Origin: Naegleria gruberi
Lineage: Eukaryota
Assembly: GCA_000004985.1 (NCBI GenBank)
Contig: GG738910.1
Direction: 5' to 3' (one strand)
Length of the DNA: 64,000 nt
Shown: positions 1-64,000 of the stretch, piece by piece
Position numbering within the stretch: the stretch's first letter is position 1
Layout: every line of letters begins with the position of its first letter
Position numbers and translations under genes: made by a program
The notes under the pieces: model-generated
Seen by the model: only the letters and a program-made list of their open reading frames with translations
Database searches by the model: none
What the model was told of the DNA's origin: nothing

Positions 1-1
1 G

Positions 2-538
2 AAAACCTCCTCCAAAATATCCATCAAGGTTTCAGTCAATAGTGGAGACATTATTTGTGGGCTATTAGGATCTAATACTAGAATGAATTTCTCCATGATT
101 GGAAAAAATTATGACATGGCAATTAACATGCTACAAATGAATAACCATTACAAAACCAAGGTACTTATTGGTCAAAACACCTTACGTAAGGTGAGGGAGA
201 ACTTTATTTGCTACTTTGTAGACAGTTTGGAGACTGAAAAGATTTCAATGCCATGTTCAACATTTAAATGTACATCAAGTGGGGATTTATCAAAATATGA
301 TGAAGAGGATAATAATGGCATTTGTAATGTTTATGAATTGATTTGTCATAAGGACGAAGCGACAGAACTCCACAAAAAGATTCAATCTGATTTATACCAA
401 ATCGAGTCTTTCTTAGCGAACCAACAGTATCACTATCTGTACGACAAGTGCCTCTGCGTACTATCCTTAGAAGATCTTCAGAGTGTTGAATATTTAAAAT
501 CCAAATATAAAGCCGAATTGAATCGACAGATCCTTTAA
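2..538 (+). CDS. 3' partial CDS: C-terminal part of a class III adenylyl/guanylyl cyclase catalytic-domain protein; the gene continues upstream of the window
   Basis: Frame 2 is open from the window edge to TAA at 536-538. The translation ...KVSVNSGDIICGLLGSNTRMNFSMIGKNYDMAINMLQ... fits the class III nucleotidyl-cyclase signature (h-H/N-S-G-x-V/I-x-A/C-G-V/L-V/L-G-x5-Y/F-x-V/L/M-F/I-G-D/K-T/N-V-N/D-x-A-x-R/N-M). The ORF-track entry 83..538 is the same frame. Confidence 0.5.
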   Translation, partial: KTSSKISIKVSVNSGDIICGLLGSNTRMNFSMIGKNYDMAINMLQMNNHYKTKVLIGQNTLRKVRENFICYFVDSLETEKISMPCSTFKCTSSGDLSKYDEEDNNGICNVYELICHKDEATELHKKIQSDLYQIESFLANQQYHYLYDKCLCVLSLEDLQSVEYLKSKYKAELNRQIL

Positions 539-955
539 CTGTGGATTCAAAATTTCCTCAAAAAGACAATTTTCATTCTTGCTCCTTTAAATAATAGTAG
601 TATTAGTTGTTCCTTAGTTCTGACATTGTGTGAATCAAAGCCGCTTAGTTCTTCCAAACAATTCAATGAGAGTTGATTAGCATCAAACCGGTTCGGGCTA
701 TTAAGGAACCATTTTGTGAAAAAGGATCTGTGAGCAATAAATTCAATATCAAAAATAGAGTGGTGCATCCAGAAAAGTCTAGTCCTTAGTTCTTCAGTTC
801 TACTCCTCCTCACTCGTTAACACCTCAAGAGTTTAAGCCAAATCGAAGCACTCTAAAAAACATTAAGAAAAAAACATTAACACAAAAATATTAAGCAGGT
901 GCACACAAAGTACTTTTTTAACGGTTAAGGGTAACTCTCCTCTTTATAAGAATAA

Positions 956-1981
956 TTGAATAAGAGAAACATGGGATCAGCACCATCAACAACATTTATT
1001 TCCTCATTTGCTGGTAATTCACTAGTGATGGATAAACAATCCATGATGGTGAGACAATTACTATTGGGTAACGATTCTAAGAAAGGTGATGTAGATGTTT
1101 CAAACCGATCGAAGACTTACTCCTTACCTAGTCATCATTCGAGTAGTGGAAGCAGTATTACACATGCCTCCAAGAGTCATGAATCTTCTCCAGTTGAGCT
1201 TTGTGAACATCATGCACCATTGCGATCAATCTCACCTACAAGAAGAAGAGCAAGTGAAAATGGTTCAATAGGAAGCAGTATTAGCTCTCTGAGTGACTCT
1301 ATGGATATAAGTAAGGGAAGAGTCAAATCAATTCAATCGAATGGTGTATTGCACTCTTATGAGTTTTGGAGTAATGAATCAATAGATTTTGAAAATTGCA
1401 GACAAGAAACTGAAATGCAAAACATCCAGATGGAAATCAAAATGAAATCTCCAAAGCATTCAGAAAAGCATGATTCAGATTCTCTTCATCACAACCCAGA
1501 ACATAAGAAAAAGAAGAAGTACAATGGATGGGTTGAAGAACCTCTCAGTCAATCGATGCATCATTCACCATCCCACCATCACTCAACTCATCACTCCAAC
1601 AATCATCATTCCACAAACCACCATCACTCAACTCACCACCATCACGCCAGCAGACATGAACATCATCATTCAAATCATTCAGCTCACTCAACTACCACCT
1701 CCAAACCAAGTTCTGTTCTTTCTCCTATTACAACTCGTCATTCTCATGATTCAAGCATTCTTGCAACTAATTCCAAACTAAGTCCACTGCATCACGAAGC
1801 ACCTAATTTCAACAGTGCAATCCAACAACCATCTGTCCAACACAATGCTTTCAATCTTCCTCTCATTCCTTTCCATTTAAATTTATCAGCTTCTTGGGAT
1901 CGTCAAAAAGCCATCGAGTTATATGAAAAATCAATGAAACAACATCATGATTCTAAATCAACTCACGAATTTGGCTCATAG
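956..1981 (+). CDS. Hypothetical Ser/His-rich low-complexity protein. The real start is probably the second ATG at 971, giving MGSAPSTT, an N-myristoylation consensus
   Basis: Continuous 341-aa ORF with biased but coding-like composition. It contains a His-rich run (HHSTHHSNNHHSTNHHHSTHHHH) and is a paralogue of the ORF at 5145 (MGSNTSTT). Confidence 0.5.
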   Translation: MNKRNMGSAPSTTFISSFAGNSLVMDKQSMMVRQLLLGNDSKKGDVDVSNRSKTYSLPSHHSSSGSSITHASKSHESSPVELCEHHAPLRSISPTRRRASENGSIGSSISSLSDSMDISKGRVKSIQSNGVLHSYEFWSNESIDFENCRQETEMQNIQMEIKMKSPKHSEKHDSDSLHHNPEHKKKKKYNGWVEEPLSQSMHHSPSHHHSTHHSNNHHSTNHHHSTHHHHASRHEHHHSNHSAHSTTTSKPSSVLSPITTRHSHDSSILATNSKLSPLHHEAPNFNSAIQQPSVQHNAFNLPLIPFHLNLSASWDRQKAIELYEKSMKQHHDSKSTHEFGS

Positions 1982-2035
1982 GATTGGACCGAAAATGTTG
2001 CTCTTTGTCATCAATAAAGGTCTAATAAAGAAAAA

Positions 2036-3697
2036 ATGGCGAGACTTTCATGTATTAAAGGTTTATTTAAAATATATATTGCTGTCTTTGCTATTGTTTT
2101 ATTAATTCTAGTGATTATCAACATTCAACGACATGAATCTGTTTTCAAGAAATCATCAACCTTTGAATCTATTCGAAACAAAATTTCGAATATAAATTCG
2201 GATGTATTAACAGATGAAAAAACAAACGAACAACAAAAAGATCAAGTACAAACAATAACTAAACCATCATCAAATTTAAATACAAATATTGCTAATCAAC
2301 AATTGCAAAACAAACAATCAGAAACTACAACACCTCTGATTTGTCTAAATTCCGACTCGAATAGATTGAAAACTAAACAAGAAGAATTATGTGATTCGGA
2401 ATATGGATGTGGAATGCTTCGTCAATGGAAACAAAATCAATTATTAATGTGTGAACGAAAGGAATCCCATCAAAAAACACAATTGACTTGTTATGAACAT
2501 AATAATTATCACTTGCCAACTGCCACCTTTCCACACACAATTTGTGATTCTGAAAATCTAGTCATGGATTTCTCAAAATTAGTAAGAGCACCATGTTTGA
2601 AATATAGACCTGGATATTTTTGTAAAAAGGAAACTTATTACAATTACAAATCTGGAGCATTGATTGGAAATTGTCATAGAACGAATGAATTTTCAAATTT
2701 GAATCATTTTGCAAATGATTTTGGAAAGGATATCTTTTCCAGTTTTATAACATTTGAAGAAAAACAAGTTGATTTGCAAAATGTGAAATTTTTTGATGGA
2801 ATTACTATTTTCGTATCGAGAGAACAAGATGAACATGTCAATATGTTTCATGCAATGAGTGATTTCTTTGCCACACATGTTGTCATTGAAATGTTTAAAC
2901 TGAACAGTTCAAATATTCAAATAGTCATTTTGGATGAGCATTTTGATGGACCTTTTGATTTCTTGTGGGATAAGGCACTTTCCTTCAAGAGACCAATGAA
3001 AAAGGCCTCTTCCTTTTCAAATGGAATGGTAAGATTTGAGAGGGCAATCTTTCAACATGCTGGCTATGCTACACATTTCCTCTCAAATTTGATGAATTTT
3101 AATGAGAATGATGCTACTATGTGTCACTCAAAAATTCCACTCGTTGCCAATTTTGCCAATAGAATTTTGAATGGTTTGGGTATCAAGAAGAGAGAAATCA
3201 ATAAGGGTGATGTGATTCGTGTCTTGTTCATCAGTCGAAGACCTTATGTGAAATTTGGAGTCGAGCACAATTTCATGTCTCGTCAAATTAGCAATGAAGA
3301 AGAGGTGTTGGATCGAATGAAGACTCACAGAGAATATGGCAAGAAATTCACAGTGGAAAGAGTTGATTTTGCACATTTGAAATTAGTTGAACAAATTCAA
3401 AAAGTTCACGATTCAGATTTCTTAATTGGATATCATGGAGCTGGATTGACTCACTCATTGTGGATGCCTGAGGAAACCTCTGCAGTTCTTGAAATTTGGA
3501 ATACAGTAACAACAAGAGGATGGAGATGCTTTGAACAATTCACATTTTGGAAGGGAAACGACTATACATTGTGGAGTAATTCAAATCCAAAGAATTTGAG
3601 AAAGGACAGTTTGGGAGATTACTTGACTGTGGATGTTGCGGACTTTTACAAAACATTTGATAGAATGGTTAACAAGTTGATTGACTCTAGGAATTAG
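2036..3697 (+). CDS. Type II membrane glycosyltransferase, family GT61 (DUF563), EOGT-like (EGF-domain O-GlcNAc transferase-like)
   Basis: 553-aa single-exon ORF. It has an N-terminal cytoplasmic stub plus hydrophobic signal anchor (IYIAVFAIVLLILVIINI). The C-terminal motif IGYHGAGLTHSLWMPEETSAVLEIW...RGWRCFEQFTFWKGNDYTLW matches the GT61/EOGT hallmark (HGAGLTH...V.E......RCY.....G..Y..W). ATG at 2036, TAG at 3695-3697. Confidence 0.8.
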   Translation: MARLSCIKGLFKIYIAVFAIVLLILVIINIQRHESVFKKSSTFESIRNKISNINSDVLTDEKTNEQQKDQVQTITKPSSNLNTNIANQQLQNKQSETTTPLICLNSDSNRLKTKQEELCDSEYGCGMLRQWKQNQLLMCERKESHQKTQLTCYEHNNYHLPTATFPHTICDSENLVMDFSKLVRAPCLKYRPGYFCKKETYYNYKSGALIGNCHRTNEFSNLNHFANDFGKDIFSSFITFEEKQVDLQNVKFFDGITIFVSREQDEHVNMFHAMSDFFATHVVIEMFKLNSSNIQIVILDEHFDGPFDFLWDKALSFKRPMKKASSFSNGMVRFERAIFQHAGYATHFLSNLMNFNENDATMCHSKIPLVANFANRILNGLGIKKREINKGDVIRVLFISRRPYVKFGVEHNFMSRQISNEEEVLDRMKTHREYGKKFTVERVDFAHLKLVEQIQKVHDSDFLIGYHGAGLTHSLWMPEETSAVLEIWNTVTTRGWRCFEQFTFWKGNDYTLWSNSNPKNLRKDSLGDYLTVDVADFYKTFDRMVNKLIDSRN

Positions 3698-3774
3698 AAA
3701 AATAAGATGATTTAATAGTAAATTAAGGATTTTATTTAATTGATGTACAAAAGGAGACGAAATTAATTTAAGTT

Positions 3775-4473
3775 TCAAATTTTCACCTTTTTTAAAGTTT
3801 CGACTGGTGAATGATTTGGAATAACTTTTCTCTTCTTTGAATTGGAACAATTTGAGTGGACGTATAATTGCAGAGAAGGTGAAAACTCTGCCTCACTCAA
3901 AACCCAATTCATTCTCTGAGAATCGTATGATTTATCCAAATCTTCTTCACAGATTGGACACACTGACTGATCTGTATTGGCAATGATTGTTTTGAGAGAG
4001 GAGTTTTTGTTTTGAGAGAGTTCAGCAACACTTTCCTTCCTTTGAACCTTGAAGAAATCAAAAGCAGAAACGACACTCTGTTTATTATTCGAATCTTGTT
4101 TTAAAACTGATGAATCAGTTTGATTGAACAACAAGAAACTTGGACTTTGAACAGGAACAACATTTCCCTGCAGCCAATCGTCTTCACTGCCAAACCAACT
4201 TCTCGATTGAATGATTTTAATTGGCTTTTGAATGTTTCGTTTCTTTCTGTGTCCGTTATTTACATTATTGTTTGATTTTCTATTGTTATTCTTGGAAGAC
4301 GAGTACATTGCCTGTCTATTATTCGAAGGTGTATTGTTATTCGACACAATGGAAGAGGGAGCAATGGGAAAGGAATTTTTGTTTGATGACTTGTTGGTTA
4401 ATTGCTTGAGAATGTAATTTAGAAATTGCGGAGTAGTAGCAGGTTGATTGTTAGAATGGCTTGGTTTCATCAT
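3775..4473 (-). CDS. Hypothetical Asn/Ser-rich protein, with a possible C-terminal Cys/His cluster (CPIC...HSNC)
   Basis: 232-aa ORF on the minus strand. It is low-complexity with no recognizable domain. It is convergent with the GT61 gene, with the 3' ends about 80 bp apart. Confidence 0.35.
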   Translation of the reverse strand: MMKPSHSNNQPATTPQFLNYILKQLTNKSSNKNSFPIAPSSIVSNNNTPSNNRQAMYSSSKNNNRKSNNNVNNGHRKKRNIQKPIKIIQSRSWFGSEDDWLQGNVVPVQSPSFLLFNQTDSSVLKQDSNNKQSVVSAFDFFKVQRKESVAELSQNKNSSLKTIIANTDQSVCPICEEDLDKSYDSQRMNWVLSEAEFSPSLQLYVHSNCSNSKKRKVIPNHSPVETLKKVKI

Positions 4474-5144
4474 TTTAGATTAAATGTTGGCGATAGTGTA
4501 GTATTATTATGTTGTTGGAAAAAAACGTTATTTATTAGATAAATCCACAGTAGTGATATGTTGTGGTATTTTTTTTGAAATTATTAATAGATTAAATCCG
4601 TTACAGGAAACTTTTACAATTTTTTTCAATTATCCTTAAAATATCTTGCACCAAGATCATGAATGGATTGAAGATTTTCATTTGTGTCTTTTAAATATTT
4701 GGTACAAAGAAACAGGATACTATATTCTTGCCTTTTTAAAACCTTGATGTAGTTTAAACCCAAAATCATTGTGGAATTATGTGCAGGATTACATAAGATA
4801 GATCCTCATCTCTCAAAGACGATTCTTCAATTTATGAAAGTTCATATTCCTTTTGTCCATTTTCTGGTCATTCTCTCTTGTCCAGTATTCAACAATATAA
4901 TACATTCAAGAGAGATGGTATTGAAAGTTGTAGAACGATCTTCCTTAAAAGCCAATACCACAATCCTTAATTGGTGAGCACTCTCGCAATAAGTAAATGA
5001 TTCTCTGAGGAAGAATATTAATTAATTTGGCCCTATAACCCCACAACTGGAATCGGCCCTTTGCTTTCCACAACGACCCTGTTATAACATCTCCAAAAAA
5101 AGATCTCGATTGTTGCTGCTCATTCTTTCACATTCCTATGTAAA

Positions 5145-5978
5145 ATGGGCTCAAATACATCAACAACTATTATTGAACAACAACAAGCAGGTGAGGAAGA
5201 AAGATCTTTGACCAAGTCAAGATCTATGAGGCAGCCCTCCCTTAAGAGATCATCAAGTAATACAGCTTCCGATGATGAGAAGAGTCCAATAGAAGAAATT
5301 TTGATGGAAAACCAACCATCAATTATTGGATTTGTTGGAAATTTGATGGGAATTAAGCAATCACATCATCATAAAGCCATTCGAGTTGTGGATATGGAAC
5401 AAGCACACAAAATTTCTGAATCTTCGATATTATCATCACCCTTAAAGAGTGGTAATACAAATGGTGGTGAAGAAGCTTTCCAACCAATCTATTCATCAAA
5501 AACTGCCTTTACAAGACCTAGAGCCAAATCATTTGGTCCTTCATTGAAGAATAGTCTCTCATCAAATAATTCAGTGAATTCTTCAATTTCCAATAGTATC
5601 CTTACCAGAAATCAGGTGCATCTCAATTCTTCATACGACGGCTGGAATAGAGATGCTATCTGTTGGGAGGAATTTAAGAGAAAAAGTATAGAACGTGAAA
5701 ATAAGAGAAAGAAGGTTAAGGATGTATCAGCATCATGGTCACCTTCACCTTCCAGTCAATCACCAAATGGAAAACAACCACAAGCAACAAATAACGTGTC
5801 AATAAGTGTGAGCTTATCAACTCAATCTTCACCACGAGGCAAAGGTAACAACAGAAGATATGGAATTATACTTGCACCAATCACAAACCGTGTTGGTATG
5901 GAAGTTGAACGAACAGGAATAGGAAACTTTTTGAAGAACCTTGAACAACCCTCACTGTTATCCCAATCAATCAAATAG
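5145..5978 (+). CDS. Hypothetical Ser-rich protein with an N-myristoylation consensus (MGSNTSTT); paralogue of the 956..1981 gene
   Basis: 277-aa ORF. Its N-terminus MGSNTSTT matches MGSAPSTT in the other gene. The composition is Ser/Asn-rich. Confidence 0.5.
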   Translation: MGSNTSTTIIEQQQAGEEERSLTKSRSMRQPSLKRSSSNTASDDEKSPIEEILMENQPSIIGFVGNLMGIKQSHHHKAIRVVDMEQAHKISESSILSSPLKSGNTNGGEEAFQPIYSSKTAFTRPRAKSFGPSLKNSLSSNNSVNSSISNSILTRNQVHLNSSYDGWNRDAICWEEFKRKSIERENKRKKVKDVSASWSPSPSSQSPNGKQPQATNNVSISVSLSTQSSPRGKGNNRRYGIILAPITNRVGMEVERTGIGNFLKNLEQPSLLSQSIK

Positions 5979-6252
5979 AATAGAATCTCTTTGAATTGGA
6001 GAGGAAATGATAGTAGAGCTCGCAAATTGTGATGCGAATCATATAGACTAAAAAAGAACTAATAAGCACTGAGGAAAATCTCTTCCTTAATATGGACCTT
6101 ATGAAGTTTTAGGACAAAACCAAAGGCCAAAGATAATACACTGATAAATTAGATATGTTTGTGCTTGATACTAATTTTACAGGTCCCTTATCTGTGAGAT
6201 GTGAATCAAACTAGGCAAACTCAAAACATGTTTATTTACAGGCAGTTTATTT

Positions 6253-8367
6253 TTAAACACTTGAGGAGGTTGAAGGAGAACTCACTTTCAATTGATCTTG
6301 TAATTTGGCTTGTAACTTTTTCCTGTTTTCAGCATTCTTTCTTTTGGATCTTAGTAACAGGACTGTTGTAAAGATTACAATAATCAAAATAATTAAAAGA
6401 ATGACCACCACACCAACAACACCCACAGTGATACCAATTGTTACTGCTGACTGATCAGAAGAGGTATATGTTGAGGTTTGTACCTTATTTTCACTCAGTG
6501 TCTTCTTAACAGACATGTCAATGACTCCAAATGAAGTAAGGTGACTCGTTTCACATTTGACTGATATTACAACTTGGAAATTGGTGTTATCTATTGTCTT
6601 GTTCAAGAAGGAGAGAATAGTAGTTTTCAACCCTGAAGATTCCCAAGTGTTTTTCAAAGTATTGTAATAGGCACAGGAATAATTCAAGTGCTCAGATTTA
6701 CCAATTGAAACATTGAAGAAAGCTAATGAAATTGGATCTTGTAAACCCTTGATTGCAATTTCTTGAGCCGATTGTCTGTCATAGAGTGAAATGGACATAA
6801 CTGTACTCTTCAATTTGTCACTATTCGAAAATAAAACTGGAGCAGAATTAGTGCTTGGATCGTAAATGGACGAAACTAACACAATCTCGCTTACATTATT
6901 AATTTGATCACTCATTGTCGCTGGAAATTCAAAACTAGTCTTGAAACCGTCAAAGGAAACTGATTTGGAATCAAGTTCTGTAACATCCTTCACAACTGTC
7001 AACTTTTCAACATAACCGTTTACCAAAGAAGTGTTCAAACATGTAGAATTTGCAGCCACAATCTTTCCATAACAATACTTGTATTCACAATATTGTCCAA
7101 AGTAATTTTCTTGGCATTCAACAACAGGTTCTTCCTCATTCATCCAATAATCTCCAATGTCAGTTTCTCTCCAGTCTGGTATTGTGAGATTAAGTGGTTT
7201 TGTGACGCATAATGTACCATTAGAATTAATGGAATAATTTGTTGAATTACACGAATATTCCATCATTAGAATTCTTTGATTATTGGTATCGGTTACTGTT
7301 ATGGCCATAGAGGAAACTCCTGGTTTAGACAGAATGTTGATAGACACACTTTCAGGACCTGACATGATTGTAGTTCCAGATACGGTTTGAATAATACCAG
7401 TACGCAAATCAATTCTTCTCAATCTGTGATTCCAACTGTCGGCAATGTACAAATCATTTTGTAATCCCAAGAATAAATCTCGAGGACTGTTAATCATGGC
7501 AGAAGTTGCTGCCGAACCGTCACCTGCAATACCTCCATTTCCTGTTCCACATATGGTTGAGATTATTCCAGTGGCAGCTGTTATTTTTCTGATTCTGTTG
7601 TTTTGAGTATCAGCAATATAAATGTCACCATTAGACATGATAGCAACAGCTTGAGGACCATTCAACTTGGCAGATGTTGACAATACGTTATCTGTAAATC
7701 CTGATGAACCTGCTGTTCCAGCAATTGTTGTAATAATACCAGTAAATATATCAAGTTTTCTGACAATATGGTTAAGAGTGTCTGAAATGTACAAATATTT
7801 CTGTGTTGTGGTATCGAATGTAACTCCTCTTGGACCATTAAGCATGGCTTGAGTAGCTATTTTACCATCGCCTGAAAACCCAGCTGTCAAGTTGCCAGCA
7901 ACAATAACGAGCTGACCTGTCATTAAATTTAACTTTCGAATAATATTATTACCACTCTCAGCAATGTATAACGCATTCTCTGTAGTACTCATGGTAATCT
8001 GTCTAGGTTCATTGAGTTTCGAATATCTTGCTTTGAACTTTCCACCAACGAGTGGTGATTCAGCAAAACCTTTCTCACCAGTTCCACATAAAGTCAGTAA
8101 ACTGCCATTCGAATGAATAAACTTCAATTGATGATTGCCAGTATCAGCAATCAACACTCTTGAATAATTAGAAACCCTTACTCCAGCTGGCCAAACTAGA
8201 GCATAGTTATTGCCAGCATCAGCAATAGTTTTATAACTTGTGGCCGTTGGCGTTAATTGACCATTGACATGTTGTTGATCTAGCTGTGTCAGTTGACTAA
8301 AGAGCAGAGTTGTTATGATCGTTATTATTAAATGTAGAATAGTCATAGATGAAACTGTTTGCTGCAT
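6253..8367 (-). CDS. Secreted type I membrane protein with about 6 NHL repeats (beta-propeller), a juxtamembrane GPS-like motif, one TM helix and a short basic tail ending in SSV
   Basis: 704-aa single-exon ORF. It has a signal peptide (MQQTVSSMTILHLIITIITTLLF). Repeated NHL signatures are present (YIADTGNHQLKF, YIAESGNNIIRKL, YISDTLNHIVRKL, IYIADTQNNRIRKI, LYIADSWNHRLRRI). The motif KCETSHLTSFGV lies about 35 aa before the TM (ITVGVVGVVVILLIILIIVIFTTVLLL), followed by an RSKRKN tail. Confidence 0.8.
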   Translation of the reverse strand: MQQTVSSMTILHLIITIITTLLFSQLTQLDQQHVNGQLTPTATSYKTIADAGNNYALVWPAGVRVSNYSRVLIADTGNHQLKFIHSNGSLLTLCGTGEKGFAESPLVGGKFKARYSKLNEPRQITMSTTENALYIAESGNNIIRKLNLMTGQLVIVAGNLTAGFSGDGKIATQAMLNGPRGVTFDTTTQKYLYISDTLNHIVRKLDIFTGIITTIAGTAGSSGFTDNVLSTSAKLNGPQAVAIMSNGDIYIADTQNNRIRKITAATGIISTICGTGNGGIAGDGSAATSAMINSPRDLFLGLQNDLYIADSWNHRLRRIDLRTGIIQTVSGTTIMSGPESVSINILSKPGVSSMAITVTDTNNQRILMMEYSCNSTNYSINSNGTLCVTKPLNLTIPDWRETDIGDYWMNEEEPVVECQENYFGQYCEYKYCYGKIVAANSTCLNTSLVNGYVEKLTVVKDVTELDSKSVSFDGFKTSFEFPATMSDQINNVSEIVLVSSIYDPSTNSAPVLFSNSDKLKSTVMSISLYDRQSAQEIAIKGLQDPISLAFFNVSIGKSEHLNYSCAYYNTLKNTWESSGLKTTILSFLNKTIDNTNFQVVISVKCETSHLTSFGVIDMSVKKTLSENKVQTSTYTSSDQSAVTIGITVGVVGVVVILLIILIIVIFTTVLLLRSKRKNAENRKKLQAKLQDQLKVSSPSTSSSV
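6523..6558 (-). other. GPS-like (GAIN-domain cleavage-site-like) motif C-x3-HLT-x-F-G-V in the 6253..8367 protein
   Basis: The translated sequence VKCETSHLTSFGVID matches the HL|T/S-x-F core of GPCR-proteolysis-site motifs and lies just outside the TM helix. Confidence 0.4.
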
Positions 8368-9633
8368 GTTGTACAGATGTGTGTTGTTTCTTTTTAGTTT
8401 TTGGGAATAAATCTTGTGCTGATTTAACCACCATTGGATTTACCATTGTTTCGTAAAAGGAATACACAAGCAATAGATTTTTCTGTTATCCAATAGTTCA
8501 GGAACTCTGTTTCTTAATCGGATAACATTCGGTTAAAAGACCAAATCGACAAGGACATGATGGGTACTAGAATAAAATTCTTTCATTGGCCAAGTGTGCC
8601 TCTAAAAAACCAAGTAGCCTTTCAAATGTATAACCTCACCTTGATTAAGATTTCGCACGCGGTGGACTCTAGACACAGCAGATGCTTGATGGAGGAGATT
8701 TGCCTTCTTATTTGTGTAATTGATTTTTGATGTTGAAATGACGAGATGGATATTAATACAGATCAAGCATTCCAATTTGGTCCTAAATAATGAATATTAT
8801 TTGAATGAAGAAATTGATGGTTATGGAATGTTATTTGGCTAAAGGCTTTTTGATATCATCAGGGTTGTGTACCTGTCTGTATTGCTGAAATTATCCATCG
8901 ATTGTAAATAAATACTGATGTTGGTGAGGAGAAGGAATTGTGGAGGTTGTAATACATCTTCTTATTGTTCTCCGAGGAAGAGTTTGATGTTATCAGAACA
9001 TGAAGGAACAGTTGTTGGGAATTTTTAATTTTTTAATTAAAAAATACAACAATTTCCTTCAGATCCTTGTTGTGTAGAGAAGAATGAAGATTTTAGTTGG
9101 TGATGAGGAATTTATTAAATAATAATTTTGTGATTTCTAATCTATGAATCTGTGAGCATCAAGCTATGATGTAAATGTTGATTTTCTTGGTTACATCATA
9201 AGAGCGTGAAAAAGCGAATCGGAACAACATTATAGGATAATCCAATCACGTGCATTGGTTGTTAAATGGTTAGAGTAGATATTAGGAAGAACAATTACAA
9301 CTTGTATGCTAAAGGAACAATTTATCTTTTGCAACTTTGTTCAGGGCATTTGTAGGCCTTTATGTGGACTGAAAAAAGACAATTGAGTCAGTTTACAAAA
9401 CAATCTAAAGCATTAATGACCTGAAATCAAGTCATTAGGCGGAGTTTTTTTTGACATGTGTACCTTAATCTCCGAATTTTAAGGAAGGAAAGAGGAAGTA
9501 CCACCAAATTGATCCACAATAGGGTTTGTAAAACAAACTTTTTAACAGTCTCATTCATTGTGTGGGTTTTTGAAACGATACTTTGACAATCTTTGAAAGG
9601 CCTACTTCAAGATGTTTGTGAAAAAAATTGAAA

Positions 9634-12452
9634 ATGCTGAACCGAGTCTTTCAAACTGGTGTCCTGTTGGTACTCACTCTTACTGTTTTAGTTTTGATTA
9701 TTGACAATCAACTCTGTGTAAATGCAACATTTAAACCATTGTACAAGATGAGTACTGTTGTGGGTGGTGGATTTGATGATGGTCAAGATGCTAAACAAGT
9801 TTGCCTTGCTCCAACCAAAGTCAAGTTTGATAGAAAGAGTGAGAATATTTATATTTCAGGTGAGTTTTTATTCTAAACATGCTTCAAGATTATATGATTA
9901 GATAGAATCAATAATAGAATCAGAAAGTTGGATGTGATGAGTGGAAAGATCAGCACTATTGTTGGAAATGAATTTATTGGATTTTCAGGAGATGGTCAAG
10001 CAGCAACTCTTGCTCATATCAATAATCCAGGAAAGGTTGAGGTCTCTTCAAATAATGATATTTACTTTGCTGTAAGTTCTCTTTGTTCTGTTTCTAATAC
10101 ACTCATTTCAAAAAGGACACTAACAATCACAGAATTAGAAAGGTATTTGCCAATGGAACGATTTTAACCATTGCTGGTTGTGGAGAATTTGGTTTTGATC
10201 TGGAAGAGAAATCTCCAGTTCCTGCTCTAGAAGCCAAAATCAATTATCCTAAAGCAGTTCTTCTCTCTTCTGATGAAAAGATATTGTACATTACAGATAC
10301 AGCTTCTCACATGATCAAAGCTCTTTCATTCGAAACTGGTTTAGTTTCCATTATTGCTGGCTCTTTATACCGTGATAGTTCTCAAAACTCAACGATTGTT
10401 CAAGGACCAATCAGTTTGGCTTTGAGCCCTCTGACTAGTGAGGTTTATTTTGTAGATGATGATGGTATTAAAAAGATTACTAATGAAGGAAAGATCGAAA
10501 TGATAACAAGAAATTCTAAATTTGGTGGAGATGGAGGTCTAGCAATCAATGCTGGAGTTTCAGCTGTTGATATTGAGTTTTTGGGCACTAGTAATACATT
10601 GTTAATTGCTGATTACGGCAATAATCGAATTAGAATTATTGGTACCAATGGCTTTATTGAAACCTATGCTGGTAATGGTAATGTGACTTCAAGTATTGAT
10701 GGCGAAAGAGCTTTAGATTCTCCACTGACGGCTTTTGGAGTTTCCACATCTAATGAGGGTGAAGTTTATTTTGCTGATTATGCCAGAGTTTCAGTTGTCA
10801 CCATTAATGGCTTAATCAAACACGTGGCTGGTAATGGGAAATTGCAATATTTGGGAGATGGTAATTTAGCAACCCAAAGTCAATTATTCAAGCCAAGAGG
10901 TGTTGCTGTTTCCACAAGTGGAGAGCTATTTATCAGCGATTCTGCTCAAGATACTATTCGAAAAGTTTCTACTGAAGGTGTAATTAATACCATTGCCGGT
11001 GGAACTTTTCCATTGGGAGGTTATATTCAAGATGGTGTTGACCCATTGAATACATTCCTTAATAATCCAAGCGCTCTAGAATTTTCATCAAGTTCAGGAG
11101 AATTGTTTCTTTCAGATTCTCACAATTTTAGAGTGAGAAAGATTTCAAAGGAAAATATCATTTCTACAATCGCTAACCATACCTCAATCACCAGACCACA
11201 CGGCATTGCTCTTTATAATGACTTGGTTTATGTGGCTGATTCTCAATCCAATAGAGTGATACGAGTTGATAAGAATGATGGCTCTGTAACTCTGATAGCA
11301 GGAAATGGAACTGCTGGTTATTCAGGAGATGGAAGTTTGGCTACTCAAGCTCAATTATTCAATGTTTCTGGAGTTACTGTTCTTCCTAATGGTGAAGTTT
11401 TGATTGCAGACACCAACAATCATAGAATTCGTAAGGTCAACTTGGAGGGTATTATTCAAACAATTGCTGGTACAGGAATTCCCGGATTTAATGGTGATAA
11501 TATCCTCGCCACTAGTGCTCAATTGAATTCTCCAACTGACATCGAAGTTTCTCCAGTTTCAGGTGAAATTATTATTGTTGATTCGAATAATCATCGTATC
11601 AGAAAGATTGATTCCTTTGGTAATATTTCTACAATTGCAGGAACAGGTATTGCATCATTGAGCTCACATGGTAAACTTTCCATCTATGGAAGTCTTAACA
11701 CTCCAACTACGCTTTCAATTTCTGCTTTCAGTGGTCATGTCTACATTGCAGATTACGAAAATAGAAGAATTAGAAAATTGGAACAATTTACTATTGAAAA
11801 ATACAATCTTCCAGTTCAAGATGATGGTGAATTGAGAACCGAAACTATCCAAGATTCTACAAATCTTAAAACAATTAATTATGATAATATTCAAATTGAA
11901 CCTCCAAAGGAAAGTTTAAAGAATTCAGAGCTGAGTCTTGCCACTTCAGTTTACCAAGTCGACAGAAATGGAAAATTAACATCTTTTGAAAAGTCTATTA
12001 AGAGTGGAATTGTCACTGTTGCAATTTTGGATTCTGATTGTAATGTTATAGAAAATCCATTTACTTCTCCTCTCACAATTACATTCACTGAACTTGATTT
12101 CAATTCTACATCAAACTATTCCTGTATTTCGTACAATCAAGAATCCAAAGAATGGAAGAATGATGGCTCTGTCAATGAAATTTTATCTCTTAATTCAAAA
12201 TTAACAATTTCATGCAAATTTAGCAAACTTTCATCATTTGCAATAATGGAATCAAGTGGAGGACCTAGTCCAATAATAACTGCAACCTCTTCAAATACTA
12301 ATACTTTCAGGGACGCTGGCTTGGGAACTGATGCTATTGTTGCCATTGTTGTTTCCACTGTTGGTGGTGTAGCTTTGGTTGGAATTATTATGGCTGTAAT
12401 TGTTGGAATATTGTTTATTATGAAGAGAAAGCAAAATCTTTCCAAAATTTGA
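9634..12452 (+). CDS. Secreted type I membrane protein with 9-10 NHL repeats, a juxtamembrane Cys motif and one TM. There are 3 exons, and frame discrepancies at about 10199-10201 and 10258-10262
   Basis: Exon 1 is 9634..9859 (signal peptide MLNRVFQTGVLLVLTLTVLVLI), followed by a 42-nt intron at 9860..9901 (GTGAGT...TTAG). Exon 2 is 9902..10071, followed by a 44-nt intron at 10072..10115 (GTAAGT...AAAG). Exon 3 runs from 10116 to TGA at 12450-12452. Splicing restores ...NIYISDRINNRIRKLDVMSGK... and ...NNDIYFADTNNHRIRKVFANG... Between 10199 and 10262 the conserved NHL reading (DLEEKSPVPALEAKINYPKAV) sits in the +1 frame relative to both flanks. Confidence 0.7.
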
Positions 12453-12539
12453 AATATTTAATTAAAATTTTCCTTTAGTGTGTTTGTCTAATTGTTTTTT
12501 GAATTCAATGTGGGCAAAAACTTCATAAAAAAATATTCA

Positions 12540-12975
12540 ACATTCTGCTACTAAAGTAGGACATGATGATTTTCGGAGTGGTTTTGCATCATGAAAGCAC
12601 CAAACTTTCACATCATCATCTCAACATGATCTATATAGTAGTAATAATAGTAATTTTTATTGGTGGATTATCATCATGAAATTGGAATTTATTTTTCATC
12701 ATGGAAAATCACAAGTTGGTACATCATCATCGGATCACTCACCAACCATCATCAATGTTATTTGCCATCAATATAATAATAGTATTTGTGGAATTTAATT
12801 TTTAGTAATATAATTTTGGTGAAATGTCAAAATTTTCACTAAATTCATCATCACTGCTGGATCTACTGAACAAGTTGGAAAACTGTCAATGTAGTATTGT
12901 TCGGAATGATCAATAGTAGGTAAGAGAATTTGGGCAAGTTATGATAGGGATAGGTACATGTGAATTTTGAAAAAA
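12540..12975 (+). repeat. Dispersed repeat family R, short (B-type) sub-family; truncated copy about 90 bp downstream of the stop of the 9634..12452 gene
   Basis: About 97% identical to the reverse complement of 37611..38183 and 45932..46507 over about 430 bp, and diverges after 12975. Confidence 0.7.
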
Positions 12976-14149
12976 GAGCAACAAATATTCTAACTGTTAA
13001 CTAACATAATCACCTTAGCCAGTTCATCAACATTACATTCACTGCATCCACTCAACTTTGCATCTAGCATTAGTCATTTTACAAGTATTAAACAGGCCTC
13101 TCAAACTCAGCAACATTCCACTAGTCAATTTAAACAATTATATGAAACAAATCCTGTCTTGAATGATTCTAATCTACAACTAGAAGAATCAACAACTCTA
13201 ACCAATCCTCCTTCATTCTCTCTGCCTCCAAAGATTAGTAAGAATTCGTTTTCGAGAAAAACAATTTCAACTTCATAATTGAGTCTGGATTCTCTTGGTC
13301 CAGAAAAAAGAAAGAGGAAGAAGAGAAGCAATTTAATGTGGAAGTGGAATAACTCTGTGATTTTTCAACAGAGTGGAACATTAAAGGAAGGTCTGTGATT
13401 TTTCAACAGAGAGGTTTCTTTTTGGAAATACATTGAGCATTCCTTTAAGTGTCAGTTTTCAAGGGAAAAGGAGAACTTGTCCAGTAGATCCAGAATTTAT
13501 TACTAATGACTTGTTGGTTGGCCCTGTATTTTAGTCAATTAAGAACCCAAGGCAACCATTGAAAATTGATATTTAGTATTGATTGTATGGATGGTTTGAT
13601 GATTTGTTTGGATATGATTTCCTTAACTGTAAGAATGTTCAATTCCACATCCGTCCGCAGTGCTAGCAACATTGCTTTGGTTGTATAAAACGACCCTTCT
13701 GGAATATTATTAAGGTTGCAATTATTAATATACTAAGGTGGGGTATTGTTAATCCTAGTTGAACCGTTGATGATTGTTTTGGAAGTCAGGTTATCAAACC
13801 AAATGACACTCTATTTAAGACATGATCGTTGAGCTTCAAGTTTGTGTTTTGGCCTTTGCTAATATTAATAACACTTATTGAAACATGTTGTGGACGCTGT
13901 TTGTTGCGTGGTTTTGACTATTAAAAAAGATCTAAAACAATACAAAAACAGCTTTTCCTTTTTTAAGTATTTTACTGTGGAGAAGCCATCACCAACAATA
14001 CTGGTGGTGGTGGTGCACCACCTGCATTGTTTGTGGCATCTTGCTTGTAATATAGTGTTGGACAACTGTCCGCTATTCATCTCAACAGTGCCTTAAATCA
14101 CACACTTAATACTTGGTACCAATAATTTCAAACAATAAAAATTCTTCGT

Positions 14150-17100
14150 GTGATGATGACGGTGACGGTACTGAGAGGAGTTAAGGGTGCAATCAATACT
14201 AACAGCGCAATATGGCACCACCCATGGAAATATTTAAAAATCATATTGCTTTGTATTTATTGGGTAGTAATTTTAAATAGTAATCATCATGTACAATGTA
14301 CAGCAACATACAAATCGAAGGTAATTGTGGGAATGACATCATTGAGTCCTTTGAACAATGTGTCAATCTCAAGTAATTATGTGATTCCCGGAAATATTTA
14401 TTTAGATAGTACTGCTGGAGTAATGTACACGACCGAAGATGCAAAAATTAGAAAGATTACTCTTTCATCGGGTATTATTTCAACACTTGTAGGTTTTCTA
14501 GAAGTTTTTAATGGTTGTTAATTTATGTGTAAAAAACAAAAGGTTGGAAGTGGTAGATTTGGAACAACATATACAACTGATCCTACGACGACTCAAATGC
14601 ATATGCCAAAAAGCTTAACACTATGGAAAACACACTTAATTTGGATTGATGGATATGTGAGAATTAGAAAATTGGATTCATCCACTAATCAAGTTTCGGT
14701 AATTTTTGGTGCAGGAAATGGAAACTCTGACAATACTGTTACAAATCCTCTCTTGGTTCGATGTGGTTCTTCTTTGTCAATAACTGTAGATCCTTCAGAT
14801 AATATTTATTTTGCAGATTTTGGTAAGTATTAATTCTTTGAAGTTACTTGACATTGGAAAAGATAATGTGATGGTAAGAAAAATTGACGGGACTACCAAT
14901 GTAGCTAGTGTTTACAATTATTACCCTAGTGGTTTATTGGGTTATCCAGTTCAAATCAAATATTGTAATGGAGGCCTTTATGTATATGTAAATGATAACG
15001 TTAATTTCTATATTCAAAAATTGACGGAAAGTGATGGAACTGTTTATGCAAGCGTAGAGGTTGGAGGTGGTTCATCAAAAAGTACAGGTATTTCTGGAAC
15101 TTCCTATCAAATGGATGCCACTAACTATGTTACCAAGATGGACTGTTACAATAATGAGCTTTATTGGAATGCGTACGATTATAGCATTAGAAAACTAACA
15201 ACTGGTGGAATTGTGGAACAGGTTTTGGGAAATGGATATAGAGGTGAGTCAGAAGATGGAACCATTACATCATCTTCAATAATTGGTTACATTGAATACT
15301 TAACTATTGATCAGGCGAATGGTGATCTTTACTTTGCTGAAAATAATTACAACATTAGAAAACTTGTTGGAACTACTTTGTCTTCATTTTTGCATTATAG
15401 AAATGTATTGAATGAAGGAAATCCAAAAACTCTTCCATTAGTTACAAAGGCAATTGCTTTATACAGTGATGGAATTTATTTGGCTGAACCAAACAGTATT
15501 AAGTTTTACAATTTAACAAGTTCAACAATTAAGCATTTTGCGGGATATTTTTATCTTCCATATAACAACAAAGCCCCAATAGGATCTTTAAATATTGGAG
15601 GTTCTTATGTGACTGCTAGATATTCTAGCATTCTATCTATGACATGCACTCCAACAGGAGATATCTATTTGAGTGAGTATTATATGAATTTTCATTCAAA
15701 ATTGATTTAATAGTTGATAATCATTATCCTGGATTTTTTATCAAATTACTGTCAAAGAGCACGGGTTTAGTTACAATAGTAGCTGGCACAGCTTCTGCAT
15801 TAGAGTGTGTTAATGGAAATACTCCAACTGCTTGTGCTATTACTGTAAGTATTTTTCTCTCATTTATTGTTTCCAATTTTATTCTAGAATGCCAAAAATA
15901 TACAATATTACAATGGTGAGGTCTATTTTGCAACAGATATCTACATTTACAAAATCAGCTCATCAACTGGAAAGATTGAGATTGTTTTAGGAGGCGGTAC
16001 TTTCACTTCTGATGGTGCATCTTCATCAGCAAATATTGCAACGCTTGGTACGTTAATTGTCATTCTCTTTCATTTAATTCTTTTATAGGTGCTTTTACGA
16101 TACGACCATCAGATGGAAAGATATATTACTTTCAACAAATCGGTTTTACGTTTTATCTCAAAGTTTTCTCTACTTCAACAGTTACAACACTTTTTACTGT
16201 AAGTGTTGATTGAACTATTTAATCTAACTTAATTAAGACCTCTTCTGTTCCTCTTGTCCCATTCAGTCTTTATGTAAACGACAACGGTTATGTGTACTAC
16301 ACTGATAGTATGACTAATACTGTTAAACTTTTCACACCTACAACAGCTAATGCTAACACTGGTACACTTACGTCATATGCTGGTAATAGTTTTGGAACAT
16401 ATAATGATGGAGAAACTCTGGCTAATACCAAGTTCACTACACTTGTAGGTTTGACTTTTTCCAACGATAACAACTTGATGTTTGTTGCAGACGATAAACT
16501 CAGAATAATTTACAAGGAGTGTGATGCAAATTATGGTGGAGATTATTGTAATCTACCCTATTGTTACTCGATTAGATCTGATGACTCCACTGTTTGTAAT
16601 TCTAATGGAAATTGTACAGATGTTAACAATTGTTTGTGTTCAAATGGTTTCTCAGGTGCTAATTGTTCTTCTTGGACTTGTAATGGATATTCAAATTCTC
16701 TTACAACTGGCTGTTCTTATCATGGTACTTGTACATCATATAACACTTGTAATTGCTCATCTAATTATTATGGATCTAATTGCTCAATTACAACATGTAA
16801 TGATATTTATTCTAATTCAAGTGAAGTTTGTTTAGGAAGAGGTATATGTGCTCAAGTAGACGATTGCCATTGTGAATTTGGTTTTACAGGCAATAATTGC
16901 CAAAATTACAACTGCTCTGGAATTGCTTTTGACAATTCCAGTGTCTGCTCTTCCAGAGGATTGTGTTTATCTCCAAATAATTGTTCTTGTCAAAGTGGGT
17001 TTTTTGGAAATGAGTGTCAACACTATAATTGTTATGGAATTCTCGCTAATTCGTCTCAAGTTTGTTCCTCAAGTGGTGTATGTTCATCTCCAAATAATTG

Positions 17101-20100
17101 CACCTGTAATGATGGTTACACTGGTGATGAATGTCACTTGACTTCCTGTTATGGCGTTTCTTCCAATAATTCAAAGGTTTGTTCAGGTCATGGAGGTTGC
17201 AGCTTTTATAATAATTGTATCTGTGAAAGTGGATATTTTGGAAATGATTGCTTCTTCTATAATTGTTTTGGTATTCTGAATACCAATAGTTCAGTATGTT
17301 CTGGAAATGGTAACTGTACAATGCATGATACATGTGAGTGCAAAGAGAGTTTCACTGGATTAAGTTGTAATGTTACAATACCACAAAATAGTCCAATTAT
17401 TAGTAATATTTCTTTTGGTAACATTACTTTTAATAATACTTCTATGAATGAAACATCTTACTTTAACGAAACTCTCATGAGCAACATATCAATGACTAAT
17501 GGCAGTTCAAATTATATTTCTTTGAGTAATAATACTGTAAATACCACTTCCTTAAATGATACAGAGTACTTTAATGAAACCAAAATGAACCCTAGCAACA
17601 TATCAATAACCAACAGTAGTTTAAACTATACTTCTTTAAATGATACTGCAAATTTCAATGAAACCAAAATGAACAATGACTCTTCTCATAACTCAACTTC
17701 TAACACTAATGAAACGGATGTAAATTCTCCCCTCCTTCAACAAAATACATCCACTATCAACAATACCATTCTTAACAATAACGTCTCTGCTGAGTCCTCC
17801 CAAATTTATTTACTGGTTTCGTGTTTTGGTATTCTGAATACCAATAGTTCTGTCTGCTCAGGAAATGGTAATTGTTCAATGAATGATACATGTGAGTGCA
17901 AAGAGAGTTTCACTGGATTAAGTTGTAATGTTACAATACCACAAAATAGTCCAATTATTAGTAATATTTCTTTTGGTAACATTACTTTTAATAATACTTC
18001 TATGAATGAAACATCTTACTTTAACGAAACTATAATGAGCAACATATCAATGACTAATGGCAGTTCAAATTATACTTCCGAAAACTCAACTTTCACCGTT
18101 AACGAAACAGATGTAAATTCGTCTCCACAAAATACGTCAACAATCATCAACAACACCAACCCAACAACTTCTAACACATCTTCTGTTATGCAAAACAGCA
18201 CATGCTATGGAACCAATTCTACTCTGGTCTGTAGTGGAAATGGAAAATGTTTAACTAACCAACAGTGCTCTTGTGACTATGGATACGCAGGTGATGTATG
18301 TGAATTGAATACGTGTTTTGGAATTCCTTCTTCTGATAGAGTATGTAATGGAAGAGGTGTTTGTTCAAATATCAATACTTGTGAATGTTTTTCTAGAATT
18401 GGAGTCAAGATTATGGGAGATGAATGTGAAACTTTGCTTTGCAGAGGAGTTTATAATGGTGTGGGGTATTTCTTTTCAGATATAGACTCAAGAGTTTGTT
18501 CAAACCATGGAAAGTGCTTTATTGATTTAAATAATTCTTCAGGCTGTTTTTGTGATTATGGTTATTATGGAGATTCGTGCAATAAGTATGATTGTTTCTC
18601 GGAGTCAAGCACTAGTGAAAATGTTTGCTCTGGACATGGAACATGTGAAAGTCCTGATACTTGTCAATGCTTAAATGATGACACAAATGGACATTTTGCA
18701 GGACCAAACTGTAATACATGTCATTCGGCATTTTCTGGATCATCTTGTAAAGACAAGACATGTACTGCTTCAACATGTTTGAATGGAGGTTCATGTGGAA
18801 ATGAAAACCAGTGTGTTTGTACCAGTAATTTTACAGGACTGATTTGTGAGGATTGTAAATTAGACCATTATGGGTTAAATTGTAATGTCTATTGTAATTA
18901 TGAAACTACGTGTAATGGACATGGATTTTGTGATATGTTGAATGGAACCTGTTTATGCTTTTCAAGCAGAGAAAATGGATATTGGAATGGAACAAGTTGT
19001 AATTCATGCCTTGTAGACTATTATGGCAGTGATTGTTTAACTCGTTTTGATTCCTTCAATTCAACTTATTCTTCAGCATTATTTGGACAAATTTCAAAAT
19101 ATTTTGATGGAATATCATTCAAGTTATTTGGGCCTTCTTATTCACATAACAGCATTTCATGTTCCAAATTAATTCACCCCAATGATTTTTCACTATTTGG
19201 TGTAGAACCAAAATGTTATTGGACAGATAAATTGAATGGTGTATTCAAAATAGAATTTGATAATGATTTTACATTTGACATCACTAAGGTATTGAGTATC
19301 CGATTGAATACAAATGTATTCTCCAATACCTTGATTGATTATGGGTACATTAGAATGTATTTGATTCTGTCTGACAATATTCAAGCACCAACAGCAAATA
19401 TCAAAACCTCAAAAAAACTTTATTCCACGTCTGAGAATATTTATCTTAGTGCTAGTAACAGTTTTTCAGGAGATAAGAAAGGATTAGAATATTATTGGAG
19501 TATTAATGGACAAAATGTACCAATGAATGTTTTACAATCAACAATGTCAACAAAGGATCAAATTCTAAAAATTGAAAAAGATCAATTAACCAGTGGAACT
19601 TTCGTTATTTCATTATTTGTCAAAAGCCAAGTAAGCAAATTGTCGAGCTCAACTGAGTCAATCACTATTCAAGTTCAAGATGTTGAATTTCCCTCTGTTG
19701 TAATTTTAAATAAGGAAATTTCAGTGAAATCAATAGACAAATATATAACAATCAAAAAGACAACCTCTATTCCAATATCTTTGAAAGAAAAGGAAATGAA
19801 AATAGAATGGCAACAAATAGAAGGACCAACATCCATCAAATTCAAAAAAGACTCTTACAATAATTTAGTTATTGAACAATTATCAATTGGAAAATGGAAA
19901 TATGTTTTCAAAGTTTCAATATTTGTTGTTGAAAATCCAACATTAACCTCTAACGACTTCGTTGTAATCAATGCAGATCAACCAAAACTTTCACTATCAT
20001 TATCATTGAAACAATCAACAAGAATATCTAATTCTATTCAGGTGAATTTTCAAGATCCTGAAAACAATTTAGATGAATACGAGCGTTGGAAGTGGACATG

Positions 20101-22405
20101 TATTGATGTTGCCACGGTTGGATATTGTGGTGATACAATTTATCAAAATCTTGCTTTGAATTCAAAGAATCGCTCCACAATTATTAATCTTTCACAACAA
20201 GATTTTCCATCCTATGTCATGAGCCCAACACTTACATTGTTCATTATGAAGGGAGATAGAAGCGTTTATAGCTCGTTAAATTTAAATATTCAACATTCAC
20301 CTCCAATAATCAGTGTTATTAGTATTTCACCAAATTTGAGAAATATTGTAACCAATGATGATAAAATATCAATTGAAATGAAACATCAAGATCAAGATCC
20401 CTCCAATTCATCACTCGTAATTAAAACTCAATGGAAAATTGATAACTTTTTGGTATCTGAAAGTAATACCAAAAAAGTGAATGGAAATGAATTTGAAACA
20501 ACTAGCTCCACAATCACAACACCTTTTAAGCATCTTAAGAGTTTAAATAAGAATAAGTATAGCTCGTTAGTTATTGACTCAAAAGAACTAGAAGAAGGAA
20601 CTGATCATTCAATTGAGGTCAAAGTTTCCTTTGTGGATAGTTATACCAATCAAGAAATGGCCGCCACTTCAAATGTGAACAGTTTCACAAAAGCCTTACC
20701 TCCAAGAAAGTGTCCATGTACCATTTCACCAACAACTGGTGTTTCAATGAAGACTGATTTTACATTCAGTTGTGATAATTGTCAGAATGAAGATAATACA
20801 ATTGAAATCAAACAAGGATACATTGATCAAGAAACTGGAATTAAGGTTTATTTACCATTGTCATTGGATGGTTCCGTTAACATTCCATCTTCCTCTTCTG
20901 CTACATCTTCTACCAAAAGAAGATTGGATGATCATTCTGTTCAATTATTTGTTGAACTGGGTGACAAATCAACAGGAGAATCCAGAGTAATGTATTCGAA
21001 TATCACTGTACTACCTCCAAGCCCACCACATCCAACTTTATCTGAAATTTTAAATCTTGTTTCAAATCAAACAAGTAAGATCATGTCTACTTCAATTCAA
21101 GATGGTAATACAGCAGTTAGTATTGCAGATACTCTTACTTGTATTGTGTCAACAAGTCAATTATTACAAACACTACCAAGTACTGATAAGGAAACAAGTA
21201 CTGTCACTCAAGTTCAATCTAAATTATTAGATACATTATCTAGTTCATTGCAAACAACTGGATCTGATAGTGTTTCAAGTTCCACAACGTCAATGGCCGT
21301 TCTAGCACTGCATTCCGTTGTGAAGAACGAACAAGTAATTGAAAAACCAGTTATTCAAAAATCAATTACCATTCTAAATAATGTTATTCAATTGACACTT
21401 AAAAGTAAGGTTGATATTTTCACACAAACATCAAAACCGCTATTAGCAATTGTTGGAAAGTTAAGTGACCAAGTTGCTAAATTTACCCACTTGAAAGAGG
21501 AATTTATAAGATACGAGGAAATAGCATCAACGGCTGAGATGATAACCCTGTCCTATGTTTCTGTTCAACCAGTGAGTGGTGATCCAGCAGCAATTCATGA
21601 GAGTGTTGTTAATGCCAAGGCTGACAAAATGTACTTGACTGATTTTTCAAATGTAATTATATCATCAGCGCCAACAAGCAATTCTAAAAAGAGAGTGAAT
21701 ATTTATCAATCTTTTGTGAATATTCCACCAATGAAAGTTACAGAAAGTAATGAATTTGCAGAATTGACCTATTCCTACATTGTTAAAGAGCATGTTCCAT
21801 CGATTTATCAAAAAATTTTACAACAAGAATCAAATAACTCTACCAATGGAACAAGGTTTGATGTAATTTCATCTGTGAGTGCTTCATTAGCAATTTCATC
21901 TCCTCATGCTCACATGATTGAATTTTCTCAAAATTTGACAATTTATATTCATGTCAATGATGAAGATTTCTCCACAGCGTCATTGACAGAATATGCATGT
22001 GTATTAGTCAATTCAAATTTGGAAAGCGATTTTGAAAATTGTACCATTTCAGGACGTGACAAGGCAACTGAGTCAATTGCTTGTAATTGTCGATTCATTG
22101 ATCTACATGTTTCTAATGTAATAATTCTCAAAAACAATAAGCAAAAAATAGTACTACAGAACAAACAAGAAGAAGGTCTAGATGATGATGTGTTGGTGAT
22201 TATAATTGTTGCAATTGTTTCATGTGTTGGATTGTCTATTCTGTCAATTTCAATGGTAATGGGAATTTTTGCTTGTTATATGAAGAAGAAATCTAAAAAG
22301 ATTTATCCTTACGAAAGAAAGGAATTAATTTCACACAATATTGAACAACCTACCAAACCTTATGATAATTCATTGATTTCAACATCTTCCATTTCTTTAC
22401 TTTAG
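14150..22405 (+). CDS. Giant (about 2,500 aa) secreted type I membrane protein with 7 exons. Domain order: degenerate NHL-like beta-propeller, tenascin-type EGF array, N/S/T-rich glycosylated spacer, further EGF and laminin-type EGF, PKD/REJ-like region, conserved CxC-ISP module, GPS-like motif, TM, cytoplasmic tail
   Basis: Exons by frame-consistent GT-AG splicing: 14150..14488, 14543..14822, 14863..15672, 15714..15844, 15888..16047, 16089..16198 and 16238..22405. The introns are 54, 40, 41, 43, 41 and 39 nt. The final exon is the 2,037-aa ORF, containing about 20 C-x-x-G-x-C EGF repeats, the motif KCPCTISPTTGVSMKTDFTFSCDNCQN, and a TM (VLVIIIVAIVSCVGLSILSISMVMGIFACYM). The start at 14150 is the first ATG of the first coding exon, but an upstream exon cannot be excluded. 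Confidence 0.72.
17269..17515 (+). repeat. Intragenic segmental duplication, copy 1 (encodes EGF plus N-glycosylation-rich spacer: CFGILNTNSSVCSGNGNC...NETSYFNET)
   Basis: About 250 nt nearly identical to 17823..18070, about 550 bp downstream in the same exon. Confidence 0.7.
17823..18070 (+). repeat. Intragenic segmental duplication, copy 2
   Basis: Near-identical to 17269..17515 at the nucleotide level, with T/S and H/N substitutions in the encoded EGF. Confidence 0.7.
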
Positions 22406-22664
22406 ATTATTCCAATCATCAAGATGTATGTAACATTGCAAATTAATAAAAACAAAATTGAGAACAAGTAATTATACTAATGGATACTAAAGCTCAGGGA
22501 CTGTTTCACCTTTAAGGTGATTCAGTCTTGAGACCTGCATTAATGGATATAAATCTTTATTAGCAGGTCCCGAGAATAATAAATATGGCTCTTATAAAAA
22601 AACTTATGTTGTGTCTATTAATAATTATCGCACGATGAGCTGTGCCAATTTTATTCCTTTCCAT

Positions 22665-23400
22665 TAATAGGATATTTCTCAAGATTTCAAAATCTCGAAT
22701 ACACCATAAAACAGCAAACAATGAATAGAGTACCGACTATGTATTGCTTACATCCTACCTATATACTTTTCATCATAGGAGACAATGTAGGTGATGTGAA
22801 ATTTAATTAAAATCAGAAATATCAAAATCTTCATGATTTCAACGAAACACGACGAAATAATTGGCACGGTACATCTACAATAGTACTAATAAAAGTTTAT
22901 TAATGTTTCAAGATGATTGACTGTGTACTTTTGGCATGAATCATGATTGGTGACCATGAATAACCCGAAGTTGACAAAAACACAAAATGATGAAAATTGA
23001 AAGTTTTCCAAATTATCATGTGAATCTGGCAGTGATGATGATTTTAGTGAAAATATTGAATTTCACTAAAATATTACTATTATCAGATTTATTTCCACAA
23101 ATATTACTATTATAATGATGATAAATAACAATGATGATGGTTGGTAGTTGTTCCGATGATCATGTACCAACTTGGATTTTTCCAAATAATAAAATTATGA
23201 AGGAAAAATAAAATTATTTCCAAATCATGATGAAAGATTAAATTCCAAAAATTACTATTAATACTATTATTTAAATCATGATGAGATGATGTGGTGAAAT
23301 TCTTGGAGTTAATAGATGTGAAACTACTCCAAAAATCAATAGAGTTGTGATGTACCTGATCAACATATTTTTAAAAAAAATAGAGACAGTTGACAAAACA
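22665..23400 (-). repeat. Dispersed repeat family R, long (A-type) sub-family; inverted copy between the 14150..22405 and 23745..37050 genes
   Basis: Reverse complement of the 53690..54580-type sequence. For example, 22665-22700 is the reverse complement of gctgttttatggtgtattcgagattttgaaatcttgagaaatatcc, and 23050-23330 is the reverse complement of the ttggagtgatttcacatctattaactccaagaatttcaccacatcatctcatcatgattt segment. Confidence 0.7.
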
Positions 23401-23744
23401 AAAAAACAACAACAAGCTCATCACCACCTGCTAAATAATTATTTATGATGAAGACCTCCATTTGCTTCCCATTACTACATTCAAACCACAACATGGCTGT
23501 ACATTATAGTAAAGGTTCATGTTCAACTACTACTTTGTTGCTAGAAGAACAAGATGTGGCTGAAGGTGTTGAACGCCTGTCTCCTCTTGTTCTAAACCTT
23601 CGGCTCGACTTCATGCCACCAGTGTTGATTAATAACATTTACTGTCCAAATATAAAGTGGTGTACTTTGTCAGGAGCGTATGGACTGAAAAGGAAATGCA
23701 GAATCGAGATAATGTTTATATTATATAAACTGAACCTTAAAAAA

Positions 23745-26700
23745 ATGGCCACGTTCATTCAAGAAAAACAAATGGCTGTTTCTAAGGGTGCACAAAAATC
23801 ATCAATAATTTCAACCATGATGATGATAATTTTTGTATGCCTATTATTTCTCGCTAACTCGATAAGGGGAATTGACTTTGAGGTTGCGCCTTATTACAAA
23901 GTAACAACTTTATTGAGAGAAGCCGATAAAGTTGAGTGTGTTCGTTTTGGTCCGAAGGGTATATATTATTCCAAGCCATACCAAATAGTTTTATACTCTT
24001 TGGACAGTTCTTCAATGTATGTAACTCAAGGAGCTGGCAATTTTGGCACTGGAGAAAGAGGCGACACTAATGGTGCTAGATACTGGCGTGATATTACAGG
24101 AACATATTCATTAAAATCCAAGATTGATTACCCTTACAAGTTTGCCTTCCATGCTGGAAGATCCAAAACTTACTTTGCACTGGCTAATCATCAAGTAAAG
24201 CTAGACACTGACGATGTTATTTCTCCATTCATTGGTAAACCAAATGTAACAGGTAATGCGGAAGGAGATCCTACTTCTGAGTGTCTGTTGAATGATCCTC
24301 AAGGAGTTGACGTTTCATTTGATGGTGATTTTGTGTATGTGGCTGATACTGGTAACAATCTTATCAAGTATACTTCATACAAAGATGGTGTATTCGTCAT
24401 TAGTAATCTTGCTGGTACTGGTAACACAACAAGTTTAGTTGACGGTGTCAATGCTTTACAGGTTGACCTTAATAGACCTGTTTCTGTAAGGTTTTCCAAA
24501 AAAACAGGTGAGATTTATATTGCAGAAAAGGGAAATCATGTTATTAGAAAAGTTAGAAAAGACAATATTGCTTCTGTAGCGGTTGGTTCAATTGGTATCT
24601 CAGGTTATAACGGAGATTTTAAGAGTTCTTTGGATTCATTTTTGAGTGAACCAAGTGATATTGCGATTTCCACTAGTGGTGTTATATATATTGCTGATTC
24701 TGGTAATAATCGAGTCAGAAAAGTTTATCAAAATGGTATGTTGGTTTTCCTCTATTCAGTTTTTACCTTGGGAATGATATATAGGAACAATAACAACTGT
24801 ATGCGGAAATGGAATGAACATGTATGGAGGCGATTCACTTGATTCTAGAAGAACAGCAATAGGAGGTGTAAATTCTGTTGATGTTAATGAAAATGGAGAA
24901 TTAGTTATTTCTCACATGAATTATATTCGTAAATTGACTCCTATTTGTTATAATGGTTATGTATTCAATTCTGAAACTCATTTGTGTAATCCGTATTTCC
25001 AGTGTTTTGGAAAGAAACATACTGAACCATATGTGTGCTCTGGAAGAGGATCTTGTATTAACCATAATTGTATTTGCAAAGAAGGATTTGAAGGAGAAAA
25101 ATGTGAAACTATATCAAAGGTTTTCAATGTGAAACGATTGTTGGTTTCTGGAGAAGTAACAAATCTACCACCATCAATTTTAGCAGCAAATATGAAACAT
25201 CTTCAAGTGAGCAATACTGGCGACATGATTGTCCTTACACAAGATGGAATCCTTGGAAGACTTGTTGGAAACTCACTGGTTAAAGTTTCTCAATCTAGTC
25301 TGGCATTGTTCTACCTGGAAGAAGATGGTTCAATACTTACAACATCTACTACTTCAATTATCAAGATTGGTATTGATGGAGCTATATTATCTCTTGTAAA
25401 AACAACTAATTTCTATGATGTAGATGGCGTCTCACCAACAAATATTAATATTGGCGCATTTAGTTGTATTACACAAGATCAAGTTTCAAAAGTCTACTAT
25501 GTTACAGAATATTACTCAAATGTTTTTGCAAAAGTTGAAAATGGGAAGTTAGCTTTACTGATTAGTAATACAAAAGGATTTGCAGATGGCTTAAAAAATG
25601 TTGCCAGATCTACCTCTCCTAAATTTGTTTATGCATATGGAGGCACAGTCATATTTTCAGATTATAACAGAATAAGAATGTGGAAAGATTACACAACCAC
25701 AACAATTGCAGGTAATGGTATCGAAGGATACAACGGAAATAATGTACCAAAATTGGCCTGTTCTTTTGGTGAAATTGTTGGGTTTCATGTAGTTAGAAAA
25801 TCAGCAACAGTGTTTTGGATTTACGTTTCTGACAGTTATTCTAGAACAATCAGATTAATCAAAACCAATGAAAATAATGTAACTATAATTGCTGGATCCC
25901 CTGGGACCGGCAAATACATGAATTTTGAGGATAACCCCAAGAAGGCCATTTTTTCATTACCTATTGGTTTATCGATGGTCAATGACACTTTATATTTCAT
26001 TGACCAAGGAAGTAGTAGAATTATGAGTCTTTCACCTGATGGTACTAAACTGACAACCATTGCAGGCGGAAGAGGTGTTTTAAACGTTGGAGAAAATCTA
26101 GACCAACGGTTTTCTTATTTTGGTCCATCCCCTACAGGAATTTATCTTAAAGAATCACCAACAAGGGAATTATTAATTAGTGATAGTAATATTGGCAGAA
26201 TAAGAAAAAGCATTTTTGAAAACAATCTTTGGGGTAATGTGACTACACTTGCTGGTACTTCAACCAGTGAATTGCCAGTTGATAAAGGAATGGATGGTGA
26301 CTGTTTAACTTGCGCCTTCCTAAGACCTTCAAAAATACGATTCGGGGGAAATGAAACTCTACTTGTATCAGAATCGATTAATACTGTCAAACTTATCAAT
26401 GTTGGGCAGGGATCAGTTAGAACACTTGTTGGAACTCCTTACACTAATCCTCTACAAAATCCATCTCTTGTAACTGTCAATACGTCAGCAATAGGATTCC
26501 AGATAGATGGGTTACGGGATGCTATTCTTGTTGGAGATGAACTGGTTTTTGCTGAAAAATCCAGAATTCTTAAGGTCAATTCACAAGGTTTAATAGAAAT
26601 TGTTGCTGGTGATGGAAATGGTTATTCATGTAATTTTGGTAATTACATGTCGGCCAAAATGGCAAAGTTTGGCAATAATGCTGTGGGAACAAAATTGGTA

Positions 26701-29700
26701 ACCTCTCTCGATTATTACGATGGAGAGATTTATATTTTAGAAGAATACGCTCTCAGAAAAGTTAATTCCAAAGGAATAATGATACCAATAATTAGTGGGC
26801 AAGGAACAACGTCTTGGTCGAATGGAGTTAGAAAATTGCCATTACAAGATGCATCAATTCCTGCATGTAGTTTTATGAAAGTTGTTAATGAAAATGAGAT
26901 TTATATTCTCAGTACTGCAGGACAGTTGTATATTGTAAGAAATGGAACTGTTGAGAGACCTATTATAACTAAAGATTTATCTTTTATGGGCCCAGTATAT
27001 TCCCAATTCTATAGCACAAGCGATGGAGAATTTTACATGTTGACTGCAAATACGGTTGAATTAGGTAAAATGAGTTGTCCTTCATTTTCCAAACAAAATG
27101 AAAATGATACATGTGAAAATATGATAACTTGTTTTGGTTTAAAGTCAACAGATCAAAATGTTTGTTCAACGAATGGTAAATGTTCAGCTTTGGATACATG
27201 TATCTGTAATTTTGGTTGGAGTGGTGTTAAATGTAATGAATCAACTGCTCAATTGGTGATTCAAAGCCTGAACCCAAACAGAGTTACCACTGATGATGGA
27301 CTTGATATTGGTTTCAAAACCTCCTCTTCTCCATTGACAAATTTAAAAGTTGATACAAAAACAGGAATTGTTTATTTGCTTTCTGGAGGAAAAACCATTT
27401 CTCTCAACGGCAAAACAAATGATTGGGTTAGATCCAGTGATACAACATCAAAATCTATGATTATTTCTAAAACAACAGGTTACTTCTATTTTTTAAGAGA
27501 ATCTTGCATCTACCAAAGGGGAGCAACTCCTTATCCATATTATTATTCTGGAAATTGCTACACTAAGGGTTCAGTTCTTGGAACTATTTCAACCGCATCA
27601 TATAACAACTTGGAAGATGGTGACTCTGGGGAGGATGGTAGTTTGTATATAGTTGATAGTGGAAATCACGTTGTAAGATTAATATCAGAAGGAGTAATGT
27701 CAACCTTTTGTGGTAGTTTTGGTGTTTCTGGTTTATTTATCAACTCTAATTCCTCAACCAAAACTTTTTTGAAATCACCAAGGGCCATCAAAGTCACCTC
27801 AAACGGGGTTTACATTGCTGATAGTGGAAATTACAGAATTCTTTTTATTGATAAATCTGGACATGTCCAAAAAATTGCAGGGTCATCAAATGGTACATCA
27901 AATGGGGATGGAAAAGCAACTCTGACAAATATTTTCCCTTCTAATTCATTGGATTATTCAGAGAGTCGCCAAGAACTGTACTTTATAGATAATAATAGAG
28001 ATGAGATGAATTCAGGGAGTGTAAAAGTAAGAAAGATTACCAAAGATGGATATGTTGAAACGTTGTTTGGTTATTACGAGAGGGATCCATATTCAAACTT
28101 AACAGTTCCAATGACCATCACACTGGAAAAGGATACCAGTTTCTATGCAGCAAATTCTTTGGCTGTTTCAGGTGATTACTTGTATTTAACATTTGATTCT
28201 GTGAAATTGATTGCAAAAGTTTCACTTTCCACAAATACCTTGTATGTGGTTTCCAAAATAGGTTCAGTCCTGAATGGTGATGGCTTTCATGTCGGTTTTA
28301 CCACCTTCCAACACCCAAGTGCACCATATTTCCATAGTATTACTCGTACTTTGTATTGGGTTGAAATGTCCTCAATAAGAATGATGAGAGATAACAAAGT
28401 TTACACCGTGGTTGGCCTTAATTCAAACATTCCTTCCTTTGGAAAGATGAAACCATTGTGGAAAGATATTTCTCCAAAAGGAATTGCACTTTCATCAACT
28501 GGAGAGTTATATTTTTCTGATGGACAGCATGTCATTTATAAGATTCTAAATTCAAGATCTGATATTGAAATTGTTTGGGGAAAGAAAGGTGTTTATGGAA
28601 GTGCTGACACTCTTCTAGAAAATCCAACTGCTATTTTTATTAATTCCAAAGATGAACTGTATATTGCTGATTCATACAGAATAATCAAGTTTGACATCAC
28701 CTCCAAGAAAATTACTAAAATAGTGAGTAAGAGTGATGTATATTTTGGTATATGTTCATCAGTGATAGAACTTTCAACAGGAGAAATAGTCTATGTGGAT
28801 TCTTATTTTAAAAAAGTTAGAATGATTCTCAACAATGGTACAAATATTATAATCGCTGGTGGTGGTTTAAAAACAGGTGTTTCGAATGGTGATCTTGCAA
28901 CAAAACTACTTTTCACCACTCCTGTTTCAGTTCAAGAAATCAACACAGGAGTATTACTTTTGCTGGAGCAAAACTCTTTGATCAAGATGACTTGGTCTCC
29001 ATCTAGAAATGGTTATATTTGTTCAATAATTGCTGGAAAGGGCTTATATAGTATGACTGCCTCAGGAAATGGTGGTCTTGCGATAAATGCTGTTATCTAT
29101 AATTTTGCTATGAGTTACAATACATTTACGAAAGAGGTTTATCTTCTTGACAATGTTGAGTCAAGAATTATCACTCCGTACTGTCCAGAAGGGTTCACTT
29201 TTAATATTTCAAATGAGACATGTCAGCCAGTTGATATGTGTTTTGGTTTTAATTCAAATGACAACAGAGCGTGTTCTGGAAGAGGTGAGTGCGTTGGTCT
29301 TGATGCATGTAATTGTTTTGGAGGTTACAGTGGAATCAAGTGTGAAATAATGTGTCACAAAACATGTGAAGGAACTGTTGTGGACGCATCATTCATGTTA
29401 ACGGAATTCTCAACTGATTTTAGCAAACCTGGCAATTTGGTGGTAGATTCTGAGTACATTTATGTTTCTGATTCTGAAGACAATGTAGTTAAACGTTTTG
29501 ATAAGGGTGGATATTCTTCAATTTATTGTGGAATTGAAGGACAAAGTGGCAACCAAGGAAATGGTTTACCAGGAACTGAAGCCACACTAAATTCACCTCT
29601 AGGTTTAAGTGTATACAATAATGAACTATTTATTGCTGATTTTAACAATAGTGTCATCAGAAAGGTTGACGCTTTTGGGTTTGTTGATGTTGCATTCAAT

Positions 29701-32700
29701 ACAACAGAAAAACCTCTCAACATTATTGCCAGGGGCGAAAACGTATTTTACTATACAGATTCCACTTCATTGTACATGATTAACCAATCAGTTATTAGTA
29801 CCATTGCAACAGGATTTGATAGTCCTTATGGATTGTTCTATTATTCAAATACGTCCAACATGGAGGAAAGTTTACTAGTTGCAGATACCAATAATAACTC
29901 AATCAAGAAGGTATCTCTCTCTGATAGACAAGTTACCATAATTCTTTCTAATTTGAATTCTCCTAAAGGACTATTCATTGATTCTTTTGGTGATCTTTAT
30001 ATTGCTGACAGTGGATCAAACCAAATTTTAAAGTATTCAGGAGGTGTTTTGAAGGTAATTGCAGGAACATCCAATTCCTCAATGAATGGTACAGATGGTG
30101 CAATCAATTCACTTCAAGCAATTCTGCACTCTCCTAGTGATCTTATTGTAACAGATGAAGGAATTATTTATTTCACCGATTCACAAGGATATGCCGTGAA
30201 AACTCTCACTCCTGTTTGTGATAAAATTTCCATGTATGATCCAATTTTAAGAAAGTGTTTCCGACCTCTACTTTGTTTCAATTTTGGTATTGATGATAAG
30301 AGAGCTTGTAGCTCTAATGGTCAATGTGTTGCAGAGAATACCTGTAATTGTAATGATAATTGGGGAGGGGATGATTGTTCCATTCCATCATGTTTCAACA
30401 TTTCTGCTTCAAGTACCACTACGGTTTGTTCTGGACATGGTTTGTGTATTGATCATAATACTTGTCGATGTGATACTGGTTGGTCTGGTGCTGACTGTTC
30501 AATTGCATCATGTTATGGTATCAAGGGTGATAACAGTTCAGTATGTTACGGAAATGGCCAGTGTGTCGGTTTTAATCAATGTTCTTGTAATAATGGATGG
30601 TCTGATTTCGATTGTTTGACACCTTCGTGCTTTGGCTTGACCTATGATTTGGATTCTTCATGTTCTGGAAATGGCAAATGTATTTCTAATGATACTTGTG
30701 AATGTTATTTAGGTTATCAAGGTCCTGATTGCTCTACAGTGTCAGTCGATCCATTCCAAGTATACAATCCAGTACTAACTGTTAAGACTATTGGTTCTTT
30801 GAACAAACCAAAAGGAGTTACAGTATCTTCGAGTGGTGATATTTATTTCAGCGATACTAGCAACAATAAGTTGAAGAAGATATTACAATCTGATTGGTCT
30901 GTATCTCTTATTGCTGGAACTGGTACTGGTTCGTTTTCAGGTGATGGATCTTCACCAACAGCAGCCACTATTAATAATCCTATTGGTTTGGATATTACAG
31001 AAAACGGAGAAGTTTATTTTGCTGATTCAAATAACAATAGAGTTAGAAAATGTAGTTATGATGGTAAATTAATCTCGACAGTGGTCCAAGTTACATCTCC
31101 TCAACAAGTCAAAATTGACGAATACAATAATCGATTGTGGATTGTTGCTTCTGGAGGAGTTTACATGTATGATTTGAATATTGCAAATATGACCCTTGTA
31201 TACAGTAATGATCTCAATACTCCATTCGGAATTGATATTGGATATCAAGGTAAAATAGTGTACATTACAGACAAATCAAATCATGTTATTAGAAAGCTCG
31301 CAAAAAGAGGTAATTCATATGTTCAATCTATTTATTTTGGAAGTAAGGGAGTAACTGGAACCTACTCATCAACATCTAATATGAATAACCCAATGGGTAT
31401 ATCAGTAACTAATGGTAATAGTATTATATTTTCTGATTCCTCTAATCATGTAATTAAACTGATTTCTCATGGAGTTAACAAGACAACATCAGTTATTGTT
31501 GGTACTGGATCTTCATCAGGTTATTCAGCAACAGAAACTAAACCTCTTTCCATGGCTCTAAATACTCCCGGTGATGTATTTGTGAATGAGAAAGGAATTT
31601 ATATTGCTGATACCAATGACAACGCCATTAGAATTATTAAGATTTCATGTCCATACACTAACTATGTTTTCAATTATTATACTTCCAAGTGTGAATTTGA
31701 TACCAGAATTTCTTGTAATAAGATTTCATTTTCTTCACCAAATGTTTGTAATGGTAAAGGTGTTTGTTATGGAGTTGATAAATGCAACTGTACAAGTGGG
31801 TGGAATGGTACTTTTTGTGAAATACCTATTTGTTTTGGAGTGTCCAATCCAAAACTAGCTTGTAGTTCAAATGGTCAATGTATTTCTAACAATACTTGTT
31901 CCTGTAATGATGGTTGGTTTGGATCTATTTGTCAAAATCCATCTTGTTTTGGAATTTCATATAATGATTCAAATACCTGTTCTGGAAATGGTCAATGTAT
32001 TGCAAATAATACTTGCTCGTGTGATAATTTTTACGAAGGCAAAAATTGTTCTCTTCCAAAATGTTTTGGTATTAATTCAGACAGCTCATTGGTTTGTAGT
32101 GGAAATGGTTTATGCGTTAGCCCAGATACATGTAATTGTACTAGCGGTTATTTTGGAAATGATTGTTTTTACACAAATTGTTTTGGAATATTGTCAGGAG
32201 AAACTACTGTATGTTCCTCAAAAGGAAACTGTACTGCTCCAAATACTTGTTTTTGTGAAAAAGGGTATTATGGGAATCAGTGTCAAAACTTTACTTGTTT
32301 TGGAATTGACTCATTCAGCCCCAATGCTTGCTCATCTCGTGGAAGTTGTATTGACATCGATAAATGTAAATGTGGAGATGATTTTTATGGTTCTAATTGC
32401 ACAGGGTTTGATTGCTTTGGTTATCCATCAACTAATCCAAATACTTGTTCTGGTAAGGGTGATTGTTTAAATCCAAACACTTGTATCTGTAATGATGGTT
32501 ATGCAGGTGAAAGGTGTGAAATTGCTCGTTGTTTTGGAGTTTATGGAAATGAATCAAACGTATGTGATTCACATGGTGAGTGTGTATCCTTAGATAACTG
32601 TACATGTACATCACTTCATCATTATGGAGATAATTGCGATAGATTTGATTGTTTTGGAATTGAGAGTAGCAATTCAAGTGTTTGCTCTTCCCATGGAAAT

Positions 32701-35700
32701 TGTACTTTCCTTGATATTTGTAATTGTTCGAAAGGTTACGAAGGTTTATCATGTTCTGAATTCAATTGTTTTGGAAAAAAGCCAATCGCTTCTGATATTT
32801 GTTCTGGAAATGGCATTTGTACTGGTCCAAATATATGTAATTGCAAAGATGGGTATTTTGGAGATGATTGTCAGATAACCAATTGTTATGGAATTCATAG
32901 TAATGAGTCTAGTGTATGTTCATCAAATGGTAGATGTATTTCTTTAGATTCTTGCTCTTGCTCTTTTGGATATTATGGAGAGATGTGTCAAGAATATGAT
33001 TGTTTTGGAATGAAACACTCAAATACAAGTGTTTGTTCACAACATGGAACATGTCATTCTCCAAATAATTGCACTTGTAATGATGGATATCATGGTGCAG
33101 ACTGTGATAGATTCAATTGTTTTGGAGTTTCTTCTTTCAATAGTTCAGTATGTTCATCAAGAGGTTACTGCAAATTACCAAATGTCTGTTCTTGCACTGG
33201 AACTTTTTATGGTGAAAATTGTGAACAATATGACTGTTTTGGAATCAATTATCAAAACTCAAATGTTTGTTCCTCACACGGTAAATGTATTGGGGCTGAT
33301 GCTTGTCAGTGTTATGATGGATATATATCTAGTAATTGTTCTGTTCCTCTTTGCTTTGGTATTTCAGCTCTTAACTCGTCAGTTTGTAGAGGACATGGTT
33401 ATTGTACTTCACCTAATAAGTGTGACTGCATTTCGAATCAAGATACAAAGTTTGATGGACAGGAATGTCAAAATCATTTCTGTAAGGAATACGATGGAAC
33501 CTTAATAAGGTTTAACAATAATTCAGTTTGTAGTGGTTCTGGAGTTTGTAAGTTAAATCGAGTCATGAAGAGAAGCGAATGTGTATGTAGTGAAAATTAT
33601 GGAGGAGAGTCTTGTGAAATGCCAAAATGTTTCGGTATTTTACAAAATGAGACAAGTGCTTGTAACAACAATGGATTTTGTTCAAGTGTAGATACTTGTG
33701 AATGTCATCATAATGATTTTTTTGGATATTGGAAGGGTTCTAATTGTACACAATGCCAAGTTCCATATTCTGGATCCAAATGTAATGTTATTAAGGAGTG
33801 CAATGCTTCTGTCTGTCATAACAATGGTATTTGTGACGAGTACATGACTTGCATTTGTAATTCTAATCAAACACATGGTTTCTGGAATGCAGAATTTTGT
33901 AACGTTTGTCAAGAAGGTTATTATGGAAAGGAGTGTTCCACGCAAATGCTTGGCCCTCTTAAATTAAGTGGAGAGGCATCATCCATGACATTCAAGATGA
34001 ATGCTCCAATTTCATTTTCAAAGACAAGTGTTAACTGTACAAGATTTTTGAGGGAAGATTCTTATGAAACTGTTGGAGGATTGCAATCTATTTGTTCTTG
34101 GAATAATAGTATGATGAAAGTGACATTTGGTGCTTCATTTGATGTTAAATCAGGTAGAATTATTTATTTGAATAGATTGGTCTTTGATGAGAGCGGATAT
34201 GATTACGAACCGATCAAATTGGAATATCCAGATACACCAATCCTTCCTACTGCCATTGTCGAATCAAACAAATTAGTTGGATCTTGCGACAGTATTATAA
34301 TTGATGGAAGTAAGAGTTACTCTCCTGATTCTAAACCTCTTTCATTTTCTTGGAAAGTTGTTAATTCTCCAAATATTAATAGTTTGCAACACATTGTACA
34401 ATCACAAACAAGATCTATTCTTTCCATTGATAGTAGCAATTGCTCTACAGGTGTTCACATTTTCGAGCTGATTGTAAAGAGTTCTATATTAGAATTACAA
34501 AGTATTCCACTAACAATTTCCATCACTAAGGCAGAAATTCCTCTACCAACTATTTCCATAGATGCACAAGCCTCCCCTCTCACAACTTCAAAGTTACCAT
34601 ACAAGATAATGAAAAGTACTGTTTTGCCTGATTGTGCTCAATCTTTGAGTATGATATATAATTGGAAGCTGGTGAGCGGTAGAAACGATATTGTTTTTGA
34701 GATGGATCAATTTAATAATTTAGTAATTATCAATTACTTCCTGGAAGATTCAAGTTATGAATTTGAATGTAGTGTATTTGTGGAAGGACATGCAGAAAAT
34801 ATTATTACTTCAAAAGTTTCCTTTAGTACCAAGATTAGTCCTTTATCTTCTGAAATCAGACTTGTTGAATTATCAACCAATTATACTATTATTCAATTAT
34901 TGTTCAGGGATCCAGAAATTGTTAATGAAGAGGTTAATGTTGAATGGGAGTGTATTGATTTGGACACCAAACTGAATTGTTCATCGTCACTTCTTTCCCA
35001 TCTTTCAACTTTACCTCTTAACTCTGAATTTTTAATATCTGGAAGTTTGTTATCAAATTACAACAACATATCCTTGAAATCTACTATCAAGAAGGGAAAG
35101 AGAATTTCCAATAGTGAACTCGTAGTAACCATTCCTCAAAAAACACTCCCTCCAATTATTTCACCTGTTTATCTGTCGCCAAGTAATTTAGCTCTAGGAT
35201 CGAGTATTAATCTTCAATTTGGTGTAACTATCGATGGAAGTGATGACATTAGTTCAGCTATTAGTAGAAAATGGACTCTCAACAATGTTGTTATTGAAAA
35301 ATCAGATAGTATGAGACTGGATCCATCTGAATCCAACTCCTTAATATTAGCAACTAATTCTTTTACAGAAGGGGCCACATACAAGATTGATTTCAAAGTG
35401 ACTGACCAAAGAAATAATCAATTTTCAATCTATTCCTATTCTTTTTCAATCAAGATTTCTCCAAAGTGTACATGTACAATTAGTCCATCATCTGGTTATG
35501 CTCTCCAAACTCTTTTTACATTTGCATGTACTGATTGTAAAAATAATCAAGGACCTTTATCGTTCGAATATGGCTTCATAGATAGTCGTTACCAAACTAG
35601 AGTAACCTTATCAAAGAGTTCTAAATATTCGGCCGTTCTCCCATCCTCTTATCAAGGAAATACATTGAATCTGTATGCTGTTGTTAGTGACTCTGTAAGT

Positions 35701-37050
35701 CAATCATCAAGTTATTTGAGTGCAGAAGTTCTTGTACCTGTCATTGGTTCACTAGCTGAAGCAAAGAAGAAACAACTTCAATGGAAAACAACAGGTTCCT
35801 CACTCAAAGATGGTGATTATATGAAGAGTGTGTATAGCAATGATGTTATGACAAGTACTTTCACAAAGATGATTGCCTCTTTACTATCAGCAAGATCTGT
35901 TTGTAACGGAAAAGGAGTTCTAAATAATGGAAAATGTCAATGTGATAATGGGTATTCTTCATTTGATTGTAGATATACCACTTCTGATTATGTATCCATT
36001 CAAGAGAGTGTATTTGATTTATCTAACGATTTTAAAGAAACATTTGGTGTTTATCTAGATTCCAAAGATATTCTAAGCGAAAAGTTTGTTGCCAATATTA
36101 TTTTCGGACTTGAAACTTTGACAAATCGTTTTGATTTCTTGAATGAGACATCTTTTGACATTATCTTATCAATTGTTGATCATTTATTGGAAGAACACGA
36201 AAAGTATTCATCAGTTCAAACATCCAATGGTGTAGATACGCTCTTACTCGATATTTTGGATCATTTATATTCTTTTACAGAATATTATGAGATTAAGGAA
36301 CAATTAATGAGCAAATTAATTGAAATTTCCCAAAGACTCTCTTCACTTGAATCAAGAAAAATATTGGTCGGCCAACCTCCTTTAATTCTTTCCAATCAAT
36401 TACAAACTTCAATTACCAACAAACATTTTAGAGAGGAATATTCAGGACTAGTAATTAGATATAATAATTATTCTACTATACTACCAGAGTCTTTCTCAAA
36501 GCATCTATCCAATCAGCCAAAGAGAGTACCAGTTACTTACAGTTGGTTTGCTCTTAAAGATCTTTCACAATTCATATTACCAGGAAATGCATCAAGAATT
36601 ATCTCAAAATATGTTGTGAAATTCACATTGGAAAAGGTTAAATATTTGGAATTATTGAAAGAACCTGTGAAATTTGAAATACCACTCATTGAACCAATAG
36701 ACATGAATTCTAATAAGTATTCCTGTATTGACTTTTCCAACATGACAATGCCAGTGGAAAGTGAGTGCCAATTTAAAGTGGAAAATGGAATAGCCTCTTG
36801 TTCTTGCTTAAACTACTCAAGTACCGTTGGAATAACATTCTTTGAACGCAGTCGAAGAGCTCCATCAATTCTTGCAGTTAAAACTGCACCACTTTGGGAA
36901 TTATTCTCTCTACTCACAATTCCATTTGCAATAATTTTGGTTGGTTGTGCATTCACAATTAAAACGATTTTTAACAGAAAAATCAGCCTTGACAATAATC
37001 AATTCGAATTGAGAAACGTGGACAGCATGATTGTGACGGAATCAGCTTAA
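23745..37050 (+). CDS. Giant (about 4,400 aa) secreted type I membrane protein. Domain order: NHL beta-propeller(s), interspersed single EGFs, array of more than 25 tenascin-type EGF repeats, laminin-type EGF, PKD/REJ-like region, CxC-ISP module, GPS-like motif, TM, 26-aa tail
   Basis: Exon 1 is 23745..24735, starting MATFIQEKQMAVSKGAQKSSIISTMMMIIFVCLLFLANSIRG with a signal peptide and NHL motifs (IYIAEKGNHVIRKV, IYIADSGNNRVRKV). A 49-nt intron at 24736..24784 (GTATGT...ATAG, phase 1) follows. Exon 2 is 24785..37050, the 4,078-aa ORF. The EGF array spans about 31650-33950. Other landmarks are the KCTCTISPSSGYALQTLFTFACTDCKN motif, ASCSCLNYSSTVGITF juxtamembrane, and TM LFSLLTIPFAIILVGCAFTI. 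The 5' end (gaaccttaaaaaaatg) is shared with the 46962 gene. Confidence 0.8.
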
Positions 37051-37610
37051 TAAATATTACTGTATTCTCAAACATTCGAAATGTTCAAAAATAAGGGGTG
37101 TATTCCAACAGTGTGACGTAGTGGATTTCCAGACCTCTTTTTCAGGGTAGTTCAACTCCAGCTATTTTGATATGAGCTGATGAAATACCTTCTATCTCAA
37201 TTAATTTGTCAGATATTGAAGTAATAAATTGTACAGAGAGAGAATATATCACTGGGAATCTATCTTCTTCTAATGAATGTTTCTCATCCCTTATTCGTTG
37301 AATATAATAGTAAAGTATCACAAATATTAAAGAACAATAGTGAAAATTACAGGAAAAGATAATTATCTGGTGGATGAATGACATGCTATTCGTGATGTTT
37401 CAGTGAGAAGACAATATCCACATCATGAGAAAAACAATAAAAACATGAAAATATCAGATATCCATGAATTTCACAAACTATGCTATAAGACTCGAAATTA
37501 TACATTTAATAACATAATAAACATTATGAATTGTTGTTTTATTGTTGTTTGATTTGTAATTGGGCTATGAAACTCTGGTAACATCAAATATCAGAACTTG
37601 GTAAATTGAC

Positions 37611-38183
37611 AACATGAAAATCTGATAATAAATATGATGTTTATTATCTATTTAAATAGTAGTACTAAAAGACATGATTCAAGTTGGTGAAGTACATGCT
37701 GAGTTATGGTCCATGTACTTTTTCAAAATTCACATGTACCTATCCCTATCATAAATTGCCCAAAATTGATAAGAGAAAGTTCTCCTACCTACTATTGACC
37801 ATTCCGAACAATACTATATTGACAGTTTTCCAACTTGTTCAGTAGATCCATCAGTGATGATGAATTTAGTGAAAATTTTGACATTTCACCAAAATTATAT
37901 TACTAAAAATTAATTTCCACAAATACTATTATTATATTGATGGCAAATAACATTGATGATGATTGGTGAATGATCCGATGATGATGTACCAACTTGTGAT
38001 TTTCCATGATGAAAAATAAATTCCAATTTCATGATGATAATCCACCAATAAAAATTACTATTATTACTACTATATAGATCATGTTGAGATGATGATGTGA
38101 AAGTTTGGTTGTTTCATGATGTAAAACCACTCCGAAAATCATCAATGTTAAATATTTTTTAAACTTGGTTTTTGAGTAGAATG
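37611..38183 (-). repeat. Dispersed repeat family R, B-type; about 70 bp downstream of the 3' end of the minus-strand 38254..43920 gene
   Basis: Near-identical to 45932..46507, and the reverse complement of 12540..12975. Confidence 0.75.
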
Positions 38184-38253
38184 TTGAATATTTTTTTATG
38201 AAGTTTGTTGTGAGCGAGGTATGTTGTAGATTGCTGAAAAGAACAAGAGCCAT

Positions 38254-41200
38254 TTAAACAGACTTCATTTCAACTCCTTGTTTTGAGGAATTTGTAGTTT
38301 CTGGTTTCATTCTCTTAACAACACAATAACCAAAAATTCCCAATACAATAAAGGCAATAATGATAAAGCAAATAATCAAAAAAGCCCACAAAATCCAGAA
38401 TAACTCAGAGATTCCCTTTGGAGTTTCAGGATTAACTTGTTTTTCAATTGGAACAGATGATAAAATACCAACTCTAACATTTTCTGAACATTCACATTGG
38501 CCAGAATTAGAATTGAAGGAGAATTTACATGAAGAAGCATCAATGACTTGACCATTTGTAACTTGAATGCACGAATAAGTTGCCTTATCATTAAAAGTTT
38601 GTGTAAGTGGCAAGGAATGAGTTATTGGAGAGGAATAGTTTGTAATAGATGTTGAGAATTTAATTTCAGATAAATCAGAGACAATAGTATTAGTTGTACC
38701 TTCTTGTTGAGGAGTTACATATTGAGAAACATCCTTAATAATCATCCAAATGTAATTGACTGGCTTTCTGAGAGAGACACTTTGTAACCTTTGAGAAACA
38801 GTTGAAGGAAGAGTTAATGAAGTTTGACTTTCTGTCAAAACTTGTGAATCAAAAGTATTCTTAAATTGCTTGTTGAATTGATGAACTGCAAAATTAGGTT
38901 CAAACTTGAAAGATGATTGACCAACAAGAACCTTTCTTGAAAGTAATGAAACCACCATGTGACAACTTTCCATCAATTCTGAATAGTCATACGAAGGCAA
39001 AGTCTTTAAATAAGAATGCATGGAATTGAGGGACGAAAGCAACAACCTTTCAACACCAACTTCAAATTGGAATAATGGAGTGTTTTCAGCATCATTCAAG
39101 GTTGACTTGATAATATTCATACTCATGTTATAGACATTAGCAGAAACGTAACTCTTCAACATAGATTCAATACCGAACATAATGTTAGTAAAAAACCTTC
39201 CAGTTATCTTTTCTCCATTTTCATTCTTGACTTGTTGGGAAGAAAAGAAAGCAGTAGCCAAATCTTGAGTAATTTCATTCAAAATTTCATAATCTTCCTT
39301 TGTCATTCTACAGTCAAATGTTGTGTAATCAGCCTCACAAACACATTTTCCATTAACCAATGAACCATGTCCAGAACAATCTTTCTTTACACTTCTTGAT
39401 TTAGGGGCGAGAGAATCTGTCATTCTCTTGAGGACTCTTGAAATGATTGCAGAATTGAAAACAGATCTAGCATAATCACCAGTTGGTAATAATAAGGTGA
39501 TGGCGTTCCATTTTGTCATGTACTCCTTGATATCCTTTACCTTTGATACATATGGAGCTGTAATTTGAACTGATTTCTTGGAAAGAGTTGTTGCAGATGT
39601 TTCAGTATCAATAACCTTAACATACAGTTCAAGATTATTACCAGAATTTGGAGTTGGAAGTTTTTGGTACAATTCTTCATCCTTTGATAAGGTAATTAAA
39701 GCACCTGAGAAATCATCAATAAAACCATATTCGAAAGCATAAGTCTTCTTATCATTTTGACAATTTTCACAATTGAAAGTAAAGATTGTGGTCAAAGCAA
39801 TACCAGAAGTTGGACTAATGGCACAACTACATGCTTTTGGAGGTCTGTTAACAGAGAAGGAATAAGAATATGATGTCTTTTGATTATTTCTCTTATCCAA
39901 GATAGTTAATGAAATGGTATTAGAACTACCTTCATCCAAATATTGAGTATCCAAAATTAGAGAATTTGACAATGATGAACTGATACTCATTGGTGATGTT
40001 AATATAGCATCAATAGCCTTGTCATTCAATAACCATGTTCTTGAGATGAATTGATCTATATTTAAATCACCATTAATAGTGACAACCAATTGAATATTGA
40101 CATAATCTCCCTTATTAACCTTTGAAGAAGATACTTGAACAACGGAGATCAAAGGTGGCATGATTAAATGTTCTGCTTGTTGTGGAAAATTCAAATCAAC
40201 TGATGATTGAACAAATCTACTTCCCTTTCGAATAGTGAGGCTAATTCTAACATTTTCTGCTGAACCAAACATTGACTTTTCAATCTTGTATTGTTCAAGA
40301 AAACCTTGAGACAAGTAATTAACAACATCAACTGGACAAACAGTATTAGTAACAGTGTCCACACATGTCCAAGAATAAGTTGGTTGAACATTTTCAGATT
40401 CTGGATCAGTGAAATCAATTCCAATGGTACTGTATTGAGGAGTAGAATCTAAAACATACATGTTCATTGAGAGTGCTTGAGCTACAGTGTCGATAGTGAC
40501 AAGAGCTGTTGAAAATTTGTTAACATTAGAAGTATCGAAAGCAGAGACTTTGAAAACATATTGTCTTGTTTCAATGGTATTGAAATTGGTAATCTTTAAA
40601 TTCTTGAATGAATCAACTGTGAATTCTACTTGAGGACCACTGATTTGTGTCCATGTGTAATCAATATTTGCAGCAGATTCCATGCATATTGGAATGGACA
40701 GCTTCTTCTTGAATGAAATTGGAACGTCACTAGTCTTGACAGTAACTGAACTACTTTTATATAAGCCATCAATGGAAACAACTGGAACAGCATAGGTAAG
40801 TTTGGTGAAACTGAATTGAATCTTATCAACCAATGAATAAACTTGACTAGTTACAGCCAATTCAAATTGATGAACACCAGCATTCATACCAGAATAGCTA
40901 ATATTCAATTTACTTGGGGAAGCAAGAGTAGAATCCAATAACTTTTGAAGTTCTACCTTATTTGGTGATGACAATACAGTCCATTTGAAATTCAATGTCT
41001 TTCTATCAGGGGAATAACTTTCAGAAGCATCAATTAAAACATCTTCACAACTTCCATAAGTGTCCTTAGCTCCAGATATTGTGGCAATCGGACTCTTTGG
41101 TGATAAAGCACCTTGGACAGTAAATGCCAAATATTGAGCATTGACATTATTTGATTCAAAGTATAAATTATTCAAAGAGATACTATCACCTGCCTTCAAT

Positions 41201-43920
41201 TTGTAGTCCGTGTTAAGTTCAATTGAGAATTCAAACGTTTCCTTGTTAGACCAGTAACATTTTGGATTAGTTCCAAGAAGATCAATACTCTTCAACAACT
41301 TGTTACAATCAAGAATCATACTATTAGTATATAAAGAAGAATAAGATGCAGGTGCAATAACCTTAAATGTCAAACCAGTCAAATCATCCATAAAAAGAAC
41401 TGGTCCAATAATCTTTGTTGAACACAATTCACCATAAACTCCATCTGCACAGGTAGAACAAGATTCACCCTTCCAGAAACCTTTCTTGTTATCTGCATAA
41501 CAAGTACATTGTTCAAGCTCATTACAATAACCATTTCCACTACAAGTAGTTGAGGCATTACATTTAACCAAACTATTACACATAGCTCCTAAATAAGGAG
41601 AAACACATGCTGAACAATCTGCACCAGTCCAATAACCTTTGCCAGCTATGTTATCACAGACACAAATATTCAAATCTGTACATTGACCATGTCCAGAACA
41701 AACAGATGAAGCATTGGAAGAAATGCCACCACAAGTGAATTGAGCACAATGACTTCCGTAATATCCAGATTGACAAGAACAATGATCGAAAAAATCACAT
41801 CTACCTTTTCCATAACATGCTGACGCATTTGTTGAGGCAGTTCCATAACAATCAAATTGACTACAATCATATCCAGTAGTATCCATCTAAACAGGAGCAA
41901 TTATTTGGGGAGATGCAACCACCATGTCCATAACATGCTGAACCACTTGTTGAGGCAGTTCCATAACAATCAAATTGACTACAATCATTCCCGTAGTATC
42001 CATCTAAACAAGAACAATTATTTGGTGAGATGCAACCACCATGTCCAGAACATGCTGATGCATTTGTGGAGGCAGTTTCGTAACAATCAAATTGACTACA
42101 ATCATTTCCGTAGTATCCATCTAAACAAGAACAATTATTTGGTGAGATGCAACCACCATGTCCAGAACATGCTGATGCATTTGTGGAGGCAGTTTCGTAA
42201 CAATCAAATTCACTACAATCATTTCCATAATATCCAGCTAAGCATGAACAGTTATTTGGTGAGACACAACGACCATAACTAGAACAAACTGAACCACTTG
42301 TTGAGGCAGCTCCAAAACAATCAAACTCAGCACAGTCATTTCCGTAATGTTCGTTAGAGCATGAGCAATTATTTGGTGAGATGCAATCACCATGTCCAAA
42401 ACAAACTGAACCACTTGTTGAGGCAGTTCCAAAACAATCAAACTCAGCACATTCATTTCCATAGTATCCAGAGGTGCATGAACAATTATTTGGTGCAATA
42501 CAATAGCCATTTCCAGAGCAAGCTGATGAATTACTTGGTGAAATATCAAAACATTTGAAAGAACTGCAATCTGATCCACTATATCCAGCTAAGCATGAGC
42601 AGTTATTTGGTGAGAGACAGGTTCCATGAACAGAACATGCTGATGCACTTTTTGAGGCAGTTCCAAAACAATCAAATTGGCTACAATCATTTCCATAGTA
42701 ATCGTTTGAGCATGAGCAATTATTTGGTGAGAGACATATTCCTTGAGAAGAACAAACTGATGAAGAAGTAAATAATGTACCAAAACATTCGTATTCACTA
42801 CAATTACTACCATAGTATCCATAGGTGCATGAACAATTATTTGGAGCAATGCAACTACCATGACCAGAACAAACTGATGCATTACCTGGAGCAATGTCAT
42901 AACATTTGAATAAACTACAATCAGCACCACTGTATCCAGATAAACAGGAGCAATTGTTTGGAGCAACACAACTTCCATGTCCTGAGCAAACGTTGTGGTC
43001 AGTATTCAAAATATCACTACAATTAAAAAGTTGACAATCTGCACCAAAGTAATTTGTTTCACATTTACAAGTATCTATGGCTGTACATGTTCCGTGGCCT
43101 GAGCAAACAGTTGAGTTGTCACCTGAAATTCCATTACATGTTGGATATTGACAAGTGTTTGGAGCAACACATGTGGTATATTGAGGACATGCTTTTGGAT
43201 GTGTGGCCACAATACCATTACACTTTGGAGTTTGACAATTTGAACCACCCCAAAGTACACCATAATCTGTCAAGCTGCCAGGAGGAAAAAAAGTATCCTT
43301 TCCAAACCCATGGAAAGGAAAAGTTAAACAAGCACCTTTAGTATTGTTAGCGAAATAATCAGACACTTGAAGTACTAACCTTCTAAAGAATAAAGAACCA
43401 TGTTCCCATCAACTTGGAGAACAAATTTGAAAGGTGGAGACTGACTAGCACACTCACCAGTTTTCATGGCTTCCCTGTGTTGATTCAAATCTGCCTTTTC
43501 CGTGTTACCGTCGTACAATTTAAGAGAACCAGTTTGTGTTAACACTAACTTATAACCATCAGTTGCTGGGCCGAAAGTAGAACTATACCGAGTCATTGTT
43601 CTGAGACCTATCTGAATGAGACTACCATCATCGTTCAAGATTAAAGTCAACTTTCCATCAGCAGATGTTAATGCTTTAGTTGCATAGAGAATTGGTGATT
43701 GTTCAGTGAGGCCTGTTTTTTCTGAAAGATCAACACAGAGGCAGCTGTTTTCACCATAGCAAATATTCCCTCCACAAGTCGAATTGTCTGTTCCAGGAAT
43801 TCCATTACAAGTATATGAAGTAACCTCACTGATTATGAAAAGCAAAAGGATTACCAACACCGACACGAACAGTTTCATGTTGTGGATTTTTTTTAAAGTC
43901 GAATTTTCAAATTGAATCAA
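38254..43920 (-). CDS. Large (about 1,870 aa) secreted type I membrane protein. Domain order: signal peptide, bulb-type (GNA-like, beta-prism II) lectin domain, about 19 tenascin-type EGF repeats, laminin-type EGF, PKD/REJ-like region, CxC-ISP module, GPS-like motif, TM, tail ending in KSV. It has one intron and one apparent +1 frameshift
   Basis: Exon 1 is 43920..43380 (MKLFVSVLVILLLFIISEV signal peptide). The lectin signatures are GKLTLILNDDGSLIQ, YKLVLTQTGSLKLYD and FKFVLQVDGNMVLYS (QxDxNxVxY type). A 44-nt intron at 43379..43336 (GTTAGT...AAAG, phase 1) joins ...LYSLE-G-ACLTFPFHGFGKD in frame. The EGF array is then continuous to 41867. At about 41884-41890 (tactacTggatatgattgt) one extra base breaks the repeat consensus ...CSCLDGYYG(N/Y)DCSQFDC..., and the downstream 1210-aa ORF (41886..38254) continues the same array in the other frame. 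Further landmarks are the ACSCAISPTSGIALTTIFTFNCENCQN motif, GQCECSENVRVGIL juxtamembrane, and TM at about 38330-38400. Confidence 0.72.
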
Positions 43921-44394
43921 AACACTGCTTAACTTTGTCCAAAGTTTTTCCTTATTGAAAGAGAAGGTCCTATTCCAATCAAGGAAGAATTAATAATACT
44001 ACATTTAAGGACTGCATCATTTCGCACATTCTGCTTGCGTATATCCCCCAATTTGTTGTTAATAAGGGTTTATTATAATTCAAGTTCTGATCCGCTGCTT
44101 TTATTAGTAACGTAGAGCTAAATGAAGACCTTAAGTAAAGAACTACAAATCGTCCACTCTATAGAAAACTATTTTTCAGTGCAGATTTGTAGCGCACCAG
44201 CTGATGTGATATGCCTTAAACAACGACCTTATGGACGAGCTTGTCAGCCCTAGTTCAGTATACTAGTACCTCTGTTTGGAAAGGTTTTTGCTAACACCAC
44301 AAATTAGCAGCCTATCAAACTTTACCGTGGCTGTGCTGAGCCAACGTTAAATATTTTTTAAATTTATTGCCAAGAAATCGATTGAGTTTGTCGA

Positions 44395-45890
44395 CTGTGC
44401 AAATAACTTAGAAAAATATTTCAAAAATATTGGATCAACATCAGCTGTTGATTCTTGGAGTGATTTCACATCTATTAACTCCAAGAATTTCACCACATCA
44501 TCTCATCATGATTTAAATAATAGTATTAATAGTAATTTTTGGAATTTAATTCTTCATCATGATTTGGAAATAATTTTATTATTTGGATAAATTCAAGTTG
44601 GTACATGATCATCGGAACAACTACCAACCATCATCATTGTTATTTATCATCATTATAATAGTAATGTTTGTGGAAATAAATCTGATAATAGTAATATTTT
44701 AGTGAAATTTAATATGTTCACTAAAATCAGCATCACTGCCAGATTCACATGATAATTTGGAAAACTTTTAATCTAGTATTGTTCAGAATGGTCAATTTCA
44801 TCAGGTAAAATCACTTCCGAACATTTTCCTATTGGTTATTATGATGTCAAAATGTAAATGGACTATATCTCAACATGTACTTCACCAACTTGGAAAATGT
44901 CTTTTAGTACTACTATTTAAATACATAATAAACAATATATTTATTATCAGTTTTTCATCATTTTTTGTTTTTGTCAACTTCGGAATATCTGTGGAAATGT
45001 TTTTCCCGTATTTTTGCAATGCTCCTTACAAAAAAGGAAATATTAAATTTAATACTTAGTGAAATAAAAATATTATTTATTATTCTTGTTCTAATTGATG
45101 TTTTCTACAATATTCTGTTTTATTGAATATCAGTTATTTGTATTAACCAAGAAAACATGCTCGTCTTACTACCACATATGAAAATTTTGAAATCACTTTT
45201 CTCGATAAGTAAAGAGCCAAATCCGTAACAAACTTGATATTATGATTGTTAACATAATTAATAATGACCATACGGTATGTTTCTCTAACATCCAGTGTTG
45301 TTATTGAGATATGCTTTGTTGAAGTTGAGTGAATTTGCTTAAGTAAATTACTTGGCGCATCCAATTACCCCTACAGGTAAATCAGCTTTGGGAGCATTCC
45401 ATGTTTTTTGGGAGCATCACAAAAATGCGCCACAGATATTCATGATAACAAATCATGATTCATGCCAAAAGTACAAAGTCAATCATCTTGAAACATTAAT
45501 AAACTTTTATTAGTACTATTGTAGATGTACCGTGCCAATTATTTCGTCTTGTTTCGTTGAAATCATGAAGATTTTGATATTTCTGCTTTTAATTAAATTT
45601 CACATCACCTACACCATATTTGATGATGTAAACTAGTCTAGTTGCATCTAAATAATCCATTGTTGCTTCTCTAATCATGCTTTATTGTTATTCAGTGTAT
45701 TCAGGATTTAGAAATCTTGCGAATTATCCTGAGGTTATTCTTCATATAAATATGATTCCTCATATCATGATATGAGGAGGTATTGATATCATGATTGTTT
45801 GGAAGTGTTGTACAAATTTTGGACATTTTCTGAATCGAAATCAGGTAGAAAGAGTCAAATCTTTAACACCATATAAAATATAACTGTTTT
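44395..45890 (+). repeat. Dispersed repeat family R, A-type; copy interrupted by a nested insertion (44989..45435). It lies about 470 bp upstream of the 5' end of the minus-strand 38254..43920 gene
   Basis: Collinear with 53690..54745 and 56213..57285 except for the 447-bp insertion. It contains a perfect 20-bp palindrome cctcatatcatgatatgagg at 45758..45777. Confidence 0.75.
44989..45435. mobile_element. MITE-like non-autonomous insertion nested in repeat copy R (A-type), with imperfect terminal inverted repeats and a 4-bp ATAT target-site duplication
   Basis: The uninterrupted copies read ggaatattcatgataac. Here the sequence reads ggaATAT[ctgtggaaatgtttttcccgtatttttgcaatgctcc ... gggagcatcacaaaaatgcgccacag]ATATtcatgataac. 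The termini CTGTGG...CCACAG are inverted, with an internal matching atttttgYRatgctcc. There is no coding capacity, and the element is about 447 bp. Confidence 0.45.
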
Positions 45891-45931
45891 TAATTGAAGT
45901 AAGCTAAATGATAGAGATTGTTGCCCGACAA

Positions 45932-46507
45932 CATGATGAAAATCTGATAATAAATATGATGTTTATTATCTATTTAAATAGTAGTACTAAAAGACATGAT
46001 TCAAGTTGGTGAAGTACATGTTGAGTTATGGTCCATGTACTTTTTCAAAATTCACATGTACCTATCCCTATCATAACTTGACCAAAATTGATAAGAGAAA
46101 GTTCTCCTACCTACTATTGACCATTCCGAACAATACTATATTGACAGTTTTCCAACTTGTTCAGTAGATCCAGCAGTGATGATGAATTTAGTGAAAATTT
46201 TGACATTTCACCAAAATTTAGTACTAACAATTAACTAAAAATTAATTTCCACAAATACTATTATTATATTGATGGCAAATAACATTGATGATGATTGGTG
46301 AATGATCCGATGATGATGTACCAACTTGTGATTTTCCATCATGAAAAATAAATTCCAATTTCATGATGATAATCCACCAATAAAAATTACTATTATTACT
46401 ACTATATAGATCATGTTGAGATGATGATGTGAAAGTTTGGTTGTTTCATGATGTAAAACCACTCCGAAAATCATCAATGTTAAATATTTTTTAAACTTGG
46501 TTTTTGT
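45932..46507 (-). repeat. Dispersed repeat family R, B-type; inverted relative to the adjacent A-type copy at 44395..45890, and about 450 bp upstream of the 46962 gene
   Basis: Near-identical to 37611..38183. Confidence 0.75.
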
Positions 46508-46961
46508 TGGGACCCACTTTTAGAGCTGAGAGAACTCTTTTGAGGCTTGGAGTAACACTGCAGAGATACGACCTGAATTACACACAAATCAAACAGAACT
46601 TTATCACTATTAAAATAACACCATTCTTTTGAAGTTGATTATAAACAAATAAATCTACAATACTCAATTAGTCATCCTATTTTCTTTTTAAAAATACGGA
46701 CAGTGCAAATTGAGGTTTTTTTAGGACCGTAGTATCATATTACAAATAAGCACCTTATTAATATTATGCATATGTAAGGATTTATTTTGGTTGAAGATTT
46801 AACATAACATTTCTTGAACTCTCAAAAGTGCTTTTTAGGCAAAATTAGGGGAATGTCATTGTGCGAACACATCAGAGAAGACGCACAATTAAGCAGTGCT
46901 TTAGATACAGGTAGTATACTAAAGTTATAGGTAGAAGCAAGGTATTGTTACTCACTCAAAG

Positions 46962-49900
46962 ATGAACCTTAAAAAAATGAAAACATTTCTTGTTTGCTGC
47001 TTGATTTTAATAATCATTTGCACTGTCTCATCNNNNNNNNNNNNNNNNNNNNNNNNNNNNNNNNNNNNNNNNNNNNNNNNNNNNNNNNNNNNNNNNNNNN
47101 NNNNNNNNNNNNNNNNNNNNNNNNNNNNNNNNNNNNNNNNNNNNNNNNNNNNNNNNNNNNNNNNNNNNNNNNNNNNNNNNNNNNNNNNNNNNNNNNNNNN
47201 NNNNNNNNNNNNNNNNNNNNNNNNNNNNNNNNNNNNNNNNNNNNNNNNNNNNNNNNNNNNNNNNNNNNNNNNNNNNNNNNNNNNNNNNNNNNNNNNNNNN
47301 NNNNNNNNNNNNNNNNNNNNNNNNNNNNNNNNNNNNNNNNNNNNNNNNNNNNNNNNNNNNNNNNNNNNNNNNNNNNNNNNNNNNNNNNNNNNNNNNNNNN
47401 NNNNNNNNNNNNNNNNNNNNNNNNNNNNNNNNNNNNNNNNNNNNNNNNNNNNNNNNNNNNNNNNNNNNNNNNNNNNNNNNNNNNNNNNNNNNNNNNNNNN
47501 NNNNNNNNNNNNNNNNNNNNNNNNNNNNNNNNNNNNNNNNNNNNNNNNNNNNNNNNNNNNNNNNNNNNNNNNNNNNNNNNNNNNNNNNNNNNNNNNNNNN
47601 NNNNNNNNNNNNNNNNNNNNNNNNNNNNNNNNNNNNNNNNNNNNNNNNNNNNNNNNNNNNNNNNNNNNNNNNNNNNNNNNNNNNNNNNNNNNNNNNNNNN
47701 NNNNNNNNNNNNNNNNNNNNNNNNNNNNNNNNNNNNNNNNNNNNNNNNNNNNNNNNNNNNNNNNNNNNNNNNNNNNNNNNNNNNNNNNNNNNNNNNNNNN
47801 NNNNNNNNNNNNNNNNNNNNNNNNNNNNNNNNNNNNNNNNNNNNNNNNNNNNNNNNNNNNNNNNNNNNNNNNNNNNNNNNNNNNNNNNNNNNNNNNNNNN
47901 NNNNNNNNNNNNNNNNNNNNNNNNNNNNNNNNNNNNNNNNNNNNNNNNNNNNNNNNNNNNNNNNNNNNNNNNNNNNNNNNNNNNNNNNNNNNNNNNNNNN
48001 NNNNNNNNNNNNNNNNNNNNNNNNNNNNNNNNNNNNNNNNNNNNNNNNNNNNNNNNNNNNNNNNNNNNNNNNNNNNNNNNNNNNNNNNNNNNNNNNNNNN
48101 NNNNNNNNNNNNNNNNNNNNNNNNNNNNNNNNNNNNNNNNNNNNNNNNNNNNNNNNNNNNNNNNNNNNNNNNNNNNNNNNNNNNNNNNNNNNNNNNNNNN
48201 NNNNNNNNNNNNNNNNNNNNNNNNNNNNNNNNNNNNNNNNNNNNNNNNNNNNNNNNNNNNNNNNNNNNNNNNNNNNNNNNNNNNTAACTCTAAGTACAAT
48301 GGTGATTATCAATATGCAACAAATGCCAATTTGAATTATCCATTGGGTGTTTTGATTACACCTAATGGAGAAATGATCATTTCAGAAACATACGGTAACA
48401 GGATTCGCAGAGTATTAACAAATGGAACTATCATTCCACTGGCAGGGAGTGGAAGTTCAAATGATTGTGCAGGTATTACAGCATCTAACACTCCATTGGT
48501 AAGTCCAAAAGGAACTTATTTTAGTGCGAATGGAGATATTTATGTAGCTGAAACTCAAGGTCATAGGATTAGTAGAATTTCAAAGAATGGAATGATTGAC
48601 TCTATTGCTGGTACAGGTAAATTTGGTTTTAATGGAGATAATTTATTTGCTACAGATACACAATTATCAAATCCTTTTGCAGTTGCCTTTGATCTAGAAA
48701 CCCAATTGATTGTCTCAGATTCTGGTAATCATGTCATTCGTAAAATTCTTAGAAATGGAACAATGGTCATTATTGCTGGAACTGGACAATCAGGATATAA
48801 TGGAGATGGAATTGATGCTAAGATTGCAAAATTAAATAATCCATCAGGTATTGTTGTGGATTCTAAAACTGGTGAGCTTTTTATTGCTGACACTGCTAAT
48901 AATAGAATTAGAAAGATTTTAACAAACGGTACTATAATAACTATTGCTGGAACAGGTGAAACAGGATATAATGGAGATGGAATTGATGCAACAAGCGCTC
49001 AAATAAGAGGCGTGTATGGTATTGCCCTTGATGTTAATTCTGAGCTCTACATTGCTGATGCTAATAATTATAGGATTAGAAAGATTTTATCAAATGGAAC
49101 AATTATAACTATTGCTGGAAATGGAGGCTATGGTTTCATTGATAATGTTCTTGCAACAAATGCCAAACTTGCTTTCGTTAATGGAATTGCTGTAGATACG
49201 AACGGTGAAGTTTATATTACTGAGTCTGAGAATGGATTTTCAAATCATCGAATTCGTAAAATATTGACAAATGGAACCATTATAACATTTTCAGGAACTG
49301 GTTCAAGAGGTTATTATGGTGATAATGTGGAAGCAGCTGATGCCAAATTCTATACTCCTTATTTCGTTTCTGTTCGCCAAACAACAGGTGAGGTGCTTAT
49401 TTCAGATACTGGAAATAATTTCTTGAGATTGGTTTCAACAACTCGTCTATGCAATGGAACTCTAGCAAGTGATCCTATGGTTTGTAGTGGGCACGGAATA
49501 TGTTATTTAACAGATGTTTGCACTTGTAACCCTGGCTATATTGGTTCATTATGTGATGTTGTGGCATGTAATGGTTTCAATTCGAGTGATCCTAGAGCTT
49601 GTAATGGACATGGTATTTGTGAAGGACCAAACATTTGTAATTGCACTACAGGTTATGTTGGTTCATTTTGTGATGTTTCTTTGTGTTATGGTTTCAATTC
49701 GAGTGATTCAAGAGTTTGTAATGGACATGGTATTTGTGAAGGACCAGATATTTGTAATTGCAGCACAGGTTATATTGGCCCACTATGTGATGATGTGGCA
49801 TGTGATGGTTTCAATTCAAGTGATTCAAGAGCTTGTAATGGACATGGTATCTGTGAAGGACCAAACATTTGTAATTGCAGCACAGGTTATATTGGTTCAT

Positions 49901-52900
49901 TTTGTGATGTTGTGGCATGTGATGGTTTTAAAATAAGTGATCCTAGAGCTTGTAATAGACATGGTATTTGTGAAGGCCCAAACATTTGTAATTGCACTAC
50001 AGGTTATGTTGGTTCATTTTGTGATGTTTCTTTGTGTTATGGTTTCAATTCGAGTGATCCTAGAGTTTGTAATGGACATGGTATTTGTGAAGGACCAGAT
50101 GTTTGCAATTGTACCACAGGTTATGTTGGTTCATTTTGTGATGTTGTGGCATGTGATGGTTTCAATTCAAGTGATTCAAGAGCTTGTAATAGACATGGTA
50201 TTTGTGAAGGCCCAAACATTTGTAATTGCACTACAGGTTATGTTGGTTCATTTTGTGATGTTTCTTTGTGTTATGGTTTCAATTCAAGTGATCCTAGAGT
50301 TTGTAATAGACATGGTATCTGTGAAGGCCCAAACATTTGTAATTGCACTACAGGTTATGTTGGTTCATTTTGTGATGTTTCTTTGTGTTATGGTTTCAAT
50401 TCGAGTGATCCTAGAGCTTGTAATGGACATGGTATTTGTGAAGGACCAGATGTTTGCAATTGTACCACAGGTTATGTTGGTTCATTTTGTGATGTTTCTT
50501 TGTGTAATGGTTTCAATTCGAGTGATCCTAGAGTTTGTAATGGACATGGTATCTGTGAAGGCCCAAACATTTGTAATTGCAGCACAGGTTATATTGGCCC
50601 ACTTTGTGACGNNNNNNNNNNNNNNNNNNNNNNNNNNNNNNNNNNNNNNNNNNNNNNNNNNNNNNNNNNNNNNNNNNNNNNNNNNNNNNNNNNNNNNNNN
50701 NNNNNNNNNNNNNNNNNNNNNNNNNNNNNNNNNNNNNNNNNNNNNNNNNNNNNNNNNNNNNNNNNNNNNNNNNNNNNNNNNNNNNNNNNNNNNNNNNNNN
50801 NNNNNNNNNNNNNNNNNNNNNNNNNNNNNNNNNNNNNNNNNNNNNNNNNNNNNNNNNNNNNNNNNNNNNNNNNNNNNNNNNNNNNNNNNNNNNNNNNNNN
50901 NNNNNNNNNNNNNNNNNNNNNNNNNNNNNNNNNNNNNNNNNNNNNNNNNNNNNNNNNNNNNNNNNNNNNNNNNNNNNNNNNNNNNNNNNNNNNNNNNNNN
51001 NNNNNNNNNNNNNNNNNNNNNNNNNNNNNNNNNNNNNNNNNNNNNNNNNNNNNNNNNNNNNNNNNNNNNNNNNNNNNNNNNNNNNNNNNNNNNNNNNNNN
51101 NNNNNNNNNNNNNNNNNNNNNNNNNNNNNNNNNNNNNNNNNNNNNNNNNNNNNNNNNACCAAAATTCAAATGTTTCGACTCTAGTTACCATTCAAACAAG
51201 CTCTGAACAATTATATGCAAACCTTTTTATTGATACTATTTCCAGTAAGAAGGTAACACTTGTGGTTGCAAATCAAGATTTAGAACAAAGTAATGAAGCG
51301 GAAACTTGGAGTTACGTTTGTCAAGATGAAAATTTTACTAATTGTGGTCAGACAATTGCCAATATTCTCTCGAATTATGCTTCTATCAAATCTAAAACTT
51401 TGGAATTATCAGCAGATAATTTCCCATCCATTGATTCCACATATTCAATTACTTTAAACATTGTAAAGGGAGTAAGAAGTTTTTCATCTTTAATTTCCTT
51501 GAAATTTCCAAAAGAAAACCAAAAACTTCCTCCAATAGTTAACTTATTGAATGTTATTCCAAATAGAAACAGATTAAGCAAATCTGAATTTTTGAATTTA
51601 CAAATTTCTGTCACTAACAGTGATGGATTGGATGTCAAAAATTTAAAAAGAGAATGGAAATTGAATGGACAATCAATTGATGATAACTATTTAACCAAGA
51701 TGAGTACAGCATTATCAGATTCTAACAATATCGTTTTAAGTATCACCTATTTAGATGAAGGTTCATCTAACGTATTGACATGTCAAGTCACAGATTTGGA
51801 TAGTCAATTGTCAAGCACTTTTAGTTACTCATTTTCAATTATTACATCACCTAAACCATGTCCATGTTCAGTTTCACCATCTACAGGATATGCGTTAGAA
51901 ACAGAATTTACCTTCTCATGCACAAACTGCCAAAATAAGGACAATACTCTAGCATTTAGTCTATCATTTGTAGATGATAAATCTGGAGCTCTTATTCCAC
52001 TTGTAATTGAAGGTGGAAACACATTTACCACAAAGCTTCCATATCCAATTTCCAATCCATTAATGTTTGACATTACAATTGTTGACATAGAGACACTTGC
52101 ATCAGTTCAAAACTATCAAAACATTCAGATGATTTTACCAAAAGCAAGTTCTGTTCGTGAAGTCAAAACAAAAGTTGCCAAGTGGAATACTTTCCAAACT
52201 TCACTTCAACAAAATGATTTGAGAAGAATGATTTTCTCATCTGCAATTATTTCTAGAACCTCTGAGGCAATGATTTCAGCAATCAGTGGAAGAAGATCTA
52301 TTTGTTTGAACGGCGGAGTTTATAATTCTCAATTAAGAAAATGTATTTGTGTGAATGGATACAAAAAGAAAGATTGCAGCCTTAATGAAGAAGATTTCAC
52401 ATTGTTAACTGAATTTAAAGGTGAATTATTTAATAACTTTTTATTTGCATTCAAAAACAGACAAGAACAAATGTCTGAAATGTATATCATCTATCAATTA
52501 TATGGCTTGGATTCACTTTTATCAAATTATGATGAATTGAATGCTGAGATGTTTGCAAATGGAGTCCAATTCTTCAAGGATTTAATATCTTCCGCTGTTA
52601 GTGTTTCTAATTTACATCTAAGACCTGGAATTGACAAATTAACTCAAAATATTATCAACTCACTTTACAGATATTTGATTTATAATGGATGTATTGAAAA
52701 GGAATGTTTGAGAGATCATGTTATTGAAATGATAAGCATGTTGAAAGAAATTTCACAACTATTACTCAGATCCAAACTTGTAGGAGAAAGTGATCTGAAA
52801 TTAGACACTGATTTTATGGTGTTATTGACAAATAAGAACTATAGATACCATTTCAATAGTTTGAAAGTTCAAAATTTAACTTTACCTACCAATGATGAAG

Positions 52901-53529
52901 GAATTTCTTCAATTAATAACAGAATGCTATTGTCTTTCATTTCAACTAGTTCACATAATTTGGCCAACAAAATTGAGTCAACAATTGAAGTTTATGAGAA
53001 GGTAGAAAATAATAGAAAAGAGACTCAAACAATCACCAAGGATTATTCTATTACTTCAAATGTTATAAGTTTTTCCTTTTTAAGAGACCTCCAAATGAAT
53101 CAATCCATTTCCTTCTCCTTCCCTAGAAATGATCAATTTTCCGCAAGAAGCGAGCAATCATTCGAATATTCATGTATTGTAATTTGGAATATCACTCAAG
53201 TTAGACCAGAAAATGAAAATAATAATTGTAAAATAGTTGTCAACCAAGAAACAATTATTTGTCAATGTCCATATCAAAACCAAACTCAAGTAGGTGTTTT
53301 GAGAACAGCCATTTCGAGACGTGTTTCAGTTGAACAAGTAGCTCAACCTTCAGATTCAAGTAATTTACTCTATCTATTATTTTTACTCTTTTTAGTATTG
53401 TTTATTATTTTAATTGTAATAATAATTGGAATTGTTATTGTATGTCTGGTTAAAAGAAGGAGAAATGGTGGTAGTAAAAAGTCAGCAGCACATGTTGAAA
53501 TGGAGACTGTTAAAACTTCGACAGTTTAG
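46962..53529 (+). CDS. Large secreted type I membrane protein interrupted by two assembly gaps. Domain order: signal peptide, [gap], about 8 NHL repeats, at least 9 near-identical 40-aa EGF repeats, [gap], PKD/REJ-like region, CxC-ISP module, GPS-like motif, TM, tail ending in STV
   Basis: ATG at 46962 (or 46977) opens MNLKKMKTFLVCCLILIIICTVS, which then runs into the N-gap. The frame reopens at 48285 (...NGDYQYATNANLNYPLGVLITPNGEMIISETYGNRIRRV...) and is continuous, through the second gap as X, to TAG at 53527-53529. Landmarks are the PCPCSVSPSTGYALETEFTFSCTNCQN motif, IICQCPYQNQTQVGVL juxtamembrane, and TM LLYLLFLLFLVLFIILIVIIIGIVIVCLV. Exon structure inside the gaps is unknown. Confidence 0.68.
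47033..48284. other. Assembly gap (1,252 N) inside the 46962..53529 gene
   Basis: Run of N. Confidence 1.
49555..50611 (+). repeat. Coding tandem repeat, period 120 bp (40 aa: CDV(V/S)(A/L)C(D/Y/N)GFNSSD(S/P)R(A/V)CN(G/R)HGICEGP(N/D)(I/V)CNC(T/S)TGY(V/I)G(S/P)(F/L)). There are about 9 near-identical copies, running into the gap at 50612
   Basis: Successive 120-nt units differ at only a few positions. The array is truncated by the N-gap, so the copy number is unknown. Confidence 0.8.
50612..51157. other. Assembly gap (546 N) at the end of the 120-bp EGF tandem array
   Basis: Run of N immediately after repeat unit 9. Confidence 1.
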
Positions 53530-53689
53530 CCTGAATCACTAACCCATATCAAATGGGACCGGTCCGGATTCTTGGATTTTTTCAAGAATGCGTTCAAACA
53601 CGCTTCAATAAACTTTTTTTTATTAAAGATTCTTGGCGTGAAACCTAGTTCGAAATAAACCCATTTTAAAAATTATTCAATATTTTGTG

Positions 53690-54745
53690 AAGAACTTGGA
53701 AAAATATTTCAAAAATATTGGATCAACATCAGCCGTTGATTCTTGGAGTGATTTCACATCTATTAACTCCAAGAATTTCACCACATCATCTCATCATGAT
53801 TTAAATAATAGTATTAATAGTAATTTTTGGAATTTAATCTTTCATCATGATTTGGAAATAATTTTATTATTTGGAAAAATTCAAGTTGGTACATGATCAT
53901 CGGAACAACTACCAACCATCATCATTGTTATTTATCATCATTATAATAGTAATATTTGTGGAAATAAATCTGATAATAGTAATATTTTAGCGAAATTCAA
54001 TATTTTCACTAAAATCATCATCACTGCCAGATTCACATGATAATTTGGAAAACTTTCAATCTAGTATTGTTCAGAATGGTCAATTTCATCAGGTAAAATC
54101 ACTTCCGAACATTTTCCTATTGGTTATTATGATGTTAGGTATGTGTATATTTTCAAAATGTAAATGGACTATATCTCAACATGTACTTCATCAACTTGGA
54201 AAATGTCTTTCATCACTACTATTCAAATACATAATAAACAATATATTTATTATCAGCTTTTCATCATTTTGTGTTTTTGTCAGCTTCGGAATATTCATGA
54301 TAACAAATCATGATTCATGCCAAAAGTACACAGCCAATCATCTTGAAACATTAATAAACTTTTATTAGTACTATTGTCGATGTACCGTGCCAATTATTTC
54401 GTCGTGCTTCGTTGAAATCATGAAGATTTTGATATTTCTGTTTTAATTAAATTTCACATCACCTACATTGTCTCCTATGATGAAATGTATATAGGGAGGA
54501 TGTAAGCAATACATAGTCGGTACTCTATTCATTGTTTGCTGTTTTATGGTGTATTCGAGATTTTGAAATCTTGAGAAATATCCAGAGGTCATTCACCAAA
54601 TAATTATAATTTCTCTATAAATGAAATGAGGAGGGATTCATGCTATGATTATTTAGAAGAGCCACATAGAGTTTGGATACTATCTGAACTGAAATGAGGT
54701 AGAAAGAGTACAATCTTCAAATGTATTATAATATGTCCTCTCAAT
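53690..54745 (+). repeat. Dispersed repeat family R, A-type, about 1.05 kb; about 160 bp downstream of the stop of the 46962..53529 gene
   Basis: Collinear with 56213..57285 and with 44395..45890 minus the insertion. Its first about 575 bp are homologous (about 75%) to the B-type copies. Confidence 0.75.
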
Positions 54746-55299
54746 ATTGGATTTCGAAAATGGTAAGGCAATCCTAAAGTCATCTTTCAAACACAATACA
54801 GTAGCACATGATAATATTTCTACTTTGTTTATTGGTACAAATTGGAATGACTTTTATTGCCGCTTGTTTTTTGGTTTGCTTACCTTGAGAAGCCACCATG
54901 AAGAGAGTTCTCCCTTTGCTTCCTTCCACTACATCATCTAGATAAGTACCTGATACATTAAAGTGAAGTTAATGTACAAGAACTAAGAAGTACTTCAATC
55001 TATGATTGTTATCAAAATCCTAACTATTCGGTGAGAGATAAAACCTAATTAATAGCGATGCAATAGACAACCGGTTAAAGATGAATCTCTTTCCCATTAA
55101 ATCAATGATTCATAAATAAGGGACTTGTGATTGCTGTATACTATGCATCTTCCTGATAATGTAATTGACCTCGTTTAGTGTAATTCACTGAGATATTCTA
55201 AAAAAGGTGGAGATAATTATTATTTCCTCAAGCACTCCTTGTTCCTTTGCTCTTCAAATACTAGTTAATTAGTGTTGTAGATTAAACAGCTCAAAAAGA

Positions 55300-55833
55300 A
55301 TGCTTCCAAACAATTTAACCAACCAGCAGACACTATTATTCTTGTTGCATCTGATGCTACAGAACTCTAATAATGAAGTGAATCATGATGATTCGTTCCT
55401 TCCGGGCTGGGAAAAAGATGATAATAATTGTTGTCCAGTGAATCAATCAGCACTATCCAATGATAATACTTACACTAATAATACAAATAATATTGTGTTT
55501 GGGAAGGAAGAACCCAAATTACAACCATCCAAGATAATTAAGAGGAATAATAACTCCAATATTACTAATAACAAGCAGCATTCAATGAGAACGCGCCCTA
55601 AGGTTATCAACCCCTCTACTGTAAATACTTCTCCGAGCATTAGCAATAATACTACATTCTTCATCATATCGACCATTGAATCTATTAAGGAAGAAGAAGA
55701 ATTGAAGAAAACTCTTCCTAAACGACCAAGAGGAAGACCTCGTAAGAATAGTTTCGAATCAATGTCCAATTCTTCTTCTTCATCTTCAAATTGTTGCTCT
55801 TCTTCCAGCAGTAAACGAATCAAAAGGGAGTAA
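55300..55833 (+). CDS. Hypothetical small Asn/Ser-rich protein with an AT-hook-like motif (KRPRGRPRKN); it possibly continues into the 55836..56087 ORF
   Basis: 177-aa ORF. Its PRGRPRK core is typical of AT-hook DNA-binding motifs, and the remainder is low-complexity. The adjacent ORF in another frame could be a second exon, but no convincing splice pair was found. Confidence 0.4.
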   Translation: MLPNNLTNQQTLLFLLHLMLQNSNNEVNHDDSFLPGWEKDDNNCCPVNQSALSNDNTYTNNTNNIVFGKEEPKLQPSKIIKRNNNSNITNNKQHSMRTRPKVINPSTVNTSPSISNNTTFFIISTIESIKEEEELKKTLPKRPRGRPRKNSFESMSNSSSSSSNCCSSSSSKRIKRE

Positions 55834-56212
55834 CAATGAAGAATTATCATTCATTTACAAGCTGTTGTGAATACTACAGTACTGAGAATGAAGATAGAAA
55901 TCTTGATCCAAACATTCATCAACATCAACAAAATCATCATCAAGCATTTCATCCTCATGACCTTGGATGGATCAACAATACTGAATTTTTGATTTGTCTC
56001 ATGGTTATAGATGGGAAAATGTCAAAGTTTCCTTCATCAATTATTGGCTTAATTTCTCAAATTAAATCAACCAATTATTTACTATAGTATTAACAATAAC
56101 TATTGTTATATACGAAATAAACCCGTATAAATTATTCAGTAATATTCGGTCGCATCATTCTCCATGCAAAAAATATCTTTGGACACACCGATTCTTGTTT
56201 GTGGAAGAAATC

Positions 56213-57285
56213 AAATAACTTAGAAAAATATTTCAAAAATATTGGAACAACATCAGGTACATCACGACTCTGTTGATTCTTGGAGTGATTTCACATCTAT
56301 TAGCTCCAAGAATTTCACCACATCATCTCATCATGATTTAAATAATAGTATTAATAGTAATTTTTGGAATTTAATCCTTCATCATGATTTGGAAATAATT
56401 TTATTATTTGGAAAAATTCAAGTTGGTACATGATCATCGGAACAACTACCAACCATCATCATTGTTATTTATCATCATTATAATAGTAATATTTGTGGAA
56501 ATAAATCCGATAATAGTAATATTTTAGTGAAATTTAATATGTTCACTAAAATCATCATCACTGCCAGATTCACATGATAATTTGGAAAACTTTCAATCTA
56601 GTATTGTTCAGCATGGTCGATTCCATCAGGTAAAATAACTTCCGAGCATTTCCCTATGGAAATCATGATGATAGATTCATGTATATTTTCAACATGTACA
56701 TGGACTATATCTCAACATGTACTTCACCAACTTGGAAAATGTCTTTCATCACTACTATTCAAATACATAATAAACAATATATTTATTATCAGTTTTTCAT
56801 CATTTTGTGTTTTTGTCAACTTCGGGTTATTCATGGTCACCAATCATGATTCATGCCAAAAGTACACAGCCAATCATCTTGAAACATTAATAAACTTTTA
56901 TTAGTACTATTGTAGATGTACCATATCAATTATTTCGTCTTTTTTCGTTGAAATCATGAAGATTTTGATTTTTCTGTTTAATTAAATTTCACATCACCTA
57001 CACCATATTTTGTTGATGTAAACTAGACTAATTACATGTAAATAATCCATTGTTGATTCTCTAATCATGTTTTATTGTGTTTTTTTTTGTGTATTTAGGA
57101 TTTTGAAATCTTGCACAGTATTCTGCGGTTATTCTTCATATAAATATGATTCCTCACTTCATGATATGAGGAGGGATAGATAGCATGATTGTTTGGAAGT
57201 GTTGTACAAATTTTGGACACTCCCTGAATTGAAATCAGGAAGAAAGAGTCAAATCTTTAACACCATATACAATATGACTTTTGAC
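56213..57285 (+). repeat. Dispersed repeat family R, A-type; the most telomere-proximal copy
   Basis: Collinear with 53690..54745 and 44395..45890. It contains an imperfect version of the 20-bp palindrome (cctcacttcatgatatgagg). Confidence 0.75.
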
Positions 57286-58759
57286 GATGGTTTTGATCTT
57301 GTTGTTCATACCTCAAACATTGGAAAAGGAGAATGATAAACACCTTTTCTAAACATATTCTATATTTATTGAAGTTATGACCATAAGAATAAATTTCGCA
57401 TTACCAAACCATGCGAATTTATTTAGTATGAAATTTATTTTGCATAAATTTTATTCGAATATAATTGCCTGGAACAGGATGGTGATGTTATAGAGCTGAA
57501 ATTGGGAAAGGAATTGATTAATGATAATTATTCAAACATTAATGCTGGACCAATGATTCAAAATTCGAATGGACTTTGGGAATTGTTGCTTCAACATGGT
57601 TTTGAATTGAAGGAAACCAGAAATTACAATTATCCAGATGAAACCTTGAATTTCTTAAAATTAGAAAGATGTTGTTGATGATTTTCAACGTTAGGGATGA
57701 ACCAAACACTTGGAAACTAGTTTGATTTGATATTCCCCATGCAACATGTTGTGGCACAATGTTTGAGGTCCGTTGGTGTTAATAAGGCGATGGTCTATAA
57801 GGCGAAATACCATTGTTTATAGACCTTGATAAAATTTGATTTGTGTCAGCATGCCAAAACGAGACCATTATTGAAAATTCAAAACGCAAGTGCTATTTTG
57901 CAAGCACAATTAGTCTACTGTAGTAGATTTACAGCAATTATAATATAGTAATGTAACTCACCAAATAGAGCACCAACAAAGCAACGTGAAAAGTGGTGAA
58001 CACTAGGTGTTTGGTTCAATGTTCAGAAGGTAATATTGATTGTTTTTTATCCATCCTCAATCACTCCTCAACAAACCAATTCATTCCCGTTAGCATGGAT
58101 ATATAAAAAGTTATTAAGGCGAAAATAAGGTCTAAATTTAGGTATATTATCGAATTCAAAACTATTTTGTTGCACTATACTAAAAGAAACACTGCAGGGT
58201 TTGGTTAGGATTCAGAGTTGATTTATTTGGGTTATTTAAGAGATTACTTAGTGAAGATTCATATAATTGATTATATTTCTTATCATCTATAAATGATGTA
58301 ATTTTGATGGTTTCATTTCTTATATTGATAGATATTTAAAGGTCAGGTCAGAACTAACTTTTGAAATATGGACTTTAAGAATTCAAATGTTTGGGACGTG
58401 AATCTACTCATTAGATTGTGTTGGTATTGCTAATAAAGGAACATTTCATTGATTTATTGATCATAACGGTCAAATTGAGTTGAATGGAAGTGAATCAAAT
58501 GTTGATTGATCGTGGATGGGTAGTTTCGCCACGAAGTGGTGCAACTACCAACCTTTGTAGATTGAATCAGGTTGATTTGAATGCAATATGAATAAGTAAC
58601 ATTATCAAGAGTGATTATTCACCAATTCAATGATCAATATTCATTATTCGGTTTGATTTCAATCAATAGCTTGATCAACAAGCTTTGAATTAATATTCCA
58701 GTAATTAACGGCAGTCTATTTTTAAATTTAATCAAAGACCATATATAGTAGCTTGACTT

Positions 58760-60870
58760 TTGTGATCTGGAAACTATCTAGATGTGTTCTATATTGAATA
58801 ATCTATTTGAAAATGAGAAGAATTAACTCTTCTATTGAGTTTTATTGGTATTGAATGGTATTACGGTTTATAATAATCTACACAGAAATCACTCTTGAAA
58901 TATAAACTGTACTACAATGTATGAGAAACATAATGGTGGTAGAATTAATCAATAACTCGTTGAAATGACTGAGATGGAATGTAAACTATGGTCTATTTGT
59001 CATGTAATGGTGACTAGACAGTGTCAATTTCATCAAATTATTTCAAACTGATTACAATCAATAAAAACCCGTTCCATACATCAAACATGTCATATAGAAT
59101 GAGTTCCAATATTTAATATTGTGAACTGACTCTGCTGGATACCATCTCTATAAATATAACAAGATGTAAAGTGTCAACATTCAATTACACATGCATGTAA
59201 CTATGGAGAATCATCATTATATCATCTAGATAGGAAGTATTTCAAGTTTCAGTGGAATTGACTGTCTAGATATTGAGATGTGTATACTAAGGTTGAAGAA
59301 CTGTCACCTTCACTGATTACTGACATGAATATGACAATTGAATATATTATTGCTGCATTAATAATTCATTGTTCAATTATTATGATATGATGGTAAAATT
59401 TAATTTTGGAATTAAGATACTTCCTTATTGATTACCTTAGAGGTTCCTTAGTTGACTTGAAGATATTGAGCCATGAATATGAAACTTTCTCAGATCGTTC
59501 TCCTCATGAAGAGAAGCGTATTCATATTAGATACTTGTATGATATTTTGTAAACTGACTGAGATGGTATATATTCTATATGTTGAAATGTGACAATTTGA
59601 CAGATTGTTATTATTATCATACTGAATTCAATTCTAACAGACTAAAATTGATACCATATATACAATAGTGTGATTAAACATATCTGGTAAACTTACATGA
59701 TGGTTGGATATACTTTCACTGAGATAGAGTGTACACTTGGATATAATCACTATTGACATTGAACATTAACTGACTCACTCATTGAAAGTAATACGAATTG
59801 TTTTCAAACTATATACAGTGTACTTAATTGATGTATACTCTATCTGGTATCAATTCTAGTTTGATTGTATGTATAATGAGCGAGTTGGAGCATAATCTAT
59901 GATATCATGTCAAAGTTCTATAGTATATTGATAGAGTTGACATCTCGACATCTACTGAACCAGTACTTATGAAATTGATATCATAGGCTAATTAGAGAGT
60001 CTACGTATCATGATATCAATTTCAGTGAAAATGGAGTTGTTTATGTACCTTTCAGATTTCCGTCCATTCTCTTGAAATATCACCATGTACTATCTACTGG
60101 ATGCATTTCTTGAAATAAAAATATATAACTTGATGAAAGTCCACTTTATTTGAGATGTAGAACACGATATTATCATTTATTTTGAGATTGGTAATTTTTC
60201 CTATAGTATCATCCTTATTATCTTAATTGACCTAAAGAGGTCAAGGAGAGATATCAAATCATAAAATAAATGATATTTTCGAGATGTACTATCGATTTCC
60301 AATCTATTGATATGTATTTTGTTGATTGAGGATTTGGTTCTCTATATTCAAGATTTCCTACTGCTCCTAAGTCAACCTTGATATTTCACCCTTTACCTTA
60401 CTGAAAGATAGAATATTCACCAAAATGTCTGAAATTTGAACCATATACAGTATTTGAGATGTTGAACATGATGGTAATGTTTCATAGAGTGGTCATTTTC
60501 CAGATTTTCATCCATGTACACAGTTCAACCATAAACTATCAACATTTACCTTTCCATGGTACCATTTCTGATTCTTATGATATGAAATTGAATTCTACAT
60601 CATTATAGATCATCTACATCATGTTGGTAAAGTTTCAATAGTGGTTCTTTTTCAAGATTTTATCCTTTTCATACCTAGTTGACCATGTGTGGTTGAGGGA
60701 AGAAATCTTTAAATATGAAAGTTAAAATAAATTTGATATTCGATGTTTACTCATCAAATGGAACATTTTCATATTAGGATTCAATATGTTTTGATGAGAA
60801 ACTCAAAAGTTATAGTTGACCTCTTGTACTTCACAACTTCCCTTTTCACTTCATACTGGGTTTGGTACCT
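58760..60870. repeat. Subtelomeric tandem duplication, copy 1 (about 2.1 kb unit with no ORFs, AT-rich, with internal degenerate 100-120 bp sub-repeats)
   Basis: Aligns with 61076..63395 at about 85-90% identity (for example 58761 tgtgatctggaaactatctagatgtgttctatattgaataatct versus 61079 tagtctggaaataggctagatgtgttccatattcaataatct). A roughly 200-bp spacer at 60871..61075 is not duplicated. Confidence 0.7.
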
Positions 60871-61075
60871 GTCATTATCTCTCTGGTTTGGGATCCGCAC
60901 ATGCTCAGATCTTATAGCTTATCAATGTGATGTATAATAGTCTGATCTACTTGTGGTAAAAACACGAAGGTGTAATATTCTATATTTATTGAGATAATCA
61001 ATAAAGTTTAGTATTTGTCAGAAAAACTTGCCCTCTCGCCAAGAATTCATTTTGCCATATTTGGGATCTGGACTT

Positions 61076-63395
61076 TTATAGTCTGGAAATAGGCTAGATG
61101 TGTTCCATATTCAATAATCTATATGAAAAAAAGAAGAAATAAAATTAACTCTTGAATTGAGTATGTAACGACTATTGATATTACTATATATGGTATTTGG
61201 ATAATAACTTTCACAGAAATCATTCATGAAACATAAATTGTACTAAAGTGTGTTAGAAACATAATGGTGGTAAACCTGATCAATAACTCGTCGAAATGAC
61301 TGAGATGGAATGTAAACTATGGTCCAAATGTCATGTATTTGTAACTAAACAGTGTCAACTCCGCCAAAGTGCTTTAAACTAGATTGATATCATCAAAAAC
61401 ACTTCTAGACATCACATATGCCATAAAGAATGAGTTTCAATATTTGATATTGTGAATAGACTCTGTTGGATACCATCCCTATAAATATAACGAGATGAAA
61501 AGTGTCAACATTCAATTTCACATACATGTTACTATGAAGAGTCATCATTATATCATCTAGATAGGTAATATTTCAAGTTTCAGTGGAATTGACAGTCTAC
61601 ATATTGAGATGTGTATACTAAGGTTGAAGAAGTGTCACCTTCACTGATTACTGACATGAATATAATAATTGAATATATGATTCTTGTATAATTAATTCAT
61701 TATTCAATGATTTTGATATGATGGTAAAATTTAATTTTGAAATTAAGATTCTTCCCTATTGATTACCTTATATGTTCCTTAGTTGACTTGAAGATATTGA
61801 GCCATGAATATGAAACTTTCTCAGATTGTTCTCCTCATCAAGAGGAGTGTATTCATATTTGATACTTGTATGATATTTTGTAAAATGAATGAGATGGAGT
61901 ATATTCTATTTGTTGAAATGTGACAATTTGACAGATTGTTATTATAATCATATTGAATTCAATTCTAACAGACTAAAATTGATACCATATGTATAATAAT
62001 GTGATTAAATGTATCTGGCAAAGTTACATGATGATTGGACGTACTTTCACTGATATGGAGTGTACACTTGGATAAAAGCACTATTGACATTGAACATTAA
62101 CTGACTGACTAATTGAAAGTAATACGAATTGTTTCCAAACTATATACAGTGTATTTAACGGATGTATACTCTATGTGGCATCAATTCTAGATTGATTGTA
62201 TGTATAATGAGCGAGTTGGAGCATAAGCTTTGATTTTATGTCAAAGTTCTATAGTAAAATGATAGAGTTGACAACTCGACATCTACTGAACCAATATTTA
62301 TGAAATTGATATCATATGCTAATTAGAGTGTCTAGATATCATGATACCAATTTCAGTGAAAATGGAGTTGTTTCTGTACATTTCAGATTTCATCCATTCT
62401 CTTGAAGTATCACCATGTACTATCTACTGAATGCATTTCTTGAAATGAAAATATATAATTTGAAGATAGTCCACTTTATATGAGATGTAGAACACGATAT
62501 TATCATTTATTTTGAGATTGGTAACTTTCCCTATAGTATCATCCTTAATTGTCTTAATTGACTAAAAAAGCTCAAGGAGAGATTTCAAAACATAAAATAA
62601 AATATATTTTCGAGATGTACTAATGATTTCCAATCGATTGATATGTATTTTGTAGATTGAGGATTTGGTTCTCTATATTCAAGATTTTCCTCCTGATCTT
62701 CCAAGACAACCTTGAAATTTCACCCTTTACCTTACTGAAAGATAGAATATTCTCTAAAATGTCTGAAAATTGAACCATATACATTATTTGAGATGTTAAA
62801 CATGGTGGTAAAGTTTCATAGAGTGGTCATTTTCCAGATTTTCATCCATGTTCACAGTTTACTAATTGGTATGATAGAGTTGAAATCATGAACATGAAAG
62901 TGAAAATAAACTTGATTTTCTATCTCTACACATCGAATGGAGCATTTTCATGTATATATTGTTGGTTGAAGTGATGTATTTGATAGAGTTGGTCTGACTT
63001 GTCTTTCTCTAAAGTCAACCATAAAATATCAACNNNNNNNNNNNNNNNNNNNNNNNNNNNNNNNNNNNNNNNNNNNNNNNNNNTTCTCATGGTACCATTT
63101 CTGATTATTAGGACATGAAATTGAATTCTATATCATTCTAGATCGTGTACATCACTTTGGTAAAGTTTCAATAGGTGGTCCTTTATCAAGATTTCCACCT
63201 TTTCATCATAGTTGACCATGTGTGGTTGAGGGAAGAAATCTTTAAATATGAAAGTTAAAATAAATTTGATATTCGATGTTTACTAAACAAATGGAACATT
63301 TTCATGTCTGGATTCAATATGTTTTGATGAGAAACTCAAAAGTTATAGTTGACCTCTTTTACCTCACATCTTCCCTTTTCACTTGATACTTTTAT
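61076..63395. repeat. Subtelomeric tandem duplication, copy 2; contains a 50-N gap at 63034..63083
   Basis: See copy 1. Similarity ends at about 63395, about 300 bp before the telomeric array. Confidence 0.7.
63034..63083. other. Assembly gap (50 N)
   Basis: Run of N. Confidence 1.
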
Positions 63396-63690
63396 ACCTA
63401 CCGACATGAAGTTTAGAAATTTCATATGAGAGTGATTATGAATGTTGTTAGTGAAGATATATACTATATAATCTCATTAAAGGATTTTGAAATTATCATT
63501 CTTCCTATGGTTTCATTTTATAATTTTTAATCTGACATTATTTACAAAGTTAATATTTTATAAATTGAAAAACTAAATATAATACATTGTTCTACTCATC
63601 ATTTACAATCGAATGATATAATATTCAATAATTTGGGCTAGGGTTTGAACTTTGAAACATTGGGTCTGGTATTTCAATTTTAGGTTCAAA

Positions 63691-64000
63691 GGTTTAGATT
63701 TTTAGGCTTGGGTTTTTAGGCTTGGGTTTGGGTTTGGGTTTGGGTTTGGGTTTGGGTTTGGGTTTGGGTTTGGGTTTGGGTTTGGGTTTGGGTTTGGGTT
63801 TGGGTTTGGGTTTGGGTTTGGGTTTGGGTTTGGGTTTGGGTTTGGGTTTGGGTTTGGGTTTGGGTTTGGGTTTGGGTTTGGGTTTGGGTTTGGGTTTGGG
63901 TTTGGGTTTGGGTTTGGGTTTGGGTTTGGGTTTGGGTTTGGGTTTGGGTTTGGGTTTGGGTTTGGGTTTGGGTTTGGGTTTGGGTTTGGGTTTGGGTTTG
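63691..64000 (+). repeat. Telomeric repeat array. Degenerate lead-in (TTTAGATTTTTAGGCTTGGGTTTTTAGGCTTGGG), then about 46 perfect TTTGGG units (63724..64000) running to the window end; the G-rich strand points 5'->3' outward
   Basis: Perfect hexamer periodicity to the last base. It is preceded by variant repeats and by non-coding subtelomeric tandem duplications. Confidence 0.75.

What the first reader, a model, noticed from the sequence alone, without database searches (positions are those of the whole stretch)
49555..50611. Concerted evolution: 120-bp EGF units homogenized at nucleotide level, truncated by an assembly gap
At least nine consecutive 120-nt units in gene 46962..53529 are near-identical at the nucleotide level, with only N/D, I/V, S/P and G/R toggles. 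By contrast, the more than 25 EGF repeats of gene 23745..37050 are similar only at the protein level. Three near-identical units also occur in gene 38254..43920 (CSQFDCYGTASTSGSACYGHGGCISPNNCSCLDGYYGND, about 42100-41870). This indicates recent unequal crossing-over or gene conversion. The EGF copy number is probably variable between individuals, and the assembly almost certainly collapsed or broke here (gap 50612..51157).
Basis: seen in the sequence. Interest (0 to 1): 0.55.

Follow-up and report, generated by a model that had tools for sequence, protein, structure and literature searches.

The report
Recently amplified EGF repeats, Naegleria surface gene
A surface-protein gene near a chromosome end of the amoeba Naegleria gruberi carries at least nine recently copied and reshuffled 39-residue EGF modules, and the 2010 draft assembly breaks inside this run; this is an ordinary coding tandem repeat, not a new kind of element.

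Summary
The array is real. From 49555 to 50607 there are nine in-frame head-to-tail units of 117 nt (39 aa), not 120. Pairwise identity is 79-99% at the nucleotide level. A diverged first EGF lies upstream, and a sized scaffold gap (50612-51157) cuts the tenth unit.

Synonymous difference between units is 0.23, against 0.61-0.70 in the EGF arrays of neighbouring paralogs. The similarity is therefore at the DNA level, not only protein constraint.

The units are mosaics: 46 of 78 informative site-pattern pairs fail the four-gamete test, against 3-6 expected for tree-like duplication (0 of 1000 simulations). This fits intra-array unequal exchange or gene conversion, though chimeric Sanger consensus could mimic it.

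The window is Naegleria gruberi. The gene is NAEGRDRAFT_74100 (NHL propeller, EGF array, REJ domain, one TM helix). It sits about 10 kb from a (TTTGGG)n telomere, in a cluster of six related genes. The public protein model starts after one gap and splices over the other.

Strict concerted evolution and copy-number polymorphism remain untested. In paralogs, about 1.2 kb of non-repeat sequence lies where the gap is, so the gap is not simply missing EGF units.

Verdict: ordinary, a new member of a known kind.

The parts
46962..47032 (+). Start codon and hydrophobic N-terminal signal-like peptide (MNLKKMKTFLVCCLILIIICTVS) of the gene, cut by gap 1
   Evidence: The signal-peptide reading is by eye and was not run through a predictor.
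47033..48284 (.). Scaffold gap 1 (1252 N) inside the N-terminal part of the gene. The reading frame differs on its two sides.
48286..49437 (+). NHL (teneurin-type) beta-propeller repeats. The open frame runs straight out of gap 1.
   Evidence: Pfam NHL E=4e-28 and TEN_NHL E=8e-27; frame check
49438..49554 (+). First EGF unit, diverged (50-59% nt identity to the others). This is the non-homogenised edge of the array.
49555..50611 (+). Nine homogenised 117-nt (39-aa) EGF units plus the first 4 nt of the next. There are two subtypes (linker DVVA or DVSL) in the order A B A A B A B B B.
50612..51157 (.). Scaffold gap 2 (546 N = 182 codons, in frame). It hides the 3' end of the array and probably the atypical EGFs and the N-terminal PKD/REJ region.
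51160..53529 (+). C-terminal part of the gene: REJ domain (about 51301-52221), one isolated EGF (52300-52377), a transmembrane helix (53365-53451), a short basic tail and the stop codon
   Evidence: Pfam REJ E=3e-21; coordinates. The TM helix was read by eye.
41746..43150 (-). Second 117-nt EGF array, in the paralog 38254-43920. Identity rises from 5' (40-60%) to 3' (two units at 98%).
41870..41886 (-). +1 frameshift inside that array (tactacTGGATATGAT where the other units read tactacGGAAATGAT). The repeat continues in another frame.
63722..64000 (+). (TTTGGG)n telomere repeat, 46.5 copies, at the end of the window
   Evidence: TTTGGG was proposed as the N. gruberi telomere repeat in PMC3622300.

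Best explanation
The feature is a genuine in-frame coding tandem array in the Naegleria gruberi gene NAEGRDRAFT_74100. The gene encodes a type-I surface protein: signal peptide, NHL propeller, EGF stalk, REJ domain, one TM helix and a short tail.

One or two 39-residue EGF modules were amplified recently into at least nine head-to-tail copies. Since then the copies have exchanged segments through out-of-register recombination between the 117-bp repeats. The likely routes are unequal sister-chromatid or homolog exchange, gene conversion and replication slippage. This shuffles a small set of two-state variants among the units and leaves the edge unit unhomogenised.

Because each unit is exactly 39 codons, gain or loss of units keeps the reading frame. 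It only changes the length and surface of the EGF stalk between the propeller and the membrane.

The 2010 Sanger draft could not be carried through the array, so a sized scaffold gap starts in the tenth unit.

Shown here: the array, its DNA-level similarity, its mosaic structure, the gene architecture, the gap and the subtelomeric position. Inferred: the recombination mechanism, ongoing copy-number change and the stalk role.
For: - Array: TRF finds 9.2 copies, period 117, score 1523. The units are in frame with all six Cys conserved. Each unit matches the unit profile at E = 1e-34 to 1e-37.
- DNA-level similarity: pS is 0.23 here against 0.61-0.70 in paralogous arrays A and B. pN/pS is 0.38, so the units are still under purifying selection.
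- Mosaicism: 22 informative sites fall into 13 patterns. At site level 103 of 231 pairs fail the four-gamete test. At pattern level 46 of 78 pairs are incompatible. The minimum number of recombination events (Rm) is 7 and the PHI test gives p = 0.023. Simulated tree-like duplication gives 8-12 incompatible site pairs and 3-6 incompatible pattern pairs. No simulation in 500 (site level) or 1000 (pattern level) reached the observed value, even with only 35 sites free to vary. Purely synonymous sites 81 and 90, and the mostly synonymous site 48, are also mutually incompatible (columns).
- Edge effect: the first unit is only 50-59% identical to the others. Array C shows a similar gradient.
- Expansion: the closest paralog, P0122 (55% identity), has about three EGFs.
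- Recurrence: smaller runs of near-identical EGFs occur in other family members of N. gruberi and N. lovaniensis.
- Identity of the gene: the exact protein is XP_002670944.1 of N. gruberi, and its model is spliced over the gap.
- Domains.
- Telomere 10 kb away, with 2.3-2.5 kb direct repeats in between.
Against: - The sequence is a Sanger draft consensus. Within 86-99% identical repeats, reads from different units or alleles can be merged, which would create artificial mosaics and inflate the four-gamete signal.
- No second isolate, long read or ortholog was available, so ongoing exchange and length polymorphism are inferred, not observed.
- The PHI test alone is only marginal (p = 0.023). It is helped by a six-nucleotide linked block at unit positions 25-30.
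- Mean synonymous difference of 0.23 means most units are not very young. Only units 5 and 8 are nearly identical (1 difference in 117 nt).
Confidence: 0.75

Rival explanations
1. Pure recent burst of tandem duplication, with no later exchange between units. The similarity simply reflects the young age of the copies.
For: The closest paralog has only about three EGFs, so amplification certainly happened. The units fall into two subtypes, and shifts of 3 and 7 units give the highest identity (91.6% and 90.6%). This suggests multi-unit block duplications.
Against: Tree-like evolution on the neighbour-joining tree of the units yields 3-6 incompatible pattern pairs, against 46 observed (0 of 1000 simulations). 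Synonymous sites also show all four gametes.
Confidence: 0.12
2. Protein-level constraint: the units are alike because selection demands one particular EGF sequence, not because of DNA exchange or recent origin.
For: pN/pS is 0.38, so purifying selection acts on the units. All Cys and core Gly residues and both N-glycosylation sequons are kept.
Against: Synonymous sites are three times more alike than in the paralogous arrays A and B, which have the same fold and similar pN/pS (pS 0.23 against 0.61-0.70). Nucleotide identity exceeds amino-acid identity.
Confidence: 0.03
3. Assembly artefact: part of the array, its unit order or its mosaic pattern was produced by mis-joining or collapsing Sanger reads from a longer array or from two alleles.
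For: The contig ends inside the array. There are three gaps in the last 17 kb of the window. The neighbouring array C carries a +1 frameshift that could be a consensus error. The stated gap size is too small for the domains expected from paralogs.
Against: All nine units are intact, in frame and keep every Cys. Differences are structured two-state variants rather than scattered errors. The existence of a tandem array cannot be an artefact; only its details could be.
Confidence: 0.1

Closest known systems
Intragenic coding tandem repeats (minisatellites) in subtelomeric yeast adhesin genes such as FLO1, ALS and EPA. This comparison is from my own knowledge (Verstrepen et al. 2005, Nat Genet) and was not checked in the library.
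   Same: In-frame repeats of about 100 bp inside a surface-protein gene near a telomere. The units are highly similar at the DNA level. Recombination between units is expected to change copy number without breaking the frame.
   Different: The yeast repeats are low-complexity Ser/Thr-rich stalk segments, and their length variation and its effect on phenotype were measured. Here the unit is a folded six-Cys EGF domain, and neither polymorphism nor function has been measured.
Concerted evolution within the Drosophila dumpy gene, a giant EGF-rich extracellular protein. This comparison is from my own knowledge (Carmon et al. 2007, Genetics) and was not checked in the library.
   Same: A very large extracellular protein built of EGF-type modules. 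Part of the repeat region is homogenised within a species at the nucleotide level.
   Different: In dumpy the between-species comparison that defines concerted evolution was done. Here it could not be. The homogenised dumpy repeats are the PIGSFEAST units rather than the EGF modules themselves.
Teneurin-type NHL plus EGF modules (Pfam TEN_NHL, EGF_Teneurin, EGF_TEN)
   Same: The best Pfam matches for the propeller and the EGF units are the teneurin models.
   Different: There is no YD shell or toxin domain. The orientation is type I, with a C-terminal TM helix and a REJ domain. The protein shares modules with teneurins but is not a teneurin.
Polycystin-1 and sea-urchin REJ receptors (REJ-domain proteins)
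   Same: A REJ domain (E = 3e-21) follows PKD-like repeats in the paralogs, close to the membrane.
   Different: There is a single TM helix, not eleven. No PLAT domain is present and Pfam detects no GPS motif.

Membership tests
EGF-like domain (Pfam EGF_2 / EGF_Teneurin) | Six cysteines with the C-x-C-x2-G-aromatic-x4-8-C signature, and a significant profile match | tested here: met
   EGF_2 E=3e-39, EGF_Teneurin E=1e-39, 7 stretches each. The signature is present in every unit at 39-residue spacing.
EGF-like domain (Pfam EGF_2 / EGF_Teneurin) | 1-3, 2-4, 5-6 disulfide connectivity and the EGF fold | not tested
   No structure was predicted. This is inferred from the Cys spacing only.
Coding tandem array under concerted evolution | Head-to-tail in-frame units of constant length | tested here: met
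   Nine units of 117 nt with 0% indels
Coding tandem array under concerted evolution | Units within the array are more alike than units of paralogous arrays, at synonymous sites too | tested here: met
   Within the array (first, diverged unit included) mean nt identity is 83%; among the nine homogenised units it ranges 79-99%. Identity to the other arrays is 48-53% on average. pS is 0.23 against 0.61-0.70.
Coding tandem array under concerted evolution | Evidence of exchange between units (mosaic units, less homogenised edge units) | tested here: met
   Four-gamete and simulation tests. The edge unit is 50-59% identical to the others. Caveat: the sequence is a draft consensus.
Coding tandem array under concerted evolution | Units cluster by species rather than by position when orthologous arrays are compared | not testable with these tools
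   No ortholog was retrieved. The best relative is a same-genome paralog at 55% identity. Naegleria gruberi loci could not be fetched.
Coding tandem array under concerted evolution | Copy-number polymorphism between individuals or alleles | not testable with these tools
   Only one assembly is held. The metagenome scans found nothing.
Teneurin | Type II membrane protein with a YD-repeat shell and a C-terminal toxin-like domain, in addition to EGF and NHL | tested here: not met
   Pfam finds only the NHL and EGF modules plus REJ. The TM helix is C-terminal.
Polycystin-1 / REJ receptor family | REJ domain | tested here: met
   PF02010 E=3.4e-21, profile positions 120-443 of 452
Polycystin-1 / REJ receptor family | GPS cleavage motif, PLAT domain and multi-pass TM region | tested here: not met
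   No GPS or PLAT hit even at E up to 10 in the last 409 residues. There is one hydrophobic helix only.
Sized scaffold gap of a draft assembly | A run of N of non-standard length in the source record, which the public gene model avoids | tested here: met
   N runs of 1252, 546 and 50 nt. XP_002670944.1 starts after the first and splices over the second.

The most novel reading that the evidence does not exclude
The subtelomeric NHL-EGF-REJ genes of Naegleria may form a contingency-type surface-receptor family. Intra-array recombination would rapidly change the number and surface of the EGF modules. Clonal lineages would then differ in a receptor or adhesin used for recognising prey, mates, kin or pathogens. 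That would make it a free-living protist counterpart of the yeast FLO/EPA or parasite subtelomeric surface families.
Probability: 0.12. Interest if true: 0.55.

Novelty: new member of a known kind. Interest (0 to 1): 0.22.

Why it matters
There are two practical points.

First, the public protein model for NAEGRDRAFT_74100 is wrong in two places. It lacks its signal-peptide start, and it joins the ninth EGF to the REJ region across a gap. Domain counts for this family taken from the 2010 annotation are therefore unreliable.

Second, this locus is a convenient marker for testing whether Naegleria subtelomeres generate surface-protein length variation.

Biologically, this is an expected behaviour of in-frame repeats in a surface gene. 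It does not open a new question by itself.

Tried and rejected
- Word-indexed protein searches with the non-repeat C-terminal part returned nothing, although the exact protein exists in the exhaustive library. The third word-indexed search, with NHL plus EGF, was swamped by bacterial NHL proteins and gave only Naegleria hints.
- Exact-product look-ups for a window gene, the closest paralog and another N. gruberi family member were all 'not on record'. I therefore could not obtain paralog DNA to date the array against the gene duplication.
- Two metagenome scans, one for the unit consensus and one for the sequence just after the gap, found nothing.
- A literature search for a description of this Naegleria family found none. 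The one apparent hit was about eGFP.
- I considered a ciliate or dictyostelid origin, from the T/G-rich telomere and the low GC. I rejected it once the exact N. gruberi protein was found and TTTGGG was found proposed as its telomere repeat.
- I considered whether the N runs were masking by the data provider. I rejected this because the public gene model avoids them.
- The gap's in-frame length (546 = 182 codons) has a one-in-three chance by coincidence, and gap 1 is not in frame, so I do not treat it as meaningful.
- A strict three-unit higher-order repeat is not supported. A shift of 351 nt gives 91.6% identity, but a shift of 819 nt gives 90.6%.
- A GPS-like Cys pattern before the TM helix, seen by eye, got no Pfam support.
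- Diversifying selection is not supported (pN/pS 0.38).
Full report
**What is in the sequence.** Tandem Repeats Finder reports an array at 49537-50609 with period 117, 9.2 copies, 86% matches and no indels. A weaker three-unit period (351 nt) gives 91% matches. All are in the frame of the ORF that ends at 53529. The stated unit length of 120 bp is therefore wrong, although the coordinates are right.

Pairwise nucleotide identity among the nine units ranges from 79 to 99%. Thirty-one of 117 sites vary and 14 of 39 residue positions vary. All six Cys, the core Gly and aromatic residues, and the N-C-[ST] sequon are kept in every unit. The N-S-S sequon is kept in eight of nine; the unit ending at 50022 reads K-I-S instead. 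The unit just upstream (49438-49554) is a diverged EGF, only 50-59% identical to the others.

A DNA profile of the units finds each unit at E = 1e-34 to 1e-37. Nothing else in the window scores better than 1e-6. The array is far beyond chance and has no close copy nearby.

All four large genes in the window use 39-residue EGF units. The ORF 24814-37050 has 26 EGF domains. Its units share only 50-57% nucleotide identity, the same as units from different genes (48-55%).

| Array | Synonymous difference per site (pS) |
|---|---|
| Arrays A and B (neighbouring paralogs) | 0.61-0.70 (saturated) |
| Distal four units of array C (minus-strand gene) | 0.38 |
| Target array | 0.23 |

pN/pS in the target array is 0.38. 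The target units are thus alike at silent sites. This excludes protein-level constraint as the reason and shows that purifying, not diversifying, selection acts on them.

The minus-strand array (41746-43150) shows a gradient from 40-60% identity at its 5' end to two units that are 98% identical.

**Duplication only, or exchange as well?** Twenty-two informative two-state sites form 13 distinct patterns across the nine units. At site level, 103 of 231 pairs show all four combinations. The minimum number of recombination or homoplasy events is 7, and a PHI-type permutation gives p = 0.023.

I simulated sequences along the neighbour-joining tree of the units with the same divergence, letting as few as 35 sites vary. 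This gives 8-12 incompatible site pairs and 3-6 incompatible pattern pairs. The observed values are 103 site pairs and 46 of 78 pattern pairs. No simulation in 500 (site level) or 1000 (pattern level) reached the observed value. Silent sites take part in these incompatibilities.

Long identical tracts occur at shifts of 1, 2, 3 and 6-7 units, so there is no strict higher-order repeat. Together with the unhomogenised edge unit, this is the signature expected of out-of-register exchange or gene conversion within the array. The main caveat is that this is a Sanger draft consensus. Merging reads from different units or alleles could create some of the mosaicism.

**What the gene and the organism are.** An exhaustive protein search found a 100% match, XP_002670944.1 / NAEGRDRAFT_74100 of Naegleria gruberi, on a 243,952-bp scaffold. 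The neighbouring giant ORF is NAEGRDRAFT_53247.

The domain order is as follows:
- a hydrophobic N-terminus at 46962
- NHL propeller repeats
- the EGF array
- a REJ domain (E = 3e-21)
- one isolated EGF
- one TM helix and a short basic tail

The public model is defective. It starts after gap 1, and it joins '...CEGPNI' to 'FTIQTSSEQ...' across gap 2 as if the gap were an intron.

Relatives with the EGF-REJ-TM core are found essentially only in Naegleria: many N. gruberi paralogs, plus N. lovaniensis and N. fowleri. Several carry short runs of near-identical EGFs, but none as long as this one. The closest relative is a same-genome paralog (55% identity) with about three EGFs. The long array here is therefore a lineage-specific amplification.

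**Position.** The window ends in 46.5 copies of TTTGGG. This repeat was proposed as the N. gruberi telomere from genome data (PMC3622300). The gene ends about 10 kb from it. The interval holds 2.3-2.5 kb direct repeats. Six genes with NHL and/or EGF-REJ modules fill 6-53.5 kb of the window.

**The gap.** The N run starts 22 nt into the tenth repeat (TRF register), so the contig truly ends inside the array. Its length, 546 nt, happens to be in frame. Gap 1 is not in frame, so I give this no weight.

In three paralogs about 300 aa of PKD/REJ sequence lie between the end of the EGF region and the point where this gene resumes. About 110-140 aa of atypical Cys-rich modules lie before that stretch; I read this figure by eye from the paralog translations and did not measure it. 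If this gene keeps that architecture, the gap hides at least about 1.2 kb of non-repeat sequence plus an unknown number of units. Its stated size would then be an underestimate. Otherwise the gene has lost that region. 'Collapsed EGF units' is thus only part of the story, and generally poor subtelomeric coverage (three gaps in 17 kb) is an alternative cause.

**What could not be done.** No ortholog, second isolate or long read was reachable. A Nanopore re-assembly of N. gruberi exists (PMC12695648) and would settle the unit count and the reliability of the mosaic pattern. Strict concerted evolution and copy-number polymorphism therefore remain predictions.

**Verdict.** This is a real but ordinary coding tandem repeat. 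It is a recently amplified and apparently recombining EGF array in a subtelomeric, genus-specific surface-protein family, interrupted by a draft-assembly gap. It is a new member of a known kind. Its practical value is as a flag for a faulty gene model and as a candidate marker for subtelomeric variability in Naegleria.

Noticed in passing
window 63699-64000: The window ends in 46.5 perfect TTTGGG repeats, preceded by degenerate TTTTTAGGCTTGGG units. This matches the candidate N. gruberi telomere repeat proposed in PMC3622300, so the window is a chromosome end.
   Followed up: partly
window 53735-57260 and 58739-63387: Between the gene and the telomere lie direct repeats 2.3-2.5 kb apart (73-98% identical). 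They include duplicated short ORFs (54045-54368 and 56656-56904). They look like a subtelomeric repeat element, with a 50-N gap at 63034-63083.
   Followed up: partly
window 41870-41886 (- strand): There is a +1 frameshift inside the EGF array of gene 38254-43920 (tactacTGGATATGAT where the other units read tactacGGAAATGAT). The array continues in another frame. This is either a pseudogene or a consensus error in a repeat.
   Followed up: partly
window 46962-53529: The public model XP_002670944.1 (1514 aa) lacks the signal-peptide start upstream of gap 1. It also treats gap 2 as an intron, fusing the ninth homogenised EGF unit to the REJ region.
   Followed up: yes
window 6253-53529: Six genes with NHL and/or EGF-REJ-TM modules (6253-8367 -, 10284-12452 +, 16292-22405 +, 24814-37050 +, 38254-43920 -, 46962-53529 +) occupy about 47 kb next to the telomere. 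This is a subtelomeric cluster of a family found only in Naegleria.
   Followed up: partly
window 53167-53300: Just before the TM helix there is a Cys pattern (C..IW...C....C.C....VGVL) that resembles a GPS/GAIN autoproteolysis motif by eye. Pfam gives no GPS hit, so this is unsupported.
   Followed up: partly
window 49555-50607: Every unit keeps the N-C-[ST] N-glycosylation sequon, and the T/S toggle preserves it. Eight of nine units also keep N-S-S; the unit ending at 50022 has lost it (K-I-S).
   Followed up: no

Follow-up and report, generated by a model that had tools for sequence, protein, structure and literature searches.

A perfect TTTGGG array graded into degenerate variants at a probable chromosome end of Naegleria gruberi

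The 64-kb stretch of DNA analysed here (64,000 nucleotides in full, hereafter the window) closes with an uninterrupted run of TTTGGG hexamers, which raises the question of whether its last bases belong to a chromosome end. An earlier note, made from the letters of this DNA, had claimed a perfect TTTGGG array that extends to the last base with the G-rich strand facing outward, and repeat finding, direct reading and shuffling all confirmed that description. Tandem Repeats Finder returned a single period-6 array of 46.5 copies (279 bp; 100% matches, 0% indels) at 63722-64000, and a direct read of positions 62000-64000 placed the G-rich strand on the + strand, running 5' to 3' outward as TTTGGG as far as base 64000. 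Base and unit counts revealed 45 full TTTGGG units and a complete absence of A, C and GGGG from the array; since GGGG is absent, no TTGGGG unit occurs in it. Similarly, the 12-mer TTTGGGTTTGGG, searched with at most one mismatch, matched 45 times, in every case inside 63721-63996, against 0.39 matches expected by chance and a maximum of 2 in dinucleotide shuffles. The array thus displays a short (5-8 nt) T/G-rich unit repeated in tandem and a G-rich strand oriented 5' to 3' toward the end of the molecule, as in telomerase-type telomeres. Base 64000 is the last letter of the window, which leaves only the proximal flank visible, and the fact that the array reaches it therefore fits a contig end and a window cut alike. 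The array and the DNA immediately proximal to it comprise the following features.

63722..64000, + strand: perfect (TTTGGG)n array, probably telomeric (100% matches; 45 12-mer matches versus 0.39 expected).
63699..63729, + strand: two TTTTTAGGCTTGGG variant units (period 14, 2.2 copies, 100%).
63631..63698, + strand: decayed telomere-like units (identity gradient of repeat family D1; base counts).
63391..63630, no strand: unique, very AT-rich spacer (21% GC) separating the telomere-like zone from the last subtelomeric repeat (direct read, base counts).

The proximal flank carries the variants that the earlier note had placed ahead of the array, that is, TTTAGA-type and TTTTTAGGCTTGGG units. 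Two copies of TTTTTAGGCTTGGG were identified by Tandem Repeats Finder at the proximal edge of the array, and GGTTTAGA lies just proximal of this pair, at 63691. These variants belong to a longer stretch of ~90 bp (63631-63721) made of decayed telomere-like units, for example TTTGGG-C-TAGGG-TTTGAA...TTTTAGG...GGTTTAGA, which keep the register of the array and whose identity climbs from 61% to 100%. The stretch also shares the strand bias of the telomere-like array, with 25 G to 8 C and 39 T to 19 A, unlike the adjoining 240-bp spacer, the strand composition of which is balanced. Both the identity gradient and the strand bias therefore describe proximal degenerate variants that grade into a perfect array across 63631-63726.

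Further inward, the DNA is poor in genes and rich in repeats. No large gene lies distal of 53529, and the ORF list contains nothing longer than 83 aa from 55.9 to 63.7 kb, so that the subtelomere, presented as ORF-free in the earlier note, is essentially that. The ~8 kb without a long ORF that precede the array are made of diverged tandem duplications.

53690..57257, + strand: diverged direct duplication in gene-poor DNA, distal of the last large gene and proximal of the 2.3-kb units.
58739..60857, + strand: ~2.3-kb unit, copy 1, 88-91% identical to copy 2.
61055..63033, + strand: ~2.3-kb unit, copy 2, telomere-proximal, with an extra monomer at 62767-62955 and no ORF >54 aa.
63034..63083, no strand: scaffold gap, 50 N.
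63084..63390, + strand: distal ~300-bp monomer, 91% identical to 60552-60857, on the 917-bp terminal contig.

The first of these duplications is direct and pairs 53690-54717 with 56214-57257 at 87% identity. Closer to the array, 58739-60525 matches 61055-62859 (88% identity) and 60552-60857 matches 63084-63390 (91% identity), which together define a ~2.3-kb unit in two tandem copies. These units are partly composed of diverged sub-repeats of ~300 bp, all in direct orientation and restricted to the last 4 kb of the window, and copy 2 has gained one additional monomer with respect to copy 1. A coding function of the 2.3-kb units was considered and rejected, as neither contains an ORF >72 aa. The last ORF before the non-coding subtelomere (55300-55833, + strand) specifies 177 aa of low-complexity, Asn/Ser-rich sequence with an AT-hook-like motif, RPRGRPRKN, and yielded no match in Pfam. 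Telomere-like 8-9-mers, TGGGTTTGG and GGTTTGGG, were also noted on the + strand at 60857-60892 (60857/60885), with similar ones at 58197/58226. The position of the former pair is suggestive, as it coincides precisely with the point where copy 1 ceases to resemble the telomere-proximal copy, and the pair may survive from an earlier chromosome end; neither pair, however, could be told apart statistically from background.

Collectively, the perfect G/T-rich array, its outward G-strand, the one-sided gradient of variants and the repetitive, gene-poor subtelomere support the chromosome-end telomere proposed in the earlier note. We infer from these features, with high confidence, that the array is terminal and represents one chromosome end of Naegleria gruberi.

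Whether this telomere sits on the right chromosome end depends on the scaffold. Like the tandem duplication of the subtelomere, the 50-N gap at 63034-63083 went unmentioned in the earlier note. It lies 640 bp proximal of the array, which is therefore carried on a terminal contig of 917 bp (63084-64000) joined to the rest of the window by scaffolding alone. The sole sequence linking this contig is the common ~300-bp repeat, with at least three copies nearby, so that a real telomere could have been attached to the wrong chromosome end. However, homology to copy 1 continues over the gap in the same block order (60525 to 60552 in copy 1 corresponds to 62859 to 63084 in copy 2), which supports the join. 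JGI scaffolds are, moreover, joined by mate pairs, and this was also counted against a wrong attachment. We thus regard such a misplacement as very unlikely; a telomere scaffolded onto the wrong end would in any case remain an N. gruberi telomere.

A second alternative holds that the array is an interstitial telomere-like microsatellite, terminal in appearance because it is cut by the end of the window or of a collapsed assembly. At base 64000 a window cut and a contig end look the same, and environmental contigs often contain internal (TTTGGG)n runs. When metagenome contigs were scanned for (TTTGGG)6, at least 120 loci holding at least 132 arrays came to light; when those within 12 nt of a contig end were scored as terminal, 103 of the 132 arrays among the matches listed were internal and 29 terminal. 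Among these matches, however, the internal arrays had 7 copies in the median and at most 17, against the 46.5 perfect copies found here, a size far outside the range of internal microsatellites, although this comparison is only indicative since short-read assemblies truncate repeats. A window boundary would fall by chance inside an array of ~300 bp in only ~0.5% of cases, and both the one-sided degeneracy gradient and the outward G-strand further argue against an internal position. Further weight comes from the survey by Fulneckova et al. 2013 (Genome Biol Evol; PMC3622300), who screened 143 genome assemblies for minisatellites located at ends in the correct orientation and who list TTTGGG as the in-silico candidate telomere repeat of N. 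gruberi and report its repeats in a telomere-like terminal pattern in the assembly. An interstitial origin is thus highly improbable. The telomeric reading is the one that this listing bears out: the TTTGGG telomere of N. gruberi is already known in silico and, as it was listed in 2013, the finding is real and not new.

The terminal arrays of the metagenome scan deserve separate consideration. Among the matches listed, 22 of them point outward and 7 inward (binomial p = 0.008), and on contigs with <45% GC the ratio rises to 18 outward versus 2 (p = 4e-4). At least 13 outward (TTTGGG)n ends derive from a single data set, JAESGV01 / IMG 3300037860 (loci L006, L028, L030, L041, L053, L076, L077, L081, L082, L083, L101, L114 and L119 of our scan). 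In this data set the arrays abut unique or genic DNA abruptly, with no subtelomeric repeats in between. The junctions of L082 and L083 contain TTGGGG/TTGGG variants. In L083, ~140 bp separate the telomere array from the start of a Ty3/gypsy pol ORF, and two PPR-DYW genes, both intronless, are located within 11.5 kb of the array; a homology search with one of these two genes returned plant matches only, at 20-25% identity. The PPR-DYW family of editing factors is otherwise typical of land plants. Outward terminal (TTTGGG)n arrays were also detected in other metagenomes, on AT-rich, gene-dense, standard-code contigs (L063, LUMJ01000369.1; L075, VFQO010000557.1; L008; L094). Searches with blastn and tblastx evidenced no similarity between the metagenomic TTTGGG-ended contigs and the window. 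The occurrence of outward terminal TTTGGG on AT-rich eukaryotic contigs from several metagenomes indicates that this unit also caps chromosome ends in eukaryotes other than N. gruberi and that its taxonomic range is probably wider than recorded.

The gene content of the window bears on the identity of the host. The ORF at 38254-41886 (- strand) is 99% identical, over 100% coverage, to a 'predicted protein [Naegleria gruberi]' (EFC38229.1 / XP_002670973.1, NAEGRDRAFT_74099), which is annotated on a 243,952-bp scaffold; tblastn placed this protein at 43878-38257 (- strand), interrupted by two short introns of ~117 nt in total. Long ORFs in the window end at TAA, TAG and TGA. The protein match, the three stops and the short introns together identify the window as nuclear DNA of N. 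gruberi that uses the standard code, and, to judge from its sequence, the host is Naegleria gruberi, an amoeboflagellate heterolobosean and not a ciliate. The earlier note was accordingly right to read taxonomic information into TTTGGG and to be sceptical of a ciliate source; its statement that TAA and TAG serve as stops held for both codons and was incomplete, as TGA closes ORFs too.

The long ORFs of the window specify a GT61/EOGT-like glycosyltransferase along with clustered giant proteins of the NHL-EGF-REJ type; neither Rfam families nor tRNA were found in the 64 kb. The glycosyltransferase ORF (2036-3697, + strand) is intact, specifies 553 aa resembling a GT61 / EGF-domain O-GlcNAc-transferase and has its best matches in Naegleria lovaniensis, N. 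fowleri, N. gruberi and Willaertia magna. These database matches reach just 44-50% identity, which first suggested a different heterolobosean as the source, an idea given up in view of the 99% match of the other ORF to an N. gruberi protein. No exact product is on record for the glycosyltransferase ORF, and its sequence probably represents an unannotated paralogue. The adjacent cluster of giant EGF-repeat genes could provide its substrates. This cluster (6253-53529) comprises at least six very large paralogous genes with NHL repeats, teneurin-type EGF repeats and a REJ (PKD1-like) domain, the longest ORF reaching 4078 aa, and occupies most of the 55 kb adjoining the subtelomere; homologues elsewhere in N. 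gruberi are just 25-34% identical. The product of the gene that ends at 53529 is 1732 aa long, combines NHL, EGF and REJ domains and has a hydrophobic, apparently transmembrane stretch at its C-terminus. Two genes, one on each strand, contain long in-frame tandem arrays (41797-42991 and 49537-50609) of a 117-bp unit equivalent to one 39-aa EGF module, with a higher-order period of 351 bp and 75-91% identity. Assembly gaps at 47033-48284 and 50612-51157 adjoin or interrupt the repeat-rich genes of the cluster, so that the EGF-module copy number is probably under-assembled.

Although Paramecium telomeres contain TTTGGG units, the entry of foreign DNA into the scaffold, such as a Paramecium-type ciliate macronuclear end, is effectively refuted and of negligible probability, given that TTGGGG accounts for 0 of 46 units, that the telomere-adjacent DNA of the terminal contig matches N. 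gruberi sequence lying 2.5 kb upstream at 91% identity, and that the rest of the window consists of standard-code ORFs with an exact N. gruberi protein match.

For the N. gruberi telomere, general telomere biology suggests how the observed anatomy could arise. Telomerase would lengthen the G-strand at its 3' end by repeatedly copying an RNA template that carries the CCCAAA complement over ~1.5 repeats, and the telomerase RNA transcript would then be expected to contain CCCAAACCC or AACCCAAAC. Distal repeats would then remain perfect because turnover continually resynthesises them, whereas proximal repeats, beyond the reach of telomerase, would decay because they are no longer renewed, mutating into TTTTTAGGCTTGGG, TTTAGA and TAGGG variants. 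The array would bind end-protection proteins and buffer the loss of ends during replication, and its 279 bp would be a minimum imposed by the length of reads and assembly rather than the true telomere length. The telomerase RNA itself had no Rfam match in the 64-kb window, where C-strand template-like 9-mers occur at chance level (7 observed versus 1.9 expected, with a maximum of 8 in shuffles). Candidate templates at 4756, 27271 and 43302 were discarded on these grounds, two of the three being located within coding ORFs.

Within the literature searched, no other paper ties Naegleria to TTTGGG or CCCAAA, none deals with Naegleria telomerase RNA or TERT, and none confirms the repeat experimentally, the assignment being in silico only. 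A clean, probable chromosome end of N. gruberi is useful for experimental design for this reason: together with its junction, it offers a ready substrate for TRF, BAL31 and TRAP experiments, as well as a starting point for a template-based search for the telomerase RNA. The TTTGGG repeat flags a probable scaffold end and marks the window as heterolobosean rather than ciliate. What is new here is limited to the local anatomy, namely the two TTTTTAGGCTTGGG units, the ~90-bp decayed zone, the duplicated 2.3-kb subtelomere with its ~300-bp sub-repeats, and the scaffold gap.

Subtelomeres diversify surface-protein families in other protists. A joint reading, which we consider unlikely, would make TTTGGG a marker of a wider lineage and the N. 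gruberi subtelomere a site where surface-protein genes diversify. On the first count, the group could consist of largely unsampled, standard-code, AT-rich protists that include the sources of the metagenomic TTTGGG-ended contigs. On the second, by analogy, the non-coding architecture of ~2.3-kb and ~300-bp repeats beside the giant NHL-EGF-REJ cluster might drive the diversification of this family.

The end described here can be set against four known or candidate telomere systems. The metagenomic contigs (JAESGV01 / IMG 3300037860, LUMJ01000369 and VFQO010000557) share with it a terminal, outward TTTGGG array on AT-rich, eukaryote-like DNA, and differ in the lack of sequence similarity to the window and in their abrupt junctions devoid of subtelomeric repeats. 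Telomeres of the TnAmGo type (TTAGGG, TTTAGGG, TTGGGG) resemble it in that a short T/G-rich unit containing a GGG block forms a perfect distal array, flanked on its proximal side by degenerate variants and by a repetitive, gene-poor subtelomere. TTTGGG departs from TTAGGG and TTTAGGG in having no A, and from the TTGGGG of Tetrahymena in one T more and one G fewer; TTAGGG is also the unit of trypanosomatids. In Paramecium, telomeres mix TTGGGG and TTTGGG, and the interspersion is attributed to misincorporation or stuttering at one template position (PMC5855555; PMC13085455). The hexamer, made by telomerase in Paramecium, and the outward G-strand are common to this system, in macronucleus and micronucleus alike, and to N. 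gruberi, so that the likeness to a ciliate variant unit drawn in the earlier note stands. It does not extend to the Paramecium type as such: two units are interspersed there, whereas the array here is pure TTTGGG, with no GGGG in 279 bp, and the host there is a ciliate, whereas here it is a heterolobosean in which TAA, TAG and TGA end long ORFs rather than TAA and TAG being read as sense codons. The 143-assembly survey (PMC3622300) includes the trypanosomatids, Discoba relatives with known telomeres, alongside the N. gruberi candidate. With the latter, the window agrees in species, in hexamer and in kind of evidence, that is, a terminal, correctly oriented array in an assembly, and nothing of substance sets the two apart. 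In all likelihood, the window is one of the scaffold ends behind this listing.
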